A stretch of DNA of 64,000 nt, from positions 22,031 through 86,030 of the forward strand of contig CAKOOO010000004.1 of NCBI GenBank assembly GCA_934098665.1, written 5' to 3'. The stretch is from an uncultured Bacilli bacterium (GTDB lineage Bacteria > Bacillota_I > Bacilli_A > RF39 > UBA660). The notes under the pieces were generated by a model, which did not search any database, was not told the origin of the DNA, and saw nothing but the letters and a program-made list of their open reading frames with translations. The position numbers and the translations under genes were made by a program. Of the stretch, positions 1-64,000 are shown one piece after another. The number at the start of each line of letters is the position of its first letter. The stretch's first letter is position 1.

Positions 1-1231
1 AATAGTAGTACCCATGCAAATACATAAAACAATGCTTGCTGATAACTACAAAGAAACTATTGATACAATATTACAAAATTTAACTGGTAAAACATTTAAT
101 ATTGAATATTTTACGGAAGATGAACTTCCAAAAGAAGAAAATATTTTACCAAAAGAAAAAAATGAAACTTCTAATGATGAGACGTGGATAACAAATTTAA
201 ATCCAAAATTTACATTCGAATCATTTGTAGTAGGGGAATCAAATAGACTTGCAGTAGTATCTGCACATGCAGTTGCAGAAAATCCAGGGTCAATTCATAA
301 TCCATTATTTCTTTATGGAAGAAGTGGAATTGGTAAAACTCACTTAATGCATGCAATTGGAAATTATATTGTTTCACACTCAAATAAAAAAGTTTTATAT
401 GTTACAAGTAATGAATTTGTTGAAGATTATACTGGAATAGCTAGCATAGAAAAGGGAATTAGTACTTTAAACTATGCTAAAAATTTCAAAGACAAATATA
501 AAAATGTTGATGTTTTAATAATAGATGATATTCAGTTTTTAGTAGGTGCAGATAAATCTCAACAAGAATTTTTTCATACATTTAACGCACTTTATCAGTC
601 AAATAAACAAATAATTATTAGTTCTGATAGATCGCCAGATGATTTAAAAAAAATTGAAGATAGACTTAGAAGTAGATTTATGTGGGGACTTCCTGTTGAT
701 ATATATCCACCTGATTTTGCTCTAAGATGTAAGATTATTCACAGTAAAATAAAAAATACTTCTTTAGAAGATAGATTAAATCAAGAAGTTATTGAGTATA
801 TTGCTAATTCTTGTCAAAATGATATTAGATTTATTGAAGGAACCATTAATAGATTAATGGCATACACCGCAATGATGGTACCAGATAAAATTGATTTAAA
901 CTTTGCAATTGAGGCTTTAAAGGATTATTTAAGTGTTAATATATATGCTGATAATTCAATTAGTAAGATTCAAAAAACTGTTGCTGACTATTTTGGAATA
1001 ACTGTAACAGATTTAAAAAGTAAAAAGAAAGTATCAAATATTAGTAAACCTAGACATATAGCTATTTATCTATGTAGAATTGAGACTGATGAAAAATTAG
1101 AAAGAATAGGTCTAGAATTTGGAGGGAGGGATCATTCAACTATTTCTGCATCTGTTGATAAGATTAATAATGACATTAAAAAAGATGAAAAATTAAATAA
1201 TGTTATCAAAGAAATTAAAAATAAGTTATAA
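1..1231 (+). CDS. dnaA: Chromosomal replication initiator DnaA, 5' end cut by the window edge
   Basis: Walker A GRSGIGKTHLMHAIGNY, AAA+ core, and C-terminal DnaA-box-binding region (KPRHIAIYLCR...GGRDHSTI). The frame is open from nt 2 and the first in-window ATG is at 14. Compared with Bacillus DnaA, roughly 40-50 N-terminal residues appear to lie upstream of the window. Confidence 0.95.
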   Translation, partial: IVVPMQIHKTMLADNYKETIDTILQNLTGKTFNIEYFTEDELPKEENILPKEKNETSNDETWITNLNPKFTFESFVVGESNRLAVVSAHAVAENPGSIHNPLFLYGRSGIGKTHLMHAIGNYIVSHSNKKVLYVTSNEFVEDYTGIASIEKGISTLNYAKNFKDKYKNVDVLIIDDIQFLVGADKSQQEFFHTFNALYQSNKQIIISSDRSPDDLKKIEDRLRSRFMWGLPVDIYPPDFALRCKIIHSKIKNTSLEDRLNQEVIEYIANSCQNDIRFIEGTINRLMAYTAMMVPDKIDLNFAIEALKDYLSVNIYADNSISKIQKTVADYFGITVTDLKSKKKVSNISKPRHIAIYLCRIETDEKLERIGLEFGGRDHSTISASVDKINNDIKKDEKLNNVIKEIKNKL

Positions 1232-1368
1232 GTTTGTGGAATTGAAGTTGATAAATTTTTTACAAAAAGGGACAATTTTTTAAGTAGATAAGAAAAATAA
1301 ATAAGTTATCAACATAATCCACCTTATAAATATAATAATAATTAATAATAAAAGAAAGAAGGATTAAA
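1232..1368. other. dnaA-dnaN intergenic origin segment (oriC/incC-like): DnaA-box-like 9-mers followed by an AT-rich stretch
   Basis: TTATCAACA at 1306-1314 matches the box TTATCCACA at 8/9. It is directly abutted by TAATCCACC at 1315-1323 (7/9). A weaker complement-strand box TGTGGAATT lies at 1235-1243 (6/9). An almost pure A/T run with ATA/TAA 3-mer periodicity spans 1324-1350. The position between dnaA and dnaN is typical of Firmicute oriC. Confidence 0.5.
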
Positions 1369-2484
1369 ATGAAATTTACAATTAAAAAAAATATTATATT
1401 AGAAGCTTTATCAAACGCAGTTAGAGCTTTATCAACAAAAATAACTATTCCTGTTTTAAATGGAATATTATTAAACTTAACAAATGAAGGTTTAGAGGTT
1501 CAAGCAAGTGATAGTGAACTTACAATAAAAACAACAATTAACGCAAAAGATATTATTAACATTGAAACTGAAGGAAGAGCTGTTTTACAAAGTAGGTGTT
1601 TATTGGAAATAATTCGTAAAATGCCTAATGAAATTATAAATTTTGAAATAACAGAAAATAATAACATAAAAATATATTCTGATATTAATGAATATATAAT
1701 TGAATGTTATAATATTGGGGAATATCCAAATATCACTCTTGAAAGAAGTCAAAATTTAATACATTTATCATCTAAACTTTTAAAAGAAATGTTAAATCAA
1801 ACATCATATGCAATGAGTCTTCAAGAAGTACGTCCATTATTAACAGGATTAAATCTAAAAATAAATGGTGATATTTTGGAATGTACTGCAACAGATTCAT
1901 ATAGATTAGCTAAAAAAACAGTTAAGTTAGATACACCAATACAAAATAGTATTAACATAGTTATACCAGGAAAAAGTGTTAATGAACTTGTGTATATTTT
2001 AAAAGATGAAGGAGATGTAGTAATTGACTTATTTAAAAATAAAGTTTTATTTACTTATAATAATATTTTATTTCAAACAGCACTATTAAATGGAACTTAT
2101 CCTGACACTTCAAATTATATTCCAAAAGATTTTAGTTATATGATAAACTTAAATTTAAAAGAATATTATAGTGCTATTGATAGAGCATCAACTATTATGA
2201 TAAGTAAAGATAAAAATATTATAAAAATGATTATAGATAATAAAAAAATGACTTTATATGGTTCTTCATCAGATAGTAAAAGTAAAGAGGAACTAGTAAT
2301 TGACTGTAACAATAAGGAAAAGTTAGAAATTAGTTATTCATCTAAATATATGCTTGATGCATTAAAAGTATTAGATAGTGAAAATATTATTTTATTAATA
2401 AATGGAGATGATAAACCAATAATAATCAACAGTGTTGATGATGATACAATAATAGAACTAATATTACCAATAAAAACTTATTAA
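1369..2484 (+). CDS. dnaN: DNA polymerase III beta sliding clamp
   Basis: 371 aa directly after dnaA with typical clamp length. Family-like blocks include TATDSYRLA and the C-terminal PIIINS...LILPIKTY. RBS GAAGGA lies upstream. Confidence 0.95.
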   Translation: MKFTIKKNIILEALSNAVRALSTKITIPVLNGILLNLTNEGLEVQASDSELTIKTTINAKDIINIETEGRAVLQSRCLLEIIRKMPNEIINFEITENNNIKIYSDINEYIIECYNIGEYPNITLERSQNLIHLSSKLLKEMLNQTSYAMSLQEVRPLLTGLNLKINGDILECTATDSYRLAKKTVKLDTPIQNSINIVIPGKSVNELVYILKDEGDVVIDLFKNKVLFTYNNILFQTALLNGTYPDTSNYIPKDFSYMINLNLKEYYSAIDRASTIMISKDKNIIKMIIDNKKMTLYGSSSDSKSKEELVIDCNNKEKLEISYSSKYMLDALKVLDSENIILLINGDDKPIIINSVDDDTIIELILPIKTY

Positions 2485-2548
2485 CATCCATAAAATGACA
2501 TAAAATTACATTTATAATGTGTTATTATGTTTTTGTCAGGGGGACAAT

Positions 2549-2992
2549 ATGGACAAATATATAATAAACGAAAACACAATTTTAATAATGCCATTTGAAA
2601 AAAAGTCAAAAGTAATAGAAACATATATAACTTATATTATTGATAATAGTGTAATGAATATAATAGATGAAAGTTGTAAATATTATGGTAGTAATCTAAT
2701 AGGTAGAATAAAATCCACAAAATATTTAACTGGGTTAAGTACGAAATTACCCATTGTAATAAGTGAAAAATATAATTTAATATTTTTTCCAACAACATCA
2801 TATAAAAATGACAAATGTATTTGGATAAATTATCATTCAATTATTGAATACTATTCAAATAATAAACAGCATATTAACATTTTATTAAATAATGAAAAAA
2901 GAATTACTTTAGATGTTTCAAATAATGTTTTTAATAAACAGTTATTTAAAGCCTCAAGATTAGAAACAATTTTAAAAAGAAACAACAAATAA
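2549..2992 (+). CDS. comK: ComK-family competence transcription factor-like protein (short, 147 aa)
   Basis: IIDESCKYYGSNLIGRIKSTKYLTGLSTKLPIVISEKYNLIFFPTTSYKNDKCIWINYHSI is collinear with B. subtilis ComK IVDRSCRFFGSSYAGRKAGTYEVTKISHKPPIMVDPSNQIFLFPTLSSTRPQCGWISHVHV. The start is moved from GTG 2519 to ATG 2549 because of the GGGGGA RBS at 2538-2543. Confidence 0.75.
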   Translation: MDKYIINENTILIMPFEKKSKVIETYITYIIDNSVMNIIDESCKYYGSNLIGRIKSTKYLTGLSTKLPIVISEKYNLIFFPTTSYKNDKCIWINYHSIIEYYSNNKQHINILLNNEKRITLDVSNNVFNKQLFKASRLETILKRNNK

Positions 2993-3090
2993 TTCTTTTT
3001 TTTATGCCTAATTTATGATATAATGTAATTGTGTATAGGAGTACAAGGAAAGGGGTAAAATTGTTAAAATACTATTAAAAAGAGGTAAAA

Positions 3091-4173
3091 ATGAAAATAA
3101 GCAATTTAAGACTTGTTAATTTTAGAAATTATGATACATTAAATATTGATTTTTCAAATGCATTAAATATTATTTATGGAGATAATGGCTCTGGTAAATC
3201 AAATTTAATTGAAGCTATTTATTTATTGTCACTTACTAAATCTTTTAGAACACTTGATGACAAAAACTTAATTAATAAAAATTACAAAGTAGCTTTAATA
3301 AAGGGAGTAGTTGACGAAAAAACTTATTTTATTGAACTTTCTAAAGATGATAAAAAAATCTTTATAGATAATAAAAAAGTTGTAAAAATATCTGATTATA
3401 TTTCAAAAATAAATATTATTTTATTTAATCCATTAGATACAAAAATTATAAGTGATTCACCAAGTGTTCGTAGAAAAATGCTTAATATCGAAATTTCTCA
3501 AATTAATTATTCTTATGTTTCTTTAATTAGTTCTTATAATAAGATTTTAAAACATCGTAATGCTTATCTTAAAAATTTATTGTTAAATGGTAATGCCTCC
3601 TATGAATATTTAGATATTTTAACAAATAAACTTGTTGATCTTGGATACCAAATACATAAAATTAGAGAGGATTATGTTAAATTAATCAACGAAAATTTAA
3701 CTAATATTTATAAAAACATATTTACTGAAGGAAGTTTAATAATTAAATATGTTAGTTCATTTAATAATAAAGATATTAGTGAAATTCATAAAGTGTATAA
3801 GGATAATTATCGTAAAGAAATTAATTATGGTAAAACATTAAGCGGTGTTCATCATGACGATATTGAATTTATATTGGATGGATATAATATTAAAGAATAT
3901 GGTAGTGTTGGACAACAAAAAAACGCAATTATATCATTTAAATTATCAGAATTAATTATAATAAAAAAATTAAATGGAACTTATCCTATTTTAATTTTAG
4001 ATGATTTATTTTCAGAACTTGATGATAACAAGATTAATAACATAATTAAAATGCTAAATAAGGAAGTACAAACTTTTATAACTACAACAAATATTAATAA
4101 TGTAGATAAAGATTTACTTACTGATAGCTATATTTATTATATAAAAAATGGCAAAATAGAAAGGAAGAATTAA
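3091..4173 (+). CDS. recF: DNA replication and repair protein RecF
   Basis: N-terminal L.L.NFRNY...[14 protein letters not shown] Walker A, signature GSVGQQKN, and Walker [13 protein letters not shown]. Conserved position before gyrB. Confidence 0.92.
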
Positions 4174-4175
4174 TT

Positions 4176-6095
4176 ATGGCAGAACATTATGATGCATCAG
4201 ATATTCAGGTATTAGAGGGTCTAGAAGCTGTTAGAAAAAGACCTGGTATGTATATAGGAACAACTGATGTAAAAGGACTTCATCATTTAGTGTGGGAAAT
4301 TGTTGATAATTCTATTGATGAGGCTTTAGCAGGATATTGTAAAAATATTGAGGTAATTGTTAATAAGGATAATTCAGTTACTGTAAAAGATGATGGAAGG
4401 GGTATACCAGTTGATATACATCCAAAAACAGGTTTATCGACAGTTGAGACAGTTTATACAGTACTTCATGCTGGAGGTAAATTTGGTGGAGGAGGATACA
4501 AAGTATCTGGTGGGTTACATGGAGTTGGTGCTTCAGTAGTAAACGCTCTTTCATCATGGTTAGAAGTAAAAGTATTTAAAAATAGTAAAATTTATTACAT
4601 TAAATTTTCTAATGGAGGACATGCCGTTGAAAAATTACATGAAATAGGTGACTGTGAACCTAACCGTACAGGAACATGGGTTACTTTTAAACCAGATTGT
4701 GAAATTTTTGATACAACAGTTTATGATTATGAGACTTTAAAAGTAAGATTAAGAGAGCTAGCATTTTTAAATAGGGGTTTAAGAATTACTTTAAGAGATG
4801 ATAGAGATGAAGAAGACACAACTGGAGACACATTTATGTATGAAGGTGGTATAGCTGAATATGTAAAATTTATCAACAAAAATAAAACACCAATTCATGA
4901 AGATATTATTCATTTACAAGGTGAAGAAGCTGGTGTATTTTTTGAAGTTGCTTTACAATATAATGATGGATATAATGATAATATTTATTCATTTGTTAAC
5001 AATATTAATACACATGATGGGGGAACACACGAAGAAGGTGTAAGAAGAGCACTTACGAGAGTAATAAATAATTATGCAAGAAAAGCAAATTTACTAAAAG
5101 AAAAAGATGAATCATTAACTGGTGATGATGTTAAAGAAGGGTTAACAATGATTATATCTTGTAAACATCCTAATCCCCAATTTGAAGGACAAACAAAAGG
5201 TAGACTCGGAAATTCTGAGGTTAGAAAACTTGCTGATAATGTCTTTTCAGAGGGTTTTGAAAAATTTTTATTAGAAAATCCAGCGGATGCAAAAGTTATT
5301 GTTGAAAAAGCGATGCTTGCTTGTCGTGCTAGAAATGCTGCAAAAAAGGCAAGAGAAATTACTAGAAAAACAGATTTAGCAGTAACAAATTTTTTTGGTA
5401 AATTATGTGATTGTAAAAGTAAAGATCCAAACGAATCAGAAATATTTATAGTCGAGGGAGATAGTGCAGGTGGATCAGCAAAAAAAAGTAGAGATTCATT
5501 AAGACAAGCAATATTACCTTTACGTGGTAAAATATTAAACGTTGAAAAAAATAGGTTAGACAGGGCATTAAATAACGCAGAAATAAGGTCCATAATTACA
5601 GCATTTGGTACTGGAATAGGTGATGAATTTAATTTAGAAAAATTACGTTATAATAAAATTATTATAATGACCGATGCCGATGTTGATGGAGCTCATATTA
5701 GAATATTACTTTTAACGTTATTTTATCGTTTTTTTAGACCTATTGTTGAGGCTGGACATGTATATGCTGCTCAACCACCTTTATTTAGAATTAGATATGG
5801 TAAAACAAGAAAATATGTACTAGATGAAAAAGAAAAAGATGCTTATTTAAATTCTTTACCAGAAAATGTAAGAAATAGAGTTGAAATAACAAGAATGAAA
5901 GGTCTTGGTGAAATGGATCCTGAAGAGTTAAACGAAACTACAATGGATATAGAAAAAAGAACTTTAAGGAAAATAGTAGTTGAAGATTGTATGATGGCTG
6001 ACGAAATATTTAGCAAATTAATGGGTGATGAAGTTGAACCAAGAAGAGAGTTTATTGAAGAAAATGCAATAAATGTACAAAATTTGGATATATAG
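4176..6095 (+). CDS. gyrB: DNA gyrase subunit B
   Basis: [29 protein letters not shown] ATPase motifs, Toprim [15 protein letters not shown], and [13 protein letters not shown]. Confidence 0.98.
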
Positions 6096-6106
6096 GAGGT
6101 TTTTAA

Positions 6107-8614
6107 ATGGATAATGATAAAGAAAATATTATAAATGATGATGAAGAAATAATTGTTGATGATGAATATTCAGGTGAATTTCACGAAAAAGATAAACATA
6201 TTGAAAATAATATTGTTAATGAAGTAAAAACATCTTTTCTTGATTATTCTATGAGTGTTATTACTTCAAGAGCATTACCTGATTTAAGAGATGGGTTAAA
6301 ACCAGTTCATAGACGTATTTTATGGTCTATGTATGAAGAAGGTAATACGCCTGACAAACCACATAAAAAATCCGCTACTACAGTTGGATACGTTATGGGA
6401 CATTACCATCCTCATGGCGATTCTTCTATTTATGATGCGATGGTTAGACTTGCACAAGATTTTAATCAAAGATACATGCTTGTCGATGGACATGGAAATT
6501 TTGGTACTATTGAGGGTGATGGTGCTGCTGCATATCGTTATACTGAGGCTCGTCTTGCAAAAATTTCTTTAGAATTATTAAGAGACATACAAAAAGATAC
6601 AGTTGATATGGATGATAACTATACTGCTACTGAAAAAGAACCTAAAGTACTTCCAAGTAGATTTCCAAATATTTTAGTTAATGGTTCAATGGGAATAGCA
6701 GTTGGTATGGCAACAAATATTCCACCACATAATTTAGGAGAAGTTATTGATGGTTGCATAGCATATATAGATAATCCTGAAATTAATACTTTAGAACTTA
6801 TGCAGTATATTAAAGGGCCAGACTTCCCAACAGGTGGTATTATTTTAGGTAATTCTGGTATAAAAAAAGCTTATGAAACAGGTAGAGGTACAATTACTAT
6901 ACGAAGTAGAGCTGTTATTGAAGAACACAATAATCATAATGTTATTGTTATATCAGAAGTACCTTTTGGTGTCAACACAGCGGAATTAAAAGATAAAGTT
7001 GCAGAACTTGTTCATAACAAAATATTAGATGGTATTTCAGATTATCATACTGACTTAAAAGATGGTATTAAAATTACTATAACCTTAAAAAAAGATGCAA
7101 ATCCTCAAGTTGTTTTAAATAATTTATTTAAACATACAGCATTTCAAATATCTTATGGAATAATATTTTTAATGCTTGATGATGGAACACCTAAAACTCT
7201 TGGTTTAAAAGATATTTTGGCTAAATATGTTGATTTTCAACGTGAAGTTATTATTAGAAGAACTAAATATGATTTAGGTAAAGCAGAAGCTAGAGTTCAT
7301 ATATTAAATGGTTTAAAAATAGCGCTTGATTACATAGATGAAGTTATAAAAATTATTAAATCAAGTAAAACAGATGAAATAGCTAAAAAAGAATTGAATG
7401 AACGTTTTGGATTAGATGATATACAGTCTGATGCAATATTAGAAATGAAACTAAAACGCCTAACAGGCCTTGAAAGAGATAAAATTGAATCTGAACTAGC
7501 TGATTTAATTAAATTAATAGATGAATTGAGATTTATTTTATCAAGTCCTGAAAAAGTAAATGAAATAATTAAAAATGAAATGTTAGAAATTAAGAATAAA
7601 TATAGTGATGAGCGAAGAACCTCAATTGATATGACAGCAATTGATTATATTGATGATGAATCACTTATCCCAGAAGAAAAAATAATGGTAGTATTAACAA
7701 AGAAAGGTTATATTAAACGTTCTAAACCAGATATATTTAGAACACAAAACCGTGGTGGAATGGGTGTTAAAGGTATAACAACCAATGATGAAGATTTTGT
7801 TGATCAAGCATGTAGTTTATCAACACATGATCATATTTTATTCTTTACTAATAAAGGAAAAGTATATAGAATGAAGGGTTATGAAATACCTGAATTTTCA
7901 AGAACATCTAAAGGACTTCCTATTGTTAATCTTTTACCACTTGAAAAAGAAGAATTTGTTACTTCAATTGTTTCCATAGAACAAAATAGTAATAAACAAT
8001 TTTTATTCTTTGCCACAAGCATGGGTATTGTTAAAAAAACATCAATTAATGAGTTTGAGAATATTAGAACATCAGGAAAAATATGTATTAGTTTAAAAGA
8101 TAAAGATGAATTAATTGGTGTAAAATTAACTTCAGAAAATGATTTAATACTTTTAGGTTCAAGTTCTGGTAAATTAGTTAAATTTAATGAAAATGAAGTT
8201 AGAACAATGGGAAGAACAGCTTCTGGAGTAAGAGGTATTAATCTAGATGGTGGTAAATGTATTTGTTTAGAGGTAGTCAATGAAAATGATACTATATTAA
8301 TTGTTACAGAACTTGGGTATGGTAAAAAAACTTCTGTGTCTGAATATAGACAAACAAAAAGAGGTAGTAAGGGTGTAAAAGCATTAAATATTACTGAAAA
8401 AAACGGAACCCTAGTATCAGTAAAACTTTCTGATGAAGAAAAAGATTTAATTATAATGACTAATATTGGAATAACAATTAAAATACCTATTAATCAATTA
8501 TCTAAATTAGGCAGAGCGACACAAGGAACTAGATTAATTAATTTAAAAGATAATCAATATGTAACTACAGTGAGCATTGTTGATAAATCATTAGAACACA
8601 TCAATGAAAACTAG
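6107..8614 (+). CDS. gyrA: DNA gyrase subunit A
   Basis: RALPDLRDGLKPVHRRILW, the QRDR-like block HPHGDSSIYDAMVRLAQDF, the catalytic-Tyr region AAAYRYTEARL, and C-terminal beta-pinwheel repeats. It has an approximately 35-aa acidic N-terminal extension. Confidence 0.98.
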   Translation: MDNDKENIINDDEEIIVDDEYSGEFHEKDKHIENNIVNEVKTSFLDYSMSVITSRALPDLRDGLKPVHRRILWSMYEEGNTPDKPHKKSATTVGYVMGHYHPHGDSSIYDAMVRLAQDFNQRYMLVDGHGNFGTIEGDGAAAYRYTEARLAKISLELLRDIQKDTVDMDDNYTATEKEPKVLPSRFPNILVNGSMGIAVGMATNIPPHNLGEVIDGCIAYIDNPEINTLELMQYIKGPDFPTGGIILGNSGIKKAYETGRGTITIRSRAVIEEHNNHNVIVISEVPFGVNTAELKDKVAELVHNKILDGISDYHTDLKDGIKITITLKKDANPQVVLNNLFKHTAFQISYGIIFLMLDDGTPKTLGLKDILAKYVDFQREVIIRRTKYDLGKAEARVHILNGLKIALDYIDEVIKIIKSSKTDEIAKKELNERFGLDDIQSDAILEMKLKRLTGLERDKIESELADLIKLIDELRFILSSPEKVNEIIKNEMLEIKNKYSDERRTSIDMTAIDYIDDESLIPEEKIMVVLTKKGYIKRSKPDIFRTQNRGGMGVKGITTNDEDFVDQACSLSTHDHILFFTNKGKVYRMKGYEIPEFSRTSKGLPIVNLLPLEKEEFVTSIVSIEQNSNKQFLFFATSMGIVKKTSINEFENIRTSGKICISLKDKDELIGVKLTSENDLILLGSSSGKLVKFNENEVRTMGRTASGVRGINLDGGKCICLEVVNENDTILIVTELGYGKKTSVSEYRQTKRGSKGVKALNITEKNGTLVSVKLSDEEKDLIIMTNIGITIKIPINQLSKLGRATQGTRLINLKDNQYVTTVSIVDKSLEHINEN

Positions 8615-8639
8615 AAAGTATACAATTTCTAGTTTTTTT
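8611..8639 (+). terminator. Rho-independent terminator after gyrA
   Basis: Stem CTAGAAA (8611-8617) pairs with TTTCTAG (8626-8632), followed by a T-run at 8633-8639. The stem overlaps the gyrA stop codon. Confidence 0.6.
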
Positions 8640-8659
8640 ATTTTATAAAATAGTATTAA

Positions 8660-8675
8660 TGTTTCACGTGAAACA
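8660..8675. promoter_or_regulatory. parS: parS (ParB/Spo0J binding site), copy 1
   Basis: TGTTTCACGTGAAACA is the perfectly palindromic form of the Firmicute parS consensus TGTTNCACGTGAAACA. Confidence 0.8.
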
Positions 8676-8760
8676 TAGTCAGTTTTCTAGCATATATTCC
8701 GATAAAAAACAGATATTAATATAAAAAAAGTATTATAAAAAGCATAATAAATATAATCAA

Positions 8761-8776
8761 TGTTTCACGTGAAACA
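8761..8776. promoter_or_regulatory. parS: parS, copy 2
   Basis: Identical 16-mer TGTTTCACGTGAAACA, 101 bp after copy 1. Confidence 0.8.
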
Positions 8777-8861
8777 TAGTCAATTTTTTAGCATATATTT
8801 CAATAAAAAGCAGATATTAATATAAAAAAAAGTATTAAAAAAACATAATAAATATAACCAA

Positions 8862-8877
8862 TGTTTCACGTGAAACA
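8862..8877. promoter_or_regulatory. parS: parS, copy 3
   Basis: Identical 16-mer TGTTTCACGTGAAACA, 101 bp after copy 2. Confidence 0.8.
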
Positions 8878-8962
8878 TAGTCAATTTTTTAGCATATATT
8901 CCGATAAAAAGCAGATATTAATATAAAAAAAGTATTATAAAAAGTATAATAAATATAACCAA

Positions 8963-8978
8963 TGTTTCACGTGAAACA
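8963..8978. promoter_or_regulatory. parS: parS, copy 4
   Basis: Identical 16-mer TGTTTCACGTGAAACA, 101 bp after copy 3. Confidence 0.8.
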
Positions 8979-9062
8979 TAGTTAAGTTTATAGCATATAT
9001 TCCAATAAAAAGTAGATATTAATATAAAAAATATTATATACAGAGTCAATTTAAAAAATATA

Positions 9063-9091
9063 TTGATAATTAATAAATATTTTGATAATAT
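9063..9091 (+). promoter_or_regulatory. Sigma-A-type promoter for the SRP RNA
   Basis: -35 TTGATA at 9063-9068, a 17-nt spacer, then an extended -10 TGATAATAT (TG at 9083-9084, TAATAT at 9086-9091). This places the transcription start near 9098. Confidence 0.5.
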
Positions 9092-9097
9092 AAACAT

Positions 9098-9168
9098 GTG
9101 CAACAAATATACTGTAATCTGGTCAGATTAGGAATAAAGCAGCCACATCAGTCACTATTTGTGTGCAC
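9098..9168 (+). ncRNA. ffs: Small (hairpin-type, 4.5S-like) signal recognition particle RNA
   Basis: CUGGUCAGAUUAGGAAUAAAGCAGCCACAUCAG matches the universally conserved SRP domain IV (E. coli 4.5S: CAGGUCAGGUCCGGAAGGAAGCAGCCAAGGCAG), including the GGAA tetraloop and AGCAGCC. Apical pairs show compensatory changes. The closing helix pairs GTGCAACAAATA (9098-9109) with TATTTGTGTGCAC (9156-9168), and a T-run follows at 9169-9178. It sits beside tadA/dnaX, as scr does in B. subtilis. Confidence 0.8.
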
Positions 9169-9190
9169 TTTTTATTTTGTAGGAGTATTT

Positions 9191-9607
9191 ATGAACAAAA
9201 TTATAAAATTGCTTTATAGAGATTATGTAAAAGCATATAAGTATGGCGAAATTCCAGTTTCATGTGTTATTGTAAAAAATAATAAAATTATTGCACATTC
9301 GTATAATAAAAAAAATCAAAAAAAAATTGCTATACACCATGCGGAAATTGATGCAATAATTAAAGCTAGTAAAAAACTTAAAGATTGGAGATTAAATGAA
9401 TGCGAAATGTATATTACTCTTGAGCCATGCAATATGTGTAGAGAAGTAATAAAGCAGTCAAGAATAAAAAAAGTATTTTATTTTGTAAGTAGTAATTTTA
9501 ATAATGAAAATGGTACAAATACACAATATATAAAACTTGAAAATTTTCCACAATTAACTGAACACAATACAAATATTTTAAAACAGTTTTTTATTAATAA
9601 AAGATAG
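9191..9607 (+). CDS. tadA: tRNA-specific adenosine deaminase TadA
   Basis: CDA zinc motifs HAEIDAI and PCNMCREVI. RBS AGGAG at 9181-9185 precedes ATG 9191. The ORF-track start at 9098 would translate through the SRP RNA and its terminator. Confidence 0.88.
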   Translation: MNKIIKLLYRDYVKAYKYGEIPVSCVIVKNNKIIAHSYNKKNQKKIAIHHAEIDAIIKASKKLKDWRLNECEMYITLEPCNMCREVIKQSRIKKVFYFVSSNFNNENGTNTQYIKLENFPQLTEHNTNILKQFFINKR

Positions 9608-9650
9608 TATTATTATTAGAAAATTGGTATAATTATTTATGGAGGATAAT

Positions 9651-11192
9651 ATGAATTACAAAGTGTTGTATAGAAAATATAGACCACAAACATTTGATGA
9701 ATTAATCGGTCAAAAAACTGTTGTTGAACTTTTAAAAGATAGTATCATAAATAATAAAATATCTCATGCATACATTTTTTCAGGCCCTAGAGGGACAGGA
9801 AAAACAAGTACAGCAAAAATATTTGCAAAAACAATAAATTGTTTAAATATTGAAAATGGAAATCCATGTCTAAAATGTTATAACTGTTTAAATTTTTATA
9901 ATAGTAATGATATTTATGAAATAGATGCAGCTTCAAATACCGGTGTTGATCAAATTCGTGAAATAATTGATAATGTTAAATTAACTCCCATTAATTCTAA
10001 ATATAAAGTATATATAATTGATGAAGTACATATGCTAAGTGTTAGCGCATTTAATGCTCTATTATTAACTTTAGAGGAACCTCCATCACATGCTATATTT
10101 ATATTAGCTACAACGAATATTGAAGATGTACCAATAACTGTATTATCAAGATGTCAAAGATTAGATTTTAAAAAAATTAAATTAGCGGAAATTACTGAAC
10201 AATTAAAAAAAATAGCTTCCTTAGAAAAAATTTCTATTGATGATGATGCAATACTAGAAATTGCGTCCTATTCTGAAGGTGGAATGAGAGATGCATTAAG
10301 TATGCTTGACCAAATATCTAAAATTAATAAACATATAACGGTAGAGGATGTTTATAATAGTATAGGTTCTATTTCTGAACACACAATAGAAAAAATGATA
10401 GATGATCTTAATAATAATCAAATTGATAATGTTATAAAATTTATTGAAAATGCTAAAGAATGCGCTGTTGATTATAAAACTTTAATAAAAAAAATAATTA
10501 ATGTATTAAAAAAACGTGCTTTAGATACTAAACTTAATAATAGAATTGATAGATTATCATATGACGATTATAAAAATTTATGTTTTAGTTTATCAGATAC
10601 ATTATATAAAACTAATGTAAATGTTGATTTATTTGGATTACTAGAACTTAACATAATTGAATACATTAAAATTTCTAATGAAAATAAGAGTATTGATGAA
10701 CCTAAAAATAATAAAGAAAATAATAATTTAATTGTTGAAAACAAATTATCAAATAACTATTACAAAAATCTAGAGGAAGTGAGAATAAATAATTGTTTTG
10801 TAACAGCTTCCAAAGAAAATAAAAACAAATGTTTGCAAAAATGGAACGATTTTGTGGTAAATTGCACTAATAAAAAAATTAAAGGACTAATTCAAGATAC
10901 AAATTTAGTGTTGGCAAGTGAAAATTTATTTGTTATAAATGCAAATATTACTTCTATTTCTGCAGAAATTAATCAAAATATTAAATTATTAGAAAGTGAA
11001 TTCAATAATTTGAATTCTACAAATTATAATATTATTGCTACATCTAATGAAAATTGGAACAAACAGATGAATAAATATATTAAAAATATGCAAAATCATG
11101 TTAAATATAATATAATTTCAGAACCAGTAGAAGAGTATGCAAGTGCGGAAATATGTGATATATTTAATATTAGTAAAGTAGAAGAAAGGTAG
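9651..11192 (+). CDS. dnaX: DNA polymerase III subunit gamma/tau
   Basis: YRKYRPQTFDELIGQ, Walker A GPRGTGKTS, a zinc module C..C..C..C, Walker B IIDEVHML, and SRCQRLDF. The likely start is ATG 9651 after GGAGGA at 9641-9646, with ATG 9639 as an alternative. The C-terminal half is divergent. Confidence 0.92.
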   Translation: MNYKVLYRKYRPQTFDELIGQKTVVELLKDSIINNKISHAYIFSGPRGTGKTSTAKIFAKTINCLNIENGNPCLKCYNCLNFYNSNDIYEIDAASNTGVDQIREIIDNVKLTPINSKYKVYIIDEVHMLSVSAFNALLLTLEEPPSHAIFILATTNIEDVPITVLSRCQRLDFKKIKLAEITEQLKKIASLEKISIDDDAILEIASYSEGGMRDALSMLDQISKINKHITVEDVYNSIGSISEHTIEKMIDDLNNNQIDNVIKFIENAKECAVDYKTLIKKIINVLKKRALDTKLNNRIDRLSYDDYKNLCFSLSDTLYKTNVNVDLFGLLELNIIEYIKISNENKSIDEPKNNKENNNLIVENKLSNNYYKNLEEVRINNCFVTASKENKNKCLQKWNDFVVNCTNKKIKGLIQDTNLVLASENLFVINANITSISAEINQNIKLLESEFNNLNSTNYNIIATSNENWNKQMNKYIKNMQNHVKYNIISEPVEEYASAEICDIFNISKVEER

Positions 11193-11201
11193 GAAAAATA
11201 T

Positions 11202-11498
11202 ATGAATATGCAACAAATTATGGCGCAAGCTCAAAGAATGCAAAAAGATATTATGAGTAAGAAAGGTGAAATAGATTCTGCAGTTTTTACGGGAAAATCA
11301 GAATGGGTTGAGGTTACATTTAAAGGCACAAAAGAAATTATGAATGTAAAGATTTTAAATGACGCAGCATTTGATAAAGAAAACAATGATATTTTATGTG
11401 ACATGTTTGTACTTGCTGTAAAAGATGCTATTAATCAAATTGATAAAAAAACTGAAGAAAAATTAGGTAAGTATTCAAATATGGGCGGACTATTCTAA
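11202..11498 (+). CDS. ybaB: YbaB/EbfC family nucleoid-associated protein
   Basis: 98 aa with MNMQQIMAQAQRMQKDI at the N-terminus. Conserved dnaX-ybaB-recR position. Confidence 0.88.
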   Translation: MNMQQIMAQAQRMQKDIMSKKGEIDSAVFTGKSEWVEVTFKGTKEIMNVKILNDAAFDKENNDILCDMFVLAVKDAINQIDKKTEEKLGKYSNMGGLF

Positions 11499-11499
11499 T

Positions 11500-12096
11500 A
11501 TGTATCCTGATATTTTAGAAAAATTGGTATCACATTTTAAAAAGTTCCCCACAATAGGCGAAAAAAGTGCTGAAAGATTAGCTTTAGCAACTATAGAAAT
11601 GAGTGAAGAAGAAGTAGCGGATTTTAGTGAATGCTTACTAAAATCAAAAAAAACGCTTCATCCATGTAAACAATGTGGTAGTTTAACTGATAGTGATATA
11701 TGTTATGTTTGTAATGATGAAAAAAGAAATCATAATCTTATATGCGTGGTTGAAGATTATAAAAGCTTACTTTCTTTTGAAAAAGCAGGTAATTATAAGG
11801 GTGTATATCATGTATTAAATGGATTAATTTCACCAATAGATAATATTACACCACAAGATATAAATTTATCATCCTTGGTTAAAAGAGTTGAAAAACTAGA
11901 TAATCCAGAACTTATTTTAGCATTAAAATCATCAATTGAAGGAGAAACAACAACACTTTATATAAAAAAAATATTTGAAAACAAAAATGTTATAATATCA
12001 AGACTATCTTATGGTATACCAATTGGAGCAGAAATTGATTATTTAGATGTCCTAACTCTTGACAAGGCATTAAGTGATAGAAAAAAAATATCATAA
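11500..12096 (+). CDS. recR: Recombination protein RecR
   Basis: HhH region LVSHFKKFPTIGEKSAERLA, zinc finger CKQCGSLTDSDICYVC, and Toprim ICVVED. Confidence 0.95.
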   Translation: MYPDILEKLVSHFKKFPTIGEKSAERLALATIEMSEEEVADFSECLLKSKKTLHPCKQCGSLTDSDICYVCNDEKRNHNLICVVEDYKSLLSFEKAGNYKGVYHVLNGLISPIDNITPQDINLSSLVKRVEKLDNPELILALKSSIEGETTTLYIKKIFENKNVIISRLSYGIPIGAEIDYLDVLTLDKALSDRKKIS

Positions 12097-12124
12097 TATT
12101 TTTTCTTTAACATAAATTTTAGTA

Positions 12125-12319
12125 ATGAAAAATATGTTAAAGAAATTATTTTATATTATTAAAAAAATTGTAGTTTCAATTTGTATATTATATGGGTTAA
12201 ACCTGATTATATCTGCAGTAAACGTTATAATTCCAATAAATATCACAACAATTTTAACAACAACTGTATTAGGTATTCCAGGATTATTTTCAATAATAAT
12301 ATTATATCTAATCATATAG
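12125..12319 (+). CDS. bofA: BofA-like pro-sigma-K processing inhibitor (small membrane protein)
   Basis: 64 aa with two TM segments. The C-terminal IPINITTILTTTVLGIPGLFSIIIL resembles B. subtilis BofA ..IPINIITAAISGFLGIPG... Same position after recR as in Bacillus. Confidence 0.65.
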   Translation: MKNMLKKLFYIIKKIVVSICILYGLNLIISAVNVIIPINITTILTTTVLGIPGLFSIIILYLII

Positions 12320-12337
12320 TAAATAAAAGGAGAAGTA

Positions 12338-13138
12338 ATGGAAATTAATAAGTCTTTAACAAAGTTATTAGAATTATATAATGAGAATAAAATTGCTCAT
12401 GCTTATTTGCTTGAAACAAATGATGTCATAAAATGTTTAAATGAAGTTAAGGAAATGTTAAAAATTATTTTTAAAGATATTGAAAATATAAATGAACTTA
12501 TTGATAAAGAATATTTACCAAGTTTAAAAATTATTAATACCTTAGAAAAAAATATAAAAAAAGAGGACATTGATTTAATTCAAAAGTCTTTTGCTTTATC
12601 ATCACAGTATACTTCATTAAACGTTTATATTATTGTAAATCCTGAAAAAATGAATAGTTCAGCATATAATAAGTTGTTAAAATTTTTAGAAGAACCTGAA
12701 GAAAATATAATTGGCTTTTTTATTACAAATGCAAAAGAAAACATAGCAAGTACTATTATTAGTCGATGTGAAATTATAAAAGTTATTTATGCTAATTTAG
12801 AAGAAAATAGTAATTTAAATATTGACAAGGAAAGATATAGTAAAATTTATGAAGATGCCAAAGAATATATAAATAAAATTGAACTAGAAAAAGAAAACAT
12901 TATCTTGTATAATAATAGTGTGATATTGAAGAAATATGCAAACAGAAATGATCTTACAGATTTAATAAAAGTTATGTATAAAATATATTTTGATGCATTT
13001 CATAGCAAAAATAAATACCATAACAATTATAAAAAATTAAAGATTATTTCAACATATTTATATAAGTGTCAGTACAATGTTAATTTAAATTTATTTTTAG
13101 ATTCATTGACATTTGAGATTGGAGAATTAAATGATTAG
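12338..13138 (+). CDS. holB: DNA polymerase III delta-prime subunit
   Basis: AHAYLLE at the degenerate P-loop position, LLKFLEEPEEN, and SRCEIIK. Precedes ricT as in Bacillus. Confidence 0.75.
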   Translation: MEINKSLTKLLELYNENKIAHAYLLETNDVIKCLNEVKEMLKIIFKDIENINELIDKEYLPSLKIINTLEKNIKKEDIDLIQKSFALSSQYTSLNVYIIVNPEKMNSSAYNKLLKFLEEPEENIIGFFITNAKENIASTIISRCEIIKVIYANLEENSNLNIDKERYSKIYEDAKEYINKIELEKENIILYNNSVILKKYANRNDLTDLIKVMYKIYFDAFHSKNKYHNNYKKLKIISTYLYKCQYNVNLNLFLDSLTFEIGELND

Positions 13139-13916
13139 TTATGCGGTTTGTTATAAAGGTAATAGCAAATGTTATTATTTTCAAAGTGAAGAAAAATATA
13201 ATATAAATGATGAGGTTATTGTTGATACTGATAAAGGTTATCAATATGCAAAGGTAGTTAAAATTGTTGAACCATTAAAAAATAACGAATATAAAAATAT
13301 TATTAGAAAAGCTACTGAAGCTGATCAAAATATTTTTTATAGTAATTTGAAAGATGCTGAAATTGCATTAAAAAAAGCAAAAGAAATTGTTAATACTTTA
13401 AATTTAAAAATGTATTTGATAAATTCGCAATATAATTTAGACAGGACTCAACTTTTGTTTAATTTTTATGCAGATGAAAGAATAGATTTTCGTGAGCTTG
13501 CAAAAAAACTTGCAGGAATATATCGTACTAGAATTGAACTTCGTCAAGTTGGTGCAAGAGATAAAGCTAAACAAATATCAGGCATAGGGGTATGTGGCTG
13601 CAAACTTTGTTGTTCTAATTTTTTAAATCAATTTGATTCAATTACAATGAATATGGCAAAAGATCAAAACATTGCCTTAAATCCAAATAAAATTAATGGA
13701 TGTTGTGGACGATTACTTTGCTGTTTAAGTTATGAAGACGAGGAATATATTCGTTGTGGAAAAGATTTATTGTCTGTTGGAACAATAATAAAATATAAAG
13801 GTAAAGATGCAACAATTATTGGTGTAGATATACTTAATAAAAAATATAAAATTGTATGTGGGGAAGAAAAATTATTAATTGATGTGGAGTTAAATCAAAA
13901 TGATAGTGAAAAATGA
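13131..13916 (+). CDS. ricT: PSP1-domain protein RicT (YaaT), stage 0 sporulation/RNase Y regulator component
   Basis: PSP1 C-terminal block FRELAKKLAGIYRTRIELRQVGARD and Cys clusters CGCKLCC, CCGRLLCCLSYE. Overlaps holB by 8 nt. Confidence 0.88.
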   Translation: MISYAVCYKGNSKCYYFQSEEKYNINDEVIVDTDKGYQYAKVVKIVEPLKNNEYKNIIRKATEADQNIFYSNLKDAEIALKKAKEIVNTLNLKMYLINSQYNLDRTQLLFNFYADERIDFRELAKKLAGIYRTRIELRQVGARDKAKQISGIGVCGCKLCCSNFLNQFDSITMNMAKDQNIALNPNKINGCCGRLLCCLSYEDEEYIRCGKDLLSVGTIIKYKGKDATIIGVDILNKKYKIVCGEEKLLIDVELNQNDSEK

Positions 13917-14601
13917 TTTATTCGATTATGAAAATAAATATATATTTCAAGATACTGAATATTTTAAATTTTCTTTAGATTCTGTCTTACTTGCGGAGTA
14001 TGCTAAAAAGGATTTGGTTAACGGTCCAATTTTAGAAATGTGTGCTGGTAATAGTGTTATTTCAATGATATTAACTATATATACAAATAATGAGATAGTA
14101 AACTTTGAAATACAAGAAAAAATACATGATTTAGCAAAATTATCTATAAATGAAAATAATTTAAAAAATAAAATTACATTGATAAATGATGACATTAAAA
14201 ATATTGGTAATTATTATAAAAAAAATTATTTTAAAAATATAATTTGTAATCCACCTTATTTTGAATATAATGGCCAAATGGGTAATCTTACTTATGAAAA
14301 GCGTATAGCTAGACATGAAGTTGCAATAACTTTAGAGGAAATTTTCAAAATTTCAAAAGATTATCTTGAAAATAATGGACATTTGTATATTATAAATAGA
14401 TCACAACGACTGGATGAATTATTTGTTTTGGCAAATAAATATAATATTAATGTAAAAGAAGTTCAATTTGTCAAAACAAAAGAAACTGAAAAGCCTAGTT
14501 TAGTTATAATAAAATGTATTAAAAATAGTAAAAAACATGTAATAATAAATGATATAATTTGTATAAATAATATGAAGTCTTATAAAAATATTTTTAAGTA
14601 G
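13900..14601 (+). CDS. SAM-dependent N6-adenine methyltransferase, TrmN6/YabB-like
   Basis: SAM-binding ILEMCAGNSVISMIL and catalytic NPPY (IICNPPYFEY). Same position after yaaT as B. subtilis yabB. Confidence 0.65.
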   Translation: MIVKNDLFDYENKYIFQDTEYFKFSLDSVLLAEYAKKDLVNGPILEMCAGNSVISMILTIYTNNEIVNFEIQEKIHDLAKLSINENNLKNKITLINDDIKNIGNYYKKNYFKNIICNPPYFEYNGQMGNLTYEKRIARHEVAITLEEIFKISKDYLENNGHLYIINRSQRLDELFVLANKYNINVKEVQFVKTKETEKPSLVIIKCIKNSKKHVIINDIICINNMKSYKNIFK

Positions 14602-14619
14602 TAAAAGAAAGGAAAAAAT

Positions 14620-15168
14620 ATGAAGTTAATAGTTGGATTAGGTAATCCTGGCAAAGAATATGAAAATACCCGTCACAATGTTGGTTTTATTATTCTAAAT
14701 TCAATATTAAAAAATGAAAAATGGTTAAAAAAAGATAATTATGAATATATTGAAAAAAATTATAATAACGAAAAAGTACTTTTTGTCAAACCACTTACTT
14801 TTATGAATTTATCTGGGCTAGCTGTTCAAAAAATAGTACATTTTTATAAAATTCAAACAGAAGATATTTTAATAATTCATGATGATTTAGATATAAAATC
14901 TAAAACAGTAAAATTTAAATTTAACTCTTCCTCCGGAGGTCATAATGGTATAAAATCAATAATATTCTCTTTAAACAGCCAAAACTTTGGTCAATTAAAA
15001 ATAGGCATTGGCTCAACAAATAATAATATAAAAGATTTTGTTTTGGGTAAACTATCAAAAGAAGAATTAAATTTTTTACAAAGTGATGTTTTTGGTGAAA
15101 TGATTAATTATTATATAGAAAATGGCATTGAAAAAACAATGAATAAATATAATTGTAAAGGTGATTAA
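14620..15168 (+). CDS. pth: Peptidyl-tRNA hydrolase
   Basis: KLIVGLGNPGKEYENTRHNVGF, IIHDDLD, and GGHNGIKSI. Confidence 0.95.
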   Translation: MKLIVGLGNPGKEYENTRHNVGFIILNSILKNEKWLKKDNYEYIEKNYNNEKVLFVKPLTFMNLSGLAVQKIVHFYKIQTEDILIIHDDLDIKSKTVKFKFNSSSGGHNGIKSIIFSLNSQNFGQLKIGIGSTNNNIKDFVLGKLSKEELNFLQSDVFGEMINYYIENGIEKTMNKYNCKGD

Positions 15169-18100
15169 ATGGACTTTTTAGATAATTATTTTACATATAA
15201 AAATAATGTTACAATATGTGGTTTAACTTCCGAGTTAAATGTTTTTTATGTGTTAAATTTATTTAAAAAATCTAATAGAAATATAATTGTTTTAACAAGC
15301 AATATTTATGAAGCTAATAAATATTATAATCTTTTTCAAACTTATACAAATAATGTACTACTTTTTTTAAAAGACGATTTTATACATTCAATGGTTGCAT
15401 CATCTCCTGAATTAAAACTAACAAGATTAAATACACTTGATAAATTAAGTGTTAGCAAAAACATTATAATATGTAATTTATCAGCTTATTTAATGTTTTT
15501 ACCAAATAAAAATGATGCTATTAATCAAAAATATAAAATTTCTATAGGTGATGTAATAAACAGAAACGAATTTATAGAAAAATTATATTACTTTGGTTAT
15601 GTAAAAGATTCTATAACTATGAGTACAGGAGATTTTTCTGTAAGAGGCATGATAATTGATATATTTTTAATAAATGAAAAACATCCCATTAGAATAGAAC
15701 TTGATGATGATAAAATAATTAGTATTCGATATTTTAATGAAGATACTCAAAGAACAATAGAAAATATTGAAAATATTATAATTAAGCCAATTACTGAACT
15801 TAAAACAAAAACATATTCATCTTTTTATGATTATACAGATAATGCAGCACTTATAAAAATAAATAGTAATCAAATTGAAGTATCATATAAAAAATTAATG
15901 TTAGATATTTTAAATTATTCAAAAGAAAATAATATAGAAGAAAAATTAATGTTTGAATATGATGAAATTAATCCAGAATATCAGATATCATTAAATTCTT
16001 TAAAAGAAAATATAGATGATATAGAAATTAATACAAAATCATTAGATAATTTTAATAACGACTTTGAACTTTTAAAAACAAGAGTAAATTCTTGGTTAAA
16101 TGAAAATAAAACAGTCATTTTTTGTCTTTCTAATGATCGAGAAATAAAGAAAATTAATAAGTTAATTTCAAATGTAAAAATAATTAAACAAAAAATTAAC
16201 AATGGTTTTATAATTAATAATTTAATTGTAATCGGAGAATTTGATATAGATAATGTAAAAAGAGACTATAAGTATCAAAATAATTTATATGGTGGTAAAA
16301 AGATAACTGATTATAATGAATTAAATAAAGGAGATTATGTTGTTCATATAAATCATGGTATAGGTATATATAATGGCATTGTTAGTTTAACAAGTAATAA
16401 TATTACAAAAGATTATATTCAAATACTATATTTAGGTAATGATAAAATTTATGTTCCTGTTCAAAAAATAGAAAAAATATATAAGTACTCTGATAAAGAT
16501 GGAATTGCTCCGAAATTAAATAAATTAAATTCTTCATCTTGGTTAAAAACAAGAAAATATGTTGAATCAAAAATTAAAGATATAACTCAAGAATTAATGG
16601 ATTTATATCAAAAAAGAATATCAATTAAAATTAATCCATATAAAACATATGAGGAAGAAGAAATATTTGATAAAGAATTTATTTATAATTTAACAATGGA
16701 TCAAAAAAGAGCAATTAATGATATTAATGATGATTTAACTTCAGGCGTTCCTATGGACAGACTTTTATGTGGCGATGTCGGCTTTGGTAAAACTGAAGTT
16801 GCATTAAGAGCTATGTTTAAGGCAGTTTTAAATAATTATCAAGTAATTTATTTATGCCCAACAACTATTTTATCTAAGCAGCAGTATAATGTTGCATTAA
16901 AAAGATTTAATTCTTGGCCAATTACAATTAAACTTTATAATAGGTTTACCACTAAAAAAGAGGAAACTCAAATTTTACAAGGTGCTGAAAAAGGGACTAT
17001 TGATATAATTTTTGGTACGCACAAATTATTAAATGAAAAACTAAAAATGAAAAAATTAGGTTTGCTCATTATTGATGAAGAGCAAAGGTTTGGTGTAAAA
17101 CATAAAGAAAAAATTAAAGAGTTAAAAAATGATATTAATGTATTGACATTATCCGCTACACCAATACCAAGGACATTAAAAATGGCTTTATCTGGGCTAC
17201 GTAATTTATCAATCATCGAAACTGCTCCAAGTAATAGATATCCTGTGCAAACATATGTTGCGTCCGAAGATGAGTTACTTGTAAAAGATGCAATTTATAA
17301 AGAAATAAGTAGAGATGGTCAGATATTTATTTTGTATAATAATATTGCAAACCTTGAGCAAAAAGTATATGAAATAAACAAATTAGTACCTGAGGCAAAG
17401 TGTAGATTTGCACATGGTCAAATGGATAAAGACGACCTTGATGATATTATGGAAGATTTTACTTTACATAAATTTGATGTTCTTATTTGTACAACTATTA
17501 TTGAAAATGGAATTGATATAGCTAATGCAAATACATTAATTGTATACGATGCCGATAGATTTGGTTTATCCCAACTATATCAAATTCGAGGAAGAGTTGG
17601 TAGAAGCGATAAAATTGCTTATGCCTATTTACTATATAATAAAAATAAAATGCTTAATGATATAGCAATTAAGCGCCTTCAAGCAATTAAAGAGTTTACT
17701 GCATTAGGAAGTGGTTACAAAATTGCTATGCGTGATTTATCTATTAGAGGTTCTGGAGATATATTTGGTTCATCACAAGCTGGTTTTGTAGATACGGTTG
17801 GAGTGTCATTATATACTAAAATGATTGAAGATGAGTTAAAAAAAATTAATGGTATAAAGGTTGAGGAAGATGATGACGAACAAACACTTATTAATATAGA
17901 TACTCATATAGATGATAATTACGTAAGTGATGAAAATATTAAAATTGAAATACATCAAATGATAAATGAAATAGATTCTTATGATAAATTAATAGAAATT
18001 AAATCAAAAATAATTGATAGATTTGGTAAAATAGATGATAAAATAGAAAACTATATGTATGAAGAATGGTTTGAAAAACTAGCACAAAAATTAAATATCA

Positions 18101-18318
18101 CAAGAGTAAGACAAAATGATAGATTTATAGAATTAGAATTACCAAAACAGCTTTCTAGTGAGGTTAAAGGTGATAAATTATTAATTAACGCACTTAGCAT
18201 AAATAAAAACTTCAATTTTTCATATCGTCATGACTGTATTATCATTTCATTACAGTTAAAAGGTTTAGAGGATCATTTTATTAAATATATTGTAAAACTA
18301 TTAAATACTTTAGTATAA
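15169..18318 (+). CDS. mfd: Transcription-repair coupling factor Mfd
   Basis: CarD/RID-like block GDYVVHINHGIGIY, SF2 helicase motifs GDVGFGKTEVA, DEEQRFGV, LSATPIPRT, QLYQIRGRVGRS, and the TRG motif region. Follows pth as in Bacillus. Confidence 0.95.
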   Translation: MDFLDNYFTYKNNVTICGLTSELNVFYVLNLFKKSNRNIIVLTSNIYEANKYYNLFQTYTNNVLLFLKDDFIHSMVASSPELKLTRLNTLDKLSVSKNIIICNLSAYLMFLPNKNDAINQKYKISIGDVINRNEFIEKLYYFGYVKDSITMSTGDFSVRGMIIDIFLINEKHPIRIELDDDKIISIRYFNEDTQRTIENIENIIIKPITELKTKTYSSFYDYTDNAALIKINSNQIEVSYKKLMLDILNYSKENNIEEKLMFEYDEINPEYQISLNSLKENIDDIEINTKSLDNFNNDFELLKTRVNSWLNENKTVIFCLSNDREIKKINKLISNVKIIKQKINNGFIINNLIVIGEFDIDNVKRDYKYQNNLYGGKKITDYNELNKGDYVVHINHGIGIYNGIVSLTSNNITKDYIQILYLGNDKIYVPVQKIEKIYKYSDKDGIAPKLNKLNSSSWLKTRKYVESKIKDITQELMDLYQKRISIKINPYKTYEEEEIFDKEFIYNLTMDQKRAINDINDDLTSGVPMDRLLCGDVGFGKTEVALRAMFKAVLNNYQVIYLCPTTILSKQQYNVALKRFNSWPITIKLYNRFTTKKEETQILQGAEKGTIDIIFGTHKLLNEKLKMKKLGLLIIDEEQRFGVKHKEKIKELKNDINVLTLSATPIPRTLKMALSGLRNLSIIETAPSNRYPVQTYVASEDELLVKDAIYKEISRDGQIFILYNNIANLEQKVYEINKLVPEAKCRFAHGQMDKDDLDDIMEDFTLHKFDVLICTTIIENGIDIANANTLIVYDADRFGLSQLYQIRGRVGRSDKIAYAYLLYNKNKMLNDIAIKRLQAIKEFTALGSGYKIAMRDLSIRGSGDIFGSSQAGFVDTVGVSLYTKMIEDELKKINGIKVEEDDDEQTLINIDTHIDDNYVSDENIKIEIHQMINEIDSYDKLIEIKSKIIDRFGKIDDKIENYMYEEWFEKLAQKLNITRVRQNDRFIELELPKQLSSEVKGDKLLINALSINKNFNFSYRHDCIIISLQLKGLEDHFIKYIVKLLNTLV

Positions 18319-18358
18319 ACATAATAAAATAATACACACTATAATTGAGGTGTGTTTT

Positions 18359-18847
18359 TTGAAAAGTACAGGAATTGTTAGAAAAATTGATGAATTAGGT
18401 AGAATAGTAATTCCTAAAGAAATAAGAAATGTGTTAAATATACAATGTAATGATGATATAGAAATTTATGTTGATAATTATAATATAATATTAAAAAAAT
18501 ATGAAAAGTCGGGTAATTTAATAAATTATATAAACAAAATAGTAACATTTTTTAATGATTATTCTGATATAAAAATGTATGTAACAAATAAAGAAAAAAT
18601 AATTTCTCAAGGAGACTTATTAAATGTAAAATTAAATGCTAAATTAAAGGAATTAGTTGAAGAAAGAAAAAAATATGAAAGTGATAATTTAGATTTAATT
18701 TTAAACATTAATGGGTATTTTAATATTTTTCCCATAATAATTGATAGCGATATTATAGGTTTATTAGTATTTGTAAAAGATGATAATTTTACGAAATCAG
18801 AACAAAATTTATGCAATATTATTTTAAAAATTGTTGAAAACAAATAA
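18359..18847 (+). CDS. spoVT: Stage V sporulation regulator SpoVT (AbrB/SpoVT swapped-hairpin plus GAF-like domain)
   Basis: KSTGIVRKIDELGRIVIPKEIRNVL matches B. subtilis MKATGIVRRIDDLGRVVIPKEIRR. The likely start is TTG 18359, six nt after GAGGTG (18347-18352), rather than GTG 18350. Follows mfd as in Bacillus. Confidence 0.85.
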   Translation: MKSTGIVRKIDELGRIVIPKEIRNVLNIQCNDDIEIYVDNYNIILKKYEKSGNLINYINKIVTFFNDYSDIKMYVTNKEKIISQGDLLNVKLNAKLKELVEERKKYESDNLDLILNINGYFNIFPIIIDSDIIGLLVFVKDDNFTKSEQNLCNIILKIVENK

Positions 18848-18868
18848 TAAATATGTTAAGATGAATTT

Positions 18869-19066
18869 GTTAATGTTGAAAAGGGAAGATTTATAGAATA
18901 ATTTTTTGTAGAGAGTTTTTCATAGGTGAAAGAAAAATATTAATTATCTATATTGTGAGCCTTTGAGTTAACGGGTAATTCCCTTATAATTAAAAGTGCA
19001 TGATAATCATGAATTAAGGTGGTACCGCGGATATTTATTCGTCCTTTAGTTCATGATTTTTTGTTT
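18869..19066 (+). promoter_or_regulatory. T-box riboswitch leader upstream of dut-metG
   Basis: T-box sequence AATTAAGGTGGTACCGCG at 19012-19029, AGAGAG box at 18910-18915, and distal-loop GGTGAAAG at 18925-18932. The Stem I base pairs GTTAA (18869-18873) with TTAAC (18968-18972), with GA-motif-like bulges. The terminator stem pairs AATCATGAA (19005-19013) with TTCATGATT (19050-19058), followed by a T-run. Confidence 0.85.
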
Positions 19067-19087
19067 TAAAAAAAGAAGGAGTAGGAA

Positions 19088-19561
19088 ATGGAAAGAGGAT
19101 TTGAAAAAATAAGTTATGAAGAATTTCAAAAGTTAGAAAATGCAAGTAAAGAGTTATACGATAGTATAGTTTTACCTGAAAGAAAAACAAGTAAAAGTGC
19201 TGGATATGATTTTATAGCATTTTCTGATATTGTTATTAAACCTGGAGAAATAAAAAAAATACCTACAGGCTATAAAGTTAAACTTCAGGATGACGAAGTA
19301 TTATTAATTGTGGTAAGAAGTTCAATGGGATTTAAGTATAATATTAGATTATGTAATCAAGTTGGCGTAATTGATGCTGATTATTACAATAATAGTTCTA
19401 ATGAAGGTCATATGTTTGTAGCACTTCAAAATGAAGGTAATAAAGATTTTATTATTAATAAAGGTGATGCCTATGCTCAAGGAATTATAATTAAATATCT
19501 AACTTGTGGTGAAGAAAATAATCATAAGCGTACTGGTGGCATTGGAAGTACTAATAAATAG
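19088..19561 (+). CDS. dut: dUTP diphosphatase (trimeric dUTPase, YncF/YosS-like)
   Basis: Motifs SAGYDF, RSSMG, GVIDADYY, and C-terminal RTGGIGSTN. Confidence 0.85.
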   Translation: MERGFEKISYEEFQKLENASKELYDSIVLPERKTSKSAGYDFIAFSDIVIKPGEIKKIPTGYKVKLQDDEVLLIVVRSSMGFKYNIRLCNQVGVIDADYYNNSSNEGHMFVALQNEGNKDFIINKGDAYAQGIIIKYLTCGEENNHKRTGGIGSTNK

Positions 19562-19569
19562 GAGGGACA

Positions 19570-21102
19570 ATGGAAAATAAAAAATTTTATATAACAACTC
19601 CAATATATTATCCATCAGATAATTTTCATATTGGACATTGCTATACAACTATTATTGCTGATTCTATAGCAAGATTTAAAAGGTTATCTGGTTATGATAC
19701 ATTTTTCTTAACAGGAACTGATGAACATGGACAAAAAATTGAAAAAAAGGCAAAGGCAGTAGGAGTTACACCTAAAGAGTATGTTGATAAAATCGTAGAA
19801 AATGCAAAAGATTTATGGAAAAGCCTAGGAATTAGTTATGACAAATTTATTAGAACAACAGATGATTATCACGAAGAAACTGTTCAAAAAATATTTAAAA
19901 AATTATATGACCAAGGCGATATTTATAAGGGTGAATACACAGGACTTTATTGTACACCTTGTGAATCATTTTGGACAGAAACTCAACTTGATGAAAATGG
20001 ATTATGTCCCGACTGTCATAGACCAGTTCATGAAGTAAAAGAAGAAGCTTACTTTTTTAAACTATCAAAATATCAAAATAAATTAGAAAAATTTTTAAAT
20101 GATAATCCAGATTTTATTGAACCTATTTCAAGAAAAAATGAAATGATAAATAATTTTATTAAACCTGGACTAACTGATTTATGTGTATCTAGAACCTCTT
20201 TTACATGGGGGATACCAGTTTCATTTGATACTAAACACGTTGTTTATGTATGGATAGATGCATTATCAAATTATATTTCGGCATTAGGTTATTTATCAAA
20301 AGATGATAAATTATTTCAAAAGTATTGGCCTGCAGATCTACATATAGTGGGTAAAGAGATAGTTAGGTTTCATACAATTATTTGGCCAATTATGTTAATG
20401 GCACTTGATTTACCACTACCTAAAAAAGTTTTTGGTCATGGTTGGCTTGTAATAGATGGTGGCAAAATATCAAAAAGTTTAGGTAATTATAAAGACCCAA
20501 GAGAATATATAAATCTATATGGTGTGGATGCCATAAGATATTATGTTCTTCGTGAAGTACCCTTCGGAAGTGATGGTAATTTTTCTGAAGAGGCTTTAAT
20601 AAATCGAACTAATTCAGATTTAGCCAATATTTTAGGAAATCTTGTAAATAGAACAATTAGCATGGTAAATAAATATTTTGAAGGTACAATTGAAAATAAA
20701 TATGTAAAAGAACCTATTGATGAAGATTTAATTAATTATTCATTATCATTAAAGGATAATGTTACGCAAGAGGTTGATAAATTAGATATATCAAATGCAA
20801 TAGATTTAATATTTGATTTATTTAGAAAATGTAATAAATATATAGATGAAGTAACCCCTTGGATACTTGCGAAGGATGAAAGTAAAAAAGAGCGTCTTGA
20901 AACAATCTTATATAATTTATTAGAGTGTATAAGAATTGGAACCGTTTTATTGCAAGCATTTTTACCAACTACATGTGAAAAAATTTTTAAACAAATTAAT
21001 ACGAAAGAAACGACATTTGACAGTATAAATGAATTTGGAAATTATGAATCACCAAATAAAGTTGGGATGGCTCAAGTATTATTTGCAAGGATAGAAAAGT
21101 AA
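19570..21102 (+). CDS. metG: Methionine--tRNA ligase (short form without C-terminal tRNA-binding domain)
   Basis: FYITTPIYYPSDNFHIGH (HIGH motif), zinc knuckles CTPCESF..CPDCHRP, and KISKSLGN (KMSKS motif). Confidence 0.96.
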   Translation: MENKKFYITTPIYYPSDNFHIGHCYTTIIADSIARFKRLSGYDTFFLTGTDEHGQKIEKKAKAVGVTPKEYVDKIVENAKDLWKSLGISYDKFIRTTDDYHEETVQKIFKKLYDQGDIYKGEYTGLYCTPCESFWTETQLDENGLCPDCHRPVHEVKEEAYFFKLSKYQNKLEKFLNDNPDFIEPISRKNEMINNFIKPGLTDLCVSRTSFTWGIPVSFDTKHVVYVWIDALSNYISALGYLSKDDKLFQKYWPADLHIVGKEIVRFHTIIWPIMLMALDLPLPKKVFGHGWLVIDGGKISKSLGNYKDPREYINLYGVDAIRYYVLREVPFGSDGNFSEEALINRTNSDLANILGNLVNRTISMVNKYFEGTIENKYVKEPIDEDLINYSLSLKDNVTQEVDKLDISNAIDLIFDLFRKCNKYIDEVTPWILAKDESKKERLETILYNLLECIRIGTVLLQAFLPTTCEKIFKQINTKETTFDSINEFGNYESPNKVGMAQVLFARIEK

Positions 21103-21851
21103 TGTTTATTGATATACATTGTCATTTATATAAAGAATATTATGATGATATAAATGATGTAATTAATCTTTCTAAAAAAGATGGTATAGCTCTTTTTATA
21201 AATGCTGGCTCTGATATAAAATCAAATAAAGAAATTTTAAATCAAAATATAAATGGACTTTATAAAGTTATAGGATATCATCCTGAGTTTGCTTCATCAA
21301 TAACAATAAATGATTTAGAATTATTAGAAAATCAGATAATTAATAATCATATTGTTGGTATAGGTGAAATAGGACTTGATTATCATTATGAAGACTATGA
21401 TAAAGAAAAACAAATAAATTTATTTGAGTATCAGCTATACCTTGCACAAAAATATAGCTTACCTGTGGTTATTCATTCAAGGCAGGCGACCTCAGATACT
21501 ATTAACATATTAAAAAAATATTTAGTTAAAGGTGTTATTCATTCATTTTCTGGTAGTATAGAAAGTGCTAAAGAATATATTAAAATGGGTTTTTTGTTAG
21601 GGGTAAATGGAGTTATTACTTTTAAAAATTGTAAATTAATCGAAGTATATAAAAGTCTAGGTGTAGATAATATTGTTTTTGAAACAGATAGTCCATATCT
21701 TACTCCTGTTCCTTTAAGAGGTAAACAAAATTATCCCGGTAATATAAAATATGTAGCAAACTTTATTTCAGAAAATTTAAATATTTCTTTAAATAAGCTT
21801 TCTGATATTACAAATGAAAATGTAAAAAAATGTTTTAAAATAAGTATATGA
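21102..21851 (+). CDS. tatD: TatD-family metal-dependent deoxyribonuclease/hydrolase (YabD)
   Basis: FIDIHCHL, GEIGLDYH, PVVIHSR, GVIHSFSG, and ETDSPYL. Follows metG as in Bacillus. Confidence 0.9.
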   Translation: MFIDIHCHLYKEYYDDINDVINLSKKDGIALFINAGSDIKSNKEILNQNINGLYKVIGYHPEFASSITINDLELLENQIINNHIVGIGEIGLDYHYEDYDKEKQINLFEYQLYLAQKYSLPVVIHSRQATSDTINILKKYLVKGVIHSFSGSIESAKEYIKMGFLLGVNGVITFKNCKLIEVYKSLGVDNIVFETDSPYLTPVPLRGKQNYPGNIKYVANFISENLNISLNKLSDITNENVKKCFKISI

Positions 21852-21904
21852 TAAAATTCATGTACTTTTTTTTCAACTCATGTTATAATGTTCATGAGGA
21901 TAAG

Positions 21905-22441
21905 ATGAAAAAAGTATTAAAATCACTAAAAATCATATTATTAGTTATGGCAATATTTGTATCATTTACAAATAGTTTTAGGTATGAAGCAAAAGTTCAT
22001 AATAATAATCCTAATAAAACTGTTGATGAAATTGCTATGGCTTTAAAAATTAATGAATTTGATTATGACTCACTTTATAGTGCTAAAGATACATATAATG
22101 GAGATATAACTGGTTATGTATATAATTGTCCACTTTGTAATGGAACACTAGCTTGTTTAAGTAATTATAATATAAAAGATGGAACTAATACTTATGATGA
22201 TGTTCAGTATGGAAAAGTAAATATTGTTGCTTCGAGTGCTAATTTACCATGTGGATCAATAGTAAGATTTGAGGCACCAAGAATTTCTAATGAAACGATA
22301 TATGCAATAGTTTTAGATCGAGGCGTGCCAGGTAATGATTTAGATTTTTTAGCTCCAGATTATGATTATGCCATTAGCAATGTTGGTAGATTTAATACAT
22401 CATATGATGTTTTAAGAAGTGGATGGGCTGATGCAAGCTAA
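21905..22441 (+). CDS. Secreted 3D-domain protein (YabE-like C-terminal domain)
   Basis: N-terminal signal/TM KSLKIILLVMAIFVSF. C-terminal block ..VASSANLPCGSIVRFE...IYAIVLDRG...DLDFL is typical of 3D (Asp-rich) domains. Start set at ATG 21905 after GAGGA (21896-21900); an extended -10 TGTTATAAT ends at 21889. Confidence 0.5.
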   Translation: MKKVLKSLKIILLVMAIFVSFTNSFRYEAKVHNNNPNKTVDEIAMALKINEFDYDSLYSAKDTYNGDITGYVYNCPLCNGTLACLSNYNIKDGTNTYDDVQYGKVNIVASSANLPCGSIVRFEAPRISNETIYAIVLDRGVPGNDLDFLAPDYDYAISNVGRFNTSYDVLRSGWADAS

Positions 22442-23198
22442 AAAAAAATATGGTCAAAATTTTTTAATAAATCAAAATATAATAAATGAAATCACAAATC
22501 TAATTAACCCAAATGAAAATGATTTATTAATTGAAATTGGTCCGGGACAAGGGGCGTTAACAAAGTATCTTGCACAAAAAAAATCAAAACTTATATGTAT
22601 TGAAATTGATAAAGATATGCATGCATATTTAGATAAATTTGAAAATGAAAACTGTCATATCATATATGATGATATTTTAAGTACTAATTTAAAAGATATA
22701 ACTATAAATTTTGATAAAATATTTGTAATTGGAAATTTACCTTATTATATAACTAGCCCAATTATTGAATATTTAATAAATAATCTAAAAGCTGAAAAAA
22801 TGATATTTATGGTGCAAAAAGAAGTAGCAAATCGCTATTGTGCTGAAATTAATACTAAAGATTATGGCTATTTTACGTTATATCTTCGTTATTTTTATAA
22901 TGTTAAAAAAGAGATATTTGTTTCAAAAGATAATTTTAGACCTATACCTAAAGTTGATAGTATGGTTATTTCACTTACTAAAAGAAATGATACTCCGTCT
23001 GTTTCAAAAGAACTTTATTTTAATTTTTTGAAAGAAGCATTTTCTCATAAAAGAAAAACTTTAAAAAATAATATTAAGTCTTATGATTTTAATAAAGTAA
23101 AAGAAGTGTTAAATAAATATAATTTAAGTGATAATGTTAGAGCGGAAAATATAAAAGAAAATGTATATGTAGATATAGTAAATAATTTAGACAATTAG
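22419..23198 (+). CDS. rsmA: 16S rRNA (adenine1518/1519-N6)-dimethyltransferase RsmA/KsgA
   Basis: KKKYGQNFLINQNII, EIGPGQGALT, and GNLPYYITSPII. In-frame ATG 22431 is an alternative start. Confidence 0.93.
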   Translation: MDGLMQAKKKYGQNFLINQNIINEITNLINPNENDLLIEIGPGQGALTKYLAQKKSKLICIEIDKDMHAYLDKFENENCHIIYDDILSTNLKDITINFDKIFVIGNLPYYITSPIIEYLINNLKAEKMIFMVQKEVANRYCAEINTKDYGYFTLYLRYFYNVKKEIFVSKDNFRPIPKVDSMVISLTKRNDTPSVSKELYFNFLKEAFSHKRKTLKNNIKSYDFNKVKEVLNKYNLSDNVRAENIKENVYVDIVNNLDN

Positions 23199-23210
23199 TC
23201 TAATTTTTTT
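23187..23210 (+). terminator. Weak rho-independent terminator at the rsmA stop
   Basis: Stem TTAGAC (23187-23192) pairs with GTCTAA (23198-23203), followed by seven T (23204-23210). The stem is short and AT-rich. Confidence 0.4.
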
Positions 23211-23211
23211 C

Positions 23212-23240
23212 TTGTTAATAAATACTTTTTACGCTATAAT
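23212..23240 (+). promoter_or_regulatory. Sigma-A-type promoter of the SDR/PLP-enzyme/amidoligase cassette
   Basis: TTGTTA at 23212-23217, a 17-nt spacer, then TATAAT at 23235-23240. Confidence 0.5.
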
Positions 23241-23265
23241 AGTTTTGATTGAAAGGGATATTAAT

Positions 23266-23991
23266 ATGAGAAAAGTTGCTCTTGTCACGGGTTCAAATAC
23301 TGGAATAGGTAAAGAAACAATAATTTTATTTGCAAAAAATAACTATGATGTTATTATAACTTATTATAAGTCAATAGATGAAGCAAATAAGTTAAAACAA
23401 GATATTATAAATAATTATAATGTAAAATGTGAAACTATTAAATGTGATATTTCAAATGAAGAAGATGTAAAAAATTTATATAATTTTGTTTTAAATAAAT
23501 TTAAAAAACTTGATGTTTTAGTAAATAATGCTGCTGTAAGTGATGATATGATATTAGAATTTAAAAAAATAATCGAATTTAAAAAAGTAATTGATGTTAA
23601 TTTAACAGGTACTTTTATGGTTACAAAATATTTATATAAATTGATAAATAAGGGATGTATTATTAATGTTGGTTCGACTAATGGAATAGATACATATTAT
23701 CCTGAAAGTATTGATTATGATGCCTCTAAAGCTGGTATAATTTCTCTTACTCATAATTTTGCTACGATGTTTTCCCCAAAAATTCGTGTAAATGCAGTAT
23801 GTCCTGGATGGGTGGAAACTAGACAAAATAAAAATCTTACAGTTAAACAAATAAATATACTTAAAAAAAATATATTATTAAAAAGGTTTGCCCAACCACA
23901 GGAAATTGCCAAAGTAATTTATTTTATTGCAAATGATGCAACCTACATTAATAATTCAATTATTAGAGTAGATGGAGGTAGTAAATGTTAA
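23266..23991 (+). CDS. Short-chain dehydrogenase/reductase (classical SDR, FabG-like)
   Basis: TGSNTGIGK cofactor motif, NNAA, and the catalytic S...YDASK tetrad region. Start ATG 23266 (MRKVALVTG); the ORF-track TTG 23212 coincides with the promoter. Confidence 0.85.
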   Translation: MRKVALVTGSNTGIGKETIILFAKNNYDVIITYYKSIDEANKLKQDIINNYNVKCETIKCDISNEEDVKNLYNFVLNKFKKLDVLVNNAAVSDDMILEFKKIIEFKKVIDVNLTGTFMVTKYLYKLINKGCIINVGSTNGIDTYYPESIDYDASKAGIISLTHNFATMFSPKIRVNAVCPGWVETRQNKNLTVKQINILKKNILLKRFAQPQEIAKVIYFIANDATYINNSIIRVDGGSKC

Positions 23992-25232
23992 ATAATAATG
24001 TTATAAAAAAGATAGATGAAAAAATAAAACCTTATTTAGATATGGTAGATAATATTTCTTATCTAAATTCACAAAAAATACTTAATTCTTTTTTGAAAGA
24101 AAAAGTTTCTATTAATGATTTTAATTCTACTACAGGATATGGCTATTCAGATGAAGGCCGTGATAAAATTGAAAGAATATATGCAGATATTTTTCATGCA
24201 CAAGATGCTCTTGTAAGAAATCAATTTATATCAGGTTCTCATGCTTTAACGGTGTGTTTATTTGCACTTTTAAGACCTAATGATACATTATTAAGTATTA
24301 CTGGAAAGCCTTATGATACTTTAGATGAAGTTATTGGCATAAAGAAAAATTCAAGTTCCTTAAAATCATATAATATAAATTATGAACAAGTGGATTTGGT
24401 TAATAATGATTTTGATTATGAAAAAATTGAAAATTTAATTACTAAAAGATTTTATAAAGTAATTGAAATTCAACGTTCAAAAGGATATTCATTAAGAGAA
24501 AGTCTGTCAATAGAAAAATTAGAAGAAGTAATTAAAATGATAAAATTTAAATCCCCGGAAACAATTGTTATGGTAGATAATTGTTATTGTGAACTTGTTT
24601 CTTTAAAAGAACCAACTGATGTTGGTGCAGATATCTGTGTTGGATCTTTAATTAAAAATCTAGGTGGTGGTATAGCTCAAAATGGTGGCTATATTGTTGG
24701 TAAAAAAGATTTAGTTCATCTTGCATCAGAAAGATTAAATTTACCCGGAGAAGCTAAAGAGGTTGGCCCAAGTTTAAATGCTAATAAAAGTATTTTACAA
24801 GGTTTATATATGTCCGTAAATGCTGTATCTTCATCATTAAAAACAGCTATTTTTACTAGCGCAATATTTGATTATTTAGGATATAATGTTAGTCCAAAAT
24901 ATAATGAAGATAGAGTGGATATTGTTCAAAATATTTATTTTAATAACGAAGAAGATATGACAAATTATGCTATAGGAATTCAAAAATATTCACCAATAGA
25001 TTCCATGTATGCACCAGAAAAAACTAATATGCCTGGTTATAGTAATAAAATAATTATGGCAAGTGGTTCATTTACTCAAGGCTCCTCAATTGAGTTATCT
25101 TGTGATGGACCAATTAAACCACCTTATGTAATTTTTCAGCAAGGTTCACTTACTTATGATTATGGAAAAATTACTGTTATAAACGCGATAAATTATTATT
25201 TAGCAAGAAAAAATAATTATGAAAAAAATTAA
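23985..25232 (+). CDS. YnbB-family PLP-dependent enzyme (methionine gamma-lyase-like / 'aluminium resistance' family)
   Basis: Collinear with B. subtilis YnbB: TTGYGYSDEGRDKIERIYADIF, ITGKPYDTLDEVIG, IQRSKGYS, VDNCYCE, GADICVGSLIKNLGGG (PLP Lys region), and MPGYSNKIIMASGSFTQGSSIELSCDGPIKPPY. Overlaps the SDR gene by 7 nt. Confidence 0.85.
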   Translation: MLNNNVIKKIDEKIKPYLDMVDNISYLNSQKILNSFLKEKVSINDFNSTTGYGYSDEGRDKIERIYADIFHAQDALVRNQFISGSHALTVCLFALLRPNDTLLSITGKPYDTLDEVIGIKKNSSSLKSYNINYEQVDLVNNDFDYEKIENLITKRFYKVIEIQRSKGYSLRESLSIEKLEEVIKMIKFKSPETIVMVDNCYCELVSLKEPTDVGADICVGSLIKNLGGGIAQNGGYIVGKKDLVHLASERLNLPGEAKEVGPSLNANKSILQGLYMSVNAVSSSLKTAIFTSAIFDYLGYNVSPKYNEDRVDIVQNIYFNNEEDMTNYAIGIQKYSPIDSMYAPEKTNMPGYSNKIIMASGSFTQGSSIELSCDGPIKPPYVIFQQGSLTYDYGKITVINAINYYLARKNNYEKN

Positions 25233-26676
25233 AATGACTGATATTCAAAAAGTAAAAAACATTTTAGAAAATAAATTAAATATTAATGAATTTATTTCTA
25301 TTTTTAATTCAATAAACAATGAAAATTATAAGTATGAGATATTGTTCAAAGTATATAAAAATATATCTTTAAACTGTTTAAAGATTTTATTAAATAATAT
25401 AAATTCGGATAAAATTAAAACAAAATTTTTATTAAATTATTATAATAATAAAAGCATAACATCTTCATATTATGATGAAAACTTTATAAACATTATTTGT
25501 TGTAATATAAAAAGTGATGTATATAAAATAATGCTAATTTCAAAAATAAATTTTAAATTATATGAGATAGTTAAAATACTTTTTAGTTTACATAATAAAA
25601 AATTAATAATACCATTTTGTGAAGATAAAAAATATGAACAAATTAAAAAAGAACTAATTATATTAACTGAAGATTATTCATATATTGAAAATTATTTTAA
25701 TTCACTAAAAAAACTTGATGAAAAATTAGCATTTATTAATACTGTTAAAAATCCCAATATAAAATCTGTACTTATAAATAAAATAAAAAATAAATCTTAT
25801 AGAAATTTTTTAAATATGAGTTATGAAGATACTAGTTTTTTAATAAATGATACTTTAGTAGATAAAAATATAACTTTTGGCGTTGAATTTGAATTATTAA
25901 ATAAAAATAAAAAATATTTTAATATGCTTACGGAGATATTTGATAATTTTTTATTTACTTATGATGACTCTATAAAAAATGGTTTTGAAATAGTTTCACC
26001 GGTAATGAAATACTGTAAAAATGATATGCAAAGATTATTTATTATATGTAATTCATTTAAAAAAAATGGGTTTTATACAAATAAATTATGTGGTGGTCAT
26101 ATTCATATAGGCGCGGATTATTTAAATAGCGTTGATGATTATAATAACTTATTAATGCTATATTGTAATATTGAAAATATTTTATATGCAATTACAAATA
26201 AAAGTAATATGTGTGTTAGAAAAGGCTATGTTAATTATGCAAAACCTATTTATAATAAAATTGTTACAAATCAAGAAATAATTTTTAGAAGTGAAAATAT
26301 AAAAGAATATATTCATAATTTAAAAAATGTATTAGGAACTAGATTTACAAGTATTAATTTTCAAAATATAGGTACTAAAAATAAAAATACTATAGAATTA
26401 CGCATGCCAAATGGTGAAATAGAATATAACGATTTACATGCAAATATTGTTTTATTTTCTAAAATTATTGAGGTTTCTCACAAATTAAATTGTGATGATT
26501 TTTTTAAAAAAGATTATTTTTATTTATTGTTAAATGCTACAGATAACGATCAAAAATTTTATTATTTAATGCATCTTTTATTTGATGATTTTAACGATAT
26601 GAAAATATATATTGATAGATATTATACAAACTTCAAGGATAAAAATGTTTATAATCTAATATTAAAAAAATCATAA
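25219..26676 (+). CDS. Putative amidoligase (Amidoligase_2 / glutamine-synthetase-like fold) with an uncharacterised approximately 215-aa N-terminal region
   Basis: C-terminal half carries the ordered family motifs GVEFE (res. 221-225), GFEIVSPV, CGGHIHIG, and NTIELRMPNGE. The N-terminal half is a K/N/I-rich helical region with no motif I recognise. Overlaps the upstream gene by 14 nt. Confidence 0.65.
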   Translation: MKKIKMTDIQKVKNILENKLNINEFISIFNSINNENYKYEILFKVYKNISLNCLKILLNNINSDKIKTKFLLNYYNNKSITSSYYDENFINIICCNIKSDVYKIMLISKINFKLYEIVKILFSLHNKKLIIPFCEDKKYEQIKKELIILTEDYSYIENYFNSLKKLDEKLAFINTVKNPNIKSVLINKIKNKSYRNFLNMSYEDTSFLINDTLVDKNITFGVEFELLNKNKKYFNMLTEIFDNFLFTYDDSIKNGFEIVSPVMKYCKNDMQRLFIICNSFKKNGFYTNKLCGGHIHIGADYLNSVDDYNNLLMLYCNIENILYAITNKSNMCVRKGYVNYAKPIYNKIVTNQEIIFRSENIKEYIHNLKNVLGTRFTSINFQNIGTKNKNTIELRMPNGEIEYNDLHANIVLFSKIIEVSHKLNCDDFFKKDYFYLLLNATDNDQKFYYLMHLLFDDFNDMKIYIDRYYTNFKDKNVYNLILKKS

Positions 26677-26714
26677 TTTATATGTTTTTAGCATATTTTT
26701 AATTGGTGATATAT

Positions 26715-27479
26715 TTGAATATACAGGTTGGAGATTTAGTAACTAGGAAAAGTTATAACAATGATATTGTATTTAAAGTATTATCAATTACAGAATCTAC
26801 TGTTTATTTAAAAGGCGAGTTTGATAGACTCCTTGCGGATAGTGATATTTCTGATTTAGTAAAATGTGATAATGCAAAAGATAATTTTAAGGTAAATTTA
26901 AATCTAAATGAAGATAGAAGCAATTATTTTTATTTACCTGGAAAAATACTTCATATTGATGGTGATGTCGAATATCTAGAAAGATGTTTAAAATTTTATA
27001 AAGAAAATAAGATATATGCTATAGGTAAAAAAATAAAAGAAGAAGATATCTGCAAACAATTAAAAACACTACTTGTAGAATTTAAACCGGATATTTTGAT
27101 TATAACTGGACATGATGCGTATCACTCAAAAAATAGTGATAAAAATAATATGAATAATTATAAAAATTCAAATAATTTTGTTAAAGCGGTAAAGGTTGCA
27201 AGAAATTATGAAAAAAGTCATGAAAAACTAGTTATAATCGCAGGTGCTTGTCAGAGTAATTATGAAGCTTTAATAAAGGCGGGAGCAAACTTTGCCTCAA
27301 GTCCTAAAAGAGTCAATATTCATGCATTAGACCCCGCAATAATTGCAAGCAGTATAGCGCTTACTCAAACAAGTCAAGAAGTCGATGTTGTTGATTTATT
27401 AAATAAAACAAAGTATGGTTCAAATGGTATGGGTGGAATTATTACATCTGGTCTTATGTATGTGGGGTACCCTAGATGA
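26715..27479 (+). CDS. yabG: Sporulation-specific protease YabG
   Basis: NIQVGDLVTRKSY matches B. subtilis QFQIGDMVARKSY. Also LPGKILHIDGD, PDILIITGHDAY, LVIIAGACQSNYEALIKAGANFASSPKRVNIHALDP. The start is TTG 26715 or TTG 26703. Confidence 0.9.
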   Translation: MNIQVGDLVTRKSYNNDIVFKVLSITESTVYLKGEFDRLLADSDISDLVKCDNAKDNFKVNLNLNEDRSNYFYLPGKILHIDGDVEYLERCLKFYKENKIYAIGKKIKEEDICKQLKTLLVEFKPDILIITGHDAYHSKNSDKNNMNNYKNSNNFVKAVKVARNYEKSHEKLVIIAGACQSNYEALIKAGANFASSPKRVNIHALDPAIIASSIALTQTSQEVDVVDLLNKTKYGSNGMGGIITSGLMYVGYPR

Positions 27480-27688
27480 ATATAGAATTTGTTAAAGAGG
27501 ATTTTAAAAATAAAATAAACAAAAAGGTTAGAGTAACAGTATATGGTTTAAGAAATAAAATTAACTATTATGAAGGCATAATTAATAATGTTTATCCAAA
27601 TATTTTTACAATTAAATCTGATGATAAAGAGTTAAGCTTTGCATATCGAGATATAATAACTAAAGATATTACAATAAAGTTTTTATGA
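27476..27688 (+). CDS. veg: Veg protein (biofilm/sporulation-associated small DNA-binding protein)
   Basis: 70 aa. ..YEGIINNVYPNIFTIK....LSFAYRDIITKDITIKF parallels B. subtilis Veg ..SGILAETYPSVFVIQ...VSYSYADILTETVELTF. ATGA overlap with yabG. Confidence 0.85.
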   Translation: MNIEFVKEDFKNKINKKVRVTVYGLRNKINYYEGIINNVYPNIFTIKSDDKELSFAYRDIITKDITIKFL

Positions 27689-27774
27689 CAAAAGTTGACA
27701 TTTTCCTCTTGAAATTTATTTTTTTATAAGGTACAATTAAATTGTGAATATAGTATGGTAAAGGAGGCTGAATT

Positions 27775-28041
27775 ATGGAAATCACATCAGTTAAAGTTCA
27801 CAAAACTGAAAGAGAAGGATCTAGAATGAAAGGATACGCAGCAGTAACATTAGATGATTGTTTTGTTGTAAGAAATATTCGTATCATTGAAGGCGATGAA
27901 AAATTATTTATTGCTATGCCTAGTAAAAAGGTAAACGATGAACGTTATGAAGATATATGTCATCCTATCAATGCAGAAACAAGAAAAATGTTTGAAGACA
28001 AAATTCTTGAAGAATATAACAATCCTTCAAGTGAAGAATAG
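27775..28041 (+). CDS. spoVG: Septation/sporulation regulator SpoVG
   Basis: MEITSVKVHK......KGYAAVTLDDCFVVRNIRIIEG..KLFIAMPS...N....DICHPIN.ETR. RBS AAGGAGG. Confidence 0.95.
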   Translation: MEITSVKVHKTEREGSRMKGYAAVTLDDCFVVRNIRIIEGDEKLFIAMPSKKVNDERYEDICHPINAETRKMFEDKILEEYNNPSSEE

Positions 28042-28047
28042 AATATA

Positions 28048-28070
28048 AAGGCAGATTTTGCCTTTTTTCT
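28048..28070 (+). terminator. Rho-independent terminator after spoVG
   Basis: Stem AAGGCA (28048-28053) pairs with TGCCTT (28059-28064), running into a T-run through 28068. Confidence 0.6.
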
Positions 28071-28115
28071 TATTCTTTTTTTTTGCCATAATCATATATT
28101 TTAATGGAGGCAAAA

Positions 28116-28397
28116 ATGAATGATAAAATAATAAATAATAATCATGAAGTTAAAATGATCGATCGTAATATTCTTTCTATAACAGGTATTAAAAAAATAA
28201 TTAATTTTGATAATAGAGAGTTTTTAATTGAAAGTATTATGGGACTTATTAATATAAAAGGAAGTAATATGGAACTTATAACTTTAGATACTACAAACGG
28301 AATAATAAAAATTAAAGGTAAAATAAATAGTTATGTATATATTGAAAAAACTAATAAATCAAAAGAGGAAGGACTTTTAAGTAAACTTTTTAAATGA
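28116..28397 (+). CDS. yabP: Sporulation protein YabP
   Basis: HEVKMIDRNILSITGIKKIINFDNREFLIES..G.INIKGSNMELITLD is typical of YabP. Start ATG 28116 after GGAGG (28106-28110). Confidence 0.85.
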   Translation: MNDKIINNNHEVKMIDRNILSITGIKKIINFDNREFLIESIMGLINIKGSNMELITLDTTNGIIKIKGKINSYVYIEKTNKSKEEGLLSKLFK

Positions 28398-28702
28398 GTT
28401 CATATCAAACATTATTTGTTTTAATTATAAATATTTTTTTTGGAATAATTTACTTTTTTGTTTCTAAATTTTTTTATAAATTATTTCTTAATTTAGATAA
28501 ATTAATTAAATACATTTTAACAATAATATTTTCATTTGATTTAGCAATATTATATATTTTATATATGTATAAAATTAACTATGGGATATTTCATTTTTAT
28601 TATTTAGTTTGTTTTTTATTAGGTTATATAATTAGTTATGCATTTATAAATAAATATGTAAAAAAGTGTAAAATTTATTTAATAAATCATTTTAAGTCTT
28701 GA
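28394..28702 (+). CDS. yabQ: Spore cortex biosynthesis membrane protein YabQ
   Basis: 102-aa polytopic membrane protein overlapping yabP by 4 nt. Conserved yabP-yabQ-divIC order. Confidence 0.7.
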   Translation: MSSYQTLFVLIINIFFGIIYFFVSKFFYKLFLNLDKLIKYILTIIFSFDLAILYILYMYKINYGIFHFYYLVCFLLGYIISYAFINKYVKKCKIYLINHFKS

Positions 28703-28745
28703 CATATTTTATTTTTTAAACTATATATTAAATGAAGGTATAGAT

Positions 28746-29030
28746 ATGAGGACTAAAAAGGAAAAGAAAAGACTTGTTTTTATTTCATTTACTATTATTT
28801 GCTTAATAGTTCTTTTGGTTGTAAGTGTTTATAAAGATTTTTTAACGATTATTAAAAATAAAAATAAAACTTATAAACTTACCGCTAAATATGAACAGTT
28901 ATTAGATGAAAAAAAATCTTTGACATCTGAAGTCACTAAGATGAAAGATCCCGATTATTTAGCTAGATATGCCAAAGAAAAATTTTTATATTCAAAAGAT
29001 GATGAAGTTATAATTCGCATTGAAGATTAG
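28746..29030 (+). CDS. divIC: Septum formation initiator DivIC/FtsB family
   Basis: N-terminal TM followed by a coiled coil, and C-terminal DPDYLARYAKEKFLYSKDDEVI characteristic of the family. Confidence 0.85.
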   Translation: MRTKKEKKRLVFISFTIICLIVLLVVSVYKDFLTIIKNKNKTYKLTAKYEQLLDEKKSLTSEVTKMKDPDYLARYAKEKFLYSKDDEVIIRIED

Positions 29031-29601
29031 CTTCTTTTTTTATGATATTATCAATTAATCCATATTTTTTTGCCTCTAAGGTAGACATATAATAATCTTT
29101 ACCAGTATCTTTTTCAATTTTTGATAAAGATTTTTTTGTGTTTTTGGCAAGGATTTTATTGATTTTTGCTTTAGTTTTATTAATCCTGTCACTTTGAAGT
29201 TGAATATTTCTTGCACTTCCTTCGGCGCCACCAAGCACTTCATGAATCATAATTTCGGTATTTTCAAGTGCATATCTTTTATATCCACTTGAAAGTAAAA
29301 ATGCTCCCATACTTGCACATAAACCAACACCTATTGTAATTACATGACTATTTATATAGTTTATTGTATCATAAATTGCCAAACCTGCATTGACACTTCC
29401 ACCCGGAGAATTTATATATAAATATATGTCATTTTTATTAATGCTATCTAAATATAAAAACTCTGCGATAATTATATTAGCTATTTGATCATTAACTTCT
29501 CCAGTTAAAAATATTATTCTATTTGTTAATAAAAGAGAATATAAATCATAAGTTATTTGAGTATTTTCAGTTTGTTTTAATATAGTTGGTACGCTAAACA
29601 T
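29008..29601 (-). CDS. clpP: ATP-dependent Clp protease proteolytic subunit
   Basis: YDLYSLLLTNRIIFLTGEV, YINSPGGSV, catalytic Ser in GLCASMGAFLL, His in MIHEV, and Asp in DTGKDYYMS. It is the only confident minus-strand gene. Its 3' end overlaps divIC convergently by 23 nt. Confidence 0.9.
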   Translation of the reverse strand: MFSVPTILKQTENTQITYDLYSLLLTNRIIFLTGEVNDQIANIIIAEFLYLDSINKNDIYLYINSPGGSVNAGLAIYDTINYINSHVITIGVGLCASMGAFLLSSGYKRYALENTEIMIHEVLGGAEGSARNIQLQSDRINKTKAKINKILAKNTKKSLSKIEKDTGKDYYMSTLEAKKYGLIDNIIKKEANLQCEL

Positions 29602-29708
29602 TTTATCACCTACAATTATAATAATATTAAAAATGAAATTTTATTCATAAAATTTATAGATTTATAATAAAAAATATAGTATTATATTTATGATAGAAAG
29701 GGAATACA

Positions 29709-31355
29709 ATGAAAGATATTAGAATAACTTATAATGATAATAAGCAAATAAATGTTTCTTTAAATACTACATATTATGAATTAAGTAAAAGTGTTTTGCT
29801 TCCAAATTCAATTGGTGTAATTGTAAATGGAAAAGCAGTAAATTTAAATGAAAAAATAACTCGTAGTCAAGATATTTTATTTATTGATAAGTTTAATCCA
29901 TATGGAAATAGAATGTATGTGGCTGGGTTAAAGATGATTTTTGAACTTGCCATTAAAAGACTTTATCCAAAAGCAAAAGTTTGTTATTCTTATAGTATTC
30001 CTAAAACTATAGTGGCTAATATAACTTCTGATATAACATTAAAAAAAGAAGAAATAGATATAATTAATGATATGGTTAATGAAATAATTAAACAAGATAT
30101 TAAATTTGAGAAGTTAATTGTTAAAAGTAATGATGCAATAAATTATTATAATGATATAGGAAATTATGTTAAATCATCAAATATAAAAAATATAACTGAT
30201 CCTACAGTAGTTTTATATAAACTTGATACTCTAATTAATTATTATTATTATGAAATGCCTTACTCAACAGGAAATATAACTGATTTTAAAATTAAGTATT
30301 ATAAAGATAATCAAATTATTATTAACTATCCAGTGGTGGCAAAAGATATAAATGAAGAAAATACAGTTAATTATGATAGAATAATAAATTCATATAAAGA
30401 TGGTCAAAAATGGCTTGACATTATGGGTGTTCCTTATATTAAAGATGTTAATAAACTTATAAGCGAAGGAAAAATAAATGATTTTGTAAAATCATCAGAA
30501 CTTAATTTTAATATTGAAATAAATTTAGCCGCTAAAATGATTAGTGAAAATAAAAAAATTAAGTATGTAATGATATCTGGACCATCCTCAAGTGGAAAGA
30601 CAACTATAACAAAAAGGCTTGCGTCATATTTTAAAATATATGGTCTTGATCCTATTGTTATTTCTTTAGATGATTATTATAAAGAAAGAATAGATAGTCC
30701 TAAAGATGAAAATGGTGATTATGATTTTGAATGTTTACAAGCAACTGATTTAGAATATTTAAATTCAGATATTACAAAGCTTATAAATAATGAAACTATT
30801 AATTTACCTAAATTTAATTTTGTAAGTGGCTGTAAGGAATTATCTCAAAAAAAAGTATCATTAAAAGAAAATAGCATTATTTTATTAGAAGGGTTACATG
30901 CTATTAATGATGAACTTTTAACATTTATTCCTAAAGAAGAAAAATATAAAATATTTGTAAGCCCATATATTCCAATATGTATTGATGAACAAAATTATAT
31001 ATCAAATAATGATTTAAGATTAATTCGAAGAATAGTTAGGGATTTTCGAACAAGGGGTTATGATGTAATCTCTACAATAAAAAATTCAAAAAAAGTAAGA
31101 CTTGGTGAAGAAAAATATATTATTCCACTCATTCCTAGTGCGGATAAAGTGATAAATACGGCATTATCTTATGAAGTAGGTTTATTAAAAGTTTATGTTG
31201 AACCACTTTTATATTCTGTAGATGTAACTTCAGAATATTATATTGAAACAAGAAGACTATTAAGTTTTTTAAAACAATTTTTTTCAATTAGTAGTGAATA
31301 TGTACCAAAAGATTCCATATTAAGAGAGTTTATAGGAGGTAGTGAATATGATTAA
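29709..31355 (+). CDS. Uridine-kinase/PRK-family P-loop kinase fused to a ThrRS-like N-terminal TGS + second-additional-domain (SAD)-like region
   Basis: N-terminus is collinear with ThrRS N1/N2 (IRITYNDN...VNGKAVNLNEKI; ..LKMIFELAIKRLYPKAKV..; EMPYSTGNITDFKI), but the HxxxH zinc motif is replaced. C-terminal kinase has GPSSSGKTT and ILLEGLHA. Confidence 0.7.
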   Translation: MKDIRITYNDNKQINVSLNTTYYELSKSVLLPNSIGVIVNGKAVNLNEKITRSQDILFIDKFNPYGNRMYVAGLKMIFELAIKRLYPKAKVCYSYSIPKTIVANITSDITLKKEEIDIINDMVNEIIKQDIKFEKLIVKSNDAINYYNDIGNYVKSSNIKNITDPTVVLYKLDTLINYYYYEMPYSTGNITDFKIKYYKDNQIIINYPVVAKDINEENTVNYDRIINSYKDGQKWLDIMGVPYIKDVNKLISEGKINDFVKSSELNFNIEINLAAKMISENKKIKYVMISGPSSSGKTTITKRLASYFKIYGLDPIVISLDDYYKERIDSPKDENGDYDFECLQATDLEYLNSDITKLINNETINLPKFNFVSGCKELSQKKVSLKENSIILLEGLHAINDELLTFIPKEEKYKIFVSPYIPICIDEQNYISNNDLRLIRRIVRDFRTRGYDVISTIKNSKKVRLGEEKYIIPLIPSADKVINTALSYEVGLLKVYVEPLLYSVDVTSEYYIETRRLLSFLKQFFSISSEYVPKDSILREFIGGSEYD

Positions 31356-32355
31356 TGTAGCAATAAATGGTTTTGGAAGAATAGGAAGAGTAGCATTTAG
31401 ACAAATGATTACGGATGCAAATTTTAATATTGTAGCTATAAATAGTTTGGATATGACACCACAGGAAGCTGCATATTTAATTAAATATGATAGTATTCAT
31501 GGGCTCTTTCATGAAAATGAAATAAGTTTTGATGAAAGTAATGTTGTTATAGCAACTGTAAAAAAAATACCTGTGTTAAGTGAAAGTGATCCAAATAATT
31601 TGCCATGGGCTAAATTAGGAGTTGATTTAGTTTTAGAATGTACTGGAGCTTTTACTAGCAAAGACAAAGCAATGTCACATATAAATGCTGGTGCAAAAAA
31701 AGTATTAATTTCTGCTCCAGGAAAAGGTGAAATGAAAACAATTGTTAATGAAGTAAATGATGATATAATAACTATGGAAGATCAAATAATAAGTGCATCT
31801 AGCTGCACAACAAATGCTCTTGCACCACTACTTAATGTTATTGAAAAAAATTATGGTATAGAAATAGGTTTTATTTCAACAATTCATGCCTTTACTTCAG
31901 ATCAAAATGCTCTTGATAATACTCATAAAAAGGGTATATATTCTCGAAGGGGAAGAGCAAGTTCATTTAATATTGTTCCAACATCAACTGGAGCTGCTAA
32001 ATCAATTGGGCTTGTTATACCATCATTAAATGGTAAACTTGATGGTAATGCTTTTAGAGTACCTACAATAGATGGTTCGATGCTAGATGTAACATTAGAA
32101 TTAAAAACCCTTGTTACTAAAGAAGAAATAAATGAATTAATAAAAAACAATCAAACAAGTGCTTTAAAATATACTGACTTTCCAATTGTATCTTCTGATG
32201 TTATTGGAAGAAAATGTGGATGTTTATTTGATAGTTTAATGACAAATGTTTTAACTGTAGATGAAAAAGTTTTAGTAAAACTAGTTGCTTGGTATGATAA
32301 TGAATATGGATATACATATCAAATGTTAAATGTAGCTAAAAAATTATTTAAATAA
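31348..32355 (+). CDS. gap: Glyceraldehyde-3-phosphate dehydrogenase
   Basis: INGFGRIGR, ASSCTTNALAP (catalytic Cys), and WYDNEYGY. Start ATG 31348 lies 8 nt after GGAGG (31335-31339). Confidence 0.95.
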   Translation: MINVAINGFGRIGRVAFRQMITDANFNIVAINSLDMTPQEAAYLIKYDSIHGLFHENEISFDESNVVIATVKKIPVLSESDPNNLPWAKLGVDLVLECTGAFTSKDKAMSHINAGAKKVLISAPGKGEMKTIVNEVNDDIITMEDQIISASSCTTNALAPLLNVIEKNYGIEIGFISTIHAFTSDQNALDNTHKKGIYSRRGRASSFNIVPTSTGAAKSIGLVIPSLNGKLDGNAFRVPTIDGSMLDVTLELKTLVTKEEINELIKNNQTSALKYTDFPIVSSDVIGRKCGCLFDSLMTNVLTVDEKVLVKLVAWYDNEYGYTYQMLNVAKKLFK

Positions 32356-32365
32356 TGGAGGTAGT

Positions 32366-33496
32366 ATGAATTTCATTGATAGTGTAGATATTACAAATAA
32401 AAAGGTAATATTACGTTGTGATTTAAATGTCCCTATAAAAGATGGTAAAGTTTTAGATGATACAAAAATTAAAAAAAGTATTAAAACGATTAGTTATTTA
32501 TTAAATAATAATTGTTCTGTTATTATTTTAAGTCATTTAGGACGAATAAAAACAAGCGTTGATAAATTAGAAAATTCATTGAAACCATGTAAAAAAATAT
32601 TAGAGGATAATTTGAATCAAGAAGTTATTTTCTTAGATAATCCAGTTGGGATGAATGTTATTACGACTTGTAAAAATTTAAAATGCAAACAAGTTGTTTT
32701 ACTAGAAAATACTCGTTTTTGTGATTTTCCAGAGAAACTTGAAAGTCGTAATGATTTAGGTCTTGCTAAGTATTGGTCAGTTTTAGCAGATGTATTTGTA
32801 ATTGATGCTTTTGCTTCTTTACATAGACTTCATGCATCTGTCGCAGGCATAGCTAATTATTTGCCAACATATTTTGGATTTTTAGTAAAAAATGAAATAG
32901 AGGGACTTAACCCAGTAATAAAAGATATTAAAAGACCATTTACTGTTTTCATGGGTGGAGCAAAAGTTGATGATAAATTAGAATATATAAAAGGTCTTCT
33001 TACAAAATGTGATTATTTATTAGTAGGTGGTGGAATAGCAAACTCATTTTTATATGCATGTGGTTTTGATGTTATGGATAGTTTATGTACTAGTGATGAA
33101 ATTACTATTTCTGAAATAAAAGCATTAATGAAAGAATATAAAGATAAGATAGTCCTACCTATTGATTTTGTAATTGATGAAGATAAAATACTTGATTTAA
33201 ATACAAAGTCAATTAATAAATATTGCTCATATTTAGAAAAAAGTAAAACAATATTTATTAATGGAACAGTTGGTGCTTTTGAAAATAAAAAATACGCTAT
33301 TGGTACTTATAAATTATTTGATTATTTAAAAAATGTTGATGCTATTAAAATTGCTGGTGGTGGAGACACTGTTAATGCAATAAATTTATTTAAACTAAAA
33401 CATAACTTTACATTCTTATCAAGTGGTGGAGGAGCAAGTTTGGAATATATAAGTTCTAATCATTTAAGGGCTATTGATTATATTACAAAGCTATAA
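32366..33496 (+). CDS. pgk: Phosphoglycerate kinase
   Basis: LRCDLNVP, SHLGRI, MGGAKVDDKL, GGGIANSF, GGGDT, and SGGGASLEY. Confidence 0.93.
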   Translation: MNFIDSVDITNKKVILRCDLNVPIKDGKVLDDTKIKKSIKTISYLLNNNCSVIILSHLGRIKTSVDKLENSLKPCKKILEDNLNQEVIFLDNPVGMNVITTCKNLKCKQVVLLENTRFCDFPEKLESRNDLGLAKYWSVLADVFVIDAFASLHRLHASVAGIANYLPTYFGFLVKNEIEGLNPVIKDIKRPFTVFMGGAKVDDKLEYIKGLLTKCDYLLVGGGIANSFLYACGFDVMDSLCTSDEITISEIKALMKEYKDKIVLPIDFVIDEDKILDLNTKSINKYCSYLEKSKTIFINGTVGAFENKKYAIGTYKLFDYLKNVDAIKIAGGGDTVNAINLFKLKHNFTFLSSGGGASLEYISSNHLRAIDYITKL

Positions 33497-33508
33497 TTAT
33501 TAAAATTT

Positions 33509-33524
33509 TTGACATTTTTCGACA
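33509..33524 (+). promoter_or_regulatory. spo0A upstream region: -35-like TTGACA followed by a consensus Spo0A box
   Basis: TTGACA at 33509-33514. TTCGACA at 33518-33524 is the exact complement of the 0A box TGTCGAA. A second candidate promoter is TTGCTT (33565-33570), 17 nt, then TATTAT (33588-33593). Confidence 0.45.
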
Positions 33525-33631
33525 AAAATTTACGTAAATAGTCAAGAATTTACAAAAATTTTTCTTGCTTTTTGGTAAAAAATGGTTTATTATCTAGTTG
33601 TGAGGCACTTATTGTTAGCAGGAAAGGAATT

Positions 33632-34381
33632 ATGAAAAATACAATAAGAGTTGTTGTTGTTGATGACAACACTGTAGCTGTGAAAAGCATCAAAGATCAT
33701 TTTTTAACAAATGATAGCATAAAAGTTGTAGCGACTTTTGGAAATGGTGAGGAGGCATTAGAATACTTAATTAACCATAATAATGAGGTAGATTTAGTAA
33801 TACTTGAATTATTACTACCAAGACTTGATGGTACTTCATTACTTGAAGAAATGAAATCAAGAAATTTACGTCAAAAGGTTATAGTTACATCTGGCTATAA
33901 AGATAACAAAATAATTAATGATTGCAATACGTATAATGTATCATATTATTTAGTTAAACCATATAGCATGATTTCTTTAGATAAAAGAGTTAAAGAAATA
34001 TTTGATAGAGTACCAATTTTTAATGCAGAAACTAGTAATTTGGATTTAGAAGTAAGTCAATTATTACATAATTTGGGAATCCCATCACACATAAGAGGAT
34101 ATAAGTATATTCGTGATAGTGTAATTATTGTATATAATATGGACCGCATTAGCCATATTACTAAAGATGTATATCCACAAATTGCACTTACTTATGATAC
34201 TACTCCATCTAGAGTTGAAAGAGCTATTAGACATGCTATTGAGGTAAGCTGGTCAAGAGGAGATATTAACCTAATGGAGGAACTATTCGGTTTTAGTATC
34301 AGTTGTGATAAATCAAAGCCCACAAACTCTGAATTTATTACTACTATTGCAGACAGAATTAAAATTGACAATAACAAATAA
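33632..34381 (+). CDS. spo0A: Sporulation master response regulator Spo0A
   Basis: Receiver domain (VVVVDDN...LILELLLPRLDG) plus the Spo0A-specific C-terminal signature TPSRVERAIRHAIEVSW and KPTNSEFI. Start ATG 33632 after AGGAAAGGA. Confidence 0.96.
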   Translation: MKNTIRVVVVDDNTVAVKSIKDHFLTNDSIKVVATFGNGEEALEYLINHNNEVDLVILELLLPRLDGTSLLEEMKSRNLRQKVIVTSGYKDNKIINDCNTYNVSYYLVKPYSMISLDKRVKEIFDRVPIFNAETSNLDLEVSQLLHNLGIPSHIRGYKYIRDSVIIVYNMDRISHITKDVYPQIALTYDTTPSRVERAIRHAIEVSWSRGDINLMEELFGFSISCDKSKPTNSEFITTIADRIKIDNNK

Positions 34382-34476
34382 AAAAATTACTGAAGATTAC
34401 TTTGGTATTTTTTTTTACAAAATTTGCTATTTAAATTTAGTTATGTTATTATTTTTTTAGAAAGTTTGTGATTATT

Positions 34477-35877
34477 ATGAAAAAAATTTTAACTATATTA
34501 TTTAATAGTAATGTTCAAAAAAATATTGATTTAAGTTTGATAAAACAAAATAATTTAAATACTTTTAATAAAATAATAACTAAATATACAAAATCCAAAA
34601 GCGAGTTTACAAATATAGAAAAGTTTGATTATAATGCACTTGGACTCGGAAGAAATATAATATCACTTCCCCAGCAAATTGATGATTATTTAAATAATAT
34701 AACAAATATAAATGATAAAAATACATTATTAATTAGACAAAATTATAACAAAAAAGCTCACATTATTATTTCAATTAATAATTTAAGTATGCAAAGAAAT
34801 ATAGAAAACGCCTTTAAATTATTTAATTATTTAATAGCAAATTTATACACAAAAGTATATTTTCATATAATTACTGATAAAGGCAGTGACAATAACTATG
34901 CAATTAACTATCTTAAAATAGTTGAAAACAGTATAAAAGATTCTAATGCTGGTTTTATATCTACTATATGTGGTAGTTCTTTTGCTCTTGATAGTGGAAA
35001 CAATTTTGCTAAAACAAAAAAATATTATGATTTAATAATAAATGGTAAAGGTGTTCAGGTTTTAGAACTTGATAGTTTTCTTAAAACAATATATGAAAAA
35101 AATGATGGCGATGAAAATATAAGCCCTATAATTATTAATAAAGAAGGAATAATTGAAAATGGCGATATATTATTTTGGCTTTGTGATAATCCTTTAAAAA
35201 GTAAACAAATACTTGAACCATTAAAAAATAAAGATTATAAAATATTTGAAACTAAACCTATGACGGACTTAAAACTATTTACTTTCTTTAATTCATTAAA
35301 TTCTTATGAAACCATAAACTTATTGAATGAACCCGAGGCAAAATATAGTTTTGGAAATTATTTATCTAAACTTGGTATAGTTCAAGCTAGAGTTACATTA
35401 GACACTTCATATGAAAATGTGATTAAAAAATTTGATAACAATGAAGAAAAAGTTCCGCATTTAGAAAAATATATAATTAGTTCATTAAATGATACATATG
35501 AATTAAAGTCTGTTAAATTAACGAAAAAGGTTTTAACACTTATGTCACAAGATTATGATTTTATACTAGTTAATTTTTCTAATAATATTTCTGATTATAA
35601 AGGTAATGAAAATGATTTTTCAAAAAATTATCTTACATTTGATACTTGTTTAAATAAACTAATAGAAAGTGCAGAAGATAACTTTTATAATGTTATGATA
35701 CTATTTAATGAAGAGACTGAAATGGGTAATAATATTATCTTTACTATATTAGATGAAAAATTAAATTTAAAAAATGATGGATATATATATGATATTGTTC
35801 CAACAATTCTTGATTATATGGATATTTCTATACCAATTGAGATGACAGGTAAGTCTTTAATAGATAAAACTGAATAA
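34477..35877 (+). CDS. Divergent cofactor-independent phosphoglycerate mutase (iPGM/alkaline-phosphatase superfamily)-like protein, probably catalytically degenerate
   Basis: Collinear iPGM-like blocks: KVYFHIITDKGSD (cf. vH.f.DGRD), GFISTICGSSFALD (cf. iatv.GRyyaMDRD), and C-terminal DIVPTILDYMDISIPIEMTGKSLI (cf. DiaPTiL.l.g...P.eMtGksLi). The N-terminal Asp block, catalytic-Ser block, DMVGH block and DHGN block are not recognisable. Confidence 0.6.
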   Translation: MKKILTILFNSNVQKNIDLSLIKQNNLNTFNKIITKYTKSKSEFTNIEKFDYNALGLGRNIISLPQQIDDYLNNITNINDKNTLLIRQNYNKKAHIIISINNLSMQRNIENAFKLFNYLIANLYTKVYFHIITDKGSDNNYAINYLKIVENSIKDSNAGFISTICGSSFALDSGNNFAKTKKYYDLIINGKGVQVLELDSFLKTIYEKNDGDENISPIIINKEGIIENGDILFWLCDNPLKSKQILEPLKNKDYKIFETKPMTDLKLFTFFNSLNSYETINLLNEPEAKYSFGNYLSKLGIVQARVTLDTSYENVIKKFDNNEEKVPHLEKYIISSLNDTYELKSVKLTKKVLTLMSQDYDFILVNFSNNISDYKGNENDFSKNYLTFDTCLNKLIESAEDNFYNVMILFNEETEMGNNIIFTILDEKLNLKNDGYIYDIVPTILDYMDISIPIEMTGKSLIDKTE

Positions 35878-35890
35878 TATTTTTAATTTT

Positions 35891-35930
35891 AAAAGATGAA
35901 TTTTATAAATATTTATTCATCTTTTTTTGT
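35891..35930 (+). terminator. Rho-independent terminator before the S10 operon
   Basis: Stem AAAAGATGAAT (35891-35901) pairs with ATTCATCTTTT (35915-35925), followed by T-rich sequence. Confidence 0.7.
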
Positions 35931-35975
35931 TTTTAAAAAATCTAAATTATTTTATAAAAAATATGCAAAAAGTAC

Positions 35976-36005
35976 TTGCATTTGGGAGTCAATTTATGAT
36001 AATAT
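35976..36005 (+). promoter_or_regulatory. Sigma-A-type promoter of the S10 ribosomal protein operon
   Basis: TTGCAT at 35976-35981, then an extended -10 TGATAATAT (35997-36005). Confidence 0.5.
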
Positions 36006-36134
36006 TAAATACGTATGACTGCGAGGATGTGCGAGGTTGCTGATACGCTAGGAATAGTTGGTAAATATATTTCTAACGTATTGGGTAATTTGTACGGAGC
36101 AAGCCTATATTAAATATAGACGAAAGGAGAAAAC

Positions 36135-36443
36135 ATGGCAAAACAAGAAATTAGAATTACTTTAAAAGCATATGACCATAGAATACTAGATGTAGCTGCT
36201 GGAAAAATATGCGAAACAGTAAAAAGAACTGGGGGAGAAATATCTGGACCTGTACCTCTTCCTACTGAAATTGAAAAATTTACAGTATTAAGAGCTGTTC
36301 ATAAATATAAAGATTCTCGTGAACAATTTGAAAGAAGAACTCACAAGAGACTTATTGATATTAAAAACCCAAGTAAAGAAACAGTTGATGCGCTATCTCA
36401 TTTAGATTTACCAAGTGGCGTTCAAATCAATATTAAATTATAA
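36135..36443 (+). CDS. rpsJ: 30S ribosomal protein S10
   Basis: [19 protein letters not shown]...; first gene of the S10 cluster. Confidence 0.98.
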
Positions 36444-36463
36444 GAAAAGGAAGGAAAGAGAAA

Positions 36464-37198
36464 ATGAAAGGAATCTTAGGACGTAAAGTTGGAATGACTA
36501 GCGTATTTACTAAAGATGGTAAACTAATCCCTGTTACAGTTGTTGAAGTTCTACCAAATAAAGTAATGCAAGTTAAAACTACAGAAAAAGATGGTTATAA
36601 TGCAATCCAACTTGGCGCAATTGACAAAAAAGCAAATAGAGCCAATAAGGCTGAAATCGGAAGTGCAAAAAAAGCAAATACAACTCCTAAGCGCTTCTTA
36701 AAAGAAATAAGAGACTATGAAGGCTCTTATAATATAGGAGATGAGATTACTGCAGATTTATTTACTGTTGGAGAAATAGTTGATGTAACTGGAACTACAA
36801 AAGGTAAAGGATTTGCTGGTGTTATTAAAAGACACAATCAATCAAGAGGACCTATGGGTCATGGTTCACATTATCATAGAAGACCAGGTTCACTTGGAAC
36901 TATGCTTCCAAAAAGAGTTCTAAAAGGTAAAAAACTTGCAGGACATATGGGAGTTGAAACAGTTACAATTCAAAACCTTGAAATCATCGAAACAAATACT
37001 AATGAAAATTATATTTTAATTAGTGGTAATGTTCCTGGTGCTAAAAATTCAATCGTTTTAATTAAAACTGCAATCAAAGGTAACAAAAAAGTTAATCCAA
37101 AGGAAATTATTAGTTATGAAGAATCTGTAGTAGATGCTGAAGAAGTAGTAACTCCTGTAGAAACTGAAACAGTTACTGAAGTAAAGGAAGACAAGTAG
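36464..37198 (+). CDS. rplC: 50S ribosomal protein L3 (with acidic C-terminal tail)
   Basis: [15 protein letters not shown]...[12 protein letters not shown]; 244 aa. Confidence 0.98.
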
Positions 37199-37218
37199 TC
37201 TTTTAAAGGAGGATAAAA

Positions 37219-37842
37219 ATGACAAAGTTAAGTATTAATAATTTAAAAGGCGAAAAAGTTAGTGATATTACTTTAAATTCTGAAGTTTTTGGAATTGAAG
37301 TTAATGAACTTGCTATGAAGAAAATGGTTAGACTTCAACTTAATGCTTCAAGACAAGGTACTGCAAAAGTAAAAACAAGAAGTGAAGTATCAGGTGGTGG
37401 AAGAAAACCATGGAAACAAAAAGGTACTGGTAGAGCAAGACAAGGATCTATTCGTGCTGCTCAATGGAGAAAAGGTGGAATTGTATTTGGACCTACTCCA
37501 AGAGATTATTCATTTAAAATTAATCGTAAAGAAAGAGTTCTAGCTTTAAAGAGCGCTTTAGTTAATAAATTAAATGAAAAGAAATTAATGGTTATTGATA
37601 ACCTTAAATTAGATAATTTTAAAACAAAAACAGGTGTTGAATTATTAAATAATTTAAAACTTGATGGAAAAGTATTATTTGTTGCTAGTGAAGAAGCAGA
37701 AAACTTATATATGGCAACAAGAAATTTAAATAATGTACTTGTATTATTTCCTGATGAAATCAATGTTTATGATATTTTAAACGCTGATTACGTTGTATTT
37801 GATGAAGCAAGTATTAAAATGGTAGAGGAGGCACTTAAATAA
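37219..37842 (+). CDS. rplD: 50S ribosomal protein L4
   Basis: ..RQGTAKVKTRSEVSGGGRKPWKQKGTGRARQGSIRA. Confidence 0.98.
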   Translation: MTKLSINNLKGEKVSDITLNSEVFGIEVNELAMKKMVRLQLNASRQGTAKVKTRSEVSGGGRKPWKQKGTGRARQGSIRAAQWRKGGIVFGPTPRDYSFKINRKERVLALKSALVNKLNEKKLMVIDNLKLDNFKTKTGVELLNNLKLDGKVLFVASEEAENLYMATRNLNNVLVLFPDEINVYDILNADYVVFDEASIKMVEEALK

Positions 37843-38117
37843 TGAGACATTATTCTGAAATTATAATTGCACCAGTAGTTACTGAAAAAAGTATGGCATT
37901 AAGAAGTGAAAATGTTTATACATTTAAAGTTGCTAAGGATGCTACTAAAACTGAAATTAAAAAAGCTATTGAAGATGCTTTTAAAGTAGAAGTTAAAAGT
38001 GTTAATACTCTAAACACTAAATCTAAAAAAAGAAGAGTTGGAAAGTATCAAGGAAGAACAAAGACTTATAAAAAAGCAATGGTAACATTAAAAGATGGTT
38101 CTTCTATAGAACTTTAG
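37842..38117 (+). CDS. rplW: 50S ribosomal protein L23
   Basis: IIAPVVTEKS......YTFKV...A.KTEIKKAIE; conserved order. Confidence 0.97.
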   Translation: MRHYSEIIIAPVVTEKSMALRSENVYTFKVAKDATKTEIKKAIEDAFKVEVKSVNTLNTKSKKRRVGKYQGRTKTYKKAMVTLKDGSSIEL

Positions 38118-38132
38118 TAGAAAGGAGAAATT

Positions 38133-38963
38133 ATGGCTATAAGACATTATAAACCAGTTACAAATGGTAGAAGAGGCATGAGTACTCTTGTTAATGAAGA
38201 AATCACAACAAAAACTCCTACTAAAGGATTACTTGGTAAAGTTAAAAAAACTGGTGGTAGAAATAATCAAGGTAAAATGACTGTTAGACACATTGGTGGT
38301 GGAGCTAAAAGAAAATATCGTGTAATTGATTTTAAAAGAAATAAAATCGGTGTTACAGGTAAAGTTGCAACCATTGAATATGATCCAAACAGAACAGCAA
38401 ATATTGCTTTAATTAACTATAAAGACGGAGAAAAAAGATATATTATTGCTCCAAAAGATTTAAAAGTAGGCGCTATCATTGAAAATGGTGAAAATGCTGA
38501 TATTAAAGTTGGTAATGCATTACCACTTAAAAATATTCCAGTAGGTACACTTGTTCATTGCATAGAACTTAAACCTGGTAAAGGTGCTGAAATTTGCCGT
38601 AGTGCTGGTGCATCTGCTCAAATTCTTGGTAGAGAGGATAAATATGTTCTTCTTAGACTTCAATCTGGAGAAACAAGAAAAGTTCTTGATAGATGTATGG
38701 CAACAATCGGTGTTGTTGGTAATGAAGATGCTAACCTAGTTAATATTGGTAAAGCAGGTAGAACTAGATATCTTGGAATTAGACCTACAAACCGTGGTTC
38801 TGTAATGAACCCTAACGATCACCCACATGGTGGTGGAGAAGGACGTGCTCCAATTGGTAGAAAGAGTCCAATGACTCCTTGGGGTAAACCTGCTCTTGGT
38901 GTTAAAACTAGAAAACCTAAAAAGGCATCTAGTAAACTTATTATAAGTAGGAAGACTAAATAG
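38133..38963 (+). CDS. rplB: 50S ribosomal protein L2
   Basis: [15 protein letters not shown]..., [18 protein letters not shown]. Confidence 0.99.
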
Positions 38964-38972
38964 GGAGGAATA

Positions 38973-39236
38973 ATGGCAAGAAGTTTAAAAAAAGGTGCTT
39001 TCGTTGATGATAGCATTATGAAAAAAATTAATAAATTAAATGAAGAAAATAAAAAATCAGTAGTAAAAACTTGGTCAAGAAGAAGTACTATTTATCCTGA
39101 ATTTGTAGGACATACAATTGCAGTTCATAATGGTAAAGATTTTATACCTGTATATATTACTGAAGAAATGGTTGGTCATAAATTAGGAGAATTTTCACAA
39201 ACTCGTAAATTTACTGGCCATGCTGGAAATAAATAG
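38973..39236 (+). CDS. rpsS: 30S ribosomal protein S19
   Basis: [13 protein letters not shown]...[22 protein letters not shown]. Confidence 0.98.
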
Positions 39237-39244
39237 GAGGTAAC

Positions 39245-39589
39245 ATGGAAACTTATGCAAAACATAATACTGCAATGATTAAACCTAGACTTGCAAGAAT
39301 GACTATGGATTTAATTCGTGGAAAAGATGTTGAAACTGCAAGAGGAATTCTTGAAAATACTAATACTAAAGCTAGTAGAATGATATTAAAAGTTTTAAAC
39401 TCAGCAGTTGCAAATGCAGTAAATAATAATGGTGCAAATGAAAATGATTTAGTTATTTGTAAATGTTTTATTAATCCAGGACCAATCTACAAGAGAATTC
39501 AATTTGCTTCAAGAGGAAATGTTGATAGACATGATAAAAGAACAAGTCATATTGTAATTTATGTTACTGATAATAAGGAGGCTAAATAA
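39245..39589 (+). CDS. rplV: 50S ribosomal protein L22
   Basis: ..[20 protein letters not shown]; conserved order. Confidence 0.97.
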
Positions 39590-39591
39590 TT

Positions 39592-40269
39592 ATGGGACAA
39601 AAAGTTAATCCTATAGGATATCGTATTGGTGTTAATAAAGATTGGGATTCTCGTTGGTATGCTGAAAAAGATTACTCAACTAAATTAATTAACGATATCA
39701 AAATAAGAGAATATATTGAAAAAAATCTTAAAAGTGCTTCTATATCTAAAGTAGTAATTGAAAGAAGAAAAAATAAAGTTGAACTTACAATTTATACTGC
39801 AAGACCTGGTGTTATAATTGGCCGTGGTGGAGAAGATATTGAAAAACTTAGAAAGAAAATTTCTAAACTTGTTAATGAAGAAATTTATATTAACATAGTT
39901 GAAGAAAAGAACCCTGATTTAAATGCTCAACTTGTTGCAGATAATATAGCAATGCAAATTGAAGCTCGTGCACCTTTTAGAAGTGTTCAAAAAAGAGCTA
40001 TTAGAAATACAATGAAAGCTGGTGCTAAAGGTATTAAAACTGCTGTATCAGGAAGACTTGGTGGAGCTGAAATGGCTAGAACTGAAGGCTATACTGAAGG
40101 CACAGTACCTTTACATACAATTAGAGCTGATGTAGATTATGCTACAAGTGAAGCAAATACAATCTACGGAAAAATCGGAGTTAAAGTATGGATTTATAAA
40201 GATGAAATACTTAAAACTAGAAATGTTAAGAAGGGAGAGATGAAAGATGTTAATGCCAAAAAGAACTAA
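39592..40269 (+). CDS. rpsC: 30S ribosomal protein S3
   Basis: [24 protein letters not shown]; KH domain [11 protein letters not shown]. Confidence 0.99.
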
Positions 40270-40672
40270 ATATCGTAAAAGTCATAGATTAAGTTATGAA
40301 GGCAAAGCAAAAGGAAATCTTACCCTAAATAATGGTGAATTTGGCCTTATGGCTATGGAAGGCGGATGGATTTCTGCTAGACAAATTGAAGCTGCACGTA
40401 TTGCAATGACTCGTTATATGAAACGTGGTGGTAAAGTATATATTAATATATTCCCACATATGCCAAGAACTAGAAAACCTCTAGAAACTAGACAAGGTAA
40501 AGGTAAAGGTAACGTTGAAGAATGGGTAGCAGTTGTAAAACAAGGAAAGATCATGTTTGAAATTAGTGATGTTTCTGAAGAAATTGCTAGAGAAGCTTTA
40601 AGACTTGCTTCTCATAAGCTTTCAATCAAAACTAAATTTGTTATGAAGGAGAGTGAAACTCTTGGAAATTAA
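40247..40672 (+). CDS. rplP: 50S ribosomal protein L16
   Basis: [12 protein letters not shown]....G.A.G; compare Bacillus MLLPKRVKYRR. Confidence 0.98.
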
Positions 40673-40862
40673 TGAAATAAGAAAATTAAGTAATGAAGAT
40701 ATTAAAAAGAAGATCATAGAAGATAAAGAAGAACTATTTAAAAATAGATTAGCTCAATCTTCTGGAACTTTAGAAAAACCTGTAGTTTTAAGACAACTTC
40801 GTAAAGAAATTGCAAGACTTAAAACTGTATTAACAGAAAGAGAAATGGATGGTGAAAACTAA
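40662..40862 (+). CDS. rpmC: 50S ribosomal protein L29
   Basis: (L)[26 protein letters not shown] parallels Bacillus MKANEIRDLTTAEIEQKV. TTG 40662 lies 10 nt after AGGAG (40647-40651); the track's GTG 40653 is too close to the RBS. Confidence 0.93.
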
Positions 40863-41119
40863 TGGAAAAAGCAAAACAAGAATTAATTGGTAAAGTTGTT
40901 AGTGATAAAAACGATAAAACAATTACTGTTTTAGTAGAAACTTATAAAACACATCCATTATATGGTAAAAGAGTTAAATATTCTAAAAAATATGCTGCTC
41001 ATGATGAAAAGAATGAAGCAAAAGTAGGAGATACAGTTAGAATTTCAATGACTAGACCTTTATCAAAAACTAAAAGATATGAATTAGTTAAAGTTATTGA
41101 AAAAGCTGTAATTTTATAG
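40862..41119 (+). CDS. rpsQ: 30S ribosomal protein S17
   Basis: ..[38 protein letters not shown]. Confidence 0.97.
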
Positions 41120-41130
41120 GAGGTAATATT

Positions 41131-41499
41131 ATGGTAATGCAAGAAAGTAGATTAAAAGTTGCTGATAACTCTGGTGCAAGAGAACTTTTAGTTATCCGTG
41201 TTATGGGTGGAAGTAAAGTTAAAAGTGCTAATATCGGTGATGTAATCGTTGGTACTGTTAAAAAAGCTATATCTAATAGTCCTGTAAAAGAAGGTAAAGT
41301 TGTAAAAGCAGTTATAGTAAGAACTGTTCAAGGTGTTAGAAGAAAAGATGGAAGTTATATTAAATTTGATGATAACGCTTGCGTATTAATTAAAGATGAT
41401 AAAACTCCAATCGGTACAAGAGTTTTAGGCCCAGTTGCTAGAGAACTTCGTGAAAAAGAATATCACAAAATTGTATCACTTGCACCTGAGGTTTTATAG
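41131..41499 (+). CDS. rplN: 50S ribosomal protein L14
   Basis: [26 protein letters not shown]. Confidence 0.99.
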
Positions 41500-41507
41500 G
41501 AGGATAT

Positions 41508-41816
41508 ATGAAAGTTAAAGTAGGAGATAAAGTATTAGTTATTGCTGGAAAAGACAAAGGTAAAGAAGGCAAAGTAATTAAAACTTATAAAAAATTAGAT
41601 AAAGTTGTTGTTGAGGGTTTAAATATGGTTAAGAAACATTCTAAACCTAGAACTACTGAAGACAAAGGTGGAATATTTGATATTGAAGCACCTATTCATG
41701 TATCTAATGTAAAAGTTATAAACAATAATAAAGAAGAAAAAGCTAAAGTAGTTAAATCTGAAGCAAAGAAAGAAACTTCAAAAAAGAAAACTACTAGCAA
41801 AAAGGAAGCAAAGTAG
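41508..41816 (+). CDS. rplX: 50S ribosomal protein L24 (with Lys-rich C-terminal tail)
   Basis: [23 protein letters not shown] (KOW motif); conserved order. Confidence 0.97.
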
Positions 41817-41823
41817 GTGAATT

Positions 41824-42363
41824 ATGAGTAATTTTAAAACTTTATATGAAAAAGAAATAAAAAATAGTTTAATGAAGGAATATAATTATACTACTGTAAT
41901 GCAAGTTCCTAAAATCACTAAAATCGTAATTAATATGGGTGTTGGTGAAGGCGCTAATGATTCTAAATTCATTGATGCTGCAGTAAAAGATTTAACTTTA
42001 ATTGCTGGTCAAAAACCTGTAGTTACTAAAGCTCATAAATCAATTGCTGGTTTTAAATTAAGAGAGGGACAACCTATTGGTGTTAAAGTAACTCTTCGTG
42101 GTGAAAATATGTATGCTTTCTTAGAAAAATTAATTAAGATTGCACTTCCTCGTGTTAGAGATTTCAGAGGTGTATCACCAAAAAGTTTTGATGGTAAAGG
42201 AAACTTTACTATGGGAGTTAAAGAACAACTTATATTCCCTGAAATAAATTATGACGATGTTTTAAAAGTTAGAGGAATGGATATTGTTATTGTAACAACT
42301 GCAAAATCTAATGATGAAGCACGTTCATTACTAAAAGCATTTGGAATGCCTTTTAGAGGATAA
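41824..42363 (+). CDS. rplE: 50S ribosomal protein L5
   Basis: ..[18 protein letters not shown]...[20 protein letters not shown]. Confidence 0.98.
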
Positions 42364-42375
42364 GGAGAGTAAAAT

Positions 42376-42561
42376 ATGGCAAAAACAAGTATGATTGTAA
42401 AAAATAATCGTAAACCTAAATTTCAAGTTAGAGCTTATACTAGATGCAAAAGATGTGGTAGACCTCATGGTGTACTAAGAAAATTTGGATTATGTCGTAT
42501 TTGCTTCAGAGAACTTGCTAATAAAGGACAAATTCCAGGCGTTAAGAAGTCTAGTTGGTAG
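42376..42561 (+). CDS. rpsN: 30S ribosomal protein S14 type Z (zinc-binding, 61 aa)
   Basis: [46 protein letters not shown]; CxxC...CxxC. Confidence 0.98.
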
Positions 42562-42576
42562 AAAGGAGATATAATA

Positions 42577-42975
42577 ATGTTTGTACAAGATAAAATAGCA
42601 GATATGCTAACAAGAATAAGAAATGCAAATCAAATGAGATACACTGAAGTTGAAGTTGAAGGAACTAAAATGACTAAAGGTATTGCTGAAATTCTTAAAA
42701 ATGAAGGTTATATTGCTGATTACAAATATACAAAAAATAGTAACGGTGATAAAATGACTTTAACTTTAAAATATGGAAATAAAAAAGAAAGAGTTATTAC
42801 TGGATTAAAAAGAATTAGTAAATCAGGTTTAAGAGTTTATGCTCAAGCTGATAAACTTCCTAGAGTATTAAATGGTTTAGGAATTGCAATTATATCTACT
42901 TCTCAAGGCTTAATGACTGATAAAGAAGCTAGAGAAAAAGGGTTAGGAGGTGAAGTACTTGCCTATATTTGGTAA
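42577..42975 (+). CDS. rpsH: 30S ribosomal protein S8
   Basis: [13 protein letters not shown]....; ends GGEVLAYIW. Confidence 0.98.
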
Positions 42976-42982
42976 GTAGTCT

Positions 42983-43522
42983 ATGAGTAGAATTGGTAAT
43001 AGAAAACTAACTATCCCAGAGGGTGTTGAAGTTAATGTTAATGGAAATTTAATTACTGTTAAAGGTAATAAAGGTACACTTTCTTTAGAAGTAAACCCTC
43101 TTGTTGAAGTTAAAGTTAACGGAAATGAAATTGAAACTATTAAAACAAAAGATACAAAAGAAGCAAATATATTATCTGGAACAACTAATTCAAATATAGA
43201 TAATATGCTAATTGGCGTTAGTGCTGGTTATACAAAAGATTTAGAAGCAGTTGGTGTTGGATATCGTTTCAGTGTATCTGGAAATAAAATTGTTGTTTCA
43301 GCAGGTTATTCACACACTATTGATGTTACCATTCCTGAAGGAATAACAGTTACTAGTCCATCTAATACTGAATTAAGTATTAATGGATATGATAAACAAA
43401 AAGTTTCTGAATTTGCGGCAAATATTCGTAAAATACGTGAACCAGAGCCATATAAAGGTAAAGGTATTCGTTATAAAGGTGAACATATTCGTCGTAAAGA
43501 AGGAAAGAAAGCAGCTAAATAA
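42983..43522 (+). CDS. rplF: 50S ribosomal protein L6
   Basis: MSRIGNRKLTIPEGVEVNV...; EPYKGKGIRYKGEHIRRKEGK. Confidence 0.98.
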   Translation: MSRIGNRKLTIPEGVEVNVNGNLITVKGNKGTLSLEVNPLVEVKVNGNEIETIKTKDTKEANILSGTTNSNIDNMLIGVSAGYTKDLEAVGVGYRFSVSGNKIVVSAGYSHTIDVTIPEGITVTSPSNTELSINGYDKQKVSEFAANIRKIREPEPYKGKGIRYKGEHIRRKEGKKAAK

Positions 43523-43536
43523 AGGAGTAATGTGTT

Positions 43537-43890
43537 ATGAATAATAAAGAAAAAAGAGAAGCAAGATTAAGAAGACATGTTAGAGTTAGAAAAAATGTTT
43601 CTGGCTCTAGCGAAATTCCTAGATTAAATGTTTTTAGATCAAATAAAGCTATATATGCACAAGTTATTGATGACGTTAAAAAAACTACTTTAGTTAGCTC
43701 ATCAACTCTTGAACTAAAAATTAAAAATGGTGGTAATATCGAAGCAGCAAAAGCTGTAGGAAAAGATATTGCTGAAAAATGCAAAAAAGCAAAAATTACT
43801 AAAGTTGTATTTGACCGTGGTGGTTTCTTATATCATGGAAGAGTTGCAGCTCTAGCCGATGCTGCTCGAGAAGCAGGATTAGAATTTTAA
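43537..43890 (+). CDS. rplR: 50S ribosomal protein L18
   Basis: ..[14 protein letters not shown]....[18 protein letters not shown]; [24 protein letters not shown]. Confidence 0.98.
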
Positions 43891-43899
43891 GGAGGCATT

Positions 43900-44403
43900 A
43901 TGGCAAAAGATTTTGATAATAAGAAAAACAATTTACTTGAAGAAAAAGTTATTAACATTGGTAGAGTTACAAAAGTTACTCAAGGTGGTAGGCATTTTAG
44001 ATTTTCCGCTACAGTTGCTGTTGGTAACCGTAAAGGATTAATCGGTATTGGTACTGGTAAAGCTAATGAAGTTCCAGAAGCTATCAAAAAAGCTTTACAA
44101 GCTGCTAATAAAAATGTTGTTAAAATATCACTTGTTGATAATAGAACAATTCCTCATGAAGCTACTTACAAAGTTGGTAGAGCAGTAGTACTTTTAAAAC
44201 CTGCAAAAGAAGGTCGTGGAATTATTGCTGGCGGTGCTGCCAGAGCAGTACTAGAACTTGCTGGTGTTAAAGATATTGTTGCTAAATCATTAGGTAGCAA
44301 TACTCAAGTTAACGTTGCTAAAGCAACTTTAGGTGCTCTTTCAATGCAAAGAACTAAAGAACATATTGCTGAATTAAGAGGCAAGAAAGTTGAGGAATTA
44401 TAA
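43900..44403 (+). CDS. rpsE: 30S ribosomal protein S5
   Basis: [43 protein letters not shown]. Confidence 0.98.
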
Positions 44404-44846
44404 TGAGACTAGAAAATTTACCAAAAACTAGCGAAATGAAAGCTAGAAAAAGAGTTGGTAGAGGCCCAGGAAGTGGAATGGGTAAAACTTCAACTCGTGG
44501 GGAAAACGGACAAAAATCTAGAAGTGGTGCTTCAATTAAACCTTGGTTCCAAGGTGGACAATCACCACTTTACAGAAGAATTCCTAAAAGAGGATTTAAC
44601 AATTCAAATTTTGCTAATAGATTTGCAACAATTAATTTATCAGATTTAAATAGATACTTTAATGATGGTGATGTTGTTACTCCTGAAGTATTATTTGAAA
44701 AAAGAATTCTTAAAAAGGGATTAAATGGAGTTAAAGTTTTAGGAAATGGTACTTTAGAAAAGAAATTAACGATTAAAGCACATCGTTTTACAAGTGCCGC
44801 AGTTACTAAAATTAATGATGCTGGTGGTAAAGCAGAGGTGATTTAA
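44403..44846 (+). CDS. rplO: 50S ribosomal protein L15
   Basis: RKRVGRGPGSGMGKTSTRGENGQKSRSG. Its start overlaps the rpsE stop (TAATG), so no L30 gene lies in between. Confidence 0.98.
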   Translation: MRLENLPKTSEMKARKRVGRGPGSGMGKTSTRGENGQKSRSGASIKPWFQGGQSPLYRRIPKRGFNNSNFANRFATINLSDLNRYFNDGDVVTPEVLFEKRILKKGLNGVKVLGNGTLEKKLTIKAHRFTSAAVTKINDAGGKAEVI

Positions 44847-44847
44847 A

Positions 44848-46110
44848 ATGTTTCGTGGTTTTTCAGGATTTTTTAGTAAAAGTAATAAAGACTTAAGAAA
44901 AAAAATCTATTTTACGTTAATGTGTTTAGGAATATTTTGTTTAGGAACAACAATAACTATTCCTTGGGCATCAGCAGTATATGAAGAACTAGGTTTTCTA
45001 GAAATATTTAATGTAATGAGTGGTGGAGGACTTTCAAATTTTTCTATATTTGCTTTAGGTGTTTCACCTTACATTACAGCCTCTATTATTACCGAAATTT
45101 TACAAATGGATATTGTACCATATTTTAAAGATCTTAAAGATCAAGGTTATACTGGTAGACAAAAAATCAATAAAATAACTAGATACTTAGGAATTGCTAT
45201 CGCCTTTTTACAAGCTTATGCATTAACAGCCTTTTATATGAAAGGGTTAGATGCAATGCAGATAATTAAAACTACACTTGTAATGGTAGCAGGAACTTCA
45301 TTTTGTATGTGGATGGGAGATCAAATTACTAATAAAGGAATTGGTAATGGACAGTCAATGCTTATAATGGCTGGTATTATTCAAAGTATGCCAAACATTT
45401 TTAGAGGTGCATTTGCATCTTTAGTACTGGGAAATTATTCAAAAGGTGTTGGTATTACCTTATTTAGTTTGTTTGTTCTTGTATATATAGTCGTTATAGT
45501 TGGTATTATTTGGGTTCAGCTTGCTGAAAGAAGAATTCCAATTCAATATTCGAATAGAACTACATCTGCTTATGGAGCCCAAACTAATTATTTACCATTA
45601 AAAATTAATTCTGCTAGCGTAATTCCAGTTATTTTTGCATCAATTGTTACAACAATACCCTCAACTATCGTTACTTTAATTGGAAAACAAGGTGCAATTG
45701 ATTTTGTAAACAAATATATTATATACACTTCTAATACTGGATTTATATTATATTTATTATTAATAGTTGTATTTTGCTACTTCTATACATTCCTTGTTAT
45801 GAATCCAGAGGAAATGAGTAAAAATTTAAATGAAAATGGTGGATATATTCCTGGTATAAGACCGGGAACGGATACATCTAATTATATTAGTGCTTCACTA
45901 TCAAAACTTACTTTAGTTGGTTCATTATTCTTAATAGTTTTAGCTGGAATGCCAATTCTATTATCAAAACTTACTTCACTTCCATCATATGTTACAATAG
46001 GTGGAACTGGTATTTTAATAGTGGTTGGTGTTGCAATTGAAACTTATAAACAACTTGAAAGCAGTTTAGTTAGTAGAAGTTATACTTCTAAAAGGAAGAG
46101 ATTAAAATGA
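44848..46110 (+). CDS. secY: Preprotein translocase subunit SecY
   Basis: 420-aa polytopic protein. ..FALGVSPYITASII.EIL....P and GNGQSMLIMAGI; conserved position after rplO. Confidence 0.97.
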   Translation: MFRGFSGFFSKSNKDLRKKIYFTLMCLGIFCLGTTITIPWASAVYEELGFLEIFNVMSGGGLSNFSIFALGVSPYITASIITEILQMDIVPYFKDLKDQGYTGRQKINKITRYLGIAIAFLQAYALTAFYMKGLDAMQIIKTTLVMVAGTSFCMWMGDQITNKGIGNGQSMLIMAGIIQSMPNIFRGAFASLVLGNYSKGVGITLFSLFVLVYIVVIVGIIWVQLAERRIPIQYSNRTTSAYGAQTNYLPLKINSASVIPVIFASIVTTIPSTIVTLIGKQGAIDFVNKYIIYTSNTGFILYLLLIVVFCYFYTFLVMNPEEMSKNLNENGGYIPGIRPGTDTSNYISASLSKLTLVGSLFLIVLAGMPILLSKLTSLPSYVTIGGTGILIVVGVAIETYKQLESSLVSRSYTSKRKRLK

Positions 46111-46751
46111 AAAATATAATTTTTTTAGCTCCTCCCGCTGCGGGCAAAGGAACTTGTAGTGAAATTTTAAAAAGCACTTATGATTATGAACATATTTCTA
46201 CTGGGGCTATATTAAGAAGTGAAATTGATTCTTCTAGTAGCCTCGGGCTTGAAATAAAATCTGTAATTGACAGTGGAAATCTTGTAAGTGATGAATTAAT
46301 GATTAACTTAATTGAAGAAAGACTTTCAAATAATCAAAAAAAATTCATTTTAGATGGATTTCCTAGAACACTCAATCAAGCTAAAAAATTAAATGAACTA
46401 TTTAATAAGCTTGATATTAGTAATTATGTTGTTATTTATTTAAATATAGAGTATGATCTTGCTTTAAAACGAACACTTGGAAGAATTACTTGTGATAAAT
46501 GTGGAAAAAGTTATAATACTTTCTTTGAAGGATACAAACCTAAAATTGATGGTATATGTGATAATTGTAATACTCCACTTAAAAAACGTGGTGATGACAA
46601 CGAAGTAAGTTTTAAAAATAGATTTGAAACATATTTAAAAAATACTTATCCAATTTTAGATTATTATAAAAAAATTGGTAAGGTTAGAGAAATTAGTATT
46701 GATAATAATGTAGATTTATTTTCAGCATTAAAGGAGATAGTTAGTGATTAA
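46107..46751 (+). CDS. adk: Adenylate kinase (zinc-lid type)
   Basis: IIFLAPPAAGKGT, ILDGFPRT, and lid CDKCGKSYN...CDNCNTPLKKRGDD. Confidence 0.96.
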   Translation: MKNIIFLAPPAAGKGTCSEILKSTYDYEHISTGAILRSEIDSSSSLGLEIKSVIDSGNLVSDELMINLIEERLSNNQKKFILDGFPRTLNQAKKLNELFNKLDISNYVVIYLNIEYDLALKRTLGRITCDKCGKSYNTFFEGYKPKIDGICDNCNTPLKKRGDDNEVSFKNRFETYLKNTYPILDYYKKIGKVREISIDNNVDLFSALKEIVSD

Positions 46752-47490
46752 CATTAAAAGTCAAAGAGAAATTGCACTTATGAAAGAAGCCGGTCATATA
46801 AACTTTCTTGCTCATGAAGAAATAAAGAAAAATATAAGACCAAATATTACTACTGGTGACTTGAATAATATTGTTCATGAATTTATTAGAAATCATGATG
46901 CTATCCCTTCGGAACTTAATTATGAAGGTTTTCCAAAAAGCGTATGTTTATCAGTTAATGATGAAGTTGTTCATGGAATTCCTGATAATCGAAAACTAAA
47001 AAATGGCGATATCTTAAAAGTTGACTTAACTGTAAGATATAAAGGTTATGAAAGCGATAGTGCTAGAACTTATATTGTTGGAAATGCTAAATCAAAAGAA
47101 GATGAAGATCTGGTAAATGATACAAAAGGTGCATTATATGCAGGCTTAAGCGTAGTAAAAGATGGTGTAAAGTTATCACTTGTTGGTAAAACTATTGAAG
47201 ACTATGCACATAATCATAGGCTTTCAGTTGTTGAAGATCTTGTTGGACATGGAATTGGCACTCAAATGCATGAAGATCCTGATGTCCCAAATTTTTATAC
47301 AAATACAAATGTTATTTTAAAAGAAGGAATGACTATTTGTATTGAACCAATGCTTAATTTAGGAACTAAAGAAGTTTATGTCGATGATAATGACTGGACA
47401 ATTAAAACTTTAGATGGAAAAAATAGTGCTCATTTTGAGCATACAATTGTAGTTACTAAAAATGGATATGAAATATTAACGGGAGAGTGA
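46744..47490 (+). CDS. map: Type I methionine aminopeptidase
   Basis: [20 protein letters not shown], metal ligands D..D..H..E..E (VDLTV...SDSARTY, GHGIG, CIEPM, HFEHTIV). GTG start after AGGAGA. Confidence 0.95.
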
Positions 47491-47497
47491 AAAAATT

Positions 47498-47722
47498 ATG
47501 GCTAATAAAAAAAATGATAAAATAGAAGTGGAAGGCAAAGTAACGGAAGTTTTAAAGGGTAGTGATTATTTAGTTGAACTATCAAATGGACATACTGTAA
47601 AAGCCTACGTTTCTGGTAAAATGCGTATTAACATGATACGTATCTTACCAGGTGATACCGTTACAGTAGAACTTTCGCCTTATGATTTAACACGTGGGAT
47701 AATTACATGGAATAAAAGATAG
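47498..47722 (+). CDS. infA: Translation initiation factor IF-1
   Basis: [30 protein letters not shown]...[19 protein letters not shown]. Confidence 0.98.
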
Positions 47723-47731
47723 GAGGAAATT

Positions 47732-47845
47732 ATGAAAGTTAGACCATCTGTAAAAAAGATATGTAAAAAATGTAAAGTAATAAGAAGAAAAGGAAAAGTT
47801 ATGGTTATTTGTAATAACCCTAAACATAAACAAGTTCAAGGATAA
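47732..47845 (+). CDS. rpmJ: 50S ribosomal protein L36 (not in the supplied ORF track)
   Basis: Hand-translated as [46 protein letters not shown] at 47721-47726. Zinc-ribbon C..C...C....H. Confidence 0.95.
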
Positions 47846-47855
47846 GGAGTAAAAA

Positions 47856-48230
47856 ATGGCAAGAATTAAAAATATTGAATTACCTAATGAAAAACAAACT
47901 TGGATTGGACTTACTGCAATCTATGGAATAGGTAGAAATTTAGGTAAAACTATTTGTAAAAATGCAAATGTTGAAGAAACTAAAAAAATAAAAGATTTAA
48001 CTGAAGACGAAATTGCAGCACTTCGTAAAGAAGTTGACAAAGCGACTACTGAAGGTGATCTTCGTCGTGAAGTTCAAATGAATATTAAAAATAAAATGGA
48101 AATGAATTCTTATCAAGGTATAAGACATAAAAAAGGTCTTCCTGTAAGAGGACAAAGAACAAGTCGCAACGCTCGTACTAGAAAAGGTAGGGGAAAAGTT
48201 GTAGCTAATAAGAAAAAGGTTTCAAAGTAG
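47856..48230 (+). CDS. rpsM: 30S ribosomal protein S13
   Basis: MARI.NIELP..K......LT.IYGIGR.....I; ..[16 protein letters not shown]. Confidence 0.98.
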
Positions 48231-48240
48231 GTGAGAAAAT

Positions 48241-48624
48241 ATGGCATATAATAGAAGAAAGAAGAAAAATAAAATTACTGTTACAGAAGCAGAAGCTCAT
48301 ATTCATGCAACATATAACAATACTATTGTAACAATTTGTGATCATAATGGTAATGCAATAAGCTGGTCATCCGCTGGAAGAATTGGTTATAAAGGAAGTA
48401 AAAAGAAAACTCCTTTTGCTGCTGGACTTTCTGCTGAAGCTGCTGCAAATGCTGCTAAAGACCAAGGTGTTGTAAAAGTTGATGTTTATGTTAAAGGTTT
48501 AGGGCCAGGAAGAGAAAATGCTATTCGTAGTATTCAAACAGCTGGACTTGAAATTACAAGTATAACTGATGAAACACCAGTTCCACACAATGGTTGTAGA
48601 CCACCAAAAAGACCAAGAAATTAA
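48241..48624 (+). CDS. rpsK: 30S ribosomal protein S11
   Basis: ..[36 protein letters not shown]; ..[18 protein letters not shown]. Confidence 0.98.
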
Positions 48625-48641
48625 TAAAAGGGAGGGTAATT

Positions 48642-49586
48642 ATGATAAAATTTGAAAAACCAGAATACAAAATTTCAGAATATAATGAAACTAGTAATTA
48701 TGGTAAATTTGAACTAGAACCACTTGAAAGAGGTTTTGGTACTACTATTGGAAATGCACTTAGAAGAGTTTTACTATCAAGCTTACCAGGATCAAGCGTT
48801 ACTTCAATTAAAATTGATGGTGTAATGCATGAATTCCAAAAAATTGATGGAATTGTTGAAGACGTAACTCAAATCGTTTTAAATATCAAAAAGTTAGTTG
48901 TAAAAAATCATACAGAAGAAGTTAAAACATTACATCTATTTGCTAATACTGAAGGTCCAGTAACTGCTGATATGATCGATAAAAATGCTGATGTTGATAT
49001 AATTAATCCAGATTTAGTTATTTGTAACCTTGTTAAAGGTGGCAAAATTGATATGGAATTAACTATTCAAAACGGTAGAGGTTATGTTGAAGCTAAAGTA
49101 AATAAACAAAACATGAAAGAAATAAAAGTTGGTGTAATCCCAGTAGATTCAAATTATTCACCAATAGAACTTGTTAAATATGAGGTTTTAGATACTAGAG
49201 TTGGTCAAGATGAAACATATGATAAACTTGTTATGGAAATTACTACAAATGGTAGTATGACTCCAGAAGAAGCTATGGCATTATCTGCTAAAATATTGGG
49301 TGAACATTTTGCTATTGTAGCAGATTTAAATAGTATTAGTAATATAGCTGGTATAATGCAAGAAAAACAAGTTGATAGTAAAGCAAAAACATTAGAAACA
49401 CCAATTGAAGAAGTAGAATTTTCAGTTAGAGCATTTAACTGCTTAAAAAGACATGGTATTCATACTCTTCAAGATCTTGTTAACATGAAAGAAGTTGAAG
49501 TTACTAAAATCAGAAATTTAGGTAAAAAATCTTTAAAAGAAGTTATCGATAAAGTTGCTGATTTAGGACTAGAGTTTAAGGAGTAA
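48642..49586 (+). CDS. rpoA: DNA-directed RNA polymerase subunit alpha
   Basis: ..YGKFELEPLERGFGTTIGNALRRVLLSSLPG...; C-terminal domain ..EFSVRAFNCLKR.GI.TL.DLV. Confidence 0.98.
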   Translation: MIKFEKPEYKISEYNETSNYGKFELEPLERGFGTTIGNALRRVLLSSLPGSSVTSIKIDGVMHEFQKIDGIVEDVTQIVLNIKKLVVKNHTEEVKTLHLFANTEGPVTADMIDKNADVDIINPDLVICNLVKGGKIDMELTIQNGRGYVEAKVNKQNMKEIKVGVIPVDSNYSPIELVKYEVLDTRVGQDETYDKLVMEITTNGSMTPEEAMALSAKILGEHFAIVADLNSISNIAGIMQEKQVDSKAKTLETPIEEVEFSVRAFNCLKRHGIHTLQDLVNMKEVEVTKIRNLGKKSLKEVIDKVADLGLEFKE

Positions 49587-49589
49587 AAT

Positions 49590-49928
49590 ATGTATCGTAA
49601 ATTAGGTAGAAATAATAAAATTAGAAGAAGCATTTTAGCTGGACTAACTAAAGATGTTATAATGCATGAAAGTATTGTTACAACTGAATCAAGAGCGAAG
49701 GAAGTAAGAAAATTTGTTGATAAAATGATTACTTATGGAAAAGATGGTTCACTTGTTGCAAGAAGAAAGGCTTTAGCATTTTTACATAATGATAATGAAG
49801 TTGTTCAAAAAGTATTTAATGATTTAGCAAAAAAATATGAAAACCGTAATGGTGGATATACAAGAATTATTAAACTTAAAGAACGTCGTGGCGATGATGC
49901 TTTAGAGGTTAAATTAGAATTAGTATAG
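49590..49928 (+). CDS. rplQ: 50S ribosomal protein L17
   Basis: MYRKLGRN...R......L......E.I.TT..RAKEVRKFVDKMIT. Confidence 0.98.
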   Translation: MYRKLGRNNKIRRSILAGLTKDVIMHESIVTTESRAKEVRKFVDKMITYGKDGSLVARRKALAFLHNDNEVVQKVFNDLAKKYENRNGGYTRIIKLKERRGDDALEVKLELV

Positions 49929-49947
49929 TTTTATCTATACTTTTTTT
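49922..49947 (+). terminator. Rho-independent terminator after rplQ
   Basis: Stem AGTATAG (49922-49928) pairs with CTATACT (49935-49941), followed by a T-run to 49947. Confidence 0.6.
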
Positions 49948-50044
49948 GTTAATTAAAATTTTTATTGTTAAACTTGTATTTTATTATTCAATAATTTATA
50001 AGAATATGTTAAAATATATAGTAGCAGTTAGGAAGTGTGAAGGT

Positions 50045-50830
50045 ATGGCAAGAATAATATCATTAGTAAATCAAAAAGGCGGTGTAGGCAAAACTACCAC
50101 AAGTATAAATTTAGCGGCAGCTTTAGGTCAATGCGGTAAGAAAACGCTTCTTATTGACATGGATCCACAAAGTAATGCTACAACTGGTCTTGGTTTTAAT
50201 ACAACCGATTTTGAACATGATATTTATGAAACAATAACTGGTTTGTGTGAAATAAAAAAATCAATCTATAAAACAAAATTTAAAAATTTAAGTATTATTC
50301 CATCAACTTTAAATTTAGCAGGAATAGATGTTGAATTTGTAAAAAAAATGTTTGCTGACAATACATTTCAAAGAAATAATCAACTTCGAAATGCACTTGA
50401 ACAAATAAAAGTCAACTTTGATTATATAATAATTGACTGTCAGCCATCTTTAGGATTATCCACTATGAATGCTTTAGTAGCAAGTGATGCAGTAATTATT
50501 CCTGTACAATGCGAATTTTATGCTTTAGAGGGTATTACACAATTGTTAAATTCAATTATAATGGTACAAAATTCAATGAACCCAGAACTTCGCATAGAAG
50601 GTGTACTTCTTACGATGCTTGATGGAAGAACAAATATTGGCCTTGAAGTTATTGAAGAAATTAGAAAATATTTTAAAGACAAAGTATTTAATACAATTAT
50701 ACCAAGACTTGTAAGACTTGTTGAAGCTCCCAGTCATGGTAAACCAATAAATGAATATGATCCAGAAAGTAGAGGCGCTGAAGCATATCATAATTTAGCG
50801 AAAGAGGTGATTGAAAGAGATGGAAACTAA
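50045..50830 (+). CDS. soj: Chromosome partitioning ATPase ParA/Soj
   Basis: MARIISLVNQKGGVGKTTT (deviant Walker A), IDMDPQSNAT, and IIDCQPSLG. Start ATG 50045; the upstream part of the tracked ORF is an AT-rich promoter region. Confidence 0.93.
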   Translation: MARIISLVNQKGGVGKTTTSINLAAALGQCGKKTLLIDMDPQSNATTGLGFNTTDFEHDIYETITGLCEIKKSIYKTKFKNLSIIPSTLNLAGIDVEFVKKMFADNTFQRNNQLRNALEQIKVNFDYIIIDCQPSLGLSTMNALVASDAVIIPVQCEFYALEGITQLLNSIIMVQNSMNPELRIEGVLLTMLDGRTNIGLEVIEEIRKYFKDKVFNTIIPRLVRLVEAPSHGKPINEYDPESRGAEAYHNLAKEVIERDGN

Positions 50831-51686
50831 AAAAAAGGCGTTAGGTAAAGGATTAGAAGAACTTTTTTCAAATGCATCATTTAGTATAGATACTTTAGAA
50901 GACACTATAGTAAAAGAAGAAGGTAATACAGCGATTGAAGTTCCTTTATCACAAATTAGATCAAATCCTTATCAACCAAGAAAATTTTTTGATGAAGAAG
51001 CATTAAATGAACTTGCAGATTCTATTAAAGAGTATGGAGTTGTAGAACCTGTTATTCTTAAAAAAAGTGTAAAAGGATATGAAATTGTTGCGGGGGAAAG
51101 AAGATGTAAGGCATCTAAAATAGCTGGTTTAACTACAGTTCCTGCTATTGTAAAAGATTTTACTGATGAAGAAATGATGGAAATTGCACTTCTTGAAAAT
51201 ATTCAAAGGGAAGATTTAAATCCTGTTGATACAGCAGTATCTATTTCAAATATTTTAGAAGTTCGTAATATGACACAAGAAGAATTTGCAAAAAAATTTG
51301 GAAAAAGTAGAAGCTATATTACAAACCTTTTAGGCTTGCTTAATTTACCTAAAAGTGTGCAAGAACTTGTTAAAAATGGGAAACTTTCAATGTCACATGC
51401 AAGGAGTTTAAGCAAACTTGATGATGAAGAAAAAGTAATATATTTAGCTAATAAAATTATTAAAGAAAATTTAAATGTTCGTGATGTTGAAAAAATGTTA
51501 TCAAAAAAAGAAAATACTCCAAAGATGAAACAAAAAAATGAACAATATAGAATGTATGAAGATGCGATAAGTGATGCTATAGGTAATAAAGTAAAGGTAT
51601 CAGATAAGAAAATTGAAATTTCTTATAATTCTATACCAGATTTAAATCGAATAATGGAGATATTTCATATAGAATTTAAAGATTAA
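50820..51686 (+). CDS. spo0J: Chromosome partitioning protein ParB/Spo0J
   Basis: KKALGKGLEELF, ParB box SNPYQPRK.F and EPVILKK...YEIVAGERRCKASKIAG, and an HTH region. Start ATG 50820 lies 10 nt after GAGGTG (50804-50809). Confidence 0.93.
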   Translation: METKKKALGKGLEELFSNASFSIDTLEDTIVKEEGNTAIEVPLSQIRSNPYQPRKFFDEEALNELADSIKEYGVVEPVILKKSVKGYEIVAGERRCKASKIAGLTTVPAIVKDFTDEEMMEIALLENIQREDLNPVDTAVSISNILEVRNMTQEEFAKKFGKSRSYITNLLGLLNLPKSVQELVKNGKLSMSHARSLSKLDDEEKVIYLANKIIKENLNVRDVEKMLSKKENTPKMKQKNEQYRMYEDAISDAIGNKVKVSDKKIEISYNSIPDLNRIMEIFHIEFKD

Positions 51687-51697
51687 GAAAGGTTTTT

Positions 51698-51895
51698 ATG
51701 AAAATAGAATTTAAACTAAATGATGAAGTTGTTATGAAAAAGCCACATGCTTGTAAAACTAATTTATGGATTATTACAAGAGTTGGAGCAGATGTAAAAA
51801 TTAAATGTAAAAACTGTGGCCGTGAAATAATGATGGATCGTTTAGAATTTTATAAGAAACTAAAAAAGGTGATAAAAAATGAAAAAGAAAGTTAG
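51698..51895 (+). CDS. DUF951 family small protein (YyzM-like)
   Basis: LNDEVVMKKPHACKTNLWIITRVGADVKIKCKNCGREIMMDRLEFYKKLKKVI parallels B. subtilis YyzM. Confidence 0.8.
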   Translation: MKIEFKLNDEVVMKKPHACKTNLWIITRVGADVKIKCKNCGREIMMDRLEFYKKLKKVIKNEKES

Positions 51896-53417
51896 GAATA
51901 AAGTTAAATTACATCCAGTAATGAGTTTGCTTTTTATAATGTTTTTCGTAATTATAATAAGTGGAATTTTGTCATTATTTAATTTTTCTTTTTCATATAG
52001 TGTTATTAATCCCACTAGGGGTGAATATGTAAGTACGACGCAGTCCATTGTAAATATGTTTTCCTTACATGGAATAAAATATATTTTTGCAAATACAGTT
52101 GCAAATTTTGCTAATTTTAAAGTTCTTTCAAATTTAATTATTATACTTATAGGTATTGGTATTATGGAAAAAAGTGGCTTTTTAAAAACAGCATTCGGTT
52201 TACTTACAAGAAAAGCAAAGAAAAAAACAGTAACATTTGTTATCACAATGTTATGTTTATTATCAAGCATAATGGGTGATATACCATTTCTTGCGTTTAT
52301 ACCTATTTCTTCATTAATTTTTAAGTATGGAAAAAGAAATCCTAATTTAGGTGTAATTACATCTTTTGCGGCATTAACGTGTGGCTATGGGATATCTGTA
52401 TTTTTCACAAGTATCGATTCTTCACTTGCAAGTTTAACATCATTAAGTGCAAAAATGCTTGATACTAATTTTTCATTTCATACCTTTTCTTTAGTTTTGT
52501 TTATGGTTGTTACAATATTAATTATGGCAGTTGTTATAACTCACATTACCGAAAATATTTTGATAAAAAAATTACCTAAATATGAATTTAATGAAGAAGA
52601 GGAAATGATTTTTGAACCTACTAAATTAGAGTTAAAAGCATTAATTTTAGCTATTTTTGCAAGTATTATATATTTAATTATAATTATATATAATATTATT
52701 CCAGGTTTACCATTATCAGGTAATTTCTTAAATTATAGAGAATCTCTTTATATTGATAGGTTATTTGGTACAAATTCATTTTTTTCAAATGGTTTTGTAT
52801 TTATAATTACAATTTTATTTATAATATGGGGACTAACTTATGGTATAGTATCAAAAAGTATTAAAAATACTCGTGATTTTATTGATGGACTAGGATATAG
52901 TTTAAATGGTATTGGTAAAACATTAGTATATATATTTGCAGGTTCTTTATTAATAAGTGTATTTAAGTATTCAAACATAGGTGGAGTTATTGTTGCAGGT
53001 CTTACTAATTTGATTATTGATTTAAAATTTACTGGTCTTGCTTTAGTTATATTGCTATTTGTTTGTACATTTATAAGTACGCTTGTTATGCCAAACTCTG
53101 TTAACAAATGGACTATAATGTCTACGTCAATTGTGCCAACATTTTTAAATGCTGGAATGAGTGCACAATTTTCTCAAGTTATATTTCGTTTAGCGGAAAG
53201 TGCGGCTTTAGGGCTTACCCCATTATATGCTTATTATATAGTTTATTTAGCATATTTAGAAAGAGGAAGTCAAAATAAAAATGAAATAGGAATTAAAGAT
53301 GCATTATCATATATGCTTCCATATTCTTTGTCGGCTTCATTTGTTTATTTATCATTATTAATAATTTGGTACATAATTGGTTTACCACTTGGTGTAAATG
53401 GTTATGTATTTGTATAG
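51879..53417 (+). CDS. AbgT-family (p-aminobenzoyl-glutamate/antimetabolite) transporter
   Basis: 512-aa polytopic membrane protein. The N-terminal ..KLHPVMSLLFIMFFVIIISGILS resembles AbgT family ..LPHPF.LF..L....., and the length fits. Family call from overall pattern only. Confidence 0.55.
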   Translation: MKKKVRNKVKLHPVMSLLFIMFFVIIISGILSLFNFSFSYSVINPTRGEYVSTTQSIVNMFSLHGIKYIFANTVANFANFKVLSNLIIILIGIGIMEKSGFLKTAFGLLTRKAKKKTVTFVITMLCLLSSIMGDIPFLAFIPISSLIFKYGKRNPNLGVITSFAALTCGYGISVFFTSIDSSLASLTSLSAKMLDTNFSFHTFSLVLFMVVTILIMAVVITHITENILIKKLPKYEFNEEEEMIFEPTKLELKALILAIFASIIYLIIIIYNIIPGLPLSGNFLNYRESLYIDRLFGTNSFFSNGFVFIITILFIIWGLTYGIVSKSIKNTRDFIDGLGYSLNGIGKTLVYIFAGSLLISVFKYSNIGGVIVAGLTNLIIDLKFTGLALVILLFVCTFISTLVMPNSVNKWTIMSTSIVPTFLNAGMSAQFSQVIFRLAESAALGLTPLYAYYIVYLAYLERGSQNKNEIGIKDALSYMLPYSLSASFVYLSLLIIWYIIGLPLGVNGYVFV

Positions 53418-53429
53418 GGGGAATGTTAG

Positions 53430-54530
53430 ATGTCATTAAAAGCAGGTATAGTTGGTCTACCTAACGTTGGTAAATCAACTTTATTTAATGCTATTACTAA
53501 AAAAAATATTATTGCGGCAAATTATCCATTTGCAACAATAGAACCCAATGTAGGTGTAGTAATAGTTCCAGATAAAAGAATGGATTATTTAGTAAATATG
53601 TATGAACCTAAAAGTGTTGTGCCTACAAGTTATGAATTTATTGATATAGCGGGCTTAGTAAAAGGCGCATCTACAGGTGAAGGATTAGGTAATAAATTTT
53701 TATCTCATATTAGAGAGGTTGATGCAATTGTTCATGTTGTAAGGTGTTTTGATAATCCAGAAATAATTCATGTTTCAGGTAAAACAGATCCAATATCAGA
53801 CATTGAAATAATAAATACTGAATTAATTTTATCTGATTTAGAAATTATTCAAAATAGACTTGATAAAATTCAAAAAAAAGCCCAATCTACTAAAGATAAG
53901 GATGCCATTTTTGAGGTTAATTTACTACTTAAATTAAAAGCAGCACTTGAACAAAATATTGCAATAAGAAATATAACTCTTAGTGAAGATGAGAGTAGTT
54001 TAATTAATAGTTTTAATCTTATTACCTCCAAAAAAGTTATATATGCTGCAAATGTTAGCGAAAATGATTTATTATCACAAGATAATAAATATGTTAAACA
54101 AGTACAAGAATATGCGAGTAAAGAAGGGTCAAAAGTTACCATAATGTGTGCAAAAATGGAAGAAGAACTATCTTCTTTTAATGAAGAAGAAAAAAAAGAA
54201 TATTTAAGCGAACTTGGAATAAACAATAGTGGACTAGATAAGCTCATATATGCTACCTATGATTTGCTAGGTCTTGCAACTTTCTTTACGTGTGGAAAAG
54301 ATGAAGTTAGGGCTTGGACTTTTAAAATGGGAATGCTTGCTCCAAAATGTGCTGGAATTATTCACTCTGATTTTGAAAGAGGCTTTATCAAAGCAGAAGT
54401 TATGAGTTTTGATGATTTAGAGACTTTCGGTTCTGAACTAAAAGTTAAGGAAGCTGGTCGTCTTCGCCTCGAGGGAAAAGATTATGTTATGCAAGATGGC
54501 GACATATGTTATTTTAGGTTTAATGTATAA
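53430..54530 (+). CDS. ychF: Ribosome-binding ATPase YchF
   Basis: GIVGLPNVGKSTLFNA, NYPFATIEPN, DIAGLVKGAS.GEGLGN.FL, and the C-terminal TGS-like domain ..RLEGKDY.MQDGD...FRFNV. Confidence 0.97.
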   Translation: MSLKAGIVGLPNVGKSTLFNAITKKNIIAANYPFATIEPNVGVVIVPDKRMDYLVNMYEPKSVVPTSYEFIDIAGLVKGASTGEGLGNKFLSHIREVDAIVHVVRCFDNPEIIHVSGKTDPISDIEIINTELILSDLEIIQNRLDKIQKKAQSTKDKDAIFEVNLLLKLKAALEQNIAIRNITLSEDESSLINSFNLITSKKVIYAANVSENDLLSQDNKYVKQVQEYASKEGSKVTIMCAKMEEELSSFNEEEKKEYLSELGINNSGLDKLIYATYDLLGLATFFTCGKDEVRAWTFKMGMLAPKCAGIIHSDFERGFIKAEVMSFDDLETFGSELKVKEAGRLRLEGKDYVMQDGDICYFRFNV

Positions 54531-55651
54531 TGAATTATGTCAATTTATATGAGTGTGAAACTTATGAAAATTCTAATGATATAATCATAAAATTGATTAA
54601 TGATTTTCCTATATTAAAAAATATTAAAAATGGTCAAAAAGTAGTAATTAAAGCAAATTTGGTTTCAGCTTTGGCTCCAGAAAAGGGTGCAACAACAAAC
54701 TATTTATTAATTAAATATTTAACAAGGTACTTAACTAATAAGGGTGCAAGTGTTTTAATCGGAGATAGTCCTGGGGGACTTTATAATGCAGCTCATTTAA
54801 ATAATGTTTATAAAATTACAAAAATGAATTTAACTGGAGCAAAACTTAATGATAACTTTAATGTTAAAAATGCAATTAACGAAAATGCAAAAGTTTTAAA
54901 AACATTTGATTACACTGAATATTTGGATGATGCTGATATTAAAATAAATTTTTGTAAATTAAAAAGTCATGCTATGATGGGAATGAGTGCTTGTACAAAA
55001 AATTTATTTGGTACAATTCCTGGATTAACTAAAAGTGAATATCATTACCGTTTTCCAAATCATACAGATTTTGCAAATATGTTAATAGATTTAAATGAAT
55101 ATTTTAAATTTGATATAAATATAGTCGATGCGATAATTGGCATGGATGGTAATGGCCCGACAATGGGAAATCCTAAAAAAATTGGGCTAATACTTGCAAG
55201 TACTAATCCTTATGCACTTGATTATATATGTTCTAAGATAATTAACCTTGATCCAAAATGCGTTGAAACAGTAAAAGAGAGTTTAAAAAGAAATTTATTT
55301 AATATTGATAATATAATTTTAAATAATGATTATCAAAAATATATTGTAAAAGATTTTAATAATATAAAATCAAACATTGATATTAGGTTTTTTGATAATT
55401 CATTGAAAGGTTATTTCTTAAAGAAAATTTTAGATAATAAACCATATTGCAAAAATGCTAAGTGTATTCATTGTAAAAAATGTATAGATATTTGTCCACA
55501 AAAGGCAATAAAAATTATAAATAACAAAATTATAATTGATAGAAAAAAATGTATAAAATGTTATTGCTGTCAAGAATTTTGTGTTGTTGGTGCTATGCAA
55601 GTCAAAAAATCTATAATTAGTAAATTATTAACAAAAAAGAAAGGTATGTAA
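54530..55651 (+). CDS. DUF362 domain protein fused to a 2x[4Fe-4S] ferredoxin domain
   Basis: DUF362-like blocks VVIKANLV, IGDSPGG, LKSHAMMGMSACTKNLFGTIPG, and VDAIIGMDGNGPTMGNP. C-terminal CIHCKKCIDICP and CIKCYCCQEFC. Its ATG overlaps the ychF stop. Confidence 0.75.
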   Translation: MNYVNLYECETYENSNDIIIKLINDFPILKNIKNGQKVVIKANLVSALAPEKGATTNYLLIKYLTRYLTNKGASVLIGDSPGGLYNAAHLNNVYKITKMNLTGAKLNDNFNVKNAINENAKVLKTFDYTEYLDDADIKINFCKLKSHAMMGMSACTKNLFGTIPGLTKSEYHYRFPNHTDFANMLIDLNEYFKFDINIVDAIIGMDGNGPTMGNPKKIGLILASTNPYALDYICSKIINLDPKCVETVKESLKRNLFNIDNIILNNDYQKYIVKDFNNIKSNIDIRFFDNSLKGYFLKKILDNKPYCKNAKCIHCKKCIDICPQKAIKIINNKIIIDRKKCIKCYCCQEFCVVGAMQVKKSIISKLLTKKKGM

Positions 55652-55653
55652 AT

Positions 55654-56607
55654 ATGAAAAAAATTGTTATTTTTGGTGGTGGAAGTGGTCTATCACAAAT
55701 TTTAAAAGGGTTAAAATTATTTCCTGTAGATATAACTGCGGTTGTATCTGTTTCTGATAATGGTAAAAGTACTGGAAGACTCCGTAAAGAGATGAATATA
55801 CCTGCAGTAGGAGATATTACTAAAGTAATGCTTGCAATGGCTAATGTTGATAAAGATTTAGAAAGTTTGTTAAACTATCGTTTTACTAAATCGAAAACAC
55901 TTGGAAACCATTCAATTAAAAATTTACTTTTAACAGCATTACTTGATATTAAAGGTAATTTTGCTACAAGTTTACCAATACTTGAAAAATTACTTGATAT
56001 TACTAATGGAAAAATTCTCCCCTTAACTGAAGATTCTGTTAATCTTGTAGGAATAACTGAAAAAGGCACTAAAGTATTTGGTGAGGAACAAATTACTAAA
56101 TGTAAAAATAGGATAGCAATGATTGAATATGATAAAGAAATTGTTGTAAATCCTGATGTTTATAATGCAGTTAAAGCGGCAGATTTAATAGTTTTTTCTT
56201 CGGGAAGTTTATATACAAGTATAATTCCACATCTTATCAACAAAGATTTAGTGAAAGCTATTAATAATTCAAAAGCTAAAAAATTATATATATGTAATCT
56301 ATTTACTCAACCCGGAGAAACAGATAATTTTAAAGTATCTGATCATATTAAAATACTTGAAAATTATTTGGGTGAAGGTTCAATTGATATTGTTATCGCA
56401 AATGATAAACCAATGAGTAGTACACTATCTAAAAAGTATGCTACAAGTGAGCAAAAAGACCCAGTTGAACTTGATTATGATACTTTAAAAAACATGGGTA
56501 TTAAAGTAATAAGTGATACTCTTTATGTTATAGAGGGTGGTTATTATAGACACGATGCTTTAAAAACTTCCTATTTAATTTTTTCATATTTAATGGATGG
56601 TAAATAA
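55654..56607 (+). CDS. yvcK: Gluconeogenesis factor YvcK (CofD-like, UPF0052)
   Basis: KIVIFGGGSGLSQILKGLK, VVSVSDNGKSTGRLR, GDI, and SGSLYTSIIP. Precedes whiA as in Firmicutes. Confidence 0.9.
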   Translation: MKKIVIFGGGSGLSQILKGLKLFPVDITAVVSVSDNGKSTGRLRKEMNIPAVGDITKVMLAMANVDKDLESLLNYRFTKSKTLGNHSIKNLLLTALLDIKGNFATSLPILEKLLDITNGKILPLTEDSVNLVGITEKGTKVFGEEQITKCKNRIAMIEYDKEIVVNPDVYNAVKAADLIVFSSGSLYTSIIPHLINKDLVKAINNSKAKKLYICNLFTQPGETDNFKVSDHIKILENYLGEGSIDIVIANDKPMSSTLSKKYATSEQKDPVELDYDTLKNMGIKVISDTLYVIEGGYYRHDALKTSYLIFSYLMDGK

Positions 56608-57539
56608 TGACTTTTACAACAAGTTTAAAAGAAGAAATTTCTAATAATGAGTATCCACTTATCGAAGCAAGATGTGAACTTGAAGCATTTATAAAATGTA
56701 ATGCTAAAATAACTAACAACTATATAATTATTACTACAGAAAATGCAAAAGTTGCTCGAAAAATATATAAAGATATTAAAACTGTATTTAATATTATGTG
56801 TAATTTAACAGTTAGAATACAAAAACGATTTAGAGTAAGACAAATATATATACTTACAATAAATGATAATATAAGATATATTAAAGAGGTTATAAATATT
56901 ACAAATAAAACATTATTTTTAGAAAGTAATGAAGAAAAGATAGCTTTTCTAGAGGGAGCATTTTTAGCAGTAGGAAATATTACTAATCCTTCCACAAGTA
57001 GATATCATTTAGAGTATATTTGTAAGGATGAAAAAATAGCAAACATTATAAATAATTTATTACTTCATTTTAATATTAATTCAAAAATAATTACAAGAGG
57101 ATATAAATTTATTGTTTATATAAAAAATGGAGATAATATATCTGATATTTTAAAAATGTTTAAAGCACCTGATAGTTTATTTTATTTCGAAGATATTAGA
57201 ATATATAGAGATCATAAAAATATGGTTAATAGATTAAATAATTGTGAAATATCAAACCAAATTAGGTCAACACAAACAGGGCTTAAACAATTAAAACAAA
57301 TTAATTACATAATAGAAAATGATTTACTTTCACTTTTAGATGATAATACAAAGATAATATTAGAAATAAGAAAAAAATATCCAGAAAGTTCTTTACAAGA
57401 AATAGCAAATATATCAACAATGGAATATGGGTATCCAATTGGTAAATCTGGTGTTAATCATCATTTTATTAAAATTTCTTCGCTTGTAAAAAAACATAAA
57501 GAAATGAGTGAAACAAATGCGAAAAGTAATAGTATTTAG
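56607..57539 (+). CDS. whiA: Sporulation/cell-division transcription regulator WhiA
   Basis: FTTSLKEEI, LAGLIDADG-like FLEGAFLAVGNITNP, and a C-terminal HTH ..SLQEIANI......KSGVNHHF.KI. Confidence 0.92.
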   Translation: MTFTTSLKEEISNNEYPLIEARCELEAFIKCNAKITNNYIIITTENAKVARKIYKDIKTVFNIMCNLTVRIQKRFRVRQIYILTINDNIRYIKEVINITNKTLFLESNEEKIAFLEGAFLAVGNITNPSTSRYHLEYICKDEKIANIINNLLLHFNINSKIITRGYKFIVYIKNGDNISDILKMFKAPDSLFYFEDIRIYRDHKNMVNRLNNCEISNQIRSTQTGLKQLKQINYIIENDLLSLLDDNTKIILEIRKKYPESSLQEIANISTMEYGYPIGKSGVNHHFIKISSLVKKHKEMSETNAKSNSI

Positions 57540-58233
57540 TTATGATGGCTCAAAATTTAAGGGCCTTCAAAGACAAAAAAATGAAAGAAGTGTGCAAGGG
57601 CAAATTGAAAATGCATTGTATGAAATAACATCAGATAATATTGATATAAAAGCATCTGGTAGGACAGATGCAGGAGTTCATGCAATAAATCAAGTAGCGC
57701 ATTTTGATATAAATAAAGATATTAAAAATTTAAAGAAAAAACTAAATGAATTATTACTTCCTGATATAGTTGTAAAAAAAGTAAAAAATGTTAGTGAAAA
57801 TTTTCATGCGCGTATGTCTGCTAAAAAAAAAGAATATATTTATAAAATAAATTTAGGCCCATTTAAAAGTTCATTAAATGATTATTATTATCAGCCAAGG
57901 CAAAAACTAGATATAAAATTAATGAAGGATGCATCAAAAGTACTTCTTGGGACACATGATTTTACAAACTTTATTTCTGGTGAAAATGATAAAACTGTTA
58001 CAACAATTTATTCAATTGATTTTGTGAAAAAAATGGATGGAAAACTTGAAGTTCATTTTATTGGTACAGGTTTTTATAGATACATGATTAGAAATTTAAT
58101 GGGAGCTTTACTCGAAGTTGGAAAATATAATATTAGTAAAGAAAAAATTCAATGTATGCTTGATACAATTGAAAAAAAAGTTTTACCAACAGCTCCCCCT
58201 CAGGGATTATATTTATATAAAGTTTGGTATTAA
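57508..58233 (+). CDS. truA: tRNA pseudouridine(38-40) synthase TruA
   Basis: SYDGSKFKGLQRQ, GRTDAGVHAINQVAHFD (catalytic Asp), THDFTNF, FYRYMIRNLMG, and PPQGLYL. The start is GTG 57508 or, more likely, ATG 57517. Confidence 0.93.
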   Translation: MKQMRKVIVFSYDGSKFKGLQRQKNERSVQGQIENALYEITSDNIDIKASGRTDAGVHAINQVAHFDINKDIKNLKKKLNELLLPDIVVKKVKNVSENFHARMSAKKKEYIYKINLGPFKSSLNDYYYQPRQKLDIKLMKDASKVLLGTHDFTNFISGENDKTVTTIYSIDFVKKMDGKLEVHFIGTGFYRYMIRNLMGALLEVGKYNISKEKIQCMLDTIEKKVLPTAPPQGLYLYKVWY

Positions 58234-58270
58234 TAAATTAATAAAAACAATTGTTACCTCTAGGTTTTTC

Positions 58271-58299
58271 TTGACATTTTGTATATTTTAACATATAAT
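58271..58299 (+). promoter_or_regulatory. Consensus sigma-A promoter of rplM-rpsI
   Basis: TTGACA at 58271-58276, a 17-nt spacer, then TATAAT at 58294-58299. It is followed by an approximately 85-nt leader containing a bulged hairpin, TGAAACCAT paired with ATGGTTCA. Confidence 0.6.
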
Positions 58300-58385
58300 C
58301 ATAATCGGTACATTTATTTATGAAACCATTTTAATTGTGGGAAGATTAATTATGGTTCATTATAATGAAGGGAAAGAAAAAAATT

Positions 58386-58814
58386 ATGAAATCATTTTTA
58401 CAAACAAAAGAAAATATTGAAAGAAAATGGTATGTAATTGATGCTGAAGGCAAAAACTTAGGAAGAGTTGCTACTAAAGCCGCTCATATTTTAAGAGGAA
58501 AGCATAAAGTTACATATACACCATACGTTGATTGTGGAGATTACGTTATTATTGTTAATGCTAGTAAAGTTAATTTAACAGGTAATAAATTAACTGATAA
58601 AAAATATTATAATCACTCTGGATATCCAGGAGGATTAAGAGAAAGAACAGCAAAAGTTATGATAGAAAATTATCCTGAAGAAATGATGGAAAGAGCCGTT
58701 AAAGGTATGCTTCCTCATAATAGACTTGGTAGAAAAATGGGCAAAAAATTGTTTGTTTATGCAGATGCTGATCATAAACATACTGCTCAAAAACCAATTG
58801 AAATGGAAATATAA
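58386..58814 (+). CDS. rplM: 50S ribosomal protein L13
   Basis: ..[45 protein letters not shown]. Start ATG 58386 by alignment to Bacillus L13. Confidence 0.97.
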
Positions 58815-58826
58815 TAGGAGGTAAAC

Positions 58827-59246
58827 ATGGCAAAAAAACAAACTTGGACTGCTACAGGTAGAAGAAAAAGTAGTGTAGCGAAAGTAACTTTAGTTGGTGG
58901 AACTGGTAATATTACAGTTAATGGTGTTGATGTTCATGAATATATGCCTTATGAAACACTTGTTATGGACTTAACTCAACCACTTGTTTTAACTGATAAT
59001 TTAAACAGATTTGATATCGACGTTAAAGTAATTGGTGGTGGATTTTCTGGACAAACTGGTGCTATTCGTTTAGGAATTACTAGAGCACTTCTTAAATTTG
59101 ATGAAAACACTGATCAAACTAGAGAAGATAGTTATAGACATATATTAAAAAATGCTGGATTTATTACAAGAGACCCTCGTGTTAAAGAAAGAAAGAAATA
59201 TGGTCTTAAAAAAGCACGTAGAGCTCCTCAATTTAGTAAACGTTAA
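58827..59246 (+). CDS. rpsI: 30S ribosomal protein S9
   Basis: ..[18 protein letters not shown]...; [19 protein letters not shown]; ends RAPQFSKR. Confidence 0.98.
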
Positions 59247-59259
59247 AAAATATTTTCTT

Positions 59260-59279
59260 ACCCCTTTTGGGGTTTTTTT
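59260..59279 (+). terminator. Rho-independent terminator after rpsI
   Basis: Stem ACCCC (59260-59264), loop TTTT, stem GGGGT (59269-59273), with a T-run to 59279. Confidence 0.75.
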
Positions 59280-59338
59280 GTGCTTCCATGTAGACAACAA
59301 TAAATTTATTTAGTATTATCTTGTGTAGAGGTGACAAC

Positions 59339-60025
59339 ATGAGATTATACGTATATTTAGACGAAAGTGGGTCAATTCATAAAAATAGTAATACTAAGTA
59401 CTTTGCAGTAGGTGGTTATTTTACTTTTGAAAAGTATAGACTTAAAATTACTTCTTTATATAAAAAAATTAATAAACTTGTAAAAGAGAAAAGAAACATT
59501 AAAATAGATAAGGAAATAAAATCATATGATTATTTAATAAAAGAAAAACAACTAATTTTTTCAAGTATGGAAAATATTGCTGGCTTTTATGGTTTTTCAA
59601 AAGTGTTTGATAAAGAAAAAATGCAAAAAGGTATAGTGGATTCTAATATATTTTATAATTACGCAGTAAAATTAATATTTTCTGATATTATTTTTCCACT
59701 TCTTAAAAATTATGGTGAAAACCAAATAGAAATAAAACTACTTTGTGATAATCGTAATGTAAGAGTTGGAGATTTAAAAAATTTAGAAAACTATTTAAAT
59801 ACGGAATTTTGTTTAAAAAATTATCTTTTTAGTGTTACTTATTATGATTCTAAAACCAATTTTGGTATTCAACTTGCAGATTTAATTGTTAATACTTTTT
59901 ATAATTATTATGCTAATTATAAAAGAATATCATCAATTATTAAATCTCTTAACAAAAATAAATATAGGGTTAGTTTATTTCCAGGTAGAAAAGTTTTTGG
60001 AAGAATAAAAAAAATTGATGATTGA
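59339..60025 (+). CDS. DUF3800 family protein
   Basis: N-terminal MRLYVYLDESGS (DES motif) and C-terminal GIQLADLIVN (QxAD motif), the two signature motifs I associate with DUF3800; about 228 aa. Start ATG 59339 after GAGGTGA. Confidence 0.65.
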   Translation: MRLYVYLDESGSIHKNSNTKYFAVGGYFTFEKYRLKITSLYKKINKLVKEKRNIKIDKEIKSYDYLIKEKQLIFSSMENIAGFYGFSKVFDKEKMQKGIVDSNIFYNYAVKLIFSDIIFPLLKNYGENQIEIKLLCDNRNVRVGDLKNLENYLNTEFCLKNYLFSVTYYDSKTNFGIQLADLIVNTFYNYYANYKRISSIIKSLNKNKYRVSLFPGRKVFGRIKKIDD

Positions 60026-60051
60026 CATAAAAAATAGTGTTATGATAATAT
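60022..60051 (+). promoter_or_regulatory. Near-consensus sigma-A promoter overlapping the DUF3800 stop codon
   Basis: TTGACA at 60022-60027 and an extended -10 TGATAATAT (60043-60051). Confidence 0.45.
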
Positions 60052-60057
60052 ATTTTT

Positions 60058-60122
60058 AAGACCTAGGGCACGCAGCTCAATGCTAAGCGTATAGTAAGTA
60101 CGTTGCACCTTAGGCATTTTTT
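60058..60122 (+). ncRNA. Candidate small RNA of about 65 nt (or a structured terminator), function unknown
   Basis: A GC-enriched island in AT-rich DNA. The outer stem pairs CCTAGGG (60062-60068) with CCTTAGG (60108-60114). An inner hairpin reads ACGCAGC-TCAAT-GCTAAGCGT. A T-run at 60117-60122 follows, and the consensus-like promoter lies immediately upstream. Confidence 0.3.
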
Positions 60123-60249
60123 AATGGATGTAAAATAATGGGTTATTTTTTTGAAATTTGTAAGTGATTTAGAAAATAAATTATTGAAATTAGAAAAATT
60201 ATATATGAAGTTTTTAATTTAAAATAATATTTATAACATATAATTAGAT

Positions 60250-60900
60250 ATGAAAAAATTTATTCAATTCACATTATATTTTTTTATACTATTTATATTT
60301 TTATTATCTTCGGTTTTTGGAAAAGATAGTCTTTATCTTGTAGGTAAACAAATAATAATTGACCCAGGACATGGATTTTTAGACCCTGGAACTACTTATG
60401 AAAATATATACGAAAAAGATATTAATTTAGCTATAGGTCTTTACTTAAAAAAATATTTAGAAAGCTATGGAGCAAGTGTACTTATGACTAGAGATGGTGA
60501 TTATGATTTATCTTCACCTAACGCGTTATATCGAAAAAAAAGTGATTTTGATAATCGTATTAATCTTATAAATAATTCAAATTCAAATATTTATATTAGC
60601 ATTCATTTAAATTACCTTAAAGATAAAAAATATTATGGGCCACAGGTTTTTTATAATGGTAAAAATATATATTTTGCAAATATTATGCAAAATGTTTTAA
60701 ACCAAGAACTAAAAAGTGATAGAAAAGTTAAGTTAATACCTAAAACAACATATATGTATTCGAAACTTAAAATAAGTGGTCTTTTAATAGAATGTGGTTT
60801 CTTATCAAATGATAATGAAAGAAGTAAGTTAATTACAAAAGAATATCAAGAAAAAATAGCTAAAAGTATAGCACTTGGAATTTTAAAATATTTTTCGTAA
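60250..60900 (+). CDS. cwlD: Germination-specific N-acetylmuramoyl-L-alanine amidase CwlD
   Basis: Collinear with B. subtilis CwlD: IIIDPGHG, VLMTRDGD.DL, RINLINNSN.NIYISIHLN, and LIECGFLSN. Signal/TM at the N-terminus. Same position downstream of rpsI as in Bacillus. Confidence 0.85.
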   Translation: MKKFIQFTLYFFILFIFLLSSVFGKDSLYLVGKQIIIDPGHGFLDPGTTYENIYEKDINLAIGLYLKKYLESYGASVLMTRDGDYDLSSPNALYRKKSDFDNRINLINNSNSNIYISIHLNYLKDKKYYGPQVFYNGKNIYFANIMQNVLNQELKSDRKVKLIPKTTYMYSKLKISGLLIECGFLSNDNERSKLITKEYQEKIAKSIALGILKYFS

Positions 60901-61055
60901 AGCAAAATCTTAATTTTATTTTGTTATGTTTTATTAATACTTATGTGATATAATATAAATATACGTAAGATATGAAAAGCTAACAATATTTTATTACTAT
61001 ATTTTAAGTAAGAATGTTATAAAATTTTTAATATGATTTGAAAGTGAGTGGAAGT

Positions 61056-62042
61056 ATGAGAAAAAGAGTTTTAAAAATCATTGTTGCAATTTTAATTTTA
61101 ATATTTTTTGCTGTGGGAATTGTTCCAAATGTAAATAGTTTTTTAAAAGCTCATATAACTTATGAACAATATAATTTACTAATTTTTACTTTAGTTTTTA
61201 TCATATTTGAAATAATCTTTTATTTAATATTAAATGACAATACTAAATCAGCATTTAATTTAATGAAAAAAGACCTCGTGTTTAAAAAATATAAAAAGGA
61301 AACAAACTATAGGGAAGATAGATCATTTTATTATAGAGATATTCCTTTTAACAAAAATATGGTCAGAGTATTTTGGATTGCGTTTCAATATGGAATCATT
61401 AAAAACAGGTTAAACATTTTAAATGCATTTTTGTTGAAATGGTGTAAGGAAAATAAGATAAAATTTATTTCAAAGGGGAAGTATGAAATAGTTGATAATC
61501 AATTGGGCTATGATTTTGATGATGGAAATGAGGCATCTTTATTTTATTTGTTATTAGATAAAAGTAAAAATAAATTTATAAAAATAACAATGTTTAATTC
61601 GAGGATAATTTTTAAAAAAATAAATGATATTTTGCTAACTGAAACTAGTATTTTAAAAAGTGAAAATAAAATTATTGATAAAAATGGATATGAAATCATA
61701 TCAGATAATATTAAATCAGACGTTGATATAGTTTTCGGATTTAAAAATTTTCTTTTAAATTTTGGTAATATCGAAGAAAAAAATCCTCAAGAAGTAAAAT
61801 TGTGGGAAGAATACTTAATATATGCTGAATTATTAGGTATCGCAGATAAAGTAAGAGATGAATTTAAAAAATTAAATATTGATTATAGTTCAAATGAAAT
61901 AAAATTTAAAAAGATTAATTTTCAAATAATTAATTTTATTAAAGTACTGTTATGGTTATCATATTTATTTTATGGAATTTTATTTATGATATGTACATTT
62001 TTTATTTGGCTTATATATATATGGTTAACTTGGGGAAGTTAA
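61056..62042 (+). CDS. Membrane protein resembling the C-terminal part of DUF2207 proteins
   Basis: Two N-terminal and two C-terminal TM segments. FYYRDIPFNKNM...(winged-helix-like LNAFLLKWCKENKIKF) and LWEEYLIYAELLGIADKV resemble the conserved cytoplasmic part of DUF2207. There is no extracellular N-domain. Start ATG 61056. Confidence 0.4.
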   Translation: MRKRVLKIIVAILILIFFAVGIVPNVNSFLKAHITYEQYNLLIFTLVFIIFEIIFYLILNDNTKSAFNLMKKDLVFKKYKKETNYREDRSFYYRDIPFNKNMVRVFWIAFQYGIIKNRLNILNAFLLKWCKENKIKFISKGKYEIVDNQLGYDFDDGNEASLFYLLLDKSKNKFIKITMFNSRIIFKKINDILLTETSILKSENKIIDKNGYEIISDNIKSDVDIVFGFKNFLLNFGNIEEKNPQEVKLWEEYLIYAELLGIADKVRDEFKKLNIDYSSNEIKFKKINFQIINFIKVLLWLSYLFYGILFMICTFFIWLIYIWLTWGS

Positions 62043-62135
62043 AAAAATTTAGTATTTTCTTTTCTTATAAGAAAAATTATTATATTTTATAAATAAAGTA
62101 TGGTATAATTAATAAGATAGTAAAAAGGTGATATA

Positions 62136-63065
62136 GTGGAGAAGACATTTAAAACGCTTGAAGAGCAAATTGAAATTCTTAAAGATAAAGGACTTGTTAT
62201 AAATGATATTGAACATGCAAAGTCTATTTTACTTCGTGAAAATTATTTTTTCTTAACTGGATACCGTTTTCTATTTATTAAATCTATGCAAGATCGTAGG
62301 TTTAATGAAGGTACCACTTTCGAAGAATTATATGCAATGTTTTTGTTTGATAGACAACTTCGAAACATTTTATTTAAAAACATTTTAGTATTTGAGAATA
62401 ATTTAAAAAGTATTACTGCATACGTAATGAGTAAAAATCATGGTTTTAAGGAAAAAAATTATTTAAACAAAAATAACTTTGTTCGTGATAGTTCAAAAAA
62501 TAGACAAATAAATGATTTAATACATAAAATGAAAAGACAAATAAGTATTAATGGTAAACAGCATTCCGCTACAAGTCATTTTATCGAAAATTATGGATAT
62601 ATACCACTATGGGTTGTTGTAAAAGTATTATCATTTGGTATTGTTGGTGAATTATATACGATACTTCAAAACGAAGATAAAAAAGAAGTTGCGGATATTT
62701 TTAAAATAGATATTGACAGTTTTCAAAGTTATTTACCAATACTTGCTAATTATCGTAATTTATGTGCTCATGAGGATATTTGTTATAATAATCGTACGCA
62801 GATTTGCATAAATAATACTACTTACCATAGACTACTTAATATACCTAAAATGGATGGTGAATATATTTATGGAAAAAATGATTTATTTGCTTTAATTATA
62901 ATATTTAAAAGAATTCTTCAAAAGGATGATTTTAATTTATTTATTAATGAAATTGAATATGAATTAGATAAACTAAATGGGAAATTAAAGACTATTGATA
63001 TAGAAAAGGTATTAGATACAATGGGTTTCCCAATTAATTATAGAGAAATTGAAAGGATGGATTAA
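62136..63065 (+). CDS. Abi_2 (AbiD/AbiF-like) abortive-infection family protein, HEPN-type
   Basis: N-terminal FEEQIEILKDKGLVINDIEHAKSILLRENYFFLTGYRFLF is typical of Abi_2. RNLCAH, an Rx4H HEPN motif, lies at nt 62754-62771. GTG start after AAAGGTGA. It has its own extended -10, TGGTATAAT, upstream. Confidence 0.75.
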   Translation: MEKTFKTLEEQIEILKDKGLVINDIEHAKSILLRENYFFLTGYRFLFIKSMQDRRFNEGTTFEELYAMFLFDRQLRNILFKNILVFENNLKSITAYVMSKNHGFKEKNYLNKNNFVRDSSKNRQINDLIHKMKRQISINGKQHSATSHFIENYGYIPLWVVVKVLSFGIVGELYTILQNEDKKEVADIFKIDIDSFQSYLPILANYRNLCAHEDICYNNRTQICINNTTYHRLLNIPKMDGEYIYGKNDLFALIIIFKRILQKDDFNLFINEIEYELDKLNGKLKTIDIEKVLDTMGFPINYREIERMD

Positions 63066-63067
63066 TA

Positions 63068-64000
63068 ATGATAACAAGACAAAAAAATAATAATGTAATA
63101 ATTTATATAGTAGTATTCTTTTTAGGATGTGCACTTATGTATGGAGTAATATATAAATATCCTGCAGTTATTAACACAAATACAACAAAAATTGTAAAAA
63201 ATGTAACTGTAAATGATACTGGAATTGCTGATGCAGTAGAAAAAGTCTATGATTCTGTTGTTGTTGTAGCAACATACAAAGATGATAAAATGATAGCCAG
63301 TGGTACCGGATTTGTATATAAAACAGAAAAAAAAGATGCTTATATTTTAACTAATAATCACGTAATTGAAAATGGTAATTCAGTCAATGTAACACTTACA
63401 AATGGAAAAGTTATAAAAACAGATATAATTGGTGCTGATTCTTTATCAGATATTGCTGTTTTAAAAATAAATAAAGATGATATTATTAGCGTAGCAGAAA
63501 TAGGAAAAAGTAACGATGTTCGTGTAGGTGATACATCTTTTGCTGTAGGTGCTCCACTTGATAGTGTATATTCTTGGACAGTTACAAGAGGAATAATTTC
63601 TGGTAAAGATAGAATGGTTGAAGTTACTTTATCGAACAAAAGTGATTATGTTATGAAAGTTTTACAAACGGATGCCGCTATAAATTCTGGTAATAGTGGC
63701 GGACCACTTTGTAATGCTAATGGCCAAGTTATTGGAATAACATCTTTAAAACTTGTTGATGAATCAGTTGAAGGAATGGGTTTTGCAATTCCTATTGAAA
63801 CAGCTTTATCTTATGCAGATAAACTTATAAAAGGAGAAAAAATCATGCAACCATACTTAGGTGTATCTATGGTAAATGTTTCTGATGCTCTATATTATCC
63901 GCAATATTATAGTCTTTTAAAAGAACAAAGTATAACAAAAGGAGTAATTGTTGTTGAAGTTGAAAAGTCATCTCCAGCATCTAAAGCCGGGTTAGAGGCA
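63068..64000 (+). CDS. htrA: HtrA/DegP-family serine protease (3' end beyond the window; not in the ORF track)
   Basis: Hand-translated: an N-terminal TM (IIYIVVFFLGCALMYGVI), catalytic His in ILTNNHVI, Asp in SDIAVLKI, Ser in GNSGGPL, and the start of a PDZ domain. The ATG lies 2 nt after the Abi stop. Confidence 0.88.
   Translation, partial: MITRQKNNNVIIYIVVFFLGCALMYGVIYKYPAVINTNTTKIVKNVTVNDTGIADAVEKVYDSVVVVATYKDDKMIASGTGFVYKTEKKDAYILTNNHVIENGNSVNVTLTNGKVIKTDIIGADSLSDIAVLKINKDDIISVAEIGKSNDVRVGDTSFAVGAPLDSVYSWTVTRGIISGKDRMVEVTLSNKSDYVMKVLQTDAAINSGNSGGPLCNANGQVIGITSLKLVDESVEGMGFAIPIETALSYADKLIKGEKIMQPYLGVSMVNVSDALYYPQYYSLLKEQSITKGVIVVEVEKSSPASKAGLEA

Follow-up and report, generated by a model that had tools for sequence, protein, structure and literature searches.

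Three co-directional open reading frames lie between rsmA (ksgA) and the sporulation peptidase gene yabG in the 64-kb window, the whole stretch of DNA that was analysed. They encode an SDR, a YnbB-type PLP enzyme and an Amidoligase_2 protein (Table 1); the SDR gene overlaps ynbB by 7 nt and ynbB overlaps the amidoligase gene by 14 nt. These gene calls, overlaps and flanks had been given in an initial annotation of the sequence and are borne out by ORF and profile matches, as are its three family assignments, and the HMM check that it had proposed for the third gene gave a match to Amidoligase_2 above the gathering score. At least seven near-identical (99.7-100%) human-gut metagenome contigs carry the same trio. 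The region is composed of two parts that differ in age and meaning, the SDR-YnbB pair and the amidoligase.

Table 1. Features between and including rsmA and yabG, with positions in the window and the evidence for each.
Feature	Position	Strand	Evidence or description
rsmA (ksgA), upstream flank	22419..23198	+	TIGR00755, 252.5 bits (cut-off 171); RrnaAD, 3e-56
Weak hairpin TTAGAC-AATTA-GTCTAA, then T-run	23187..23210	+	6-bp stem, 2 G-C pairs
Promoter-like TTGTTA-17-TATAAT	23212..23240	+	10/12 matches
SDR, classical FabG-like, 241 aa	23266..23991	+	Pfam adh_short, 3e-44
YnbB-family PLP enzyme, 415 aa	23985..25232	+	PF06838 (Met_gamma_lyase/YnbB), 515.7 bits, 8.7e-155
Amidoligase_2 protein, 485 aa	25219..26676	+	PF12224, 53.8 bits (gathering score 22), 3.2e-14
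N-terminal alpha-solenoid, predicted	25240..25818	+	Residues 8-200, 14 short helices; AlphaFold2, Foldseek
GCS2/glutamine-synthetase-like catalytic domain, predicted	25873..26631	+	Residues 219-471; motifs, fold match
Motif GVEFE	25879-25893		Amidoligase residues 221-225
Motif GFEIVSPV	25981-26004		Amidoligase residues 255-262
Motif GGHIHIG	26092-26112		Amidoligase residues 292-298
Motif ELRMPNGE	26395-26418		Amidoligase residues 393-400
Block CATATTTTTAATTGGTGATATAT upstream of yabG	26690..26716	+	Common to amidoligase-free L015 (7240-7285)
yabG, sporulation peptidase, downstream flank	26703..27479 (start 26703/26706)	+	TIGR02855, 287.8 bits (cut-off 270.4)

The trio had also been described as a self-contained operon behind a terminator-like hairpin and its own promoter. 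The hairpin, within which the TAG stop of rsmA falls, does not rise above chance level (-5 kcal/mol, z = -1.34; an equally stable fold is reached by 15 of 200 shuffles) and was not reported by a terminator scan. No terminator follows the third gene and yabG starts only 26-29 nt further; a self-contained unit finds no support in these features. The promoter-like sequence is present, but this DNA of 22-26% GC has about as many such sites as expected by chance (61 in the region versus 54 +/- 9 in shuffles). A TATAAT box and a GAAAGGG ribosome-binding site recur at the corresponding position in the nearest species (locus L015). Judged by these sequence features, a promoter upstream of the SDR gene is plausible.

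The SDR-YnbB pair and its linkage to efp

The start of the SDR is the ATG at 23266, an alternative 259-aa frame from a TTG at 23212 being unlikely. The protein contains the motifs TGSNTGIG (residues 8-15), NNAA (87-90), GSTNG with its Ser (136-140) and YDASK (151-155). YnbB carries VDNCY (residues 197-201) and SLIKN (residues 221-225), in which K224 is the presumed PLP lysine, and has PDB relatives in 3JZL, 3HT4 and 3HVY ('YNBB B. subtilis ortholog') at about 1e-113.

Neighbourhoods of YnbB were compared in 80 species-level loci of other species, 72 of which had enough upstream sequence to be informative. In 41 of the 72 informative loci the gene immediately upstream of YnbB, on its strand, encodes an SDR homologue (38-68% identical); the median overlap of these pairs is 7 nt, and 32 of the 41 overlap. 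It is this SDR-YnbB pair that is conserved as a unit, tightly and translationally coupled. The efp gene, its identity confirmed by three EF-P Pfam domains, lies no more than five genes from YnbB in 13 of the 80 loci, which belong to related genomes and do not amount to 13 independent events. All 13 copies encode the loop HVKPGKG[AS]AF, whose Lys is residue 32, or residue 33 or 38 in the three copies with a longer ORF call; it is the same loop as in the modified S. aureus EF-P peptide VIDFQHVKPGKGSAFVR (PMC7327921). The linkage takes at least five arrangements, and the MAGs concerned carry the labels Bacilli, Erysipelotrichaceae and Clostridia. In L022 and L036 the order is efp-SDR-YnbB, all on a single strand; in L061 efp diverges from SDR-YnbB; in L087 and L089 SDR-efp diverges from YnbB; in L091 SDR-efp is followed by one intervening gene and diverges from YnbB; and L023 and L028 have YnbB-x-efp. 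In the 64-kb window itself there is no efp, and no gsaB-like aminotransferase is visible among the ORFs of at least 330 aa.

Genetic work in B. subtilis has shown that the 5-aminopentanol modification of EF-P Lys32 depends on YnbB and on the SDR YmfI (PMC5885033), and the earlier description of YnbB as an enzyme without known biochemical function is out of date. Since B. subtilis needs both proteins for this modification, SDR-YnbB is most likely an EF-P modification module which helps to build a 5-aminopentanol-type modification on Lys32. By analogy, the PLP-dependent YnbB would act at an early step, in which the C5 chain is installed or processed on Lys32, and in the window organism the SDR would take the role of YmfI and reduce the carbonyl of 5-aminopentanone to an alcohol; we propose it as a YmfI-type EF-P 5-aminopentanone reductase. 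With the NCBIfam YmfI model NF047420 the SDR scores 129.7 bits, under the cut-off of 238, and the SDRs of efp-linked relatives (155-174 bits) are also under it; generic FabG models outscore the YmfI model.

These FabG scores, which are the best for the SDR, would also suit a pair engaged in sulfur amino-acid, C-S lyase or fatty-acid-type metabolism, for which the proximity of efp would be a synteny accident. YnbB has the Cys/Met-metabolism PLP fold, which the names given by PDB depositors reflect, and 'aluminium resistance protein' and FabG annotations occur; relatives of the SDR are publicly annotated as '3-oxoacyl-ACP reductase' or 'SDR'. We consider such a role improbable, because no fab, cys or met genes are among the recurrent neighbours of the YnbB loci, the efp linkage recurs in its several arrangements across divergent lineages, and genetics and mass spectrometry in B. 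subtilis link YnbB and an SDR to EF-P (PMC5885033).

The amidoligase and its distribution

The third protein is made up of an alpha-solenoid and an intact, predicted ATP-dependent carboxylate-amine ligase domain. Its AlphaFold2 model has a mean pLDDT of 87.6. The N-terminal solenoid, which matches no Pfam family, resembles alphaRep and HEAT-repeat structures in a Foldseek search, and the top PDB fold match for the catalytic domain is 1TT4 (YbdK; probability 1.0, E = 8e-3), with 3O6X (GS type III) likewise among the fold matches. The PF12224 match covers residues 253-416 only. The four ordered Amidoligase_2 motifs pointed out in the initial annotation are present and coincide with positions that are invariant in a family alignment of 46 sequences (G221, E223, E225, G255, E257, C291, G292, H294, H296, G298, E319, R334, T391, E393, R395 and N398 are listed), and 17 of 17 family-invariant residues are kept. 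No Shine-Dalgarno sequence is visible for the gene, whose start lies inside the end of ynbB.

The distribution of the amidoligase differs from that of the pair. None of the 80 YnbB loci of other species contains it. Of 89 amidoligase loci, 88 have neither SDR nor YnbB nor efp, and the one that has SDR and YnbB comes from the same species as the window. In the nearest species the order metG-tatD-yabE-rsmA-SDR-YnbB-yabG-veg-spoVG is that of the window without the amidoligase. The flanking sequence is conserved between the two, and the block that they have in common upstream of yabG (Table 1) sets the downstream limit of the extra gene. Amidoligase homologues form a gut-Firmicute family with tandem paralogue arrays in unrelated contexts. 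Other lineages have different, unrelated genes inserted into the SDR-YnbB operon, which indicates that the site tolerates passengers. The amidoligase is a lineage-specific addition, present at this locus only in one uncultured human-gut Bacilli species; its gain here is more parsimonious than loss in all relatives, a loss that is not impossible.

These counts bear on the initial proposal that SDR, YnbB and amidoligase form one dedicated, compact pathway for a small amino-acid-derived metabolite or a peptide tag, with a recurrent pairing of YnbB and GS-fold enzymes. The genes are indeed co-directional and overlapping, the active-site residues of the amidoligase are intact and the trio is stable across conspecific contigs. 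Yet the neighbourhood analysis put forward with that proposal found the trio in no other species, the pairing does not occur outside the window species and is lacking in its nearest relative, and the neighbours of amidoligase homologues are entirely different, so that a single pathway of all three genes is extremely improbable. The B. subtilis gene orders given there fit the 'ynbAB operon' wording (PMC5885033) but lend no weight to a GS-fold link. What survives of the proposal is the SDR/PLP pair as a coupled unit, most likely for lysine side-chain modification, to which the amidoligase probably does not belong.

The amidoligase could also be without function in its host, either as a neutral passenger or as a remnant in decay that has been truncated at both ends. 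Against homologues of 580 aa its alignment spans residues 68-539, with some 67 N-terminal and 40 C-terminal residues lacking, and it is shorter than all close homologues; partner genes are absent and it is confined to one species. We regard either as unlikely all the same, given an open frame of 485 codons, the retention of all invariant catalytic residues, a confidently predicted fold, and a sequence that is the same in all strains sampled, although these strains, at 99.7-100% similarity, are too close for measuring selection. The amidoligase of L012 only looks split, owing to a run of Ns at a scaffold gap.

The overlap with ynbB, the intact active site and the host-like GC3 (0.099) may point to a functional connection with the pair. 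In this species the amidoligase might have been recruited for EF-P modification, either to acylate the aminopentanol(one) chain at its terminal amine or to recognise EF-P through the solenoid, and the modification would then be a new variant. Such recruitment would fit the coupling to ynbB of a gene without a Shine-Dalgarno sequence of its own, the carboxylate-amine ligase site, an alpha-solenoid of the protein-binding type, host-like codon usage and, on chemical grounds, the free primary amine on the 5-aminopentanol chain (PMC5885033). The amidoligase might have a role in EF-P modification, but this is unlikely, and its recruitment in either of these ways very unlikely, in view of its single-species confinement at the SDR-YnbB locus, the 88 other amidoligase loci without efp, SDR or YnbB nearby, and the passengers that the same operon tolerates elsewhere. 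On balance SDR-YnbB is probably an EF-P modification module and the amidoligase an extra gene outside their pathway, which is probably co-expressed with the pair through its position alone.

Comparison with known systems

The B. subtilis pathway for 5-aminopentanol on EF-P Lys32 consists of YnbB, GsaB and YmfI, with YaaO, YfkA and YwlG as helpers. The window likewise pairs a full-length YnbB-family protein (PF06838) with a FabG-like SDR, and the KPGKG loop encoded by efp of its relatives is that of modified B. subtilis and S. aureus EF-P. In B. subtilis, ynbB is reported to lie in a 'ynbAB operon' (PMC5885033), whereas in the window it overlaps the SDR gene and in relatives it is found beside efp. 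The window further differs in its SDR, which remains under the YmfI cut-off, in the appended amidoligase, and in that none of gsaB, yaaO, yfkA and ywlG is visible in its 64 kb. In B. subtilis, ynbB is not known to adjoin ymfI. FabG is the best NCBIfam and PDB family for the SDR (TIGR01830, 177 bits; 4RZH, 1.3e-39), which has the classical cofactor and Ser-Tyr-Lys motifs, but 177 bits is under the FabG equivalog cut-off of 297.75, and the gene lies outside any fab cluster and is translationally coupled to YnbB in many genomes.

The amidoligase resembles the Amidoligase_2, GCS2-YbdK and GS-like ligases in its PF12224 score, its conserved set of Glu, His and Arg motifs and a predicted fold closest to YbdK and GS type III; it differs in its N-terminal 14-helix solenoid, which lies outside the Pfam models. 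Viral relatives are 21-29% identical, over the catalytic domain only. Glutamine-amidotransferase or peptidase partners are described for the Amidoligase_2 family, and the window amidoligase is without them. In E. coli, EpmA and EpmB carry out the beta-lysylation of EF-P, EpmA being a paralogue of class II aminoacyl-tRNA synthetases and not, as predicted for the window ligase, a GS-like amidoligase. Both systems would have in common a dedicated, often efp-linked enzyme set that extends the conserved loop lysine, and in E. coli one step is performed by an ATP-dependent amide-forming ligase, EpmA.

The rsmA-yabG interval and its transcription signals

The host is an uncultured human-gut spore-former with a very AT-rich genome (26% GC), and related MAGs carry the labels Bacilli, Tenericutes or Erysipelotrichaceae. 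The window opens with dnaA, dnaN, recF, gyrB and gyrA (14-8614) and therefore represents the chromosomal replication-origin region; it further contains mfd, metG, tatD, rsmA, yabG, veg, spoVG, yabP, yabQ and divIC. Three ORFs running in one direction and encoding a short-chain dehydrogenase/reductase (SDR), a YnbB-family PLP enzyme and an Amidoligase_2 protein are bracketed by rsmA and yabG (see table). The family assignments made for them in the initial annotation hold, and the overlaps of 7 and 14 nt claimed between neighbouring genes are borne out. In the yabE position, between tatD and rsmA, lies an ORF of 197 aa (21848-22441) that overlaps rsmA by 23 nt, is 63% identical in L015, the nearest relative of the window species, and has no Pfam or NCBIfam match at E <= 0.01. 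Further downstream, divIC (plus strand, 28746-29030) and clpP (minus strand, 29008-29601) are convergent and share 23 nt at their 3' ends.

The three genes had been described as a self-contained operon, set off by a terminator and provided with a promoter of their own. The supposed terminator (23187-23210) is a hairpin with a 6-bp stem containing two GC pairs (-5 kcal/mol, z = -1.34), which folds equally well in 15 of 200 shuffles and is not reported by a terminator scan that found no terminator-like site on the plus strand. The promoter sequence TTGTTA-17-TATAAT is present as described; promoter-like sites occur in this region at chance density (61 in 5.3 kb vs. 54 +/- 9 in shuffles). Since the TATAAT box and a GAAAGGG ribosome-binding site are kept in L015, a promoter within the 67-nt gap between rsmA and the SDR gene is plausible. 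The amidoligase gene ends 26-29 nt before the start of yabG, and with no terminator 3' of it and an upstream hairpin and promoter no better than chance, the description as a self-contained operon is not borne out.

Features of the rsmA-yabG interval and of related loci (L numbers denote loci or contigs from other genomes or metagenomes in the survey)
Feature	Position or locus	Length	Match or remark
rsmA	22419-23198		Upstream flank of the trio; TIGR00755, 252.5 bits
SDR	23266-23991	241 aa	Classical SDR; adh_short, 3e-44
YnbB-family PLP enzyme	23985-25232	415 aa	PF06838, 8.7e-155
Amidoligase_2 protein	25219-26676	485 aa	PF12224, 3.2e-14, residues 253-416 only
yabG	26703/6-27479		Downstream flank of the trio; TIGR02855, 287.8 bits
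efp-SDR-YnbB, single strand	L022, L036
efp divergent from SDR-YnbB	L061
SDR-efp divergent from YnbB	L087, L089, L091		Adjacent in L087 and L089; one gene between in L091
YnbB-PBP-efp	L023, L028
Looser efp spacing	L047, L050, L063, L085, L094
Protein between SDR and YnbB	L046:5459-5914, L051:4734-5189, L057:5035-5961, L065:5061-5963	~150 aa
Neighbour family of amidoligase homologues	L007:864-2537, L095:4430-6103; also L004, L096, L001 and others	~557 aa	Examples

YnbB, its SDR partner and elongation factor P

The PLP enzyme matches PF06838 over its full length (515.7 bits; residues 5-403 on profile positions 3-402 of 405) and the PDB entries 3JZL, 3HT4 and 3HVY at about 1e-113. Its D198 (VDNCY) and K224 (SLIKN) have the spacing expected for a fold-type-I PLP site, in which an Asp is followed by a Lys about 25 residues on; K224 is the presumed PLP lysine. 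YnbB of B. subtilis is reported to be 67% identical to 3JZL (PMC6522883).

Scanned with YnbB, 185,579 species-representative genomes yielded 80 loci with a YnbB 50-69% identical to that of the window, and the neighbours of YnbB were clustered over these loci. By far the most common neighbour is an SDR, found in 52 of the 80. In the 72 loci whose sequence extends 900 nt or more upstream, the SDR lies immediately 5' of YnbB on the same strand in 41, and 32 of these 41 adjoining pairs overlap, with a median gap of -7 nt; the window, with its 7-nt overlap, thus follows the family pattern. Fourth in rank among the neighbour clusters comes elongation factor P (EFP_N, EFP and Elong-fact-P_C domains), and efp lies at most five genes from YnbB in 13 of the 80 loci, in at least five arrangements (see table). 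By our own estimate, chance alone would bring a single-copy gene this close (within five genes) in about 0.5% of genomes with ~2,000 genes. The linked EF-Ps all have the loop HVKPGKG[AS]AF, with the Lys at residue 32, or at 33 or 38 where the ORF was called longer (three cases), and stem from lineages labelled Bacilli, Erysipelotrichaceae and Clostridia, whose YnbB is only 50-64% identical to that of the window. Although the loci are not independent of each other, the varied architectures speak for a linkage that has been maintained and against the inheritance of one synteny block. In two Clostridia MAGs (L091:1450-2406, L094:4648-5604), a gene for a PnuC-type nicotinamide mononucleotide transporter is located between efp and YnbB.

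In B. subtilis, Lys32 of EF-P bears 5-aminopentanol; YnbB has been proposed to act first by transferring a precursor onto EF-P, while the last step, the reduction of 5-aminopentanone to 5-aminopentanol, is carried out by the SDR YmfI (PMC5885033). The KPGKG loop is also the site of modification in EF-P of S. aureus, whose efp neighbourhood in STRING contains only an Xaa-Pro aminopeptidase (PMC7327921). Reviews of January and August 2026 name only YnbB, GsaB and YmfI as required enzymes and give no biochemistry for YnbB; one 2026 review adds YaaO, YfkA and YwlG as affecting the extent of modification. We found no literature report of SDR-YnbB coupling or of an efp-SDR-ynbB gene cluster. On Lys32 the modification would be expected to add 101.08 Da.

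The SDR of the window has the motifs TGSNTGIG, NNAA, the Ser in GSTNG and YDASK. It scores 129.7 bits on the NCBIfam equivalog model of YmfI (NF047420), below the cut-off of 238, as do its efp-linked relatives (155-174 bits); generic FabG models outscore the YmfI model, and no SDR model's own cut-off is reached. The gene could also not be named YmfI by way of public annotation, which labels its relatives "SDR family oxidoreductase" or "3-oxoacyl-ACP reductase" and in no case YmfI. That it works like YmfI is thus a claim from genomic context, and formal membership of the YmfI family does not apply.

Genes 1 and 2 probably belong to the known YnbB/YmfI-type EF-P enzymes, which here form an overlapping pair. 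Because of the YnbB family membership, the conserved SDR-YnbB coupling, the efp linkage in relatives and the known biology, we infer that they belong to a module modifying Lys32 of EF-P, with the SDR in a YmfI-like role and the PLP enzyme as its YnbB; the SDR would then catalyze the YmfI reaction, and EF-P of this organism would carry such a modification. The organism's own efp lies outside the window, whose sole KPGKG match, near 38571, is read by eye as part of ribosomal protein L2; none of the window's ORFs of at least 330 aa encodes a GsaB-type aminotransferase. An unannotated protein of ~150 aa, internally duplicated to 300-308 aa in two of the species, is encoded between SDR and YnbB in four species; it has no Pfam match, is absent from the window and is a possible further partner in the module. 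A look-alike is present in L031 (5511-5990).

The amidoligase, a lineage-specific addition

The third gene product scores 53.8 bits on PF12224 (gathering score 22), and the four amidoligase motifs pointed out in the initial annotation are present, in columns that do not vary among 46 aligned family members. All 17 family-invariant residues are retained, among them E223, E225, E257, H294, H296, E319, R334, E393 and R395, the Glu/His/Arg residues that one would expect for chemistry with metal, ATP and an acyl phosphate; the enzyme is probably active. In a confident AF2 model (pLDDT 87.6), residues 8-200 form 14 short helices of an alpha-solenoid, for which Foldseek gives matches to alphaRep and HEAT repeats, and residues 219-471 form an alpha/beta domain. 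The best PDB match of the latter is YbdK (1TT4), a GCS2 carboxylate-amine ligase, with probability 1.0, E = 8e-3 and a TM-score of only 0.27/0.35, which is low because the query consists of two domains; 3O6X (GS III) is also listed. The model is thus that of an amidoligase with a predicted GCS2/glutamine-synthetase-like fold, and the solenoid suggests a macromolecular partner. A sequence search of the PDB gave nothing significant, and the protein has no match among NCBIfam, PADLOC or PHROG models. The closest homologues share 32-43% identity with it and are 570-580 aa long. Compared with one of 580 aa, to which it aligns over residues 68-539, the window protein is shortened at both ends.

The same trio is found in at least seven human-gut metagenome contigs that are 99.7-100% identical to the window and consequently represent one species, at which identity strain-level dN/dS of the amidoligase has no power. 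In one of these strains (L012, 6275-7746) the gene appears as two ORFs of 301 and 200 aa, which reflects a scaffold gap (N-run) and no frameshift, so that it is not a pseudogene. The closest species, L015 (YnbB 69% identical), has the order metG-tatD-yabE-rsmA-SDR-YnbB-yabG-veg-spoVG, which is that of the window without the amidoligase, and 34 nt separate its ynbB and yabG. A block just 5' of yabG (CATAT..TTGGTGATAT) is common to both, and the amidoligase is therefore placed precisely between the ynbB stop and this block.

A lack of co-occurrence of the trio in other genomes had been named beforehand as a point on which a joint pathway would fail. Searched with the window proteins by tblastn, the 80 YnbB loci contain no amidoligase (0/80). 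Conversely, among 89 amidoligase-homologue loci (76 metagenome, 13 look-up), SDR and YnbB are present only in L100, which belongs to the window species (99% identity), and efp in none (0/89). The observation of three adjoining genes is real, and the three-enzyme pathway read from it is not supported, the trio occurring in one species only among the loci surveyed. Gene 3 is a further member of the poorly understood Amidoligase_2 family.

The amidoligase might still act on EF-P in this species, captured by the EF-P operon, docking through its solenoid and joining an amino acid, for instance, or another group with a carboxylate to the free amine of the aminopentanol(one) chain on Lys32. It is translationally coupled to ynbB with no Shine-Dalgarno sequence of its own, and the free amine at the end of the aminopentanol chain would be open to acylation by a carboxylate-amine ligase. 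We nevertheless consider an action on EF-P very unlikely, since the arrangement is confined to a single species with no such link in 88 other loci, and other lineages carry different inserted genes in the same operon, for example that of the ~150-aa protein. The specific scheme of docking and acylation is a long shot as well; if true, it would make a fourth type of EF-P modification, a hybrid in which an alkyl chain bears an amide-linked extension. Read as a lineage-specific addition, the amidoligase is a cautionary example of overlap and co-orientation in one genome that do not amount to a shared pathway.

Homologues of the amidoligase occur in gut Firmicutes in unrelated contexts, frequently as tandem paralogue arrays (122 copies in 81 loci). 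The Amidoligase_2 family has been described as associated with amidotransferase or peptidase partner genes or mobile elements; none of these lies beside the gene in the window or in the 89 homologue loci, where paralogues recur as neighbours together with an unannotated family of ~557 aa (47 copies in 30 of 81 loci) with two Rx4H-like motifs (RNKLAH, RNSIAH). The affinity of the latter to HEPN domains is faint (weak precomputed PF18736; HEPN_Swt1 E = 0.09), PADLOC matches neither this family nor the amidoligase, and membership of a defence system was rejected. In L098 (7001-14726) and L099 (7001-15968), three tandem amidoligase paralogues of 542-655 aa are each trailed by one or two ORFs of 83-161 aa, a layout that resembles a cassette array.

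With regard to origin, a phage source was discarded, as IMG/VR relatives are 21-29% identical over the catalytic domain only and PHROGs give no match. Total GC of the gene is 0.17 against 0.22-0.28, but at third codon positions (GC3 0.099) the gene does not differ from its neighbours; the dip is due to amino-acid composition and thus provides no compositional evidence of recent transfer. Candidate flanking repeats and target-site duplications are chance low-complexity matches only. Judged by composition, the acquisition would be either not recent or from a donor of similar composition.

Comparison with the known EF-P modification system

The enzyme cascade for 5-aminopentanol on EF-P is still incompletely defined. 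The survey of SDR-YnbB pairs and efp supports the genetic model independently, from the side of comparative genomics, supplies compact efp-SDR-YnbB cassettes that could be reconstituted and points to extra candidate partners, such as the ~150-aa protein between SDR and YnbB. It also corrects the routine labels "FabG" and "aluminium resistance protein" for these genes. SDR-YnbB coupling and efp-SDR-YnbB clustering across uncultured gut Firmicutes are thereby a modestly useful handle on the EF-P pathway.

Compared with the 5-aminopentanol system, the window has a YnbB orthologue, whereas its SDR stays under the YmfI equivalog cut-off and the linkage of the enzymes to efp is found in relatives and not in the window itself. 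In B. subtilis the EF-P modification genes are scattered; many uncultured gut Bacilli and Clostridia have overlapping SDR and YnbB genes, often beside efp.
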